DNA of 64,000 bases, from NCBI GenBank assembly GCA_004431415.1, contig QPMI01000520.1, forward strand, positions 310,001 through 374,000, read 5' to 3'. The stretch comes from Cyanophora paradoxa CCMP329. Lineage: Eukaryota; Plantae; Glaucophyta. Position 1 is the first letter of the stretch. Each line of letters starts with the position of its first letter. Positions 1 through 64,000 of this stretch are shown here, one piece after another. The notes beneath the pieces were generated by a model. That model did no database searches and was not told where the DNA came from. It was given only the letters and a program-made list of their open reading frames with translations. The position numbers and the translations under genes are program-made.

Positions 1-25
1 CGCTGAGCGGTTTTTTCTCCCACAG

Positions 26-1056
26 AGGTTCTCAAGGGAGAGCTGAACGCGACAGGTTATTTTCCTCACATCCTTCCTCTATCTACTCCTCTGACGCCGC
101 CCCCGCAGAGAAGAGCGACGTCTTCAGTTTCGGTGCCCCTTCCCGCGCCCCCCTCCGCCTCCCTTCCCGTACCCCTCGCCGACGGCGGGCGCAGGCGTGA
201 TCATGTGGGAGGTGGCGGGGAACACGGCGAGGATGCCGTGGGAGGGCGTCGGCCCACACCAGATCGTCAAGCGCGTCGTCAAGGGCGAGCGGTTACCCAT
301 CACCCCGGACCACGACCCCTGGTGCGCTCCTCCCGCCTTTTCCCGGGTTCCTTTCCTCACGGGGGGCGTGCAGGCTGGCACAGCTAATCCCGCGCTGCTG
401 GAAGGCGGACCCGAGGGAGCGGCCGTCGTTCCGCGAGCTTTCGGAGCTGATCCAGGGGCGCCTCGACGAGCTCACGGGCAGGCAGTCCTTCGGCCCCGGG
501 CCCGGCTTTAGCCCCGCCGACAAGTACAGCCCCGGCAACAGTGCGCCCTTCCTCGGCCCCGCCCTGTGCTCTCCTGACGGGGCCCTCGACCCCTCAGGCA
601 CGTGGTCGCCCGCGAGCAAGCTCACGACACCGGATCGCAAGCTCTCGGTGCCCTCGTTCGGGACGCCCGTGCAGGGCAGCCCGCTGCGCGGCGGGCCCTC
701 CACGTTCCGAAACGACACCTTCTCCGCTGTCCGTTTTCTTTCCCTTTCTTGTGGCTCGCTCTGAACCGCGCGCCGCGCAGTGCCTGCCGAACTTCCTTGC
801 GGAGAAGGTCGGACTCACGTCGAGCGGCCTGAAGACGATGGGCCTCGGCGGCCTCTGCACCTCTTCTTGTCTAGACGGCCTGCGAGACAAGCTTGAAGAG
901 TTTTTGAGCGCGGAGGACCACGGGCGAAGCAAGCCCACATCGGCCCACTCCTCTTCTTCTTCTGTCGCGGAGCCAGCCCAAGAACAGACTCAACGATGGA
1001 TCGGCTATACCAAGAGGCCGCCCCGCATCGTCCCGCCCCCTCATTTGCAGAAATAG
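26..1056 (+). CDS. Tyrosine-kinase-like (TKL/Raf-like) protein kinase, 3' portion (5' end outside window)
   Basis: Spliced exons read EVLKGELNAT|EKSDVFSF|GVIMWEV...PWEG...IVKRVVKGERLP...CWKADPRERPSF (kinase subdomains VIII-XI), then a Ser/Pro-rich tail ending at TAG 1054-1056. GT-AG introns. Confidence 0.85.
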
Positions 1057-1322
1057 TGTTCGCCTCTCAGCTCGCAGGCCCACCCTCGTATACAGATCAG
1101 CCCCCCTCTTTGTTTCTCCCGTTTCCTTTTTCTTAGCCCGCACCTACGAATGACATCATGCACAGCGACGGAGAGCGCTTGCGGGCTGCCCCAATGCGAA
1201 TGCGGGGTGGAACTAGAAGGCCAGCCCTCCCCGCAGCGCCATCAGACAAGCCTGAAAGAGAGAATGTTTTCTTGACTAGCATACGAGGCCTATACGCTAT
1301 ACACAGCATGTCATAAGCAGTC

Positions 1323-2579
<1,257 letters not shown>

Positions 2580-2945
2580 TTATAGCGCCCCAGGAGCAAG
2601 CACAGGTTGCGCGCTCGGCAGATCGCGCCCGGCGTCTATAGCTACGTGTACGACGTCAACGCGCATGGCCCCTGACCGCGGCGCACGCGCGCGCGCGGCC
2701 GGCGGCTAGAAAAACGATTCATTTTCTGTCAACTGTAGGTACGACTGCATAGCACTGCGGATAGGCAGCCGAAATCCGGGCTGCTGTGGGGCGGGGGCCT
2801 GCCTATGACACGAAGGGCGGGGGGCCTGTCTGGGGCGGGGGACCTGCCTGGGGCGGGGGGTGGCCTATCTAAGAGCGTCACGCCAAATTGAAAAAAGAGG
2901 GGGGCGGGGCCGGACGGGGCGGGGGGGGGCGGGGCGGAGCGGGGG

Positions 2946-5900
2946 CTACCGGGTGCGGAGGAAGGAGTGGACGTCGGCCTGGAAGGCGCCCAGGCTGGAG
3001 CGGAAGGCCGCCTGCGGGGCCGGCGCTCGGCGCGGGCGTGCGGCGAGGGCGCGCGGGCGGGCCGCGGGAGCGCACCTTGACCTTGGCGTTGGCGGGGACG
3101 GTGGCGGCCTGCAGCGCCCCCGCGAGGGTCTGCGGGGCGTCGAGCTCTTAGGGGGCGCCGTGGGGCAGGGGAGAGGAGGGGCGGGCGGGCCTGGAGGGCG
3201 GCGGCGAGGCGGGCGCGGGAGGGCTCGTGGGTCTGCTTGGCGACGAGGGCGGAGGCGGTGGCGGCGAAGGCGGCCTGGTGGGAGAGGAACATCAGCAGCA
3301 GCGCGTCCGCCGTCGCGTCCGCCAGCTCCGCGTTCGCGTCCCTGCCCCCGCCGCCGGCTCAGGGGGCCCGGGGCTACGCGCGAGGGCGGGGGCGGGGCGG
3401 ACGTGGTGACGACGCGCTCGAGGAGGAGGGCGGCGAGGTGGCCGGCGGCGGCGTAGTAGGCCTCCGGGGCCGGCGCCCCGGGGCCCTTCTTCAGCTGGTT
3501 CGACGCCAGCGCCGAGAGCGCCTCCAGGCACGAGCGCCCCACGTCCGCGTTCTGGAAGCCCTCCCTGGGACAAGGGGTAAGGGGGGTAGGGGAGCAGGTG
3601 GAGGGGGTACAGGCGCACTGGAGGATGCCGTACTCGATGGACTTGATGAGGTCGGTGAAGAGGGGGGCGGGGAGGGCCAGGACCTTGTCGGGGTACACCT
3701 CCAGCATGTACGTCGCGAGCTTGTAGTAGGCGTCGCAGAGCTTGGGGTACTGGAGGAGGGGCAGCGAGATGAGGGGGATCACGATGTTGATGCCGTGCAG
3801 CACGACCTGCCGGTGCCGGCACCCCCCGGGGCGTCAGGGGCGGGGTAGAGGGCGCAAGTGACGATGCGGAGCGCACGTCGGAGACGTCCTGCTGCTGGGG
3901 CTGGTCCGGGGCCGCTGTGGGGGAGGGCGAGGGCTCGGCGGCCGTGCGAGGGGGCGGGCGGGGCGGTGCGGGGGCGGACCGTGGGGGGCGAGGTCGAGGT
4001 AGTCCTTCTGGAGGAGGTGCGTGAGGAGGCGGAGGAGGGCGAGGATGTCCCGGTACTCCTCCTCCTCGGCCGCCGCCTTGGCCGCGAGCGTGTTGGCGGC
4101 GCGCAGGCGGCCGGTGTGGTGGGCGCTGTAGATGCGGAGGACCTGCCAGCAGGCGGCGCAGAGGCGGTTCGTCTGGTGGGCGGGGAGGGAGGGGAGCTGG
4201 ACGTCCACCAGGTCCACGAGGAGCTTGAGGGTGTCCAGCACGATGTGCCAGTGCGCCTGGTAGCGCTCGAAGAGGCGCACCAGGCCGTCCAGCAGCCCGT
4301 CGAAGAAGGCGAACATCGTGCCCGCCCCGGGCCGCCCCACCACGCGCGCCACGCCCCGCAGCAGGTGCAGCGCGTGCGTCACCGCCTGCAGCGTCTCCGG
4401 CCGCTGCGCCGCGGGGTCCCCGTCCGGCCGCTGCAGCAGGTTCGCCAGGCTCGCCTGCCGGGCGCGTCAGGGGCGGTGCGAGGGGGTGGGAGGGGGCCGG
4501 GGCGGGCCTGGGGGACGGCGACGAGGGCGGCGAAGAGTGCGTGGGAGCGGGCGGGGTCGTCGACGGCGACGGCGACGCGGACGAGGGCCTCCATGGCGGT
4601 GCGGGAGGCCTTGGGCGTCATCGTGTGCACCGCGCTCCCGGGGCTCTGGAACTCGTGCGCGATGCGGCCCCACTCCTCCGACGAGGGCAGGTGCTGCCTG
4701 CAGAACGCGTTGTTGCTGATCCCCAGCAGCAGCCGCGCCGTCTGCGCCCCGCCCCGCCTCAGCAACGGCGGCGGGGGCGGGGGCGGGGGCGGGGCGGGCG
4801 GGCCTCGAGGGAGATGTCGGGGTCGAAGGGGATGCGGACGAAGTTGACGCGGATCTTGAAGAGGAGGCTGTTGAGGACCTGGGCGGCCGAGGGCGACGCC
4901 CGCCCGAACGCCGCCACGAGCGGGGCGCTCGCGCGGTCGTACGAGGACTCGTCCGGCATGAGGTACGTGCCGGCCCAGCGACGCAGCGTCCACATCCACG
5001 TGCGCGCCACCACGGGGCTCACCGCCTCGTCCTGCGCGCGCCGCCGACGGCCCGGGTTAGCCTGGGAGGTTGGCTGGGGGGGCGCGGGAGGCGCGCCGAG
5101 GGGTTCTGCTCGAGGCAGCGGTTCTCGAGGTCGACGTAGGAGAAGAGGCACTGCACGAGGGCGACGACGGGGTCCGCCTCGACGCGCCCCCCAGAGGCCG
5201 CCGCCGCCCCCGCCGACGCCTGCATCACGAAGGGCGGCACCTGCGGGCGCTCCCCGCGCCCCTCGTCCGCCAGCACGTGCCCTGCGCCCCGCCCCGCTCA
5301 GGCGAGGCGAGGCGAGCGGGACAGGCGGCGGGGCGGGGGCGCCTGCGAGGAGGCCGAGCCACTCGAGCTCCTCCTGGACGAACTCGGGGGAGGGGGCGCC
5401 GGAGGACCGCCGCTGCTGCACGAAGGCGGCGAGGCGCCCGACCGCCTCCGACAGCAGCCGGTGCAGCAGCGCCAGCGAGTGCGCCGCGTCCACCCGCGCG
5501 ATCGCCGCCACCTCCGCCAGCTCCTCGTCCCGCTGCGTCTGCCCCACGCCCTTAGAGCGGGCGCGGCGCGAAGCGATGCTAGCCAGCCGGCGAGGCCCGG
5601 AGGGCGCGGCAGGCGAGCTAGCTGGGCGGTGGGGGGCGGGCGGGCCTTGTCGTCGAAATGCTCGTCGTCGAGCTCGTCGTTGCCGGCGTGGGCGCGCGCC
5701 ACGAGCAGGTGCGCCTCCACGTATCGCTGGAAGACGCCCCGCGTGAACTGCCGCAGCGCCCCCGCCTGCTCCGCCAGCTCCTCCATCTCCCCGACTGCCC
5801 CCGCGGCGTCGCAACGAGGCGAGGGGGAAGGCGGGGTGCACGGGGCGCGAGACGGCGGACCGAGGAGGAGCCAGGCCTCGAGCAGGGGGTCCAACGCCTG

Positions 5901-6726
5901 GCGCCACCACCGCAGCGGCGGCGGCATGCTGCCCCACCGTCAGGCGCGAGGGCGCGGGGGAAGTGGCCCGGCAAAGGGGCTGGGGGAGGGAGCGCGCACC
6001 ACTTGAGCGTGAAGGTGGCGAGGGTGCTGAGGAAGGCCTGCCGGGGTAGGGGGTCAGGGGGAAGGGGGGCAGGGTTCTCGGCGGGGCGCGAGGGGGGGCG
6101 CGCCTGGACGTCGGCGGGGGGCAGCATGACGAGGACGCGGGTGCGGAAGTTCGTCACGAGGCGGAGGAGCCTGCGCGGCGTCGGTCGGCTCAGCCAGGGG
6201 GAGAGGGCGCGCCGCAGCGCAGGCGAAGGGGCGGACAGCTGGGCGAGGTCGATGGCCTCGTCGGGCTCCTCCTCGTCCTCCGGCGAGCCGGCCGCGATCG
6301 GGAAGACGTGCCTGCGGGGCCGCCTCGAGGGGTGCGGCAGGGGAGGTCGGGCCGGGGCGGGGGCGCGCGTGGTGAGGAGGGCGACGGTGTGGCGGGCGAA
6401 GTGGGCGAGGTAGGCGGCGCGGGCGGCGTCGCCCCCCTCGAAGATGGTCCCCGAGACGGAGGCGAGCTGCACGAGGCACTGCCGCGCGGCGCTCGCCAGC
6501 GTCACCCGCTCCCGCACCGCCTCGTAGAGCTGCCCGGCGCGTCATGGGCCGGCGTAGGAGGCGCGCGCAGGGGCGGCGCGGGCGGCGCGCCGAGAAGAGG
6601 AGGTTGGATGTGTCGGGGGAGAGGAGGACGTCGGCCCAGGCCTTGCCGGGCCGGATCAGCTGGCTCCCGCCCCCGCTCTGCGGCCCGTCAGCGGGGAGAG
6701 GAGAGGGGGGGGGGGGGGGGGGGGGG

Positions 6727-6757
<31 letters not shown>

Positions 6758-7831
6758 CGCGGACCTGCACCACGGAGCCTCCGAATTCCCAGTTGAGGAC
6801 GGCGGCGAGGAGCATGAGGCCCCAGCGGCACACCTCGGCCGTCTCGCCCTCGAGCGCGCTCCCGGGCTTCTGCGCCGCCAGCACCGCCCGCAGCCAGTCG
6901 CTCAGCACGCTCAGGCCCGCCTTCATCGCCTGCTTCAGCGCCTCGCTCTGCGGTCGAGAGACAGCTAAGGGCGCGCCGGGCCGGCGGCGCGGAGGGCGGG
7001 CTAGGACCTCGAAGCTCTTCCGGCTCTGGTGGTGCCACTCGTTCGTCAGCCCGACCGCCGTCGCCTTCTGGCTGCTGAACTCGTTCACGGTCGCCGCCAG
7101 CAGCTCCAGGCCCGTGATACGCTGCCGTGGCGCGCGCGTCAGCGGCGCCCCGCGCGCTCCCTGCAAGCGGCGCACGGTCTGCGGCACGTTGATCAGCTGC
7201 GACGCGGCGCTGAAGAGCGCCGTGCACGACTCCGCGGAGTTCTCCACCCATCCGCGCTTGAACATAAGCGCGATGACATGGATGAGCTGGCTCCGCACGA
7301 ACGCCTGGATTCTGCGGGGCCAAACCATCAGACGGCGACGCGTCGGGACTGAGCGCTCGAGACAGTGTTTTAGCGCTTCACGAATGACCCTGCGTTAGCG
7401 GAAAGCGCCGCGCCGCGCACCGCGGCGCCCTGGTGGCGACATAGCCGAGCAGGTTGTTCCGCAGATTCACGCGGTCCTCGGGCGTCCGCGACGGCCACTC
7501 GCGTATTACGGCCTCCTTCAACATCAGCGCCGCATGGAACCATGCCGACGACTGGTGCGAGTGCTCTGCGGCGCGTCCGCTCAGCGAGCCGTTCAAGCGC
7601 GACGCGAGAGGCGTCCGGCGCTCGCCTAGGATGTATTGGGCGGCGGGGATGGCATTGGGATCCCGTCGGAACTCAAGCAGCTTGCGCTCCGCCTCCGCAC
7701 GGCCCGCGGGGTTCGGGCCTGAGATCTGCGACCGACGGCTCGGCGCCGCCCGCGGGCCGCGATGGCGGCGCTCTGACCTTTGAGACATCTTCTGCCGCCT
7801 GCTCGTACTCCCGCAGGAACGCTTCCGACAT
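2946..7831 (-). CDS. XPO4: Exportin-4 (importin-beta family), many exons
   Basis: N-terminal IBN_N-like segment AEAERKLLEFRR...AQYILE...FHAALMLKEAVIREW, plus EFSSQKATAVGLTNEWH, SPVVARTWMWTLRRWAGTYLMP and LLQYPKLCDAYYKL, matching recalled XPO4 motifs. Ends FRSSLGAFQADVHSFLRTR*. Confidence 0.88.
6705..6757 (+). repeat. Poly-G tract (~53 nt, one A) inside an XPO4 intron
   Basis: Directly visible G run. Reads as poly-C on the XPO4 sense strand, just after the GT donor. Confidence 0.95.
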
Positions 7832-7905
7832 CCCGAACCACGCCGAAGCGAACCCAAACACCACGTACCCGTGCCGCAGAAACTTGGCTTCAACTTGCAC
7901 ACGCA

Positions 7906-8534
7906 ATGGCGACGACGAGCAGCACACTGGACGCTGAGCAGCAGAGGACGCTGAACGAGAAGAAGGTGCGGCGCTTCCCGCCGCTTAGCCAGGGCAGCCT
8001 GGCTGCGAGGCGCTTTCGGATCGAGCGCGTTAGCTAAAGCAGTGCGGGGCCGCTCCGAACAATTCTGGCATGTTATGTGATGATCTGCATTAGCTGTGCC
8101 TGCGCGCTTGCCCTGCCGCGCTCTGACTCGTTTCGCTCGGCAGGCGCGGCTACGGGTTGAGAATGAGTACTACCTGCGGGAGCACCCGGAACTGTCGCGA
8201 ATGATCAGCATGTTCCTGGCAGAGATGCTGGAGAAGAAGCCCGACAACGTGCTCCAGTTTGCAGGTCAGCCCTCACTCGGCCTCGATGTAGCTATAAACA
8301 CGCCCGACCACAGCGCTTGCGCTCACACGCGTGCGTCCCAACGCAGGCAAGTTCTTCACAGCCCCGGAGCTCGCGACCAAGGTCCAAGATGGGACCAACG
8401 CGCCCTCGGTCACATCCTCTGCGCCGTACAACCCCTTCGATGCGCCCCAAACGCCAAGCAATAGCTACCTAGAGCTGCTCGAGATGAGCGCCCAGGCAAT
8501 AGAAGACGGGAACGCCGCCCCCGCCGTTAAATAG
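7906..8534 (+). CDS. RIIAD1: RIIa (docking/dimerization) domain-containing protein, RIIAD1-like
   Basis: Three exons: MATTSSTLDAEQQRTLNEKK|ARLRVENEYYLREHPELSRMISMFLAEMLEKKPDNVLQFA|GKFFTAPEL...; the NExYLRxHPEL...L.KKP.N...FA..FF signature. Confidence 0.8.
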
Positions 8535-8605
8535 GATTCAATTCTCGAAATTCAGATGTACAGAGCACACGCCACCCTCAGCACAGAGGATGATTTGAAA
8601 TATGA

Positions 8606-9945
8606 TCAATGCCTCCAACCTGCGCATGCGCAGGCCCCCTGGGATTAGTGGTGGGGCCGAGTGCTAGCGCTAGCGCTCGTTCAGTTCATGGCCACGGGGC
8701 GCCGGGCATAGGGGGGTCTAGAGCGGGGCGAAATGCTCACCGCGCTCGTGGCCGTCCTCCATCGGCGGCTCCAGGAACCCTCTGAACTGGCTCCCATCAG
8801 CCAGCCAGCGCGCTCCATACCTGCCGGCGTCCAAGTCGCCACGGCCGTTGCGGCTACGGGGCGGAAAGCGGACCCGTCGCGTGTGCGGATCTCCATGATG
8901 CGGACGTCGTGGGGCAGCACGTGGACGTTCAGCCAGGGGACGTCCGCGAGGAGCCTTTCGAAAAGCTGTCGGGCAGCAGCGTTCTTCGCGGCCGTCGGGC
9001 CGCTGCAAGTTCCCCACCAGCACTCCTTCCCTCGGTGGGAGTGCTTCGAGAGCGCGCGGGCTCCGACGGAGAGGCCCTCGCGCTCGCAGTGCGCCGCCGC
9101 CGCCGCCGCCCGGAGCCGCGAGACCGGCGGCGGGCAAACGTCGATACTGCCGGGGGTCTTTCGCACGCCCAGAAGTGTCAAAAGGCCTCTTGCATTGAGC
9201 GCAACCAGAAGAGCCTTCATGGACGCATCAAGCTCAAGGTCGTCCGCACTACGCTGGGTAGCCACAGCAGCCAGCAGGACGGCGGGCGTCAGCTCCTCGA
9301 GCCTGCAACCGGTCGGGGTTATCGGCGCCGGTGCGGAAGGGATTGAGCAAATGCAGTGCATCTCACCGCTGGACCTCCGCCTCCGTCTCGTCCTTGAGAA
9401 CCGAGAAGGGCTGGAAGTTCACCGGGAACGCGCGCCGATTGGCCCACGCGGCAAGTGCGACCGCGATCTGTTAGCTCAAGCCGCGGACGAGTTTACGTGA
9501 GTTAGCTGCGGCGCCGCAGCAGAGGGGCATGCGCAGTTGCGATTACGATTACGCGAGTTCACGTTAATTAGCTGCGGCGCGAGGGCCTCGCGGCACACCT
9601 GGTGGACGAGCGGTCGCGCCGGATAGGGTCGGGCATCAGCGTCGGGCGTGGTGGCGGTCCGCTCGAGCTCATGATGTCCTATATCGTCATGTTGGTCGTC
9701 GTCGAGCAAGCCTCGCAAGAGGTTTAAGTCGGTCGAGCTAGCTGCGGCCTCGAGCTCGGAGGCTATCACGCGCCGCAGCGAAGCCTCAAAGCGCTCCGCA
9801 AGCGCCTCCAGTGCTCGTCCTCAAAGCGCTCCGCAAGCGCCGCCAGTGCTTTCCGACTTAACACGGCACCCCCCCAAGAAGCCGGCTGCCGGCGGCCGGC
9901 CACTGGCACAGCGGCCTGCAGCCGCCAGATGGCGCCGCCGAACAT
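8606..9945 (-). CDS. Conserved protein resembling the C-terminal domain of plant 'RNA-binding ASCH domain' proteins; start codon uncertain
   Basis: LSVGARALSKHSHR..WWG...KN.AA....WLNVHVLPH...MEIRTRDG|YGARW..DGSQFRGFLEPPMEDGHERG|WRH* closely matches the recalled plant motif ending GFLEPYMEDGHSKGWKH. Stop at 8606-8608. Confidence 0.7.
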
Positions 9946-10758
9946 CTTGGACAGGGCGCTGCCAGCGAAGCCGAAGAGCGATGTGCGCAGCCTCTGCCGC
10001 CGTGCCCGCCTTGTTTGACGCCGCCGCAGGTGTCGCTGTCTGCTTTCGCCTTCTTGTTCTCCGAGATCGTGCAGTACTCGCAAACGCGCGTCGACTCGTC
10101 CAACGGGCTCGAGCGCAAGTGCGGCTAGCCCCCGCCGCGCGGCACACCAGTCCTTACGACCCGCAGGCTGGAGGACATGGGCTATCCTGTCGGCCAGCGC
10201 ATGCTGGAGCTGACATGCAGTCGAGAGAAGGGGAACAAACGCGAGACGAAGATCATCAACATCCTTTCGTTCATCTCGTCTACGCTTTGGAAGACGCTCT
10301 TCGGCAAGGCCGCAGACTCGCTGGAGAAGGGCGCCACGAATGAGGACGAGTGTGAGCGCAGCATGCAGCTCATTTCACAGCGCACATCTAAGCCACGCCC
10401 CGCAGACATGATCCGGGAGAGCGAACCGCTTGTCAACAAGTTCATCGCCGCACAGCAGAACTTTAACTGCGCCGCATTCGTCGCGGGCATCATCAAGGGC
10501 GTATTAGACGGGGCTGAATTCGTGCGAACGCCGCTCGGGGTCTCAGCGGCGCGGCGCCGCGCTGATACTCCGCCTCGCCTCAGCCGGCGGAAGTCAGCAC
10601 GTTCTCGGTGCAGGAGAACGGGCAAAGGATACCACGGACTGTGTTCTTGATCAAGTTCGATCAGCAGGTCTGCAATGTCCCCGCCCTTTACTTTCGATTC
10701 GCACCATTTAAAGTCTCACTTCGTGCAGGTTTTGGAGCGGGAGAAGCGCGCATCGTAG
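9929..10758 (+). CDS. TRAPPC5: TRAPP complex subunit 5 (Trs31)
   Basis: MAPPNILDRALPAKPKSD|VSLSAFAFLFSEIVQYSQ...LEDMGYPVGQRMLEL...RETKIINILSFISSTLWKTLFGKAADSLEK...NCAAFVAGIIKGVLDGAEFPAEV...TVFLIKFDQQVLERE. Confidence 0.95.
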
Positions 10759-11489
10759 CCTGGCTGACTGTCGTTTGGGCAAGTCACGATAAAATTTATT
10801 TTTCTCCTTGGCCCCGTGCACAGCAGCAGCCACAGATCGGTCGGCCTGCCTTCTTGTCGACGTCCCTGCTCCGGACGGCTGCTTCGGCTTGGCCCCACTG
10901 TCGCGCGGAGATGCGGGGTCCGCTCATCATCTTCCCTGCATCTCAGCCCCTCTGGCCCCGTCGTTTGTCGCTTCAGCTCTTGAACCCGCCAACAAATGCT
11001 GCCATGCTGCTTCATTGACAAGGCTATACTTAATTTCAGCAGGTAATAGTTAGCTTCCTGTTCTTCGTGTTGATTAACGATCAATTACTAGTTATTGTTG
11101 GTCGGCGCCGGCCCTCGAGCTCGATCGCGCCCCCCATTCCCTCTTAATTTCCGCATTGATTCCATGCGATTCCTCTGGGCATGCATATGGGCCCTCGTAT
11201 TGCAAGCAGGGGGAAGCTTAAGGCCCTGATGCGTTAAAGTATATTGCGGCTGGAATTCAAAGTCAATTAGACGCCCAGCGCCGCTGGGCGCGCTAAGGTT
11301 CCAAGCGACTAGACAGGAGGAGCACTGGCGCCGGCGCGGCCAACCAGGACTTCTCAGCCTCACGAACCCGAGGAGTCACAGCCCCTGAAGCCTCACATTG
11401 CGAACTCCAGCATCTCGGCAGGCTGAAACCAATCTGGTTTGCTTGAACACAAAAACAGAAGGCTTTGTCCTAAAGCTCGGTAATGGCCT

Positions 11490-12734
11490 TTACACGCGGG
11501 TGGTGTAGTACGAAGACGCCTTGCCGGCGTTCTTCTCGTAGCAGCAGACGCAGCAGACAAAGACGAGGCCGACGAGGAGGATCAGGGACCAGATCAGGCC
11601 GATGATGGCAACGGTGAGGGCGTTCGACTTGACAATCGGGACAACCTGGGGGCACAGTTAGCTTACGATTGGACGCGGCGAGCGCGACATGCTGACCTTG
11701 TCGTAGCAGGTGGTCGAGGCCCAGGTGTCGGCGTCGGTGATGCAGTTGGGCGGGCAGAAAGCGTTGCTGACGTTGGCCTGGCAGGCGACAGTGCCACCAG
11801 AGCAAGACAGGCGCTTGTAGGCGTTGCAGAGCTCGGCCGGCTTCTCCTTGGTGGCGAGCTTCACGGCGTCATCGACGTAGGTCTTGAACTGCAGAAAGGG
11901 GGGTGAGAAGGGGGTGATCCTGATCAAGAAAGGGCGAAATCGCCGGGAAGAACGCGTAGGACGAACCTGGTTGTCCTCGGCGGCCTTGGGGAGGGCGAAA
12001 GCAACAACGGTGACGGCAAGAACGAAGACGAAAGCGACGAAGAGGAGGAAGCCTGAAGAACGATTGGCGAACGCAGGCGGACGCGCGAAAGTTTTAAATT
12101 GGACGGACCATAGAGGAACAGGAGGCACTTGTTCGTCGACTTCGCGGCAACGAGGCCGAGGATGCCAACGATGAGAAGGGTCACACCAGCGCCGATCACG
12201 GCGTAGCCTGGCGCGGGATTCGATTCGCAAACTTCGAACGACACGCGGCTGGGAAACGCACCGACGCGAGCGTCCTGGGCATAGGTGGAGATGATGGTGG
12301 CGAGCTCGCCAGTCGCGCCCGAGCCACCCTTAGCAAGCCAGATGCCACTGAACAAGTCATCCAGGTGAGCCGCGACAGGTGGCGCGAACGGGACAAAACG
12401 AACCCAGCGATGATGACAATGCCGCCAATAATGTTGAAGATATTCTTCGCACGTTGAGAAGGGCGGAAAAGGGAAGGAAGTCGCGGAAGATGGGCGGCGA
12501 AGGGAAAGGACGCCAAGTCAGCGACCGGAATAGGTGTCTGACAATGGAAAAGGGCTCACGGCGACGATGAGGAGCTGCGAAAGTCGACGAAAGACGCCGG
12601 AGGCGGCGGGAAAACATCGTCCGTTAGCAACGCGGAGATTCAGGCCGCGGGGAGGGGAAGCTAGGGCCTATTGACAAGCGAATCAATTCCGTTCGGGCGC
12701 GGCGGACCTTGCGGGAGGTCTTCGGATCGCACAT
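11490..12734 (-). CDS. Tetraspanin-family membrane protein
   Basis: MCDPKTSRK|LLIVA|NIFNIIGGIVIIAG..., four hydrophobic segments (e.g. GAGVTLLIVGILGLVAAKSTNKCLLFLY), a Cys-rich large loop before TM4, and a juxtamembrane CCVCC palmitoylation-like cluster. Confidence 0.75.
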
Positions 12735-13329
12735 CTTCGCTACTCTTTGTTTTCACCGACTGGGGGGGGGAGGAGACCACGGGGGGTACTGTCACGAAGA
12801 TGCAGCCATTACTCGCGCTTCGAATTCTCGGATCCGTTGCAGAGAACGCTACGTATACCATGCATCGTTCGCGTGGTGCGCAGAGCTAAAAGATACCTGG
12901 AGGCCTTCGCCCGCCAGCCTGGCGCACCGGCGGCGGCAGAACTCGGAACGCAGTGACTAGCTATAGCTATGGAATTCGAACGCGCCGCGCGCCGCGCCAG
13001 CGTAAGCGTTCGCTTTCGCAGGCGTGCGAAATCTTGCGCTCAGAGCCAGCGCTAGCGCGCGTCGCTCCGAGGCTCCGGCGCTGACTCAGTGATCCGGATC
13101 CACACGGGTGCTGCAGCACTAGTGCCGGCTGAGGCTGCCGAGGACGAAGCCTGATGGAAACAAGCAACTCAAACGCCAGCAGCGCCAATTGCTAGCGCTC
13201 AGCGGCTAGCCAACCATTGCAAATATCCGGAGCGCGGTACGTCGATACACGCACAAGTAAGCGATTAATAGCACTCACAAATTGCCATGTCCATGCGTAA
13301 AATACAAAGAGAAGGGGTTCTGTCGCGCC

Positions 13330-14771
13330 TTATTCGGCCCGGGGATCGATGGGGACATCGCCCGAGCTGGAGTCGGATGCGCCGCCTGCGCGCTTCTCGT
13401 TGATCTGCACTGCGGAGTCAGAACCAGGGAAAAGTCTGGGAGCTAGAGGGAGCGAACCTTTGTCATGACCTCCGCTGCGGAGCGAAATGGCGCGACCCGG
13501 CCCTATATCAGAGGGGCGAGCACGGAGCGGCCGCGCGGCGCCGAAAGAGTGGGGGCCGCTCACCGCTGGCCTCCTTGGCCTTGGCGGTGATGGCGCTGAA
13601 GCCCGACTTGAGGAAAGAGAAGCCCTGCATGCCGGGTGCGAGCTTGAGCGCCTGCCCGGACTGGCCCCCAGGCCGCGCACCTTCTGCACGCTCTCGTTGG
13701 CGAGGGCCTTGCTCGCGACGTCCTTGGCCACCTCCTTCGTCTTCTGCACCGCCTCCGTTGTCCTCTCCTTCAGCTTCAGCTTCTCGTCCAGCTCGTGCGC
13801 CTTCGCGGACACTGTTTGGCCCGGGACAGTGTCTCAGCGCGGCGCAGCCTGCAGAACCACGGGCGGATGCGCGGGCGGTCCACCTGCACTTGCAGCCGCC
13901 TGCGCGGTCTCCTTCACGTGGAGCTTCTCGTTGATGCTTTGCGCGGCGCCCTTCACGCTGCCCACAATGTTGTGTTTCTCTGCGCGCGGCCGTTCGCAGT
14001 GCTCAGTGCGCGGCACGGTAGAAGTTCGATCTAAGCAGACCATCGAGCGATTTCACGGCGACAGCCGCGCTCGCTGCAGCACGGCACTCGTCAGCTCAGC
14101 GGCGAATGCAGTTAGCTGCGGGTCACGGGCGCACCCATCGCGGAGGTAATCTTGTCCTTGACGGCAGCTAGCTGAGGGGGCACCATCTGGATGCTGTGAG
14201 TCAGCGCTCTCAGCTGGCACGGGGACGGTAGCAGCCGGCGTACGCCGCTCGAGGAGCCCTCCTCGCCGGCGTCCGCTGCCCGTGGCGCGGCCTCCGCTGA
14301 CGAGGCGGTCGCATCGTAGATAACAACTGCATGTTTAATCAGCGCCCCGCACACGTGCGCGCTGCGCGCTGAGAGCGCGGCAGGGCGCAGGTAGGGGACC
14401 GCGACCTTGGATGGGCCTGTCGACCAGCTGGGCGTTCGTGAGCAGCAGAGCGGTCTGCGCCTCGCTGCCCTTCTCAAACGCGACGACCGCCTTCAGCGTC
14501 TCCTGGCCCTCATTCCTGTCCGTGCATGAGCACGCCGCCGGCCGGGCCATTCGCGGCTGCAAGAGTACTCAACGGGAGAAAATTAATAGACACGAGCTTT
14601 CCACAGAAGGAGAAGAAGTCGCTGAGCACTAAAGAAGGTCAGAACTGGGGCATGGACGGCCGAGGAACCGCGGCGCGGGCAGAGACGCCGACGGGAGCGC
14701 CACACGCTACCTTTCTCAGTCGCCGCGGGGCTCAGGTTCGTCACGAGAACGGAGGTAGCGCTGTCGGCCAT
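13330..14771 (-). CDS. RRM protein, Vip1/BPA1 (binding partner of ACD11)-like
   Basis: SVLVTNLSPAATEK..LSDFFSFCGK...AVVAFEKGSEAQTALLLTNAQLVDRPI, followed by DEKH/DEKLKL helical repeats typical of the family. Confidence 0.8.
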
Positions 14772-14875
14772 TGGGGGGCGTACTGTAAACCGGCTCTTCA
14801 GTTCGTACCCCCTCACTAGGGGAAAATCGGTCTTCGGCGCGCGCAGCTGCGTCCGAGCCGCCAGGAGCCGCTACT

Positions 14876-17800
14876 ATGCAGACGGAGAACAGCACAGCCC
14901 CGGCCTTCGCGGCCCCGTTCGCGTTCGCTGCGATCAGGCAGCAGGAGGGTTGCCATCTTCATAATGCGGGCGCGAGGCCCGGCGTCAGCTTCCGTATCCC
15001 GCGCCCGGCGTTCTTCCGAGGCGAGCGTCACACTCAGATCGGCTCTTCGGGGCGCAGCTTCGTAGCTGGCGAGTCGAAGATTATTGTTCGCGAATCCGGC
15101 CCGTCGGTCTCGCAGTCTTCCACGGTGTGCCAGGCAAACCCCGCTGATGCTCCCCCTCCTCCTTTCGGCGCTGGCCCCAAGGAGGACGCCCTGGAGGGTT
15201 TCGTCTCCAGCATCCCCGGCTCACTCCGAAGCGCCGCGGCCGGGCTCGTGGTCGCGGGTGGCGTTGCGGGCGGTGCCGCTCTCGTCGGCTCTGTTCCTCC
15301 CAAGAACATGGCCAAGGCGGGCGCTGGCGCAGTCGTCGCGCTGGGCGCAGTCGGCCTCGGCAGCGAGATGTTCAAGAAGCGCCGGCGCGTGGCTCTGAAC
15401 AGCCTGCACAAGCTTCTTGTCGGCGAGGGTGTCAGCGCTGCCAACGACGCGAACCTCGACGCGCTCTCCGCCCAGAACGGCATCGACGTTCGCGAGGCCT
15501 GCAAGACCGAGCTCTGCGATTTCTATGGCCAGGTGCAGCCTGCTGCTGCGTTTGCGCCTTTTTCGGTTTCTTATTGCGTGTACCTTCGTTTCTGCGCGCA
15601 GTACCTGCTGCACTGCCTGTGGTCCCCCGAGCTCAACCGTCAGGAGGTCGACACTCTCCGGAAGCTCCGCACCGCCTTCCGCCTGGACGGCAACCTCGTC
15701 GCGGACACTCACATCAAGTACGGACGCCAGCTCTTCCGCCAGCTCGAAGAGCGGGTGCGCTCGGGGGTCCTGTCATGCGCGCCACCCCTCCAGTTCCTGA
15801 TCTCTTTCTCTCTCTCTCTCGCGCGCGCAGGCCGGCGGCAGCCGCCGCAAGACCATCGGCAAGCTCCTCTTCCTTAGCGAGAAGGTCCTGGAGGAGGACG
15901 GCGAGATGCTCGGCCGCTACGTCCGGTCCTCGCTCAAGGACACCTTCAACACCAGCGAGGCCCAGCTGAACAAGATCATGCAGGAGGTGACGGGCGGCGT
16001 CTTCCGTGACCGCCTGCGGGTCCGTGCTCTCTTTCTGCGCTTCCCCGCCCGCCCATCGCGTCGCTGACGGCGGGGCGGGTGCAGAGCCAGCTGGAGCTCG
16101 CGACCGGGCAGCAGGGTTCCTTCGACGTGGCGGAGGCGCGCAAGGCGCTGCGGCAGACGTGCGACAACTACTGCGTCGGGGACCAGGAGGCGGCGTACCT
16201 CTTCGTCGAGGTGGCGAGCGAGGTGGCGGAGGCGCTCGTGCAGAAGGCGGCCAAGGCGGCCGACGACCTCGACCGCCGCACCGTCGTCAAGGAGTTCACC
16301 GACCTCCTCAACTTCAACGCCTCCCTCTCCGCCATGTACCCCGTCGACTCGGCGCTTCCGTCGCAGCCCCTGAAGGGCGCCGGCGGCACCGGCGGCCGCC
16401 GCGTCGTGGAGGCCTACAAGGCGTACCTGACGCACCTGCTGCGGGACCAGAAGATCGGCGAGGGCGAGAAGGGCGACCTCGAGCAGCTGCGCGTGATCGT
16501 CGGCATCAACGAGAGCAGCGGCGAGGCTATCTACGCGGAGATCGCCGGCAAGATGCTGCGCGAGCGCCTCGACGGCGCGATCAAGGACGGCGTGCTCGAC
16601 GGCGCGGTCGCGGCGTCGCTCAAGCAGCTGCAGGCGGACCTCGCGCTGCCCGAGGCGCGCGTGCAGGCGATGCTGGTGGACGTCTACAAGGCGACGCTCA
16701 AGGCGGCGCTCAAGGACGAGCTGCTGCGCGACAGCGACGTCGAGCTCCTCTCCAAGGCCCGCTCCGCCTTCGCCCTCGCCGAGGAGGAGGCCAACACCAT
16801 CCAGGTGCCCCCGCCCCCCGCCCTGCCCCGCCCCCCGCCGCGCGGGGCCAGGGGGCCGACCGCGGCGCAGCGCGAGGTGGCCGGGGCGATCTACCGGCGG
16901 TCGGCGCGGTCGATGCTGGGCGAGTCGATGATGACGGACGAGATGCGGACGCAGCTGGACAAGCTGCGCGCCGACATCCGCCTCGACGAGGAGGTCTCCA
17001 AGGCCATCTTCGCCGAGGTCCGCCCCGCCCCGCCCCCCGCCCCGCCCCCCGCCCCGCTGACGCGCAAGTCGGCGCAGGAGGCGAAGAACCGGATGCTCCA
17101 GTTCGTGGACAAGGCGCTGACCTTCTCCAAGGGCAACATGAAGCAGATGGCGTCGGAGATCAACGCGCTGACCGAGTACATGCGCGCCAACAAGCTCGAG
17201 GAGGTCGCGAGCGCCCGCACGGAGAAGAACCACGAGACGCTGAAGGAGCTGTACCGCACCTACATGCTCTACGCGCTCTCCCCCGAGGTGGTGGAGCTCC
17301 CGATGAACACGCACTTCACCATCGGGCGGCACGACTTCGAGGTCCGCAACCTCAACAACGTCGTCCGCGCCTTCGGCATGGAGGACGGCGAGGTCCAGGA
17401 GATCATGGTCCGCCCCCGCGCCCCCGCGCCCCGCGCCCCGCCCCGCCCCGCGCTGGCCGACCGGGGCGGGGCAGGTGAGCCTGTCGAGCCGGGTGTTCCG
17501 CGACCGCGTCGACTCGATCCTCAACGAGACGTCGGCCGGCAAGCTCGACGAGGAGAAGCTCGAGGAGCTCAAGGAGCTCTCCAAGACCCTCCAGCTCCCC
17601 GAGGAGACCGCCATGGACATCCTCAAGGAGAAGAGCACCAAGTGGATCACCAGCAAGACCGAGGAGATCCGCACCAAGCAGAAGCACGACCTCTCCGACA
17701 TCAAGACCCTGCAGGCGATGGGCGTCGACGTCGACCGCGTGATCGGCGAGCGGCAGCGGGCGCGGGCGTACCGGGAGCAGGTGGAGCGCCTCATCGAGCG

Positions 17801-18261
17801 CAACGAGGTGACGGCGGCGTCGCGGGAGAAGCTCGAGGCGCTGCGCGCCGAGTGCATGGTCGGCGAGGGGGCGGCCGGGGAGGCGGAGCAGGAGCTGGTG
17901 CGGGAGCGGGCGCAGGGGTGCCTGGTGCAGTCGGTGGCGGCGCTGCGGCAGGGGGCGCGCCCCGTCGTGGCCTCGCAGCTGGAGACGATGGTCAAGTTCT
18001 ACGACTTCGCGCCGCACGACGTGGCCTGGGAGCGCCGCGGCGAGCTCCGCCAGCTCTACACCGCCTACTACAAGCACGCCACCGGCGAGGGCCGCGGCGA
18101 GCCCACCGCCGCCCAGTCCGCCGTCCTCAACCGCTTCAAGGACATCTTCTCCTTCTCCGGTCCGCCCCCGCCCCCGCCCCCGCGCCGCCCGTGGCCTCTC
18201 GGCCGACCGCGCCCCTTCTCCCTGCGCAGAGGACGATGTGCGCGACCTCCAGACCGCATAA
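14876..18261 (+). CDS. TIC110: Plastid inner-envelope translocon component Tic110 precursor
   Basis: Transit-peptide-like N-terminus with early Phe (APAFAAPFAF) and two Gly/Ala-rich TM helices. ELCDFYGQYL...EVDTLRKLRTAFRLD...HIKYGRQLFRQ and C-terminal VAWERRGELRQLYTAY align with recalled plant Tic110 motifs. Last exon EDDVRDLQTA*. Confidence 0.88.
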
Positions 18262-18889
18262 GCTGCTCCCCCCTCCCGCCGGCCCTCCCCGCCCCGCCTC
18301 TCCTCTCCTCTCCGCCCGGCGCCCCGCCCCGGCCCCCGCCCAGCATTTCAGCAGGCCTAGTCTTTCAAGAGTTGGTCCGATCCCCCCGGGGCCCCTGCGT
18401 GGTCTCGCCATCCTTCCGTCAGCCGGTCGGGCTTTCAGCCCGCCTCCGTTCCGTTTGGCTTGCCTTCGTTCCCCGCGATCCGCCTTTTTCGTAACCAGAA
18501 GCGAGGGTTTGCAGTTGAGGACAGTCTAGTCAATATACGACGCAAAGCTTTACGCAGTTCGAGCTGCCTTTTGCATGCGCCGGCTGCAGCTGCGTGCACG
18601 TGCATGTGCCACATCGTATCGTCGAGAGGGCCGCGGGCGCGTGGAGACGATATCGACGGGCAGTTCTAGTGAACGCGGCTGTAGTTGACAAGCGGCGGCG
18701 GGCCGCGGCGGGGGTCGCACGCTTGCATATCTGCATGAGCGGCGGGGAGGAGGGCGCGGCGTGCACGGCGAGGTGAAAACTGCCTAGCATTTGATGCACA
18801 CGTATGAAACTGCGACAAACGGAAAGCTGACCACCTACGGGGCCGCACGGCCGACCGGGACGCATGCGCGCGCAGGTCGCCTCGGGCGC

Positions 18890-21800
18890 TCAGATGCCCT
18901 GCGCGCTCAGATGAGACAAGAGGGACGGCGATCAGAGGCGGGGCGGGGCGGACCCAGTCCTGCTCGTCGGCCGGCTCGAAGTCGAGCTCCTCGGGCTCGT
19001 CGGCGGGGGCGGCGCCCGAGGGCGGGGAGGCGAGGGCGAGGTCGGCGAGGAGCTCCCCGTCGAAGTCCTCGTACTCGCTGTTTGTCTCCGCGTCCAGCGC
19101 CCGCGCCACCTGCCCCCGCCCCCTTCAGCCGCCGCCGGCACCCGCCGCCCCGAGCGACGCGCCTGCGGGCGCCAGTGGAAGCCGGCGCGGTGGCCGAGGT
19201 CGATGATCTCGGGGCCCGTCGGGAAGTTGACCGAGTAGCCGGCGTAGGTGAGGGTCCCCGGGCCGCCGCAGACGTCCGTCGGGCGCCCGCAGACGTCCTG
19301 CTGCGCCGGCGCGTGGCAGATCGACGCCTCGCGGATGAGCTGCTTGCACGTCAGCGAGCACTCCGCCCCCTGCCGCCCGTTCCGCACGCCATCGTCGCAC
19401 TGCCCCGCGAAGAGGCCCTCAGCGGCTGCGCGGCGCGCGGGGCGCGGCGCGCGGGGCGGGGCAGGGCAGGGGGCCGCCGCACCTCCTCGCCCTGGTCGAC
19501 GACGCCGTTGCCTGCGGCGCGGGTCAGGGCGCGGCGGCGGAAGCGGGGGCGGGGAGGCCGGGCCGCACCGCAGATGGGGAGGTAGATGCGCTGGCACTGC
19601 TCCGTGCAGAGGCCGCCGATCAGGCCGTTGCTGTCGCCCATGTCTGCGCGGACGGTGAGAGGAGGCGAGGACGCGCGAGGCACGCCGCAGCTCACCGCAC
19701 TGCTCGCCGTAGTCGACGATGCCGTTGCCTGCGCGAGGGGAGGCGCGGTCAGTGTCAGAGTAGGCGGCGTCGGGGGCGAGGGGCGGCGGGGCGCGGTGCA
19801 GGGGTCGATGCAGGGAGGTCGCGACGCACCGCACTTGGGGATGTAGACTTCGCGGCAGTTGGAGTCGCACTCGGCGCCCGGCTGCCCGTTCATCGCCCCC
19901 AGGTCGCACTGCGCGGCCCGGCGCTCGGGCGCGGGGAGACGAGGGGGGAGGGGGGTAGGGGGCGGCCGGACCTCCTCGGGGCAGTCGAGCTGCCCGTTGC
20001 CGCAGCGCGGCACGTACACTGCGGGGGCCGCCTGAGCGCCCCGCCCGCCGCCGGCGCGGGGGTCGGTGGTAGGGGGGCGGGGGCGGACCGGCCATGCAGG
20101 CCTTGGTGCAGGTGCTGCCGAGCATGCCGTTCTGGATGCCCTCGTCTGCCCCGCCCGCGCCGTCAGGGCGCGGAGGCGGCGCGCAGGGGGACGAGGCGCG
20201 CGGCAGGGGCGCTCGCACCGCACTGCTCGCCGGGGTCGAGGCGGCCGTTGCCGCACTGGACCTCGCGGGTGCACGAGGCCGTGCAGTGGTTGAGGGAGCG
20301 GTCCGTCCCGTTCAGGTCGCCGTCGTCGCACTCCTCGCCCACGACGTTGATGACGCCGTCGCCGCAGCGCGCCACCTCGCGGCAGTGCGCGTCGCACTTG
20401 CCGTCCGTCCCGTTGTAGCTCCCGTGGTCGCACTGCCGAGGGGCGGGGGCGGCTCAGCTCGCGGGGCGCGTGGCGCGGGGCGCGAGTGGCGGGCGGACCT
20501 CCTCGCCCTTCCAGGGCTGGACCTGGCCGTCGCCGCAGAAGGGCTTGAGCTTGCAGCCCTCCTCGCAGTCCGACCGCTCCGACCCGTTCTTGAAGCCGTC
20601 GTCGCACTAGCCCCGCCCCGCCAGCCCGCGTCGGCCGCCCCGGGAGCAGCGGGGGCGGGGGGCGGTGGGCGGGAGCCGGGGCGGGGCGGACCTCCTCGCC
20701 GAGCTCGTCGTTGACGACGCCGTCGCCGCAGTGCGGGATCGAGTGGCAGTCCAGCGTGCACCACACCCCGTCCTTCCCGTTCTCCATCCCGAAGCTGCCG
20801 GCGCGGGGCCCGGGTCAGGGCCGCCTGCGCGGCGGGGCGGGGCGGGGCGGGGCGGGGCGGGGCGGCGGGGGGAGCGCGCACTCGCAGGTCTCGCCGAGGT
20901 CGCGCTGCGTGGAGCCGTCGCCGCAGTACGGCAGGATCTTGCAGTCCGCCGAGCAGTGGTTCTGCGCCCCCCCGCGACGACGAGAGCTCAGCGGCGGGGC
21001 CCCGGGCGCCCTCCCGGGCGGATCGAGCGGACCTCGGGGGTGGCGAAGGAGGGGTTGTTGTTGGCGCCGTCGTCGCACTGCTCGTCGGCGGCGTCGACGT
21101 GGCCGTTGCCGCAGCGGGCCGGCTGCGGCGTCGGGAGCTCCCCGAGGACCTCCCCGAAGAGCGGGAGGGCGGCGACCGTCGGGCCCGCCTCCACGATGGG
21201 CACCGGCGTCGAGTCGAACCCGACGTCGTGCAGGTTCAGGTTCGCGAAGCTGCTCGCGCCGCCGCCCGCGGCCTGGCCGTGCGAGAAGTCGGCCGAGGCG
21301 AAGCCGGAGCTGCCGGCCGAGCCGTAGCCGAAGCTGCCGTAGGTGGCGACGGCCGCCGCCGACGGCTCGGCGTCGGCCTCCACGTCGGAGAGGTTCAGCG
21401 CCGCCCGGCTGCCCCCGCCGCTCGAGAAGCCCAGCTCGCGCGAGCCGCCCGACGAGTACGAGCCGCCCGACGAGTGCGAGCCGCTCGAGGCGGTGTACGT
21501 GCTGTACCCCGGGGCGCTGTACGAGCCGTACGAGCCCGAGGCGGCGCCGGAGCCGTGCGCGCTCCCCGAGTAGGTCACGTAGCCCGGCGACCCGGCCGAG
21601 TAGGTCGCGGCGCCACCGCCGCCCGAGCCGAGCTCGTACGTGCTGCTGCTCCCGCTCGTGTACGTCACCGCGCCCGAGCCCCCGCCCCCGCCCGAGCCGA
21701 CCTCGTACTCCTCGTACTGCCGCCCGCGCTCGGTACCGGCGGGCGGGGCGGGGCGGGCAGCGGGCGGGCGCAGGCGGGAGGGGACGCACCGAAACGTTGC

Positions 21801-22650
21801 CGCCGGAGCCGGAGCCGGCCGAGTAGTGCTGCGGCGCGGGCGGGCCCGTCCGGTCAGGGCGGCCCGGGGCGGGTCGCCGGGGCGGCGGAGGCGGGGCGCA
21901 CGAGGGCAGAGTCGCCGAGGCCGAACTTGCTCGTCTCCGCCTCAACGGCGTACCCGTCGGAGCCGGCGTTCGAGCCGGCCTGTGACGGCTCCCGTCGGGC
22001 GGGGCGCGGGAGACGGGGGGCGAGGGGCGAGGGCGACGCACCACGTACTGGATGCCAGAGCCGGCGCCCCCGTCGGACGCGATGGTCTGCGTCTCATACT
22101 GCCGGCGCCCGCGCCCGTCAGCGGCCGGCGCCTCGCAGCGGCGGCGGCGCCGGGCCGGCGGTGCGCACGGAGACGCGGCCGGTGCCGAACGAGCGGCCGC
22201 CGGAGGCGCCCGAGCCGGCACCAATCGTCTCCGTCTGGTACTGCCGGCCGGTCAGGCCCGGCGGCGGGAGGCCGGGCGCGGCGCGGCGTGCGGCCTGGCG
22301 CACAGTGATGTTGGTCGGCGCGCCGCCTGAGGAGGAGACCTCGTAGGTCGAGTAGCTCGGGCCCCCAGAGCTCTGCCCGGGTATGAGCGTCGCCCGTGCG
22401 GCGGCAGGGCGTGCCCCGGGCCGAAGATGACGAACCGAGCTGTAGTAAGTGGTCGACGAACCGCCCGAAGAGCCGCTCTGAGGGCGCAACCGCGGGCTTT
22501 CAGCGGGCGCGCGGCTGCCCATCCGGCGCGGGGCACACCGTCTCCTCCACGACCGAGCGAAATCCCGCGGTCAGGCCCGTCGCATCGCCGAACTTGCTGA
22601 TGAGGTCCATCGATATCGTGCTGTCCCCGCGCCGGCCGCCTCGGGTGTTT
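18890..22650 (-). CDS. Cys-rich repeat protein A (DUF4215/Myxococcus Cys-rich repeat-like, ~9 repeats) with Ser/Gly/Tyr-rich N-region; 5' end uncertain
   Basis: Repeats CG(D/N)GxxxxGEECDDGxxNG...C...C interrupted by introns. Low-complexity SGSSSTYELGSGG/YSAPGYSTY region upstream, acidic tail (EYEDFDGELLADLALA...EELDFEP). Confidence 0.75.
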
Positions 22651-23765
22651 CCCGACGCGCCGTTGAACAGAGACCCCGGAAATCAAGCGGGACGCTGCGA
22701 GAACGCAAATGTCAGTACTGCTGGCGCGGTCGAAGGCCTCTTTGAGGGCGGCGGTTACGCCGGCGGTTATTCCCGGCAAACTGACAAAGCCGGAGGATAT
22801 CTCATCGTGTCATGCTCATATAGCATTGCGTATAGCAGCAATAGCTCCTCACCCGGCCCGCCAGCTACTAGGCTAGAGAGAGCGAACCTGTTGACTGTGC
22901 GACTGTACCCCGGCATGCGAGCTGGTCCTCAGCTGGAAAATTGAACCGAGCAGCTGCATGCGCGGCGCTCGCTGGCTCTGTTGAACTTCGAGAAAACAGC
23001 GTCTGAAACGATGGCCCCCGCCATGACTGCGCGGCGTGGCCCCGCGGTGATTGCAATTGCAAACGCGTACGGCGCGCGCGCGCGCATGCGTGGGCGCCGC
23101 GCGCGGCCATGCGCATGCCATGATTGCGCATGCGCTCCTGCTTTAGATCTATCTCTATCACACTCAAGCCTCATACGTCGCGCTGGCAGGTGTGATCCTG
23201 GTATTGACGCGCGCGTGCACGTCGATCAGGCGATCGCAATCAAATTAAATTTGATCCGATCGTGATGATCCGTGAATTAAGTTCTCAGAATCCCATGAAA
23301 GCTAACCTGTAGTTGGTAGCTAGCTAGAACCGCTAAGCGCTGCTCGAATAACTGCCAGCTGGAGGCTGATGTCAAGACACAAGAGTGATCATGAGATATC
23401 ATGAGATACTTAAGCTTGCAAAGCGATGAAAGAATCGTGCTGAGATGCTGATTGTAAACGGTTAACGGTATGGAGTAACTCTACAGGTATAAAGCTAGGA
23501 TGAATCTGTACATGTACAGGCTGCTGAGCCAGGTCCTTGAAAAAAGGCCGCGAATTTACAAAAGCCCCCCAATTGCAACGTGGTGAAACTATGTGGTCAA
23601 GATCTGCCTATCGAATTAAAACACCCATGTGAATCCCTGCCCACTGCGACGCTCCAAGCCCGAAAGAACCCAAACTATGTATCTACATCCTAAATAACCA
23701 TGAACGAAGGCGAATTCAGAGAAAACGAGGCGGGGAGGAAGGGGCCCGGGGGCGCGGGTCGGGGG

Positions 23766-25353
23766 TCAGAGCTCGGGAAGATGGGAGCGCCAGGGGAGGA
23801 GGGCGGAGGCGAGGGAGAAGACGCTGGAGGCCGCCCCGCGCCCGCCGGCGCCGGCGCCGGAGCCCGAGCCGGAGGCGGAGGCCGAGGCGGAGGGTGCGTG
23901 CGGGCGGGGCTGCGGGGCGGGCCCCGCGGCATCGACGTCCGGCGCGTCCTCGAGGAGCGCGTCCCCGTCCCCGTCCCCGTCCTCCTCCTCGAGGGCCCCG
24001 GGGCCCGCCCCCTCCTCGCTCCCCTCCTCCACGCTGCTGCTGCTCCCGCCGGCCTCGCTCGACGCCTCCTCGCTGCCCTCCTCGTCCATGGCGGCCCCCT
24101 CGCCGGGGCCGCCCGGGGCGAGCTCGGCGGCGAGGGCGACGATCGGGTGGCCCTCCCCGCCGGGGGCCCCGCCCTCGCCGGCCATCACCGCGAGGGCCCA
24201 CGCGGGAAGGCCCCCGGGCGGCGCCGCCTCCCGCGGCTCCAGCGGGACGCCCTCCTCCGACACGTACTGCGCCTCGAACTCGCGGCTCTTCCGCTGCGAA
24301 ACGAAGCGGCCCCTGCCCGCCCCCGCGTCGGGGGCAGCCGGCGGGGGCGGGCGCGCGCGGGGCGCACCGGTTTATCTGGCCGGCGGATGCGTCGCTCGGG
24401 AAGGTGACCCACGTCCCCTGGAACTTGCCCTCGTCGTCCTCCGGATCCTGCGCGAACACGAGCACGCGTGAGCAAAGGCGTCGGCGCGATGCCGGGCCCC
24501 GCCGAGGGCTTCCGGCAGCCCGCACCACTGTACCAGAGAGGACCGAGTGGCCGTAGCCGAAGGGCCTGCGTGGGCCGTCAGCGCGGGCGGGCCGCGGGGC
24601 GCCGGATGCGCGGCCGGGGGTGGCGCACCAGGTGATGTCGAAGGAGATCGAGAGGCCCTTGATGCTCCCGCGCAGCCGGAAGGGGAGCCCCACCTCCCAC
24701 AGGCTCTGCGCGGGGAAGACCTGCGAGCGCGCACGTCAGACGGGGCCGGGCCGGCCGCCTGCCGTCCCCGTGTGACCAGAGACGCACCCCGCCGCCGAGG
24801 AGAACTCCAGTCTTTGCAAAATGCATTATGTGCAGCGGAAACTCGACGTCCGGGTAGCCTGGGAGCGTGTCCTTGAATTGCAGTGAGGTTTGCACGCCTT
24901 AAGCGGCGCTCACCGTCATTCAAGTTGGAGCTGCCGCGATCAACCCAGAGCCCAGAAAGCTCTAGCTGGTAACTACAGGGGCATGACGGAAATCGATTAG
25001 CGGAGCGCGAACACACTCTGTCTCTCGAGCGGCTTACCTGCGCCGGTAGAGATCGACCCACTTGAGATCATCCCTCTTCTTGGAAGACAGTCCAAAGTCG
25101 CGCTTGCAGAGCGCCTCGTAGAGACTGTCGGCGGAGGCCGCTTGACACATGCTGCCGTGTTGGCGTCAGCTGCCGTGATCTGGCCGCTGCGCCACGGCCG
25201 CGGCGGGAGGGCTCACCACTTGTTCACGGTGCGCATTTTCAGGAGATCGCCGACTCGCAAATGCCCAAGAATAAGAGCAATGAGTTCGTCGGGCAGCTGA
25301 TCGTAGATGGGGCGCCCCACAACATCTCCCGAGGTGTCCATCTCTGTTTCCAT
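23766..25353 (-). CDS. F-box protein with acidic C-terminal tail
   Basis: Exon 1 reads METEMDTSGDVVGRPIYDQLPDELIALILGHLRVGDLLKMRTVNK, and the next exon reads ..ADSLYEALCKRDFG (F-box motif). Downstream exons carry GT-AG introns; stop at 23766. Confidence 0.75.
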
Positions 25354-25604
25354 GACGTATACGCCGGGCGTCTGTTGATTGTGGGCCGGAGCGGCCGCTG
25401 GAGCGACCGTGAGGATATTGACGTTCAGTTGGCCGACGCCGAGGACGGCCGTGCGGGAGAGATGAAAAGCGCGTGGACGTCGATCGCAGATGGCGTTGAC
25501 GTGGAGAGTAGCGGCCTGACGTGTCTCACAGGACGCTCGCGTCTCTTTGTGGTGTTCTACCCCCCCGCCTTAGCCCCGGCGGCCCCGCCGCTGCCCCGGC
25601 CGAC

Positions 25605-26943
25605 ATGGACATCGTTGAGGCGCTTGCGAGCGAGGCAGATATCACCGTGCACGAAACTCGGTCAAGCAGCCTCCGGCATAAGCACCGAGACCGGTGCCGC
25701 GTGTCCCTGCCCCACTGCGGCTCGCATTTCGAATTCGACGTACGCCCAGCCTGCAATGCGCCTCCGCGTGCACGGCCGAACGCCGCGCAGGTGATTCTCA
25801 GCGCGAGCCGGCCGGAGCAGCCGCCGGACTTCGTCCTACCGGACGAGAAGGACGATTCCGAGTTCTCGCTGGATCTCGCCGCGCTGCCGGCCTACGACCC
25901 CGCCGACCGCGGCTCGCTGGCGCGGATCATCAGAGAGATCAGGGAGCTGTACGCGGTGCGATTCGCCTCGACACGGCGCCGGCACGAGGCGCGCCGCCGA
26001 TGGTGGCGCGCAGCGGCGGCAGCGGGAGCGGGCGATCGAGGCGGCGCGGGCCAACCCCGAGCTCGTCTTCTCCATGGAGGCGCACCTCGCCCACGTCCCC
26101 GTGCGCCCGCCGCCCCGGCCCGCGCCGCGCCGCCGGCGCCGGCCCGAGCGGGGCGCGCGGGGCGCGCAGGCGCGGAGTTCTCGGTAGGGGAGGAGCGGGT
26201 GCGGGTCTCGCTGCCGCTGGAGGTGGCGGACCCGGACGGGCCGCCCCGAGCCGCGCCCGCCTCCGCCTCCTCGCCACCTTCGACTCCCGCAAGGCGGGGG
26301 CGCGGGCCCCGAGGTCAGCCTCCGCGGCGCCGACGGGGCGGCCGCCGCGCCCGAGTGGGCCGCCGAGGTGCCCCTCCCCGCCTGGGGCTCCCTCTCCACG
26401 GCCTCCCTCGAGTACGTGCCGCGCGTGGCGGAGGCGCTGGAGGCGGCGGCGGCGGCGCTGCGGGCCGGCTCCGAGCAGCGCCGGGCCCTGGCCGAGGCGC
26501 TCGCCGCGACGCTGCCCTGCACGGGCCTGCTGGAGCACGGGCCCCGCTGGGGCCGCGCCGCCCTCCTCTCCCAGCGCACCCTGCCCCCCGGGGGCGGCCC
26601 CAAGGAGACCGTCCTCTTCGTCACGCACCTCGTCTTCAGCCCGAAGCACCCCATGCCCGAGGGGCCCGCCGTCACCGTCACGGCCGCCGGCGGGCGCATG
26701 GCGGCGGGGCCGCCGCCCCACCGGCGCCCGGCGCCCGTCGTGCGGAGCTTCGCGGGGAAGGACGTCCCGTTTAGCCCGCGCTGGAACGCCAACCTCCTCG
26801 CCGCCAAGCTCGCGTGCGCACCGGCCTGCCCCCGAGGGGCCTCCCCCCCCGCGCCCCGCGCCCCGCCTGAAGTGCGGGGCAGGGGCTGGCTGGAGGGGAC
26901 GGCGTTCCCCCAGGTCTGCAAGGCCTACGCCGAGGCCGAGTAG
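25605..26943 (+). CDS. BABAM2: BRISC/BRCA1-A complex subunit BRE (BRCC45)
   Basis: DRCRVSLPHCGSHFEFD|VILSASRPEQPPDFV...YDPADRGSLARIIREIRELY and C-terminal VPFSPRWNANLLA match recalled BRE UEV-domain motifs (DRFKLHIPY...YPELPPDF; PYSPRW). Confidence 0.8.
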
Positions 26944-27117
26944 CCGGCCAGCTCGCCGGCCCCAGAGGCGCCCCCTGTTGTGTTGTGTATTCAATTCAAT
27001 ATAGTCGTGCTTGCACGCGTGCACTGCGCGCATGCAAGTGCGTCCGCTCCCCCCCCCCCCCCCCCCCCCCGCACTCGAGGCGTCGACCTCAGCGACGGGA
27101 GCGGCTCGTGGTGGAAG

Positions 27118-28562
27118 TCAGGCGTCATCGCCGTCGGGGCGGTCGGGGTGGCGGCGCTGGAGGAGGTAGAGGACGGGGGCGGCGGGGACGTTGGGGAGGC
27201 GGTAGTTGGCCACGCCCCACTCGTGCCGGTCCAGCGCCCCGAGCGCCTCCTCCACCGCCGCCCCCTCCCGCGCCCCCTCCCCGTGCCCTGACCCCGCCCC
27301 GCTCAGCACCGAAGAAGAAGAGGGGAGAGGAGACGGGGCGCGGGGCGGACCGACGTAGCAGAGGATGGAGATCATGCCGCCTGCGCTCGGGCGGCTCTCC
27401 GGTGTGAATACCGGAAGGGGGCGCAGGGGGGGCCTGGGAGGGGCCCCCGCAGGCGCCAGCCGGGCTCGAGGGGCCGCGCACCGGGCTTGAGGAGGCGGCG
27501 GGCGCTGCGGATGGAGGCGAGCGTCGTCTCCGTCTTGGTGGTCCACTCCTTGGAGGAGCGGGGGAGCCAGCCTGGGGGCGTCCGAGGGGCTCGGGCGAGG
27601 GGGGCGGGGCGGGCGGGGGGGCGGGGGGCACCGAGGTTGTAGACGACGAGGGAGACGGTGTGCGGGGGGATGTCCTCCGGGAAGGCGCTGTGGCAGCCGA
27701 GCTGGAAGCGGAGGAGGCCCGAGTCCATCGCGGCGTCCAGGTCGAGGCCCAGGCCCAGCTCCCCCAGCGCCCCCGCCACCCGCCTCCGCGTGCTCACCAC
27801 CGCCTCCTCCGACACGTCGCACGCTGCCCCGCCCCCTCAGCTCAGCTGCGCCCCGCCGCGGCCGCGGCCGCAGCGGCAGCTGCAGGGCGCACCGAGCACG
27901 CTGCCCAGTGGTGTGTCCGGCGTCGCGGCAGGGAGCGCCTGCGCCTGGTAGCCTGCGGTCGCGCGGGCGGGTCAGGCGCGCCTCGGAGGGCCGATCGCGC
28001 GGGATTCCGGGCCGCTCAAGCGCGCCGCTGTCGCGGACGATGGTGCCGCGCTGGTCGCGCGGGGAGCGCCCCGTGACGAGGCCGAGCAGCTGCACCGTGT
28101 CGTGGCCGTTCCCGCAAGTGGCGTCGATCACGGTGTCCCCAGGGCGCACGCTCAGCTGCGGCCGCGGTGAGGCCCTGGGGCACGCGCGCGCGAGATCGGG
28201 CCCCGGACCTCCCAGAAATGGTGCGCCACGTCGTTCCAGCGCTGCAGATCGGGCGTGGAACCGAGCCAGGCTAGAGGGCCGCGCTTTCGCCTGCTGCTAG
28301 CGCCGCCTTGCGCCTGCTGCGCACGTGGCTTGGCCACCCGCGGCTGGAAGGTGCTAGTGCTCGCCTGCTGCGCCTGCTGCGCGCATGGCGCCGCTTCATG
28401 ATCGCCACGGCCGCTGCCCGCTGCGGAGGACTGCGTTCGCCGCACCGCCAGCGCGCCGCCGTGAAGCGCGCTGGCCGCCCAGCCGCAGCGAGCGGCGGCG
28501 TAGCGCGTTCGGCACGTCGCTGGGACCAGCGCTGCTAGCGCGAAGGAGCAGGATTTCTTCAT
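27118..28562 (-). CDS. YtqB/MnmM-like SAM-dependent RNA methyltransferase with organellar targeting-like N-terminus
   Basis: VAHHFWE|..RPGDTVIDATCGNGHDT, VVYNLG|WLP...TTKTETTLASI...LLKPGGMISILCYVGHGEGAREG..V: hallmark motifs of the rRNA_methylase/MnmM family. Arg/Ala-rich N-extension. Confidence 0.88.
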
Positions 28563-28744
28563 GCTGGCGCTCGGCCGATCGGATCGATCAGGCCTCCACT
28601 TGTAAGACGGTACCCGGCTGTCAAAAAAATTCTTCGTGATCCTCCCAGATCTCGATCCAGAACCCGCTCTATACCAGGTAGCTAGTTTCGCATAGCAAGC
28701 GTGGCGAGGACAGATGAGATACCATCGATAGCTGCAGCGCACAA

Positions 28745-30589
28745 ATGAAGCGCAAGTCGCACGAGCATCAACGCGAGCTAGCGCTGAGTGGCGCGGCACA
28801 GGGCCCGGGCGGAGAGCCGGTGCGGCTCGGCCCTTTTCGCGGGCGTCTCTGTCTTTTCAGGAATGCGCAACTGATCTCGCACGGACGCGCACGCAGCTCA
28901 CGCAGCGCCACCACCACAAGAAAGCGCACAAGAAAGTCGATCACTTCGGGACTCTCCCAGGTGAGCCGTCCGACTGTCCATGCCTTGATTCGGCATTTGC
29001 ACGATATACTTGTGACCTGACGACTACATGCTCGCCCGCAGACTCTGTGGTTCGCCCGCACCAAGCGACCGTCTGACCCTCCACCCATAACCGCTCTTTT
29101 TCACGCAGTTGTGCTGCATCTTCAGCTGCGTGGCAAATGACTCTTCTCTTTTAAGCCTTCGGCGGGTCTGCAGGCGCTTCCGCGACGTTGTCGAGGTACG
29201 CGTGCTCGGCGCTGCAATTTGATCGCCCCGATCCGACCCCTTTGCAGGGCTCTCTGGTGGAGTTGTGGAGGCACTTCGATCTGCCGCAGGCGACGCGCGC
29301 GGCGGATGGTGCGGGGCGGGCGCGGCGGGCTCTGCAGGCGGTGGAGGCGGCGCGGCGGGCCGCCGGCCTGGCCTCGGCCGACCTCCCGCCCGACCCCGAC
29401 TGGCTCGCCGCCGCCGTGCGCGGCGCCTGCCTCGTCCCCCAGCGAGCGCGTGCGCGGCTGACGCCGGGGCCGACAGTTCCTGTCGGCGCGGACGTGGCCG
29501 GAGCTGACGCGGCTGCGCATGGCGGTGGACGGGAGCAGCGCGCTGGACCTGGCGCTCGCGCAGTGCCCGCGGCTGCGCTCGCTGCACCTGACCACGCGGG
29601 CCGGCCTGCGCGAGGACGTCGAGCTCGACTCGCGCCTCGCCGCCCTCGCGCCCCTCGCCGACCTCGCCCTCGACGGCGGTGCCTCCCCGCTCGCCCCCCG
29701 GCCCGCCCCCGCGCCCCCTCGGCTTCGGCCTGATTTGATCCGCGCAGAGTTCTCGCTGCAGGCGGGGGACCTGGGGGCGCTGCTGCGGGCGGCCCCCGGG
29801 CTGCGGAGCCTCTGCCTGCACGGCCTGGTCCTCTGGGAGGCGGCGGGGCCGGGCCTGAACACCCTCGCGGCGCCCCTCAGCCTCGCCGCGCTGGGCCCGC
29901 TCCCCTTCGCCTCGACCCTCGAGGAGCTCCGCATCTCCTTCGACACCGCCCGCCAGGGCGAGCAGGTCCGCGCGCCCCCCTCCCCCGCCTTGCCTCCCTC
30001 ACGAGCCTCGCAGTGGCTGGCGCTGGAGCCCGGGACGCTGGGCGTGCTCGGCGCAATGCCCCGCCTCCGCCGCCTCGCCATCGCGGGGGCCGAGGGCGCC
30101 GGCGACGGCGCCTGGGGCCTCCCCCCGCCCGGCTCCTTCCCCGCGCTGGCGCGGCTGGAGGTGCGGACGCGGGGGGCGCGGGAGGCGCTGGACGGGGCGT
30201 GGCTGAAGGCGCTGCTGCGGGGGCGCGGGGGCGCGCTGCGGGGGGTCGCCCTGGTGGCGAGCAACGTGGACGGGGAGGCGCTGGGGCTGCTGGCGGGGGC
30301 GGCCCTGGAGGAGCTCGAGCTCGGGGCCTCGCCGCACGTCGACGACGCCGCCGTCTCCCTCCTCCTCCTCGGCGTCCCCGCCCTCCGCACCCTCCTCCTC
30401 CTCGGCGTCCCCGCCCGCCCCGGCGGCCCCTGGCTCGGCCTCCTCGCCGACCGCTGCCCCCGCCTGGCCCGCCTGGAGGTGCGGCCGGCGTGGCGGGAGG
30501 CGGACCCGCTGGCGGCGCGGGCCCCCGAGGAGGCCATCTCCCGCCTCCGCTCCCGCGGCGTCGCCGTCTCCCTGCTCCCCTCCCTCTGA
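28745..30589 (+). CDS. F-box/LRR (RNI-like) protein
   Basis: F-box assembled across a microexon: HFGTLP|DSV|LCCIFSCV...LSLRRVCRRFRDVVE. LRR-like units follow (CPRLRSLHL, PGLRSLCL, LEELRI, CPRLARLEV). Confidence 0.8.
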
Positions 30590-31252
30590 CCCCGCCCCCG
30601 CCCCGCCCCGCCGCCCCCACCCCCGACGAGAGCCGCCCACGCCCCCAGGGGCCCCCGCGCCCCCGTCCTCCCTCTTTCCGATCCTTGCAGCGCGCCCATC
30701 GAGATCTGCCGTGCCCCGTTCACGTTTGCGTGTCCGTCCCTTCACAAACCTTCACCGCCCCATTCTTGCTCTCCGTCGAGGCTAGTTTTTCGCGAACATT
30801 CAGATCCCCGTTCAGCCGATTTCAGCGGCTCGGAGGATCCGCTCAGTGCTCTAATTTCAAGCAGTCCAGGCTTGCAAATTGACTAGTATACGTAGGCCCA
30901 GGCTTTTTTTCATTCGGTGCTATAGCCTCGGGGTTCCTTTTCCATGCAGGCCCCGCCTTGTACAACGGTAGCCTGGTGCGGGCCTTGCGCAGGGGAGGGT
31001 GTAAAGTTTCGCTTGCAGTCCCCCGTCCGGGCCGCCCGTCCGACTCCGGGCTGGGCGGCTGTGCTGTCGGGTTTAGTGTAAAGATAACTTGGTTACTTGA
31101 CTTAAGCTTAGTGAGTTAGTAACGTTGATGATGAGCTATCAAGTTACTGAGTTTCGAGTGAAGATTAGGCATACGTACTAAGGTACCGGTGACACGGTAC
31201 CGTATACGTAGTGCCGGGTTTAAATTCGATCATAAGCTGCAGCTGTACATGT

Positions 31253-31440
31253 TGGCGTGGCGGCGTCACGGCGGGTTTCAAAGCTTGCAGGTCGTGCTAC
31301 GACCTCCCGGATTCCCGGGTTCGGTTCCTGCTGTTTCCGCTACGTTGTACTTCGAATCCCTGTGATTCCCGATACCGTGACTTGTATCCTCGTTGTGTAC
31401 TACGAGTGGGCACGCCCACCGTAGATCTTTAAAAAAAAAA
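31253..31440 (+). mobile_element. Degenerate tRNA-derived SINE-like element (long-variable-arm tRNA head plus A10 tail)
   Basis: A-box-like TGGCGTGGCGG (31253), B-box-like GGTTCGGTTCC (31318), consecutive hairpins in tRNA order, poly(A) at 31431-31440. No clear TSD and a poor acceptor stem. Confidence 0.4.
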
Positions 31441-31741
31441 GTGATTTATATTAATATATATAATTAGTGAATTAAAGCCTTTGAAAGTGGCACCGTCACT
31501 GAGTCACGGCGTGGCACTGCCGCAGTGCGGCAGTGCGAGAAGCCGCGGCGGCGCGGCGGCCGGGCCGCGGCCGGGGTGCCAGGTGGGGCATCCCGCTGAG
31601 CAGGCCCTTATTTGGTGTCGACCGTGGCACTCAAGCCGCAAGCTGGCAATCATGATTCATTGTAATAAATCCGATGATCCGATGATCATGATCATGAGTC
31701 ATCAGCTCTTCAAAATCTCGAGCGACCGTGAGCGCCGAGCG

Positions 31742-33464
31742 TCAAGTGGGGGCCCGGGGCAAGGCGAGGAGGACGCCGCGGGCGCGGAGGGCGGCGAGGG
31801 CGGCGGGGGCGGCGGCGGGGCTCCCGGGCCCCTCGAGCTCCTCCTCGACGCGGCGGAGGCGGAGGAAGCGAAGGGCGGGGAGCTCGGGGGCGGCGAGGGC
31901 GGCGAGCAGCGGGCCCAGGGCGCCCCCCTGCACGCACCCCACCGTGAGGGACGCCAGCGAGGCCGGCAGCCGCGGCAGCCGCCCCGCCAGCTCCCCGCAC
32001 TCCACCTGCCCCACGCGCGCCCCCGCGGCGCACACGGGCGCGAGGCAGTCGCCGGAGGCGACGGAGAGGCGGGCGGCGCCGGCGGCGAGGGCGGCGGAGG
32101 CGAGGGCCGGGCGGCGGGGCCGGGGGCCCGGCGAGCTCGAAGGAGCGGAGGGAGGTGCAGCGGGGCAGGGCGGCGAGGAGGCGGGCGAGGGGCGGGGCGG
32201 CGGCCTCGGCGGCGACGCGCCAGGCGAGCGCGCGGAGCTGCGGCGCGAGGCGCTCGACGAGGCCGGCCGCCCACTCGGCGAAGGGGCCCGGGGCGGGGGG
32301 CGGGGGTGCGGCGGCGGGGCGGGCCTCGAGGGCGAGGGAGCGGAGGCGGGGCAGCTCGCGGGGGCCGAGGGGCGGGAGGGGCCCCTCGGCGAAGGGCCGC
32401 GGGGGCGGGTCGAGGTCGAGGGCGCCCCGCAGGGCGACGCAGGCGAGGGCCTCGAGGCGGGGCAGGCCGGCGAGGGCGGCGAGGGAGGGCCCCAGCACGG
32501 CCGGCGCCGCGTGCGCCGGCTCGTGGGCCCCCGGGTCGAGCCGCAGGGCGGCGATGCGCGGCGAGAGGCGGCAGCGCTCGATGCCGGAGAGGTCCAGCAG
32601 GCGCTCCCGCCCCCGCTCGCCGCGGCTCCAGCACGCCTCGAGCTCGAGCTCCAGGCCGGGGCCGCCGTCGTCGGGGAGGGGCCCGCCGGGGGGGCCGGGC
32701 GGGCCCAGGAGGGCCTCCCAGGAGGAGAGGCGGGCCCCGTAGAGGGAGAGGCGGGCGAGGCGCGGCGAGGCGGCGGCGAGGGCCCCCGCCCCGCCCGTCG
32801 CATCCCCCGAGAGGGCCCGCGGGCAGGAGACCGAGAGCGAGCTGCGCGGCGCTTGCAGCTGAGCCGGCGCTCGAAGGCCCGGGCGGGGCGCGCGTGGCGG
32901 GGCCGGCGGACCGGAGGCCGGTGAGGCGCTGGGCGGCGGCCTCGAGCTCCCACCCGTGCTTGTCGCTCACGAGGAGCTCCTCGAGCAGGGCGGGGCGCGG
33001 GAGCCCGCCGACGAGCCGCACGAAGTCCGCCGTCGCGAAGTGGTGGCGCAGCCGCCGCACCTGCGCCCGCCCCGCCCCCAGCTCGCACGGAGAGCGCGCG
33101 GCCGCAGCGCCGGCGCCGGCGCCGGGCGGGACCGACAGCGCACCCGAGAGAGCGAGGCGGCGCGCGCGGTGACGAGGTCGCTGAGGGCACCGCTCGACGA
33201 GGACGCATAGAGCACCAGGCCGGTGACGAGCGAGGCGGGGCCGCCCGCCGCGTCCACCACGCCGCGCAGCCGGCGGCACACGAGGCGCAGCGCGCAGAGC
33301 CGGGCCAGATCCGCGACCTCTGCGCGCAGCGATGCGCGTTGGCGAGCGCTGCAGGGCGTGCGGCCCCAGAGCCGCCCGACCGCGCGCGCACCCGACACGG
33401 CGTCGCCGAGGCGCTCAAGGACGCACACGAGGCACTCGTCGGGCAGTCCCAGCAGCGTGTCCAT
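31742..33464 (-). CDS. F-box/LRR protein
   Basis: MDTLLGLPDECLVCVLERLG...LCALRLVCRRLRGVV (F-box), LRR-like LPRLEALAC, LPRLRSLAL, LPALRFLRL. C-terminus ALRARGVLLALP resembles that of the neighbouring F-box gene. Confidence 0.78.
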
Positions 33465-33804
33465 CGCGACCAGCCGCTGAGCTAAAGCTTCCTTCCACGC
33501 GTTTGTCAATTGCAAGTCTGCATTTCACCCTTGTGCCCCTCGTCCCCTTCTGTACCCCTCGCTTCCGTCGTGTCCCCCTGCCCAGTTCTCTTCTGCTGTG
33601 TAGCCCCGCGCGTCAGCCGCTTCCTCCCTGGATCTCCCGGTCGGAAAGCGCGGTGTGGATTGAAAGAGAAGGCGGCGCAGGAAGGGGGAGGCCTGGGGCG
33701 ACGGAGGGGAAGGCGGGGGCGGGGCGGAGAGGCGGGGTGCCCGCGCGGAGGGGCGGGAGGAGGGGCGGGGGGAGGAGCGGGGCGGGAGGGCAGGCTGGAG
33801 GTGG

Positions 33805-36290
33805 TTACACGGCGACGAGCTTGCCGCGGGAGGCCGGGGAGGGGGAGGGCTGGGCGAGGAGGCGGGCAGGGATGGAGTTGGCCTCGGTCTGGGCGAGCTC
33901 GACGCTATCCTTGCCCTCCATCAGCTTCAGGAAGGCCGCCACGTCCCCGCAGAAGCTCCGCGAGTTGTGCACCGTCGTGCCCCCCAGCACGATGCGCACC
34001 CCCTGCGTGTTGGCGTTCAGCTGGCTCACCGCCCGCGCCTCCTCCAGCGTGATGCCCCCCATCACGAACACGATCACGTCCTGCACCCTGCGCCCCGCGC
34101 CCGCCGGCGGGGGTCAGGGGAAGGCGGGCAGGGGCGGGTGGGAGGGGGCGGGGGCACCGGTTGGCCGGGGGCGGGGGCACGGAGTTGGCGGACTGGGCGA
34201 GGGGGAAGGTCTGCTCCCGGAGCTTGCCCTTCATGAGCTCCTGGAGGGTGCTGAAGAGGACGGGCTGGTGCTGCGTGTACACGTTCGCCACCCCCCGCAG
34301 GCCCCGCTGCACCTTCTCCAGCTGCGCCTTCAGCGACGTCTTGTTCTGGTACAGCTCCCCCGCCTTGAGCGCCGCGTCGGCGTAGCGCACGACGCCGTCC
34401 ACGAGCTGCAGCTTGTCCGCCGGCAGGCGCGGGTCCCGGTCGGCCTGCAGCTGGGGCCAGCGGGCGTCCGCCGCCAGCACCTGGCACAGCCGCTGCACCT
34501 GCGACTGCGCGTGCCCGTGGTACCGCAGCGCGTACAGCATCACCTGCCCCGGCCCCCGGCCCCCGAGGCCCACGCGGGTCAGCGTCGGGCGGGGAGGCCG
34601 GCGGGGGGCGGGCGGGCGCACGAGGCGGAGCTTGTCCCAGGGGTCGATCTTGGGCTGGGCGAGCAGCTCGGAGACGCGCTGGGCGGCCGAGTTGTGGTTC
34701 TCCTGGCAGGCGAGCTCCTGCTCGACCTCGGAGCAGTCCAGCAGGCAGCGCGCGTCCACCAGCCGCGAGAGCTCCCCGATGAGCGCCACGTGCTGCGGCC
34801 CCGTGAGCAAGCGAGGCCGCTCGAGGGGCGGGGCGGCGCGGCGGCGCGCCTTGGAGACGGAGCCCGAGAGCTTCTTGAACTCGGGGTAGTCCTCCACGAA
34901 CTTCTGCATGTCCGCTGCCGGCGCGGCGCGGCGCGGGGCCGCCTCAGCCGGCCCGAGGCGGGGAGGAGGCACGGGGGCGGCGGGGGCAGCGGGGCGGGAC
35001 GGACCGATGGACTCGACCTTCTGGTGGCGCTTGGTCTTCTTCTGGTACTCGTCGACCATGCCCTTGACGCTCGCGCCGAGGTCGCCGAAGGTGACGTGCA
35101 GGTTCTCGCGGTAGAACTGGTCCTGGATGGGCGAGAGGACGACCTCCTCCAGCTCCTTCTTCACCCCCGGGACCCCCGCCAGCCGCACCCGGTTGTTCTT
35201 CACCCCCAGCAGCTCGTGCACCATCGCCTGGTACGTCCACTGGTTCAGCAGCGGCGTCACCTGCCGCCCCGCCCCGCCCCCGCCCGGTCGCCCCCCGCCG
35301 CGCCACGCGCCGCTCCGGGGCGCGCGGGGGCCGGCGGGCGCACGGGATCGTCGCGGCGGTCGAGGAGCAGGAGGAGGGGCGGAACGTCCGCCTTCCTAAA
35401 GTCGAACAGCGCCCGCTCCTCCTCCATGCGCACCTGCCACGCCCGTCAGAGGCCGTCGCCCCGCGCAGCGCGCCCGGCCGCGGGAGTCGCGGACCATGAT
35501 GTCGTTGGCGAGCTTGCGGCAGAGCTGCGACGAGTGCTGGTACCGAACGACCGGCTTCTTCTTCAGTGACAGCAGACACGCCGTCAGCCCGTCGCAGATG
35601 CGCTGGAAGACTGCCGGCCGGGTCAGCGAAGCGCCGCATCGGAGCGCGGCTGGGCGCACCAAGCTCGTCCCAGTTGGGCGGCAGGAGGCACACACATGAG
35701 TCGATGTTGAGCGTGAACGTATCCACGTTCACAGCGTAGTAGTCCGCGTACAGCTCCTGCGCGCCGCGGGTGGGCGGCGCGGGGGCGGGACGGAAGGGCG
35801 GCGGCTCGCCTGCACGTGCTTTACGACCTCCTGCTCGTCGGCCTCGGCTAGCTGCTCGATATAAGACGTGCGAAGGATGTTGGAGAAGTCTGCAGTGGGT
35901 TAGCTAGAAAGCGCGCGTCAAGTCCGGGCAGGCGCGGGGCGCACAGAGGTGGTATTCGCCGTAGCGCGGGTCCTTCAGCTCCTCAACGAGAAGAGCGATG
36001 TTGTCCGAGGTGGGGCGGAGGAAGCACACGGCCTTCAAATGAAGCATCTTTTCGCGGCCGCGCCTGGACAAGTACTCGACGAGGAAAACCTCTTTCTGCA
36101 GGATCTGCGATTGACTGTACACCATGCTCACAATGCCGGTCTGCGATGCGCCGCGCGCGTCAGCGAGCGAGCGCCGCTGGTGCTCTCCAGCGAGTCGCAC
36201 CGTTTCCGTGTCGAGGAGCAGGACCTTCATTCCAGGAATGTCGGATACCATTCGATTGATGTAGTCTTGAACAGCTGTGACTACATTCAT
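33805..36290 (-). CDS. VPS45: Sec1/Munc18 family protein VPS45 (alternative start at 36323)
   Basis: [15 protein letters not shown]...[11 protein letters not shown]|[22 protein letters not shown]...[64 protein letters not shown]. Confidence 0.96.
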
Positions 36291-36467
36291 CCCCGCAGGG
36301 CTGCTCGACCCGACGAGCGCCATGGCGGCTTCAGAGCGGGCTGAAGCTTTGCGTTCCGACTCGAAGACCGGCTTCGATTTCTTGAAAGCGAGACGGCAGC
36401 GGCAGCACTTGCTAGCCGCTAGCGATTTGCACGGGTACAGGGTTCGGAGTCTAGCGGAGGCCGAGAG

Positions 36468-37047
36468 ATGTCGGGCCCTTCTGTCCGCAATTTGGCCTTG
36501 GCGTTCGGCCGGAGTGTTCGGGGCGTTAGGCCCGCGCCCCTGCGCGGCGGCGCTGTCACGCCCGTCCGGCCACACAAAGGCCCCGACGGCCCCGTGCGCT
36601 CCATGCCTCCTTCTATGCACAGCACACTGGATTGACCCGCCGCAGATCCCCGAGGAGTTCGAGCTCACGTGGGACGACGGCGCGAATCCCGAGTTCCTGC
36701 TGGACGAGTATCAGTATGGCATCGGGAAGTACGAGGCGCTGATGACGCTGCTCGGCGTTTTCGGCGGTATGGTCGGTCTCTGGCAGGTCGCCACATGGTG
36801 GGATGCGCCGTCTCGCCGGCCGACCATCCAGCGCGACCGCTCCGTCCTTCCTCCCCTGGGTGCGCTCTCCCCAACTGTGAATGCGCCTATTCGTCGTAGC
36901 TTAGAGTTTAGCCCCGCCTCCGCAACCCCGCCGCGGTGCTAGAGCCCCTGCCGCTCCGTTGCGTGCTCATGGCCCAATCCCATCTGACGTGGCTCCGCAG
37001 ATCTGGACCACCTTGTCGCGAAGGCGCCCGGCCTCGGTAGCCAATAG
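36468..37047 (+). CDS. NDUFB8: Mitochondrial complex I subunit NDUFB8 (ASHI)-like; 3' exons approximate
   Basis: Arg-rich presequence ending [36 protein letters not shown] plus a TM helix resembles recalled plant NDUFB8 (ELIWDNG..PEPCID...GKYEAL). Confidence 0.72.
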
Positions 37048-37278
37048 GCGGCGTATCCTGCCCGCTCTCAGCTTCCGTAGGTCTTCCATACAATCTTTTG
37101 ACCCGCGCACCGGTGCTACAGCAAGCAGCGGTCTGTGTTTGTACATCACTGACATAATTCAATCCTCTGTTACGTATCAGCCTTCACAACGCTGGCTTTA
37201 CCTCGTCATCCCGACCGTTTGCGGGCGTGGGGCGTCCCCGCGCTTGGCACGCCTTCTCTTCAGGCTTGGCAAACCGCA

Positions 37279-38207
37279 CTAGCACGTGTCCTGTCCTAAT
37301 GCCGCCCCGCGCGAGCCCGGCCCCGAGTCCACGTGCGTGTTCACCAGCAGCGCCGCCCCGCTGCCGCCCGGCGTGAGCCGCCCCGCCCCTGCCTCCCCGA
37401 GGGGCGCCGCGGTCGCCCCGACCTGGAGCGCGGGGAGCGGATGCGGGCCGCGAGGATCGGGATGTTCGTGTAGTGGTTGACCAGGTCCGAGCTGCTCGCC
37501 CCCGCGCCCCGCCGCGCCCCGGTTGGCGGCGCCGGCGTCGCACTCCCGCGCGCGCGGCGCTCACCGGACGAAGCGCTGCAGGTGGAACGACCCGGAGCCG
37601 TAGGTCAACGAAACCTCCAGCTGCTCCGCGCGTGAGTACGAGCGCAGAGCGCCGCGCAACGGGCGGGCGCGCGCGCGAGTCACCTTGAAGCCGTTAACGG
37701 CGTTCAGCGATTCCAGGGCGGACTTGACGTACGATATCGAGCGGTTGAACGCCGCAGTAAAGGGCAGCCGCTCGTGGTTGAGCGCTCTGCGCGACGGCCG
37801 CGATCAGGGCGAGCGCTCGACGCCGAACTCAGGCGAGCGACGTCGACCGGGGGATAGGGCGGAGGGCTCCGATCGACGCGACTCGCTCGCGGAGCGCACC
37901 TTAGATGGGGCAGAGCTCGCGCCTCCGAGAAGAGGCGATCGAAAGCCGATGCGGGCGCGGGCGTTGGGGTCGTCTCCGCGATTCGATGGCACAGCACGAC
38001 GGCTGTCACTAAGGCGGCGAGGAATAGAAGAACGGGAAGAGTGGTCGAGAAGCTAATCGGCTTCTGCGGTTCGTAACGCGCGTGGGCCTGCTGCGCATTT
38101 CTTCGATAGTACTCTGCAAGCGCGGCGTCATACTTGAGTGTAGCTTTTGTAGGACCTTTCTGTGTCGCTTGCGCATGCGCGCCCTGCTGCTTGCTGCGGC
38201 GCTTCAT
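37279..38207 (-). pseudogene. Truncated ERMP1-like (M28 peptidase) gene, N-terminal part only
   Basis: TM helix, FSEARALPHLR|ALNHERLP, GSGSF...YTNIPILAARI, ALLVNTHVDSGPGSRGA, then a stop before the DD zinc ligands. No room for the rest before the NDUFB8 3' end. Confidence 0.7.
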
Positions 38208-38265
38208 CGCGCCGAATCGGTCGTGCCGACAACTCGAAACCGGTACCGGGGTCGACCGCGCGCAG

Positions 38266-38595
38266 GCTGACGAAGCTGGTGCTGGACGAGGGGGACCGGG
38301 GGGCGTGGGAGGAGCTGGTGGGGCGCCTGAAGGACGCGGCGCTCTCGGGCCTCGAGGCGCGCTGCGGCGTCCAGGAGCGCGAGGCCGCCCGCCTCGCCAC
38401 CACCTGGCAGCAGGCGCGCTCCGCCCCTGCGTGACCCGCCCCGACCCGCGCCGATCCGATGCGCGGGGCAGGCCGGCTGGGGCTTCGGGGCGTACTTCCT
38501 GCAGCGGGAGGCGGTGGCGCTGGCGCAGGAGCAGCTGCGGCGGGGCGAGGAGGCATTGAAACGACGAGCTCGAGGCCGCCTTCAACGAGCACGGC
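38266..38595 (+). pseudogene. Internal fragment of a TRAPPC10/Trs130-like gene with a frameshift
   Basis: WEELVGRLKDAALSGLEAR...|AGWGFGAYFLQREAVALAQEQL..EEALK [shift] DELEAAFNE resembles recalled TRAPPC10 (W..L...LK..I...; GWNFC.FF..KE.LA...EDAL.QYDELEA.F). No start exon. Confidence 0.6.
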
Positions 38596-39494
38596 GCGCC
38601 CCTTCCCGTCTCCCCTTCGACCGCGCTCTGGCAGGCCACCCAATCCCTCTGTGCGCTCTTCGGCGAGCAGCACTCACATTGGGCACCAGTGCGCTCCGGA
38701 TCCGGATCCCTTCGATTTCGATTTCGTTTAAAATTTTGATTTAATTTCGCGCGCGCGGCGTCGCGCAGGCGATCCGCACGGATTGCGATGGCCCCAGTAC
38801 CCCAGCTTCGATCCGACGCGACGCGATGCGGCTCCACCTTACGCACCTCCGGGGGCGGGGGAGGCCCGGTACCGGTCTCCCGGTCCGGGGCTCGTGGGGG
38901 TTTCGGCCCCCTCGGGCAGTATTCCTCCTCCTTAGCGGCCAGTCCGTGGCGGGAACGGGCGAGCCTCCGGGCACGGCCCGCACCTTTGATCCTATGATCT
39001 TAAGCCCGTAGGGTAAGTAGACCTAGGGTTTCGATCTCGAGCTTCGGTATTCGATTTCGATTTTCGACGTCACTTGCCTATCTGATTGAGCCCATGGATT
39101 CGACCGGCGGCCCACTGCTAGCCAAACAGCTGCTAGGGCTAGTCCAGATGTTGTCGGTCGTCTCTGAAATGCAAACCGGACTGATCATGAGCTCCTTGCG
39201 CAGTGAGCCCTAGGCGTGCATGCGCGCTGCAACCGCTGCAATTGAACCATACACGCCCCTTGCGCGTTCAAGAGTGGCCAGCGGCAGCGCGCAGATGCCC
39301 GTTGCCGGCTGGGCGCTGCGGCGAGCCACGAGCAGCCAGTCCTCGCGCGCGGCGCGGTGCGGCGACAGGCTCACGAGCTCGAGGCGATTCAGACGGTGGT
39401 GAACACATGCAACCTCAAGTTTAGAGAACAAGGCGGGGAGGTCACTGGGTGATCAGCTGCGCGGGCGCCGCGCGCGGCGGATAGCGGCCGGCCG

Positions 39495-42400
39495 ATGACA
39501 GACGCGAGTTGGGCAGATGGAAGCGACATCGAAGCGAAATATCAAGCCTGCCACAAGGCCGCGTTCGCCCCAGCTGGCGCGGGCATTGCAGACTCCCCGC
39601 CAACGTGTACCCCCACTTCCGCCACAGTAAAAACAACGGTGCGGCCCGCCGGGCATTCGGCGCACGTTGTGTCTGTCGCCGTAGGCATAGTATCGATCGA
39701 TTTAGCCGAGCGAAAGGCGTCGCCCGCGTCCGTAACTGACCCGCCGTTGAAACTGCTGCCGGGCCGCAGGGGGTTGTTCTCGGTCTCGTCTGCGCATCCG
39801 CGTCAGACGGACCGCCTCAAAATGATGAACCTCGTTCGTCCTCCCGATTTCCGGGGCCGTGGCGGTGAGTTTAACTGCCTCCCTCGCAGCCGCTCAACGA
39901 GGGAGACTTTTCCACGGAGCCTTTGACCAAGGGTACCGGCACTGAGGTCCGCTCTCTTCCTATGCTCGTCCCCATTCTGAGGACTCACATCGTTCGCGCC
40001 TCCCGGACGGCAGGCACTTGTCTCGGTTCGCAACCACCATCTCGCCAGCATAGCCTCTCGTTCCTGAAGTCGTTTAATCGTGCATTGCCTCGAGCAGGGC
40101 GCCCTAAACTCGACTTCGCACATGGCGGCCGTGCGCCACCCTATCCGACTATCCGCTGCCTCAAGCGGCTGAGCGCACCCGCAGATGGTCGACTCTGCCA
40201 CGGCGACCGTGTCGGACTTCGAGGAGTCCGCCAGCGGCGGCTACTCCTCCGGCAGCGAGCTCAGCAGCGCCGACCTCGCCGTGCGCTCACCCGCAACCGG
40301 CCGGCCCGCCTCGCCGTGTGGCCGCCGACGTGCGTGCGCGCGCAGTCGCTCCCGCTCGGCGGCCCGGTGGAGGACGAGATCCCCGTCCCCGTGGCGTCGG
40401 CCCCGGTCTCGTCGAACGTCTTCGCGTCGCTGCCCCTCGAGGGCTACCACGAGGAGGCGGCCCCCGTCCCCGTCTCCCTCTGCGGTCCTTTCCCGACTCC
40501 TCCCCCCCTCGCCGCTCGTCTCGACCCGACCCGAACCGCACCGCAGGCAACGGCTTCGTCAACTCCGGCGAGGAGTGCGGTTCGTGACGCCGCTCGCCAA
40601 GTCACGCGCGGGTGGCCCGACGCGGCTCTCATGGCGCATTGCAGACGACGGGACGATGAACATCGGCCCCAACGGCGTCGCTACCCTCGTCAACCACTGC
40701 AGCACCGACTGCAAGGTCGCAATTTGTCCGCATCTGCGCCGCACGCCGCTTCTGACCCGGGCGCAGGTCATTGCCTTCTGCGGTGACGGCCATGTCAGCG
40801 GCTACGAGCAGTGCGGTCCGTCCTGTCTTGGCCCCGGCGTCGCCGTGCTCCGCCCCTGAGGCCGGCTGCAGACGACGGCAGCGCGAACGGCCCCGCCGTC
40901 GCCTCGTCCCTCAACTTCTGCAGCGCCACGTGCACCATCATGCCGTACTGTGCGCCGTCCCCGGATGCGCGTCGCGCGCCGTTGGTGACCGCTGCGTGCA
41001 GGCGGCGACGGCGTGACCAACGCCGAGCTGGGCGAGACCTGCGGTGAGCTTCCGGGCGCTTCGTCGCCCCGGTCGGCCCCGCTCACGCACGCACTCTCGC
41101 AGACGATGGGACGGACAACGGCACGAGCCAGTCCGTCAACCGCTGCTCCACCGAGTGCCGCGTCTCCGCCTACTGCGGGTGCCGGCAGCTGCCCTCCCTC
41201 TGTCCGCGCCTGCCGGACCTGACGCGCGCCCTCCTCCAGTGACGGTCGCGTCGACCCCCAGCTTGGCGAGACTTGCGGTTCGTCCCAGCAGATCGCTGAA
41301 GCTTTCTTCGCGCCATACTCACTTTTGCGCCTTGCAGACGACGGCCAGTGGAACGGTACCACTGCCTCGATCAACCACTGCTCCTCCAAGGTTTGTCCGC
41401 GATGCGATTCCGTGCGGTTGGCCTGGCTTTAACGCTCCCTCGCGTGCGCAGTGCGGCCCCGCTCCGTACTGCGGCGATGGCGTCGTACGCAATCTCCCCC
41501 CGCCCCTTGCTCTTGCCTGCTCTGACGCTGCCTTCGCAGGTCAACTGCCACGAGACGTGCGGTGCGCGCGGGGCCTGTCGAGGGCGACCCGGCCGCGGCG
41601 TCACACTCGCGCGCAGACGAGGGCGAGGCGCTGAACGGCAAGCCCGGCGGCCACTGCACGGCGGACTGCCAGGTCGCCGCCTTCTGCGGGTGCGCGGCTG
41701 CGTCGACGACGACTCGACCTGTCGCGACGCCTCTTGACTCGGTCGAGCAGTGACGGCAAGGTCGACGCCGGCGAGTATTGCGACGACGGCGCCCTCAACG
41801 GCACCGCCGCCTCGACCAACCACTGCAGGTGCGCTCTGCTCCGCATCACTTTCCGTGTCGTCGCTTACTCCGCCACAGCTCTTCCTGCACCATCGCCGAC
41901 TTCTGCGGCGATGGCCGCGTCTCCTCTGGCGAGCAGTGCGGTGAGCTCTCCTCCATCCGCTCCAGACGGACGACGTCGCTGACCCGCGCTCGAACGCGCA
42001 GATGACGGCGCGCTTAACGGCACGACCCAGAGCGTGAACCACTGCAACACCTTCTGCCAGGTGGTCGACTTCTGCGGGTGCGAGCGTGTGTTTTCGGGTT
42101 GCGCTGGCAGGCCCTCACCCGTTTGCCAGTGATGGCAAGGTCTCCGCTGGCGAGCAGTGCGACGCCGGCAACCTCAACGGCACCAGCCAGAGCACCTGCT
42201 CGGCCAACTGCACGGTGCCCATTTGCCAGGCAATCTGCGCCCCCCGCGTGCTGTCTCCTAATCGTTCCTCTTACCAGGTCATCAACTTCTGTGGCGACGG
42301 TCCGCGGGCTCGCCGACGCGGTTGCTCGCTCAGTTTGACGCTGACGCGCTTGCGCATGCAGGCAAGGTTGATGTCGGCGAGCAGTGCGGTGAGCACACGT

Positions 42401-45400
42401 GCGGCCTTCTGCTCGACGCACTCGCTAAGTGCCGTGGGCAGACGATGGTCAGCTCAACGGCACCACGATGGCCCCGAACCACTGCGACAAGACTTGCCAA
42501 GTGATGGACTTCTGTGCGCACGCCTTCGCAGTTTTGTCGCTGCACAAATAACCCCTTGCAACGAACAGGCGGCGACGGCAAGGTCACCGCTGGCGAGTTC
42601 TGCGACGATGGCAACCTGAACGGCACCAGCCAGAGCCACTGCTCGCCCCAATGCACCGTCATTGAGTTCTGCGGGTGCGACCGTGTGATTTTCATTGAAA
42701 CGGCGTACCCTCGACGTCTAACGTCGTCCTAGTGACGGCAAGGTCAGCGCTGGCGAGTCCTGCGACGATGGCCAGCTCAACGGCACCACCATGTCGCCGA
42801 GCCACTGCTCCACCCAGTGCACCATCATGGACTTCTGTACGTTTTCTTCCCGCCGACCTGATTCTCACATTTCTGACGACTGCCTCCTCCCGCAGGCGGC
42901 GACGGCAAGGTCTCTGCTGGAGAGCTCTGCGACGACGGCAACCTGAACGGCACCAGCCAGAGCCACTGCTCTCCCCAGTGCACCGTCATTGAGTTCTGCG
43001 GGTGCGACCGTCTGATTTTCATTGAAACGGTGTGAAACGGCGTACTCTCGGCGTCTAACGCCACGCTAGTGACGGCAAGGTCAGCGCTGGCGAGTCCTGC
43101 GACGATGGCCAGCTCAACGGCACCACCATGTCGCCGAGCCACTGCTCCACCCAGTGCACCATCATGGACTTCTGTACGTTTTCTTCCCGCCGACCTGATT
43201 CTCACATTTCTGACGACTGCCTCCTCCCGCAGGCGGCGACGGCAAGGTCTCTGCTGGAGAGCTCTGCGACGACGGCAACCTGAACGGCACCAGCCAGAGC
43301 CACTGCTCTCCCCAGTGCACCGTCATTGAGTTCTGCGGGTGCGACCGTCTGATTTTCATTGAAACGGTGTGAAACGGCGTACTCTAGGCGTCTAACGCCA
43401 CGCTAGTGACGGCAAGGTCAGCGCTGGCGAGTCCTGCGACGATGGCCAGCTCAACGGCACCACCATGTCGCCGAGCCACTGCTCCACCCAGTGCACCGTC
43501 ATGGACTTCTGTACGTTCCATTCTTGCCAATGTCTCTCATTCCTAACCCATTCACTTCTACCATAGGCGGCGACGGCAAGGTCTCCGCTGGCGAGCTCTG
43601 CGACGACGGTCAGCTCAACGGCACCAGCCAGAGCCACTGCTCCACGCAGTGCACCGTCATCGATTTCTGTGAGCAACTCTTAAAGCGTATCCTGCTCTCT
43701 TTTAAGTTGCGCTGTTTCTAATGCGCAATCCAGGCGGTGACGGCAAGGTCAGCGCTGGCGAGTCCTGCGACGATGGCCAGCTCAACGGCACCACCATGTC
43801 GCCGAGCCACTGCTCCACCCAGTGCAACATCATGGATTTCTGTACGTTCCCACCCTCCTATTTCGCTTTCTTTCGTGCCTCTTCTCACTGGCCGCTCTGT
43901 AGGCGGTGACGCCAAGGTCTCCGCTGGTGAGCAGTGCGACGACGGTCAGCTCAACGGCACCAGCCAGAGCCACTGCTCCACGCAGTGCACCGTCGTCGAC
44001 TTCTGTGCGGTTTCCATCGTTGGTCTCACGAATGACTGTCGTGTCGCTGATGCGTGTTCATCAGGCGGCGATGGCAAGCTCTCCGATGGCGAGCAGTGCG
44101 GTGAGCCATGCTCCTTCCTTTCGTTGTGCTGCTGGAGCACGCGCGCTCACCTTGAAGCGCGCAGACGACGGCCAGCTGAACGGCACCACCGCGTCGCCGA
44201 ACCACTGCTCGGCCACCTGCTCCGTCCTCGCCTACTGTGGCGACGGCCGCGTTGACGTCTCCAACGGCGAGGCTTGCGGTTCGCGCGCCCTGCGGTTTGT
44301 ATACGTTCTTCGCCGACGTTTCCACCCGCGCAGACGACGGCGCCCTCAACGGCACCACCGCCAGCCCGGTGCGTTCGTTGTAGAATCAAGTCTGCGTTCC
44401 GCATGTTGACTTCTTTCCTAGAGCCACTGCTCGTCGGAGTGCTCCGTCCTGCCCTACTGCGGCGACGGCGCTGTCAACGGCGCGCTCGGCGAGACTTGCG
44501 GTGCGTCTAGCGTGCATGGCCGTCGCTGCCGCCTGCCTCACTTCGCCGCCCTGTAGACGACGGCGCCTTCAACGGCACCGACGCGTCCCCGGTTTCGTCT
44601 TTGCTCCCCGCCTTGTGCTCGAGTTTTCCTGAGGCATCATCGCGCAGAACCACTGCTCGGCGAACTGCACCGTCCTCCCGTACTGTGCGTGCTCTTGAAA
44701 TCTTTGAAATCTTTACGCGTCAAGATGGAAGCGTCGGGCTGACGTTCGCCTCGTGAAGGCGGCGACGGCCACGTCGACGGCGAGAAGGGCGAGCAGTGCG
44801 GTCCGTTTGCGTCCCCCTCTTTTTCGGCCGTGTTCCGGCCCTGATCTCGCCCGCAGACGACGGCTCCGATGAGAACGGGTCGCCCACCAGCCCGGTACTG
44901 CCTCGACGCGCCACTCGCCGTTTGTCCCATCTGACAGCTCGAATTCCACGCAGAGCCACTGTTCTGCTGAGTGCACGGTGATGGCCTACTGCGGTGACGG
45001 CCAGGTCAACACCGGCAACGAGGCCTGCGGTGCGCGGCTCCCCGTTCGCATCGCGTGACGTCACGTCGCCGCCCTCACGCGGGGGCAGACGATGGCTCGC
45101 TCAACGGCACCCCGGGCTCGCCGAACCACTGCTCGGCCCAGTGCACCGTCATCGACTTCTGCGGTGACGGCCGCGTCACCCTCGGCGAGGAGTGCGGTGA
45201 GCTGAACGGCATCGCTCGTGTTGGCGCCGACGCCGTTCTGACTCCCGGCCGCCCACCGCGCAGACGACGGCGCCTTCAACGGCACCAGTCAGAGCCACTG
45301 CTCTCCCCAGTGCTCCGTTCTGCCGTACTGCGGGTGCGAGCCGCTAGCGCGCGGCGGGCGTGCGCGGGGCCGGCGCCCTCACGCGGACAGCGCAGCGACG

Positions 45401-48400
45401 GCCACGTCGACCCCGACGGCGTTGACGGCCCGGAGGAGTGCGACGACGGCGCCGCCGTCAACGGCACCGACGGGAGCCCCGTGCGACCTACCCGACGCGA
45501 GGCCTTACCCCACATCAAACCGTCTTGCTCACTGCATCCATTTTGCAGAACCACTGCGGCCGCGACTGCCAGGTTGTCCCGTACTGCGGCGGTGAGTGCT
45601 CTCCTCACTCCCGCGCTTCCCCACGCCCGTGTTGAGACGCGTCGCAGACAACATGGTCAGCCCGGGCGAGCAGTGCGGTGAGCGGCTTCTCAGAAATGCG
45701 TCCCGCTGCGCCCCCTGATCGTCCGAACGCAGACGATGGCCAGCTGAACGGCACCAGCAACAGCCCGGCCCACTGCTCGGCCCAGTGCACCGTCCTCGAC
45801 TTCTGTTCGCTCAAAGTTCCGCTCCGTGCAGCACGCGCGCCTGACGCCCACTCGCAGGTGGTGACGGCAAGATCTCCGCCGGCGAGCAGTGCGGTGAGCA
45901 AGGACGGCGCCGGTCTCGCTCTGCGCCCGACGCACGCCTTACGTGCGCGGCGCGCGCACGCAGATGATGGCGACTACAATGGCTCCGCCCTCTCGCGCTC
46001 CCACTGCTCGACCGAGTGCACCGTGATGCCCTTCTGTGCGCGCTGGAGCTGCGCCTCGACGCGCGCTGTCTCACTTGTCTCTTGACGCCGCCTCCGCTGC
46101 TCCACAGGCGGTGATGGCCAGATCAACGCCGGCGAGCAGTGCGGTGAGAGACGCGAACCCCGAACCCGGGGCCGCCGCAGCCGCCGCCGACTCACGCCGT
46201 CCCCCCCGGCGCAGACGATGGCGCCTCGAACGGCACGACCACGTCGGCGAACCACTGCTCCTCGCAGTGCGAGATCCTCCCGTACTGTGCGTCGCCGGCC
46301 CCGCCTCTCCCGCCTCGTGCCGTGACGTCGAGGGCGGCGGCGGGCAGGCGGCGACGGCAAGGTGACGGCGAGCGTGGGCGAGGAGTGCGACGAGGCGGGC
46401 CTCAACGGCACCAGCGCCAGCCACTGCAGCGACGCCTGCAAGGTCCTCCCCTGGTGCGGCGACGGCTTCGTCAACCAGGCCTCGGGTCCGCCCGCCCCGC
46501 ATGCCCCGTGCCCACCGCCTCGCTCACGCTCGCGCGCGGCGGCGGCTCCGCAGAGGAGTGCGACGCCGGCGAGCTCAACGGCCAGGAGGCGGTCCACTGC
46601 GACGCCACCTGCCAGGTCCGCCCCGCCCCGCTTGCGTCCCCCGTCGCCCGCCCGCCCAGCGCCCCTCACGCCCCCGCAGATCACCCCATGGTGTAAGCCC
46701 CGCGCGGCCCCGGCGAGGCTGCACCGCCCCTGCCCCGGCTCACGGTCACGCTCGCCCGCGCAGGCGGTGACGGCATCGTGAACGCCGCCAACGAGCAGTG
46801 CGGTGCATTGCATCCTGCGCTGGCGCGCCCGCCGCGTTGCTCGGCGTCTCACGCGCGCCGGAAACAGACGACGGCGGCGCGCTCAACGGCACCCCCGGCT
46901 CGCCGAGCCACTGCAGCCAGGAGTGCCAGATCCTCCCCTACTGCGGCGGTGAGTCGTGCCTCTGTCCGCCGTTCGCGCGCGCTGAATGGCTCATGCCGCT
47001 GCAGACAACACCGTCAACCCCGGCGAGCAGTGCGGTGAGCACCGTGTAAGGGATGCGCGCGCGCAGGGTACGCTTACGGCGCGCCTGCAGACGACGGCGA
47101 CCGCAACGGCACGGGCGACAGCCCGAACCACTGCTCGACCGAGTGCACCATCATGGCGTTCTGTGCGCCCCGCAGCCGTCTCGGACGCACCACACACCGC
47201 CGGCGCTCACGCCGTCCGCAGGCGGCGACGGCAAGGTCAACGCTGGCGAGTCCTGCGATGACGGCCAGCTCAACGGCACCGCTGCCTCCCCGGTCCGCCT
47301 TTGCCGTTGTCCCGCCCCTGGTTGCGTTCCGCCGGCGAGCGGGGCGGGGCGCAGACGCACTGCAGCGACGCCTGCCGCGTGCTGCCGTTCTGCGGCGACG
47401 GCCGCAAGTCGGCCGGCGAGCAGTGCGACGACGGCCAGGACGTCAATGGCACCGACGCGAGCCCCGTGCGCCCTGTGCCGCCCGCCCGCCTCCGCCGCCG
47501 AGCTCGGCGCCGAGGTGCCTCGCGGGCAGAACCACTGCTCGGCGGACTGCACCATCCTCCCGTTCTGCGGCGACGGCGCCATCAACCTGCCGAGCGAGCA
47601 GGTGCCGGAGCCGCCGCCCTCGCCTTCCCTCTCGCATCGGCCCTCGTCCGCTGAGCGCGGGGCGGCAGTGCGACGACGGGCAGCTCAACGGGAGCGCCAT
47701 GTCGCCGAACCACTGCAGCCTCACCTGCGACGTCCTCCCGTACTGCGGCGACGGCGCCGTCAACGCCCGCTCCGAGGAGGTCCGCGCGCCCGCCCCGCCC
47801 CCCCGTCGCCTGCCCCGCCGCTCAAGCCGCGCAGTGCGACCTGGGCAACATGAACGGCGCGGTCGGCACCGCCTGCTCGGCCACCTGCAAGACCGTCTAC
47901 GTGCGCTCGCCCGCCCGCCCGCCCGCCGCCCAGCACCTCAACGCATCCGAACGACAGGTCCCGGAGTGCGGCAACGGCATCGAGGACGAGGGCGAGCAGG
48001 TGCGGCCGAGCGGCCCCGCGCCGGGTCCGCTGTCGCCTTTGACCGCCCTGGGCGCGGCTGCAGTGCGACCTGGGCAGGAGCCTGAACGGGGCGCCGGACT
48101 CGGGCTGCTCCAAGGACTGCCAGAAGGTCTACGTCCCCAAGTGCGGCAACGGCATCCGCGACAACGGCGAGGAGTGCGGTGCGCGGCGCCCCCGCGCCCC
48201 TGCCCCCGGCACGGCAGCGGAGGCCTGACGGCGGTCCCGCCCGGCCGGCCAGACATGGGTGTGCTCAACGGTCACGAGGGTGCCGCCTGCTCGGACAGCT
48301 GCACCAAGCTCGAGATCGTCGTCTGCGGTGCGCGCCGCCCGAATGGGTTGTACTCCACGCTGAGCATTTAAGACTATCCACACCACACCAAGGCCACATC

Positions 48401-49340
48401 TATAGAGCGGCTATCTATAATGTCCCACTACACCTTGCGCTTAACACTGCAAAAATTGAATGTTCTTGCTGTGATCTCTGATCTCACTCTACGGGGCCCG
48501 TCGCTGACGCGCCTGCCCCGCAGGCAACGGCATCCTCGACGCCGGCGAGCAGTGCGGTGAGCGGGACCGGCGCTTTCCTCGGCTGCGGCGACGCTGACCC
48601 CGGAGGGGCGCAGACGAGGGCTTCGAGAACGGCAAGGCGGGCAGCAGCTGCACGGAGTACTGCACTCTGCCCGTGCAGACGTGCAACGTTTGGTGAGTCG
48701 CGTTTCTCCCAATAAACGCGACGAACGTGCACTCATTCCGACGGCAGCAACGCCTGCAACTACCACCAGGTCGTCGCCCCGGTCATGGCCTGCCCTGCCC
48801 CCACCTACGGCCGTGCGCCCGCCGTCCCCCGGACCGGCCCCCGCGCCACCCGCCGCGTGCCCAACGCCGTGTGCAGGCTTCACGGCGTCGAAGGGGCGGC
48901 TGCTGCGCGTGGTGCAGAGCGAGCAGGAGGGCACCGAGGAGTGCCGCTTCGCCGGCTCCCTCGACTCGTACCTGGTGAGCTCGCGCCGCCCGGGATCCCC
49001 CCCGGGGCGGCCTTGCAAGTGAGGTGACCCTTGGCCCCCTCGCGGAAGGAGGCGATGGGGGAGGAGCTCTCGGGCGACCTCCTCTTCGCCGCCGCGCCCG
49101 CCGCCGCCGACGCCGCGCACCTCTCCTTCGTGCGCCGCGCCCCGCGCCCCTCGCCTCGCCCTGCCGCCGGCCCCTGCAGCTGACACGGCCCCGCGAAGGC
49201 GGAGGGCGTGCTCGAGGAGGACGACTTCGCGGCGGCCGCGGACGAGGAGGCCGAGGCCTTCCCCGTGCGCCCCGCCCCGAGCCCCTGCGCCCCGCCCCCG
49301 CCTCAACTCTTCCCCCGTCGCCGCCCTGCAGGCCCTCTGA
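39495..49340 (+). CDS. Giant Cys-rich repeat protein B (DUF4215-like, ~39 repeats by hand count), dozens of introns; 5' end approximate
   Basis: Tandem units (F/Y)CGDGKV.AGE.CDDG.LNGT...S.HCS.QC.V split at recurrent intron positions. Acidic tail EELSGDLLFAA...EEDDFAAAADEE; probable stop at 49338-49340. Confidence 0.82.
42729..43518 (+). repeat. 337-bp tandem duplication (two exons plus two introns per unit), ~2.3 copies
   Basis: Units start at 42729, 43066 and 43403. The first two are nearly identical including introns (one substitution seen by eye). Confidence 0.92.
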
Positions 49341-51436
49341 ACTTGGCGCCGGCCCCCGTCACTCGCAATTCTGATCATCCATATTCAGAATTTGTTCCCG
49401 CGGGTCGATTGTTTTTCCGTGCGATCGTGTAAACGACAATACGCACTGGCATGTCCTGCCGTCATGCTTGATGATGAAGCGTCCTCGTGATGATGATCAG
49501 GACTCGCCGGCCGGCTGCAGCTGGCATTCCGGCTGGGTGCTGGACGGTGACCAAGCTCATGCCGTTTAACTTCGGGATGTGAATGATTATGATCCACTTC
49601 AAGGCTTAAGATTCGAAATCCGAGTCCCGGAGCCTCGGAGTCCACAATATATATATAGCCGCTGAGCAAAGCCGAGCTCCAAAACATCCCGGATCATGAG
49701 CAAGGGGGTCATGCATATGGCGGCGCGTCGACGTCGACGTCTCGGAGCCGAATATAACGTAAACGTACGCGTACGTATACTAGTAAACGCCCTCATTATC
49801 ATAGTATCATGATCATGATCAATCAGTAACCGTGGGCCAGGGGAAGAAATTATAATTGTAACATCCGCTGGCACACTCGAATCGAGTAGCGATCCGATGA
49901 TCATCGGATATCGATCGATATCATGATCAGCTGCAGAGTGCAAGACCGCCCGGCGAGCCGTGCCGCCGCCCTCCGCACCTCCGCCCCGCCCGACGATCGC
50001 GATCGCGAGCCGCGCCGCCGCCCGTCGTGCCTCCGGCGCCCTCCGCCCCACCGCCGCGCCCGTCGTGCCACCGCCCCGCCCCACCGCCGCCCGTCGTGCC
50101 TCCGCCCCGCCCGGCGAGCCGCGCCGCCGGCGCCGCGCCGGAGCCGCCCGTCGTGTCTCCCGGAAGCTTTAAAGTCTAGAGGGCCGCCCCACCGTGGCAC
50201 CGCCCGGGGCCGCCCGCGGCCGTCGGCGCCGGGGGCGGGCCCCGCCAATGTATGCTAGCTACGTATACTACGTCTTCGACTCGCGCTCGCCCCCCGCTCG
50301 TCTAAGGATGTGCAAGGTGGGGTTTAAATGCACCAAGACCGTCGGACGTCGACAGCATCTGCAGCTGCACTGCGGCATCTACATCTGCCAGGCTGCAGCC
50401 AACGCTCGCAAAAGCAGCGCGAAATGGAAATTAAAGGCCGCAGAGAACATATTAAAAATTTTGAAGCTCTGCGCGCTGCGCCGCCGCCGGCCGCCCGCAG
50501 CGCCTAAGCACAGCCTGGCGAGCCGCGCCGCTGCCATCCGCGCCTCTACCCGCCGGGCGAGCCGCGCCGCCGCCCGCCACGCCTTTGCAGGCCGCCCCGC
50601 CTGGCCCCAGAGCTGAGCCGCCGCGCGCCGCGCCTCCGGCTTGCCCGGCGAGCCGCTGAGCCGCACCGCCGCCCGCCGCGCCTCCGCCCCGCCCGTCGAG
50701 CCGCGCCGCCGCCCGCCGCCCGCGGCCGCCGCGCCTCCGCCCCGCGCGGTCGTTGTTGCCGGCTGTAGAGCGCCATCTAGATCGCATGGCGTCCACCGCG
50801 CGTGCCTCGCTGCCGGTCTAGCGGCTGCCGTAGCGGCAGCGGCTGCCGCCCGCTACGCGCTGTCGCGGGCGAAGGCGGGCTGCGTTGTGGCCGCGCTTGC
50901 CGCTGTCGGCCGCATTGTGGCGCGCATGGCTAACCTTGAGAGCAAGCGCATGCATGTGCGTTTGCAATTGCGGGTGCCGGTTCGCCGCGACCGGCTCTCC
51001 TACCGCTAGTGTTAGCCATGGTCCTAGCACTCTGCAAGCTGGTCAGGCCATGCATATGGCATGTTCTGGGCCGCGCGCGCGCGCCGGCCCGCTAGCGCGC
51101 TCCGCGGCCGCCGGTCCGGTCCGGGCAGGACCGGGCTGTGGTTATGGGTACCTTAAAAAGACTTTCGGTGACGGAAAAAAGTCCGTCTTGCGAACTGGCC
51201 GGCTTAGACAGCGTGACAGACAATCCGACGTCGACGGCCCGGCGTCGGGGCCGGCGACGGGTAGCAAGTTACTAGCAACTACTAGCAAGGGGGTTTCAGC
51301 AGCTGACCGGTACCCCCCCTTGGATATAGCATGCGCATCAGCAGCGCATGACGTCCGACGGTCGACGGCGACCGTCGGACTCGACGCCGTACCGTCCGAC
51401 GGTCAGTGTCCCGGAGTCCGTCACGGCGTATACGTA

Positions 51437-51892
51437 CTGTAGAATGCAAAACTTATTATTATTCTGAAAGTCTGATTATTAGTACTGTATTAGTCTGAAA
51501 TATTTATTAGTCTGGGTTTTGGCATATCTTTATTACCTAGTAAATATTCATGACTTGCAAATTGCAATTGGCGCTGACTCAGTGATCGAGAGCTTTATTA
51601 GCGGCTTTCAAAGTTTTATTAGCTATAGCCTATAGGGGGTGCCCTCCGACCCCCGACCCCCCTCCGCGGGCCGCGCACTGTGCTCGCAGCTCTCGGCGGC
51701 ATGCTTAAGCTTCTAGATCTCCCGGATCCCGCGCGCGCTGCGCATGCGCTACTTACGGCGGCGCCGACGAGGCTGAAGTGACTACCCCCCCTTTCCGCAG
51801 CACCGCTTTATTACTCTAAAATCTTTATTAGAGCGGCCTCGAAACTTTAGTAATAAAAATATCCCCCATGATAACTATTTTGCATTCTACAG
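51437..51892. mobile_element. MITE with TA target-site duplication (Tc1/mariner-like), nested in the MULE-like element
   Basis: 15-bp perfect TIR CTGTAGAATGCAAAA / TTTTGCATTCTACAG, with TA on both sides and internal TTTATTA motifs. Confidence 0.8.
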
Positions 51893-52433
51893 TAGTACGC
51901 GTGCATGACGGTGCATCGATATCGATATCACGGTGCATGTGACGGTCCGACAGTCGGAGGGTCGTTGGTACGTATACCGGGTACGTTACCGGCGATCATG
52001 ATCAACTTACCGCCGGTCAGCTGGCCGCAGTACTGTAAACGTAGAAATGTTCGTCGAGACTTAATTTCGACAAAACCCGAAAATCGTGACGAAAATATGG
52101 TTCGACCGTCGGACAGCATCAAATTTTCGTCAGCCACGCGACTCCGCCATAGAAGGGTCAGCCGTTAGTACCCCTCTCCAAACAAAATTGCAGTTCAAGA
52201 GCATATCAAATATTCGTCAAAGTGCAGGACTGACGAATATAGACGAAATAAAACTAGTGGCCGTACTAGTACCCCGGTGCGCCCTGTCTGTCAACGTTAC
52301 AATATTAATTAGACCAACTTATCTTTGTTCATATATATGAACTGATAGCTATATAGCCGCTGAGCTAGCTATAGGTAATCGCGATCCGATGATCGAACGT
52401 ATCCGTAATGCATATGAACATTAAAATACAAAA

Positions 52434-52527
52434 CAAGATCCGTGCTCCTGCGGAGCACTAAGTACGGCGAAGCCTCGCGGACGCCCTCATGGCTGTCACA
52501 CTAGGCCTAGCGCACCGGCCAGCGGCC
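52434..52527 (-). mobile_element. Helitron-like 3' terminus, copy 1
   Basis: On the minus strand: perfect hairpin GTGCTCC-GCA-GGAGCAC, then GGAT-CTTG|T. Similarity with copy 2 stops at this end. Confidence 0.5.
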
Positions 52528-53904
52528 GGCCCGGCCGGCCCGGCGGGCCGATCGTGAACAGCGCTGGCCCGGGCCGGGAAGCTGGCGGCCAGCTGCAGCC
52601 CCACTTGTACTGGCCCGGCCAGCTAGAGGAATATGAAGGGGAGGGGTACCGGTTGGACTGGCTTTTAACTGGTGGAGCAGATTGAGAGCTCGAGGAGATT
52701 AATTGCAAGGGGGGGTCAGCTGCTCAAACCCCCCTTGCTACCCGTCGGATTGTCTGTCACGCTGTCCAAGTCGGCCAGTTCGCAAGTCGGTCTTTTTTCC
52801 GTCGGCGATAAGTCTTTTTGTGGTACCCCGCTGTGGATAAGGCCGGCGCCGCCGGACGTCTCTTTTTGCTGTATCCCGCGCAAGGCTCCTTGTCGGCGAG
52901 TTGTCGCCGCCGCTGCGGCGCCGACGACTTGCCGGCGTACTACTACGGTAGTTGCAATTGCCGCCCACGCAACCGCGATGTGCCAGCCTGCAGCTGCACT
53001 GCACTGCGGCAGCATGCACTGCTTGCAGAGCGCAGCTAAGCATAATCGCCGAGTCGCGCGCGCCGCGTCGCGCCGCGCGCGCGCGCTCCGCTCTGCCGGC
53101 GCGCGAGCCGCGCGCGCCACCGCCCTCGAGCTCCCCTGTCCGACGGTCCCGCGGCCGCGCCTGGCCCGCGCGGCCCTAGCTGGACTCAGTGGACATGTCG
53201 CCCTCCGCTGCGCATGCTCGGCTAACCCGGCCCAGGCGCGGCGAGCGGGAGTGCGCAGCGGCCGGCTGCGCGACGCGAGGCCGGCGCCATGCATATGACG
53301 GGCGGGGCGGTCGGGCAACGGTCGGCGCGGCTCGCCAAGCGGGACGGAGCCTCGGAGGCGCGACGCGCGCTCGGCAGCTCAGCTGCGCGGCAGGCGGCGG
53401 CGCGGCTCGGCAGGCGGGACGGGGGCGCGGTGGCGGCAGCGCGCCGCGGCGGCTCGGGGCGCGGGGGCCGCGCGGGGCGAAGGCGCGCGCGGCGAGCGGG
53501 GCGGCGGCGCAGCTCTCCGGGCACCGGCGCGCGGGCGGAGGTGCGGGCGGCGGTGCGGTCCGCCGGGCGGGGCGGAGGCACGGTGGGCGGCCGCGCGCAG
53601 GCCCAGGCCTAGCCGCCTACGCCTATAGCTAGCATTATACTTAGTTGTATAGATAGTCGCTGAGCATTCAAATGATTACTACCGTTGAAGTTACTTAGTT
53701 GTTGTATTCTGTCAGCGTCCCTACTTTAGACCCCACCTTGCACCTCCTGAGACGAGCGGGGGCGGGGGCGAGTCGAAGACCTAGTTATAAAATATTGTTG
53801 GGAGGGAGGCCCGGGAGGGGCGAGGTTCTCGTGGCCAGGCGCATGCACAGAGCTTGGGAATCGCTTAAACAGAACCTAGAATGCATATAGCATCGATGTG
53901 CAGG

Positions 53905-56900
53905 GGTGCGGAGGCAAGGGCACGCGGAAAGCTGTGCAGGCCTGGCCAGGATCGAATTTTAATTTCGGGGTCGGCTGGATTGCCACGCCCTGTCGCGCCC
54001 GCAGAGCTTGCGAAAAGCTTTCAAAAGATCTCTGATAAATATTGTAGCGTTTTCCATACATGAGGACGCGAGGGCGCGCGGAAAGCTGCACAGGGCTTCA
54101 AAACCCCATTTTTCGTCCGGAATCGCGAACGCAGTCTCCCCCCCTCGCCGAATTGTTCCCCCCTTCAGCTCTAGCCTCAGCGTTAAGGCACGGCGACGGC
54201 GACCTCCACGCCATCGCCTCTTGCTCTGGCAGCGAGCAGTATTGCCTAGCTAACATCGATCGGACGGGTCCTCGCTGCCCGAGACCGCCCGGCTCGCCCG
54301 CTCGCACAGGAATCTCACGCCAGCGAGCCTCAAGACAGCGGCGCATCCGTGGCGTCCAGCGACCTGCCGGCATGACCAGCACTCTTTCCGGACGTAGTAC
54401 AGGACTTTCGGGCCCGTCAAGCGCGACCGGCGGCACTGTGGCGCATCTCGGGCGCGGAAGCTAGGAGCGACTCTCGGATCTCTGGGCGCAGCTCGCCGGC
54501 AGGTGTCTTTCCTGGCTTCTCGATGCATATCTATCCTCTGTATGCGATGTGAGCCGCCCGCGCAGGGTCGTTGTGTTGGGACGGAGGGGTGCCTCCCGGC
54601 GGTCCTACACCTGCCCCACCAACGCGGCGCCGCTCATCCCGTATGTGTTCCAGGGCTCTATCATCCATGTGCGTACCTCTTCTAGCGGTCGTGGCTCGGT
54701 TCCGCTCACGGGAAGCGGTCGCGCGCCCCAGATCAGTTTGCCCCCATCGCGTTTCGGTTGCGCCTCGCTCTTCTCCGACGCCATGTGCCTCTAGCGGTGC
54801 GCCAACACTTTGCCATGCATGTTTACTATCCGCGTGCAAGCCCTGACCCGCCGCCGCGCAGCGGGTGGCGCGCCCGGCCTCGCCGCGCGAAGGGGGGGTG
54901 GTTCGCGGACCGCCGACCTGGAAACTGAGCCCCGCCGCCCGGAAGTGCGTTCTTCTCTTTCTATATGTTAGATATAAACTATGCGCGCTGCCCCCCGGCC
55001 CAGGCGCTGCGCTGCGCGTCCCTAACTCCGCACCACCAGTTAGAGACCTGCAGCCAGTTCACCACCACGGCGCCCACGGCATGTCTCGGTGCGCTTTTAC
55101 GGTATGAAACCACTTCATTGTCGACATAAGCTGGCTAAACTGCCGGGATGCAGCGAGCGCCGCCGGAATGGCCAAGATGACCGCCATGGCACCTCGGCTC
55201 CTTGCTTCCCTGGTGCGCTCGCCGGCCGCTTGTCGCTGTTTCTGGCTTTGCTGATCGATGCGCATGTAGGCCGCGCGCTGTCGGTGGCGGCGGGGGTCCG
55301 CCGCTGGCGCAGTGGCTCACACCTGCTCGAGCGCCACCGGGCAAATGCAACCAAAACGAGCCCGGCCTCTGTCGTAGACGAGCACAATGTTAGCCTCGCA
55401 TCATTATAAGAGATCGTTCGATTCGTGTTGTGCAACCTCGATCATGCTAGTCTGAGGCGCTGCGTGCGGGATCGAATCGAACGAAGTCTAGCAACAACGT
55501 GAGCAAGCGAAAGCTGCCGAGAGAGCCGCCGTTGCTGCAGCCGAATGTTGCATTTGCGTTTGTATGGGCGGCTACACGTACCCCCCCTTCGTTCGCCGGA
55601 CGATTTTGGGCTTTTTGAAGCCCTGTGCTGTGCAGGACCGTCCAGGATCGAATCTTCGAGGTCGGCTGGGTTCTCGCGGCCCGGCACATCTGTAAAGCGT
55701 GCGGAACGCTTGATCTACATCTTAGATGCTTATGCTATTGTTCTGCGCATCCGCCGCGGCGTGGGCGCGCGGAAAGATGTCCGGGTCCGTGCAGGATCGA
55801 ATTTTTGCCGTCGGCTGGGTTCTCGTGCTCTTTCGCGTCTTCGAAGCTTGTGGAAGGCTTTGATAAACTCTCAAATGAATACTGTAGCGATGCGCATGCG
55901 CAAGGATGCGAGGGGGCGCGGAAAGATGTTCAGGTTTCTAGCTATAGAGGATCGAATTTTCGGGGTCGGCTGGGTCCCCGCGGCCCGGCGCACGTGCAAA
56001 GCGTGCGGGGTGCTTCTTCTACATCTCAAATGCTTATGCTATCGTTCCGCGCATGCGCCGCGGCGTCGGCGCGCGGAAAGATGTCCGGGCCCGTGCAGGA
56101 TCGAATTTTCGCCGTCGGGTACCTTCCTGCGCTATTCCGGCTCCGAAAAGCGGATATTTGGATTGCGCAGGATCTGCTATGTCTATGCGCGCCAGTACGC
56201 ATCGATTGCGCGCGTCGCGGGACCGGCCGGAACCGGCCGGATCAAATTTTCGGCCTAGGCCTACTGTTCGGACTGCAGCGTCGAGGGCGCCCGAAATCGA
56301 GCTTGCGGCGATGCGCTCGCCCTCGCGCGTCATTCTGTATCGTTCTGGGGCGTCCCTGGCGCGATTCCGTCGCGGGACCGGGCGGGACCGGGTCGACGTC
56401 CCACCTTCTGATTCGGACTGCGTTTGTCGGAGGTTATAATTAAGTACCGGAATTGATCCAGAGGGAAATTCGATTTTCGCGCGACGCCCACGGGAGAGCG
56501 GTCGTCTTAGGGGAGCCAGGACGCTAAGAATGGATCTAGAGAGGTTTGTGGGGGTTCGGGGAGCTGTGTGATTTGTGTGTGATGGGGGAAGCGTCACGTC
56601 CGTGTCGAGGAAAAATTATTAATTTTTCACGAGGAGGCTGCACAGGGAGAGGATTTGCATTAGCACACAACAACAACTACTAGGAGTTTCACATCGCCCA
56701 ATTTATCTCTCCGACTAGATAACACTGAGGACCGTCGAGTGCTGTGCTCTGTCTAAGTGATGAGAAATTCTATCTACGTCCTATATCTACAAATGGGGCG
56801 AGAGGCCGAAAGATACACCTGCAGAAAAAGCCCAGCGCCCTACGCAGACCGATGAAGGCAAACAGAGCGCGCAAACACCCTCCAGACATGGAAGTCCGCC

Positions 56901-58158
56901 CTAGGGAAGACCCACGTATAGCGGAGGGCAAGAAAGGCACTACGCCTGACAAGCAAAGGTCGACGGAAAGACCTGAGCTTCCCTGCATGTGGAAAAGACC
57001 CGCCATCTAGCGACTCGACTGCGAGGAGATGAGGAGCGGAACGAAATGAGAAAGCGCCGATGAGCTCCAGCGCCAAGCAAGGGAGCGGGGCCGGGCGCCG
57101 TCCGCGTGTTGACGGAACACGTCGCCGCGCCAGTGTGCCACGCCAAGGCTGCCGCGCGTTCACTAACGCTGCGGCGCGTGGCGGCGTGGGCTTTGCGCGA
57201 AAGCCGGCCGACTTTGCGGCCAGCCGACGTCGCCGCGGCCGCTCCCGCGGCGCTCCTCGCCGCGCCGGAGACAACATAGAAGCAATCCCCTAACGCGCGC
57301 GCTCCTGAATCTCCTACGGAATGGCCGGCAACGAGGCCCGCCGCCGAGAACGCCAACTCGACACCCATTTCGCGCCGCCGCTCGGCGCGCCAGCCGCCTA
57401 CCTCACGCTGGTCACGCTGAGCGACAGCGGCGGCGCCATGGACGGGCCGCAGCCAGCCGCGCGCCGACGCGGTGGGAAATTTTCTCGTACCCGTCTCCCG
57501 GAGGCTGCACAGGGAAATTATTTACAGGGGAGATGAAAAGTTTCGGGTTCGAATCCGACCGGAATTTGGCTCGTTGTTGACCGGGTTTGAGACAAGATCC
57601 GTGCTCCTGCGGAGCACTAAGTACGGCGAAGCCTCGCGGACGCCCTCGCGGCTGTCACAGTAGGCCTATAGGGCACTGGCCAGCGGCCTGGCCGGCTACC
57701 GTATATATAGCTGGGCCACCGGGCTGGCTCGTACGCCAGAGCCTCGGACGGCGTTCGAGAGCTGGCCCGGCTCCGGACCCCCCACGCCGGTGCCACGGTG
57801 CCCCGCTCGCACAGCTCTAGAGTAGGTTGAGCGCACTGGGCCAGTTCAGGTGGCGCAAGGGAGCGAGACAGTTGAGGAGCGAGTCCAGCCTAGCGAGTAC
57901 ACACGTAATATTTATTCGAGTTGATTGAACAAGAAGTTTCAATCTGCGCGATAGTAGCTACGCGCATGCGCGAGAATGCGAGGGCGCGCGGAAAGATGTT
58001 CAGGTCCGGACAGGATCGAATTTTCGGGGTTGGCTGGGTCCCCGCGGCCCGGCGCATTTAGAGACCGTGCGGAAGTCGTCTTCTACATCTTAAATGCTTA
58101 TGCTATCGTTCCGCGCATGCGCCGCAGCGTGGGCGCGCGGAAAGATGTCCGGGCCCGT
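53905..58158 (+). repeat. ~150-bp degenerate repeat family (GCGCGGAAAGATGT...AGGATCGAATTTT core), tandem at 55625-56120 and 57970-58158, diverged copies at 53905-54100
   Basis: The core GCGCGGAAAG recurs at about 55767, 55917, 56070, 57985 and 58135. Alternating A/B subunits give a ~300-bp higher-order period. Confidence 0.8.
57593..57688 (-). mobile_element. Helitron-like 3' terminus, copy 2
   Basis: About 55 bp identical to the 52434 copy, with the same hairpin and CTTG|T end. Confidence 0.5.
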
Positions 58159-58441
58159 TGTCGCATCCGACATTATAGCGGATGCTCGTTTGTGAGCCGC
58201 TAGGGTTCTAGATGATGTGCGCAGCCTTCGTGCTGCTAGATCGACGGCGCCTAGGCTAGTTAGAGCGCCGCGGTCACTTGTATGCGTGTGTCGGGGTACG
58301 CCGTAGCTGGACGGGTACACCCTCAGTCTACCATCCCGGTGGCTAACAGCAGCAGCACTCGCCAAACCCCGCCCTGCCGAGCTTGCACTCCGCACGGGCT
58401 TCCCGCGCGCACGATTAGACATACTAATCTCGCACGCGACA
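58159..58441 (+). repeat. 5' LTR (283 bp)
   Basis: Begins TGTCGC and ends GCGACA (6-bp inverted termini). Flanking repeat similarity breaks at 58159 and a PBS abuts 58441. The second LTR is not in the window. Confidence 0.75.
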
Positions 58442-58459
58442 GGCGCCACTGCCGGGAAT
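58442..58459 (+). promoter_or_regulatory. Primer-binding site, tRNA-Asp-like
   Basis: GGCGCCACTGCCGGGAAT directly after the LTR resembles the Athila-type tRNA-Asp PBS TGGCGCCGTTGCCGGGGA (recalled). Confidence 0.65.
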
Positions 58460-58520
58460 TTGATCGAGCTTGAGCTCTCTTTTACAACGCGCCCCCGGCC
58501 TCTTCCCCCTCCGTTCCGAA

Positions 58521-58593
58521 ATCCCGTCCGCGGGATCCGAACCGGGGATCTTGGCTCGTAGAGCAACAGCTCTACCAACTGAGCCAAGAGGGC
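58521..58593 (-). ncRNA. tRNA-like sequence (degenerate, anticodon unassignable), copy 1
   Basis: GCCCTCT-TGGCTCAGTTGGTAGAGC...GGTTCGGATCC...GGACGGGA: intact D-arm/A-box, B-box with G at position 58, mismatched stems. Confidence 0.6.
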
Positions 58594-58706
58594 CGTTCCG
58601 ATGTGAGACTCGCGTCTCGGCGCCTGGTGCGCCACTGCCGGGAATTTGATCGAGCTTGAGCTCTCTTTTACAACGCGCCCCCGGCCTCTTCCCCCTCCGT
58701 TCCGAA

Positions 58707-58779
58707 ATCCCGTCCGCGGGATCCGAACCGGGGATCTTGGCTCGTAGAGCAACAGCTCTACCAACTGAGCCAAGAGGGC
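58707..58779 (-). ncRNA. tRNA-like sequence (degenerate), copy 2
   Basis: Identical to copy 1. Confidence 0.6.
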
Positions 58780-59266
58780 CGTTCCGATGGAGCGCCATTC
58801 TGCCGGAATCGAACCTTCAAGGGTCGCTGGACTTCCAGGCTCTGCCCGCGCCGCGCGCCTCGCCGCGCCGCCTCGCATAAGCTTAAAGAGATCTGGGACG
58901 AGCTTTCCGGGCGACCGCCACTTGTGGCGTGCTACGCTGCACACTTCGGCCGCGTCGCCTCTGGGCGGGCTGATTGTGCTTCGGAAGTGACTCTAGTGTC
59001 CCTCGCGGGCTTCGGTGCATCCCCAGACCGAAGCGCACGCACGAGCTCTCGCGAGAGTCTCAATCATTGTCTGTGTCCCTTCGCCGGTTGCACGCTTCGC
59101 GTCGCACACTGTGCCCCGGAGTCTGCCAGCGGCAGTTCTCTGAGTGTCCCTGAGTCGGTTCTCGCACGCCACGAGAAGACCGTGTCCCGGATCTGCAGTG
59201 CGCTGCAGATCAAATCTTGTGCCCTGGCATTCTGTTCTCGTGGCTATACGCTGCAAAGAGAGCAAT

Positions 59267-62200
59267 ATGTCGAACACTTCTGAACTGATCAGTTCTGAAG
59301 TCCGTAGCCAGCTGTCCGCACTTGCGCACGTTGAGCCTGCGAAGGCCGAACTTGCTGTGCAGCTCGCTGGCACCGCCGCTGCGGCGGAGGATGATCCCGC
59401 GCGGATCGCCTTCCTCCCCGCGAAGCCGCGCCTCGCCGACGGTGACCGGTTCCGGAAGGATGTCCGGAACTTCCAGTCGGCTCAGCCGACGAAGTATCTC
59501 TTTGGCCCGGACACTGCCGGCGGCCAGGAGTATACTAAGTCTGAGGCGCTTGCCGGAGTGATCGTCGGGCGCATCCGCCCCGGCGCCCTCCGCGCCGAGA
59601 TTGAGCGTAAGCGCGACCTCTATGAGGCCTCTATTGCTGGCCTGGAGCGTGACCGCGCCCTGCTCGCTCGTCTCGAACTTGTCCCGGCTGATCTGCGGAC
59701 TGCCGAGGATGAGGCTGCAATCTTGGCGCTGCAGCAGAGCTGCGCGCGCGATCATGCCACTATCGTGGCCGTGCGTGACTCGTACTTGCGTGCCCCCGGG
59801 CTCCTCGCGACGATCACGGCATGGATTCATGAGACGCGCCCGCACGCGGCCCGCCGGGCTCTCACTGAGCCCTACACGGGCGAGGACCCGCGCTCATGGC
59901 ATGACTGGTTCATGCCCCTAGTGCAGCACACGCTGCCCCAGGGCCAGCGCCTCGCCGTGTACTATGCGGAGTGTCTGCGCACTGCGCTCGAGGCCCGCTC
60001 GACGAGCGAGGACCCGGAATATCAGAACCTCGATGTTCGGATGGCCGGGTTCGCCCAGGCGAACGAGCGCACTCTGCGCGCGTTCCTCGCCGCGCTGCAG
60101 CAGCGCATCCTTGCACAGGACGGCGCCCTGTCGCCGCTCCAGCTCGACGAAATCTTCGTCGCAGCGTGCAAGACGCACGGCTGCCGCACCGTGCTGCCCC
60201 CCACGGCCACGGCCGCACTCGAGGCGCCGGAGGCTAAGAAGCCCCGCGTGCGCAAGCTGGCGCCGGTAGCGGCCGCCGCCAGCGACGACGACGGCGACGA
60301 GCCCATCGAGGCCGTGCCCGTCAAGTCCGTCAATGCGGCCCCGGGCACGAAGGCTCCGCAGGGCGCGCCCGTCGCGGGTCGCCGGCACCCCGACGAGGAG
60401 CGCCTGGGGTACCCGAGCACGACCACGTCCCCATGCCCCCTGTGCATGCACGTGGAGATGCCGGCCCTCGACCGCTGCCACTTTACGTGGAACTGCGTGT
60501 GGGGCACGGCCCCCTTCCCCAATATCCCATACTCCGAGTGGGTGAAAGGGATTGCGGATAAGCGCGCGCGGCGCCGCGATCGGCCGGCGCGCGAGGAGGA
60601 TGCCGCCGATGAGCGCAGCGAGCCCGGCCCGACCCGCGGCGGGTTCTCGCACCGCGGCGGGCACCGCCAGGAGCCGTACGCCCGCGGCGGCTACCGCAAC
60701 GACCGCGGCGGCTTCGGCCGGACCGCGGCGGCGGCTACAGCCGGGGCGGCGCCACCCGCGCCCCTGCCTCCGGCCCGAACCAGCGCCCGCTGGGGAAGGG
60801 CAAGGAGAAGAGCGCCCAGGACGACCGTGAGCCGGGCTGCTGGACCTGCGGGTCTCTGGACCACATCCGCCGGGACTGCCCGGACGCTGAGTCACAGGGC
60901 CGCGGCGGACGCGGCCGGGGCTACGGCCAGGACATGAACCGCGGGCAGCGGCCCCGGTTCAACCAAGTTCGCGCCGAGAACGAGCCCCGCTCTGACTCGC
61001 CGAACTCGGCCGCCATGGCTGCATTCTTCCAGCACCTGCAGGCGATGCAGCAGCAGGCCGCCCTGCACGAGAGCGCGCGTGGCGCCAGCTCCTCGTCTGC
61101 AGGCGGCAACCCGAACGCCGGCGCCCCTCCGGGCGGCCCGTCCATTCGGTCGCTGTCTGTGATGCCCGTGGGCACGGATTCCGACTCGGACGAGGCTGCG
61201 GCCGTTGCAGCGGTCCGCCAGCCGTCCGACGCCCTCGCCATGGCCGCCAAGGCGCGCGACCAGGCCGCCTTCGATGCCGCTGCGGCGGACATCTCGGCTG
61301 GCGCCCTCGACGATGCCACTCGCGAGGCTGCGTTCGAGCGGGACCTCCGCTGCGCCAACCCGGCCAGCGAGGACGGCTCCGGGGAGTCCGAGCTTGGGGA
61401 GAGCGACGCCGAGCGGCTCGACACGGACTCCGAGTCCGCCCCGAGCTCCGACCCTGGCCAGGGCTCCGCGCCCTACGCCAGCGACACCTCGAAGCCCGCC
61501 CATTTCGGGCCGTTCGGTTCTCCGGACCGCGACGTGCCCCAGGCACCACCCCGGTGCTCCACGAAGTCGTGGGCACTGGATTACATGCCGTATGACCACG
61601 TGCCTGCCACGGACGTGGAGAAAGAGGGCGAGCGCGAGGGCGGGCCCTACTTGCCCCGCTACGTGAGCCCGGTGCTCATGCCGCTCACAAAGTGGTACGC
61701 CCACTTGACGGCCAAGCCCCGTGACCTAGAGCGCGCCATTGGGCTGCTCTTCACGAACGGCCTCGACGACGCGAAGCAGACGCTGCTCGTTCGCGAACTC
61801 GCCCAGGAGGGCCCGAAAGGCATAGTCCTTGACCGGTTCCTGGGGGCCTGCGGCCTGCGGCGCCCCGAGCGCCTGCTGCTGGGTCGCCTGGCTCACCGCA
61901 CCGAGGCTCACTCCCTCGCCTGCGTGATCGAGGCTGCGGCGACGATCGCCAAGCTCGATTACCGCCTCCAGGAGGGCCCCGATTCGAGCATTGCGATGCT
62001 CGCAATCCGCGGTGCCCAACTCAGCCACCCCGTCACCAAGTGCTCGGGTATTGGCTCGGCCCCTGATCCTGAGGATCTTTGGCCCGACGACCCCAATGAG
62101 CTCGACGTCGCCTCGCTGAAAGCTTGGGACGACATGCTCTTGTCGTGGGAGCGGCACGCGCCCGCCTCGAACGTCTGGGGCCTCGCCTCAGACTCGAGCG

Positions 62201-64000
62201 CACTGCCGGACAGCGAGCGTTTACCGCTGCTATCCCTGCTCATTTCGTCGGCGTACCTGCTCGCTCAGCCGGGCCTGAAATGGCCGGGGATCCAGCACCT
62301 GCAGGTCGAACCAAACGGCGACCCGCGGTTCGACATTACGCCCGACGGGAACGTCTCCCGTACCGTGACGGGCTACCACGCCATGCGCACAGCGCTCGCT
62401 GCGGCTCGCGAACTCCTCGACGAGGATTCCGACTTCCACGCTTACTGCGTGCAGCTTGTGCTTGCCATAATCCGTTTCCGGACCCTTACGGTGCTGCCGG
62501 GCGCACTCGGATTCGAGAAGGGCAGCCTTTTCGCGTGGATTAGCCCTAAGGACGTGGCCCCGCCACTGTCGCTGTTCCAAACATACACGGAGCGGCTGAC
62601 TGAGGTTGCCGGAGCCACGTGCTTCGACACGCGCGCCAAGGGCACCGTCCCCGAGCGCGTTATCGCCATGCAAAACAGCCGCCGCGCTCGCTGCATGGCC
62701 GGGGAGCCGCCGCTCGTGAACCTGTCCGAGCTGGTGCAGCACGGCTCAGACCTTGAGGGTTCCGGGCCATCAAGTTGCTCCCCCGCGTCGCCGTGCGCCG
62801 CCTGGCCAGGATCCTCGACCTGCGCCGCCCCACGGAGTTCAGCAGCTTGCTGTTCTCCGACTGGCTCATGGGCCTGGGGACCTATCACGCCGCCCCCACG
62901 GTCGTGGTAGACAGCCCCGTCGGCCCCGGCGAAGGGCTCCGGTTCCGGGAATTCCCGAATGCCGACCCCCTCATGCTTGGACCGAGTGTTGAAGCGTTTT
63001 ACGATCGCTCCTACCCGATCACTCGCCGCGGGCGGTGCTGTGACTACGATGTCATTGAGCTGCTGGCATCCCGCACTGTCCCCCGTGAGGGCCGTGGCCC
63101 GCTCCCTGGCGGCGTCCGTGACTCGAGCGAGTACTCATGGCTCGTGAACGCCCTCCACGGCGAGTTCTCTGCCGCGAACCGCTGGGGTGAAATGCACCGT
63201 AGCATTTTCACCTGGGTTTGCTACTGCATCTCGCAGTCCGGCGTCCGCGCCGTTGCTCTGCTCGAAAAGCCGCGCGACCGCGTGCGCTTGATGCTGGGCG
63301 AGGTACGCCGCCGCTTCACGGCCAAGCGCTCGCACCGTCCGGTCTGGGATGAGTTCGATGACGACCTCCAGACCAGCGACCGCATGGCTCGCGAGGTCGC
63401 CGAGCGTGAGGCCGCCGCCGGCCGCCGTGGCCGCGGCAAGGGCAAGGTCGACGAAACGACCTCTGCCGCCAAGCCCGCTCGCACCCGCGGCACCAGCCGC
63501 CGGCCCGCCCCCGCCAAGCCGGCAAATGCCGAGGCCGAGGGCGAAGGGGAAGCGGAAGAGGGCCCCGGCACGCCCTCTCCTGACCCCATGGAGTCCGATG
63601 AGAGCGCTGGCGTCGACAACGACACGCGCGAGAGGATGCGGCACGCGCTCTTTGTCCGTGCGGGCATTGACGCCCACCTCTTCGAGCTCATCGGCTGCCC
63701 CAGCCCCTCTAGCCGTTGGCCGACTCAGGTCGAGCACATGTGGCTCGCCAACAGCGGCCTGCAGCCGGCTCAAAACCCGGTCACGCTGCACATCGCTCCC
63801 GACCCGGAGCTCGCCTCCTGGCTCGAAGCTGAAGCGGCCCAGCCGCCCTGGCGCCGCTTCGCCTGGTTCCATGAGAACCCCGACCGCCCCAGTGGGAGCG
63901 GCTGGAAATCGTCATGCCGAATCGCCACCCGGCGAACATTCGCATGCTGAAGCGCGCTGTCGCTTCCTTCGAGCTCGCCGCCTCCAGCGCCGGCTTGCTC
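59267..64000 (+). CDS. Very long intronless Gag-like polyprotein, interrupted by three apparent frameshifts (~60720, ~62757, ~63885)
   Basis: ATG 59267, coiled-coil N-region, CPLC..H..C motif and RGG repeats. The zinc knuckle CWTCGSLDHIRRDC (60838-60879) lies in the frame of ORF 60934-62910. Coding-like sequence continues across each frame switch. Confidence 0.7.

Follow-up and report, generated by a model that had tools for sequence, protein, structure and literature searches.

In Ty1 and Ty3, extended or multipartite tRNA complementarity is found beside the primer-binding site (PBS), and in retroviral reverse transcription the primer tRNA is copied into plus-strand strong-stop DNA. We know of no LTR element that encodes a separate primer RNA. 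Tf1/Sushi, Tcn1 and TAR are self-priming LTR retrotransposons that use no host tRNA (PMC6317226). Copies of small-RNA genes occur in Helenus, Cassandra and Ajax (TRIMp3), which are LTR elements that lack autonomy and whose Pol III promoter derives from a tRNA or from 5S RNA (Kojima 2024, PMC10886601). Transcription from the small-RNA-derived promoter has been shown for Cassandra and inferred for Helenus and Ajax, and the same study raised the tRNA-like piece as a primer and rejected it because of its lack of complementarity to the PBS (PMC10886601). Finally, tandem repeats have been tied to LTR retrotransposons through the tandem arrays of Cassandra, as described in the available part of PMC7215508. 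The locus analysed here, positions 58442-58815 in a 64-kb stretch of DNA (the window) from Cyanophora paradoxa, comprises a leader placed directly behind an LTR, three PBS-like stretches, and two copies of a decayed tRNA in antisense orientation.

The element and its primer-binding sites

The 5' LTR (58159-58441, plus strand, 283 bp) starts with TGTCGC and ends with GCGACA, giving TG...CA ends and a 6-bp terminal inverted repeat. The 24 runs listed all bear a single organism label. Contigs from several of these public runs cease to match the window at two places, immediately left of 58159 and immediately right of 58442, and the LTR is multi-copy, as marked by its high and variable DNA contig depth. 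Four RNA contigs end at 58270 or 58271 (records 10 and 11 of RNA run X15, records 19 and 20 of RNA run X17), which points to a likely poly(A) site, and hence the R/U5 border, at this position; on the same contig ends, the U3 plus R part of the LTR would occupy 58159-58270 of the plus strand.

Downstream of the leader, a gag-like coding region lies on the plus strand in two parts. The first part (59267-60721) is identical to residues 1-449 of P0003 at all 442 aligned residues and to the sister gene model P0001 at all but three, and 36 of its residues are missing from both P0001 and P0003. The continuation (60727-62910), located by tblastn of P0003, is in a different frame. In the sister gene models a single frame covers gag, a CCHC zinc knuckle and, after it, a domain of unknown function; the sister contigs have an extra G after 60719, and the window has the two parts in separate frames. 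By translation, the knuckle of the window copy lies at approximately 60838-60879 and is followed by the domain of unknown function, and Pfam matched zf-CCHC in the sister models P0002 and P0003. Pfam gave no match to the ORF at 59267-60721 and found no RT, IN or PR domain in the 4.7 kb of coding region within the window, and neither Pfam nor the ESM Atlas assigned a family to the C-terminal domain of ORF2. An exact-protein look-up returned no record for P0001, for the two window ORFs or for a minus-strand ORF across the cassette. The homologues numbered at least 12, all of them eukprot 'tig...' gene models, spread over 10 contigs, and three were 99% identical to the query. The element passes the window end at 64000, and the length seen is at least 5.5 kb. 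A sequence-only reading of this DNA had called 58442-58815 the leader of an LTR retrotransposon, and the TG...CA LTR directly upstream together with gag and its zinc knuckle downstream bear this out: the interval opens the internal region of a gag-type LTR retrotransposon of C. paradoxa that is young and present in many copies.

The leader begins with GGCGCCACTGCCGGGAA at 58442, right after the LTR end, and contains three PBS-like stretches, all on the plus strand. PBS1 (58442-58459) stands directly behind the LTR with no leading TGG, PBS2 (58625-58645) consists of TGGT followed by the same primer-site-like sequence, and PBS3 (58788-58815) starts with TGGA. From 58792 onward PBS3 is the family's resident tRNA-like primer-binding site, while PBS1 and PBS2 are variant primer-site copies that belong to an insert, each forming the start of one repeat unit (units 1 and 2, below). 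The first 17 bases of the unit resemble the resident site, with GCGCCA, CTGCC and GGAAT in common and two small indels; beyond the primer site, the likeness between the unit and the resident leader was no better than in shuffles, and the same was true of the spacer compared with the LTR end and of the tRNA relic compared with either primer-site segment.

The distance from the CCA complement to the T loop is 13 bases for a standard tRNA and 14 for selenocysteine tRNA. At this locus, the corresponding distance to a T-loop-like heptamer is 13 bases in PBS1 (if AGG is read for TGG), 15 in PBS2 and 14 in the cassette-free form of the leader (see below), and in PBS3 as it stands here 16 bases separate TGG from the T-loop complement. 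With these spacings, the inner sites are not straight copies of a tRNA end. For PBS3, described earlier as complementary to a tRNA 3' end up to a perfect T loop, the loop itself stands, since the site holds the exact complement of the consensus T loop, but the 16-base spacing departs from the standard 13. Moreover, the TG of its leading TGGA is simply the last two bases of the unit (unit 1 likewise ends in CCGATG), so that the apparent CCA complement of PBS3 is partly a coincidence. From its 14-base spacing, a selenocysteine tRNA was considered as a candidate primer for the cassette-free form; glaucophytes keep tRNA-Sec according to published reports. ARAGORN at default settings found no tRNA gene in the 64-kb window, Rfam matched nothing over the resident-site region, and a metagenome scan with the complement of the resident site yielded one chance match in a non-tRNA context. 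Self-priming of the Tf1 type was also considered and rejected, the longest PBS-to-LTR complement being 7 bases (at 58246), six of which are the palindrome GGCGCC.

An optional tandem cassette

Between the LTR and the resident site lies an insert of 349 bases, which amounts to 1.9 tandem copies of a 186-base unit. Each unit comprises four parts, namely a variant copy of the primer site, a minus-strand tRNA relic of 72 bases, a linker and a 25-base spacer, with about 60 bases between the primer-site-like start and the relic. Unit 1 (58443-58603) and unit 2 (58629-58789), both given on the plus strand, are identical at 161 of 161 positions with a spacing of 186. The spacer between them (58604-58628, plus strand) contains a GAGAC/GTCTC hairpin at 58605-58618, then GGCGCC, then TGGT; the hairpin has a folding energy of -15.5 kcal/mol, which is not significant against shuffles (z = -1.2). 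At the right junction the end of the unit, the bases GA and the resident site follow one another without the 25-base spacer; this is not the form of a clean homologous crossover and counts against the origin that we favor below. The tandem junction (58443-58658: unit, spacer, next unit) is spanned by contigs of DNA run X4 and of X17, and 58459-58658 is spanned by a contig of DNA run X1, indicating that the tandem order is not an assembly artefact. The order read earlier from the letters (PBS1, tRNA-like piece, hairpin, PBS2, tRNA-like piece, PBS3) is therefore found position for position. Nevertheless, the 161/161 identity at a spacing of 186 means that these features are not independent of one another and reduce to one duplicated unit plus the resident site. 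The likeliest age for the duplication of the unit is very recent.

A junction that leads from 58442 directly to 58792, skipping the 349 bases, is present in contigs of DNA runs X1 and X4 and of RNA run X15, and the six bases GCGCCA fit on either side of it, that is, they bound the insert at both ends. The contig with the cassette-free junction has a depth of 3332 in X1, 595 in X4 and 13 in X15, compared with 1271 (X1) and 205 (X4) for the cassette contig and 283 (X1) and 43 (X4) for a flank that is likely single-copy (about 57670-57947). Contig depth is a poor measure of copy number, but these values correspond roughly to a dozen cassette-free junctions per genome versus four to five unit equivalents. 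The cassette is optional: most copies of the family are without it, and in these the LTR is followed directly by the 25-base site at 58792-58815. Since most copies are cassette-free, the cassette is not needed for transposition.

The tRNA relic and the question of a minus-strand RNA

The decayed tRNA copies lie on the minus strand at 58522-58593 (copy 1) and 58708-58779 (copy 2) and are identical. Each carries a box A, TGGCTCAGTTGGTAGAGC (58569-58586 in copy 1), and a box-B-like motif, GGTTCGGATCC, at tRNA positions of about 8-25 and 52-62. Box A is of the exact consensus type, and the box-B-like motif matches at 10 of 11 positions, with one mismatch at position 58. Within the 64 kb, the box-A motif occurs just in the two unit copies, against an expectation of 0.04. 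The pieces are thus tRNA-like where the sequence-only reading had placed them, but they score below the thresholds of both ARAGORN and Rfam. ARAGORN reported no tRNA at either relic by default; with an 80% threshold or in mitochondrial mode it drew a 72-nt cloverleaf with mismatched stems and the anticodon TAC/ACG, in which pairing fails at 2 of 7 acceptor positions, at one position of the T stem and at one or two of the anticodon stem. The Rfam tRNA model reached 12.9 bits (E = 2.7; gathering score 29) when 106 bases were searched alone, with an acceptor pairing that differs from that of ARAGORN and is equally imperfect, and gave no tRNA at the gathering score or at E<=10 on 651 bases. The minimum-energy fold of the relic is one long hairpin rather than a cloverleaf (z = -4.0 against shuffles), since the D-arm side now has its reverse complement in the anticodon arm. 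The translated cassette, used as a protein query, had no match.

Relic 1 is bracketed by a 9-base direct repeat, CCGTTCCGA, whose left copy lies at 58511-58519 (plus strand) and whose right copy lies at 58593-58601; the equivalent pair in unit 2, at 58697 and 58779 (plus strand), brackets relic 2. A bracketing 9-mer was obtained in 119 of 200000 shuffles (p about 6e-4). In the minus-strand direction, the last bases of the relic before the 9-base repeat are TT. The relic resembles what one old insertion of a reverse-transcribed small RNA would leave behind. The suggestion that the locus records repeated tRNA captures consequently keeps the inserted piece, as the bracketing 9-mer indicates, but loses the repetition, the two cassettes being the product of a single recent duplication.

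The RNA data consist of assembled contigs, which carry neither strand nor transcript ends. In X17, a contig covers the tandem junction (58443-58658) at a depth of 10.5, with depths of 12-21 for the LTR and 4 for the leader in the same run. In X15, a contig of 159 bases (58428-58586) joins the LTR end to the cassette at a depth of 192, about 15-fold the depth of the cassette-free leader contig, and thus reverses the ratio found in the DNA. The cassette is transcribed or co-transcribed, and RNA contigs that contain the LTR end (X15) and the tandem junction (X17) are as expected for a leader transcript. The X15 contig stands alone: by bin sums nothing else covers 58364-58427 or 58587-58795, and neither of its ends falls where the known sequence forms would lead one to expect a branch point. 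The X15 assembly is very fragmented, its contigs averaging about 48 bases. The contig could represent a discrete, abundant RNA, which in turn might be a minus-strand RNA whose start lies near the tRNA-like head; it may just as well be a fragment copy lying within some highly expressed transcript from elsewhere, with the assembly graph broken at the borders of homology, and we favor neither reading over the other. A published small-RNA study of C. paradoxa contains nothing on these elements.

An antisense Pol III gene, in which the tRNA-like head drives a minus-strand RNA through the complement of the primer site and so provides the element's own primer, an antisense regulator or an RNAi trigger, appears improbable to us, although several observations are in line with it. 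With box A intact and a near-consensus box B (10/11) at tRNA spacing, Pol III entry is conceivable; TGGT, the complement of ACCA, precedes PBS2; the depth of 192 in X15 contrasts with surroundings at about 13 or nothing; the right end of that contig falls 8-14 bases short of the expected Pol III start; and promoters derived from small RNAs are known from non-autonomous LTR elements (Cassandra, Helenus and Ajax; PMC10886601). Termination, however, is poorly provided for, since the first minus-strand T4 lies at 57536-57539, about 1 kb downstream, and the relic is followed by TTT at most. The antisense Pol III cassettes of the sequence-only reading accordingly retain their box A and box B at tRNA spacing but have no T4 terminator shortly downstream. 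The head forms a hairpin instead of a cloverleaf. The acceptor-like stem with three G-U pairs proposed for the 56-base 3' part folds no better than shuffles (z = -0.48), and the z of -2.0 for the whole 165-base unit is driven by the relic hairpin. No T arm stands beside the CCA-like end, so nothing there resembles a substrate of RNase Z or of the CCA enzyme, and there is no minihelix; the spacings of 15 and 16 bases are unlike tRNA as well. The partly coincidental CCA of PBS3, the strandless nature of the X15 contig, which suits a fragment copy in another transcript equally well, and the absence of the cassette from most copies of the family all weigh in the same direction.

Complementarity of the minus-strand RNA to the PBS, which had been put forward as evidence for a primer, is trivial, as any antisense transcript complements its own DNA, and the relic's own 3' end has no complementarity to any of the three primer-site stretches. 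A self-encoded CCA-ended primer thus finds no support, given the T4-free stretch of about 1 kb, the missing T arm and the cassette-free copies, and the self-primer mechanism is unsupported. We regard it as marginally less probable still that the cassette functions as a Pol III unit on the minus strand, acting as a self-primer or as an antisense regulator of the leader, and that the X15 contig at 58428-58586 is its RNA.

Origin of the block and comparison with known systems

We consider it probable, at roughly 0.6, that the block arose during reverse transcription, through recombination or a template switch at primer-site homology, with the recent duplication of the unit coming afterwards. A unit would have entered the leader in this way either from co-packaged RNAs of related elements or at the second strand transfer, the donor and the order of events being our reconstruction. 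The number of units would then have been altered through mis-annealing between primer-site copies. The backwards tRNA piece would be an older insertion of a reverse-transcribed small RNA, and its orientation is the one expected when plus-strand DNA synthesis copies an RNA. A recombination or template-switch origin would account for GCGCCA at both borders, for the primer-site-like start of the insert and for the backwards tRNA-derived pieces, and mis-annealing between primer-site copies would account for the perfect identity of the units and for the presence/absence polymorphism. The block would then be a by-product that replication has left in the structure of the element; it would travel within the plus-strand leader RNA and have no dedicated role as a primer gene. 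Besides the right junction, two features sit uneasily with such an origin. The depth of the cassette in X15 and its stand-alone contig are not what a passive leader segment predicts, and box A and the near-consensus box B are still intact enough for Pol III.

The sense orientation of the three primer-site-like stretches and the presence of the cassette-bearing leader in RNA contigs could instead reflect a cis-acting feature of the plus-strand leader, whose extra sites would bind more tRNAs, offer alternative starts for minus-strand synthesis or soak up silencing 3' tRNA fragments; such fragments do target PBS sequences, according to the available parts of PMC7472051 and PMC12853362. We think this unlikely, because the block is dispensed with in most copies, the spacings of PBS2 and PBS3 are not those of a tRNA, and the identical units offer no variation from which to read selection. 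The GCGCCA on both sides of the 349-base insert also lends itself to another explanation, namely that it is the target-site duplication of a tRNA-derived SINE-like retroposon that inserted backwards into the primer-binding site and was then duplicated. Read on the minus strand, the insert indeed has the order tRNA-like head, body and tail, and Helenus, Ajax and Cassandra have been proposed to stem from SINE insertions (PMC10886601). However, the first 17 bases of the insert resemble the sequence to the right of the insertion point, which speaks for a homology-driven exchange; the DNA depth suggests four to five unit equivalents per genome and no dispersed family; and within the 64-kb window the motifs are confined to this place. 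A SINE-like insertion seems to us slightly less likely still than a cis-acting role.

If recombination or template switching at the primer site is the true origin, the locus would be a clean natural example of the primer-binding site as a recombination point: from one round of reverse transcription to the next, leader segments can be added, dropped or multiplied there, and small-RNA copies can become fixed in retroelements. In practice, its recognition would help in annotating glaucophyte repeats and in avoiding false calls of tRNA or Pol III genes. The locus would be of wider importance only if the minus-strand RNA were real, since a separate primer RNA has no known precedent among LTR elements.

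Among known systems, TRIMp3 is the closest, being likewise LTR retroelements with a decayed small-RNA gene copy that contains box A and box B. In TRIMp3, the small-RNA piece lies inside both LTRs in sense orientation and is thought to drive an element of 0.3-1.3 kb without ORFs, whereas the relic of the Cyanophora element lies in the leader, is antisense, is missing from most copies and belongs to a gag-bearing element of at least 5.5 kb; the defining features of TRIMp3 are thus absent from it. In elements of the Tf1 type, the primer is the 5' end of the element's own plus-strand transcript, with about 11 bases complementary to the PBS, compared with 7 bases in the Cyanophora element. With Ty1 and Ty3, and with the copying of the primer tRNA into strong-stop DNA, the block shares tRNA-complementary plus-strand sequence directly downstream of the LTR; it differs from them in that its pieces do not fit one tRNA (13 to 16 bases), in that the relic is unlike the PBS-type tRNA and in its tandem duplication. 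The literature that we searched describes no block of this kind, with the primer-binding site inside a tandem duplication. Structurally, the block is nevertheless a variant of what is already known, and as a repeat it can be compared with the tandem arrays of Cassandra, which, in the available part of PMC7215508, are likewise recombination-prone repeats whose number varies between copies. Compared with the arrays as presented there, the Cyanophora repeat is distinguished by a unit that includes the primer-binding site itself, so that each round of reverse transcription may gain or lose units.

Repeats and probable genes upstream of the element

The LTR retrotransposon adjoins, on the upstream side of its 5' LTR (58159-58441), a repeat of about 150 bases that contains GCGCGGAAAGATGT and occupies 57950-58158, with two further blocks in the window at 53824-54094 and 55629-56118. 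DNA contig depth over this sequence reaches about 180000 in run X1, a public DNA run, versus about 283 in the neighbouring flank, which makes it a repeat or satellite of very high copy number. Also upstream of the element lies a direct repeat of 105 bases, whose copies (52433-52535 and 57592-57696) are 5.2 kb apart and share 91% identity. Just upstream of the repeats, RNA contig depth in run X17 is very high at 57200-57500 (4000-13000), an interval that represents a host gene or exon with strong expression. A long array at 41100-48600 consists of at least 20 diverged modules, each about 75-170 bases long, which encode cysteine-rich repeats with the recurrent strings C-D-D-G, L-N-G-T and H-C-S and are separated by intron-like GTGAG...CAG borders. 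The array is probably a large repeat-protein gene.

RNA contig ends and reading frame of the element

Within the LTR, 58270-58271 is the end point of four RNA contigs, which come from two runs. This position is probably a poly(A) site, which would place the R/U5 border there and give a U5 of about 171 bases. Over the leader, a stand-alone contig of 159 bases (58428-58586) has a depth of 192 in run X15, which we take by guess to be RNA, and spans the final 15 bases of the LTR, the primer-site copy of the first tandem unit (PBS1, 58442-58459) and that unit as far as box A of its tRNA relic; the bins on either side have a depth of about 13 or nothing. The contig represents either a discrete RNA or a copy of this fragment within another highly expressed transcript.

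Farther downstream, the window copy changes frame at 60719-60727, with gag in one frame and the zinc-knuckle/ORF2 part in another. Sister gene models place both parts in a single frame, and a sister contig carries one more G behind 60719 than the window copy. The frame change could mean that this copy is broken, that the assembly slipped in a run of G or that a frameshift site lies here.

Spacing of the primer sites

In PBS1, the CCA complement is separated from the T-loop complement by 13 bases, the standard spacing. The resident primer site (58792-58815) was read across the 58441-58815 region in the cassette-free form of sister copies, which join 58442 directly to 58792, with the last A of the LTR substituting for T. 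Read in this way, the site has a discriminator G and 14 bases from the CCA complement to the T-loop complement. The 14-base spacing of the resident site in its cassette-free form equals that of selenocysteine tRNA (tRNA-Sec). Glaucophytes retain tRNA-Sec (PMC13578239).
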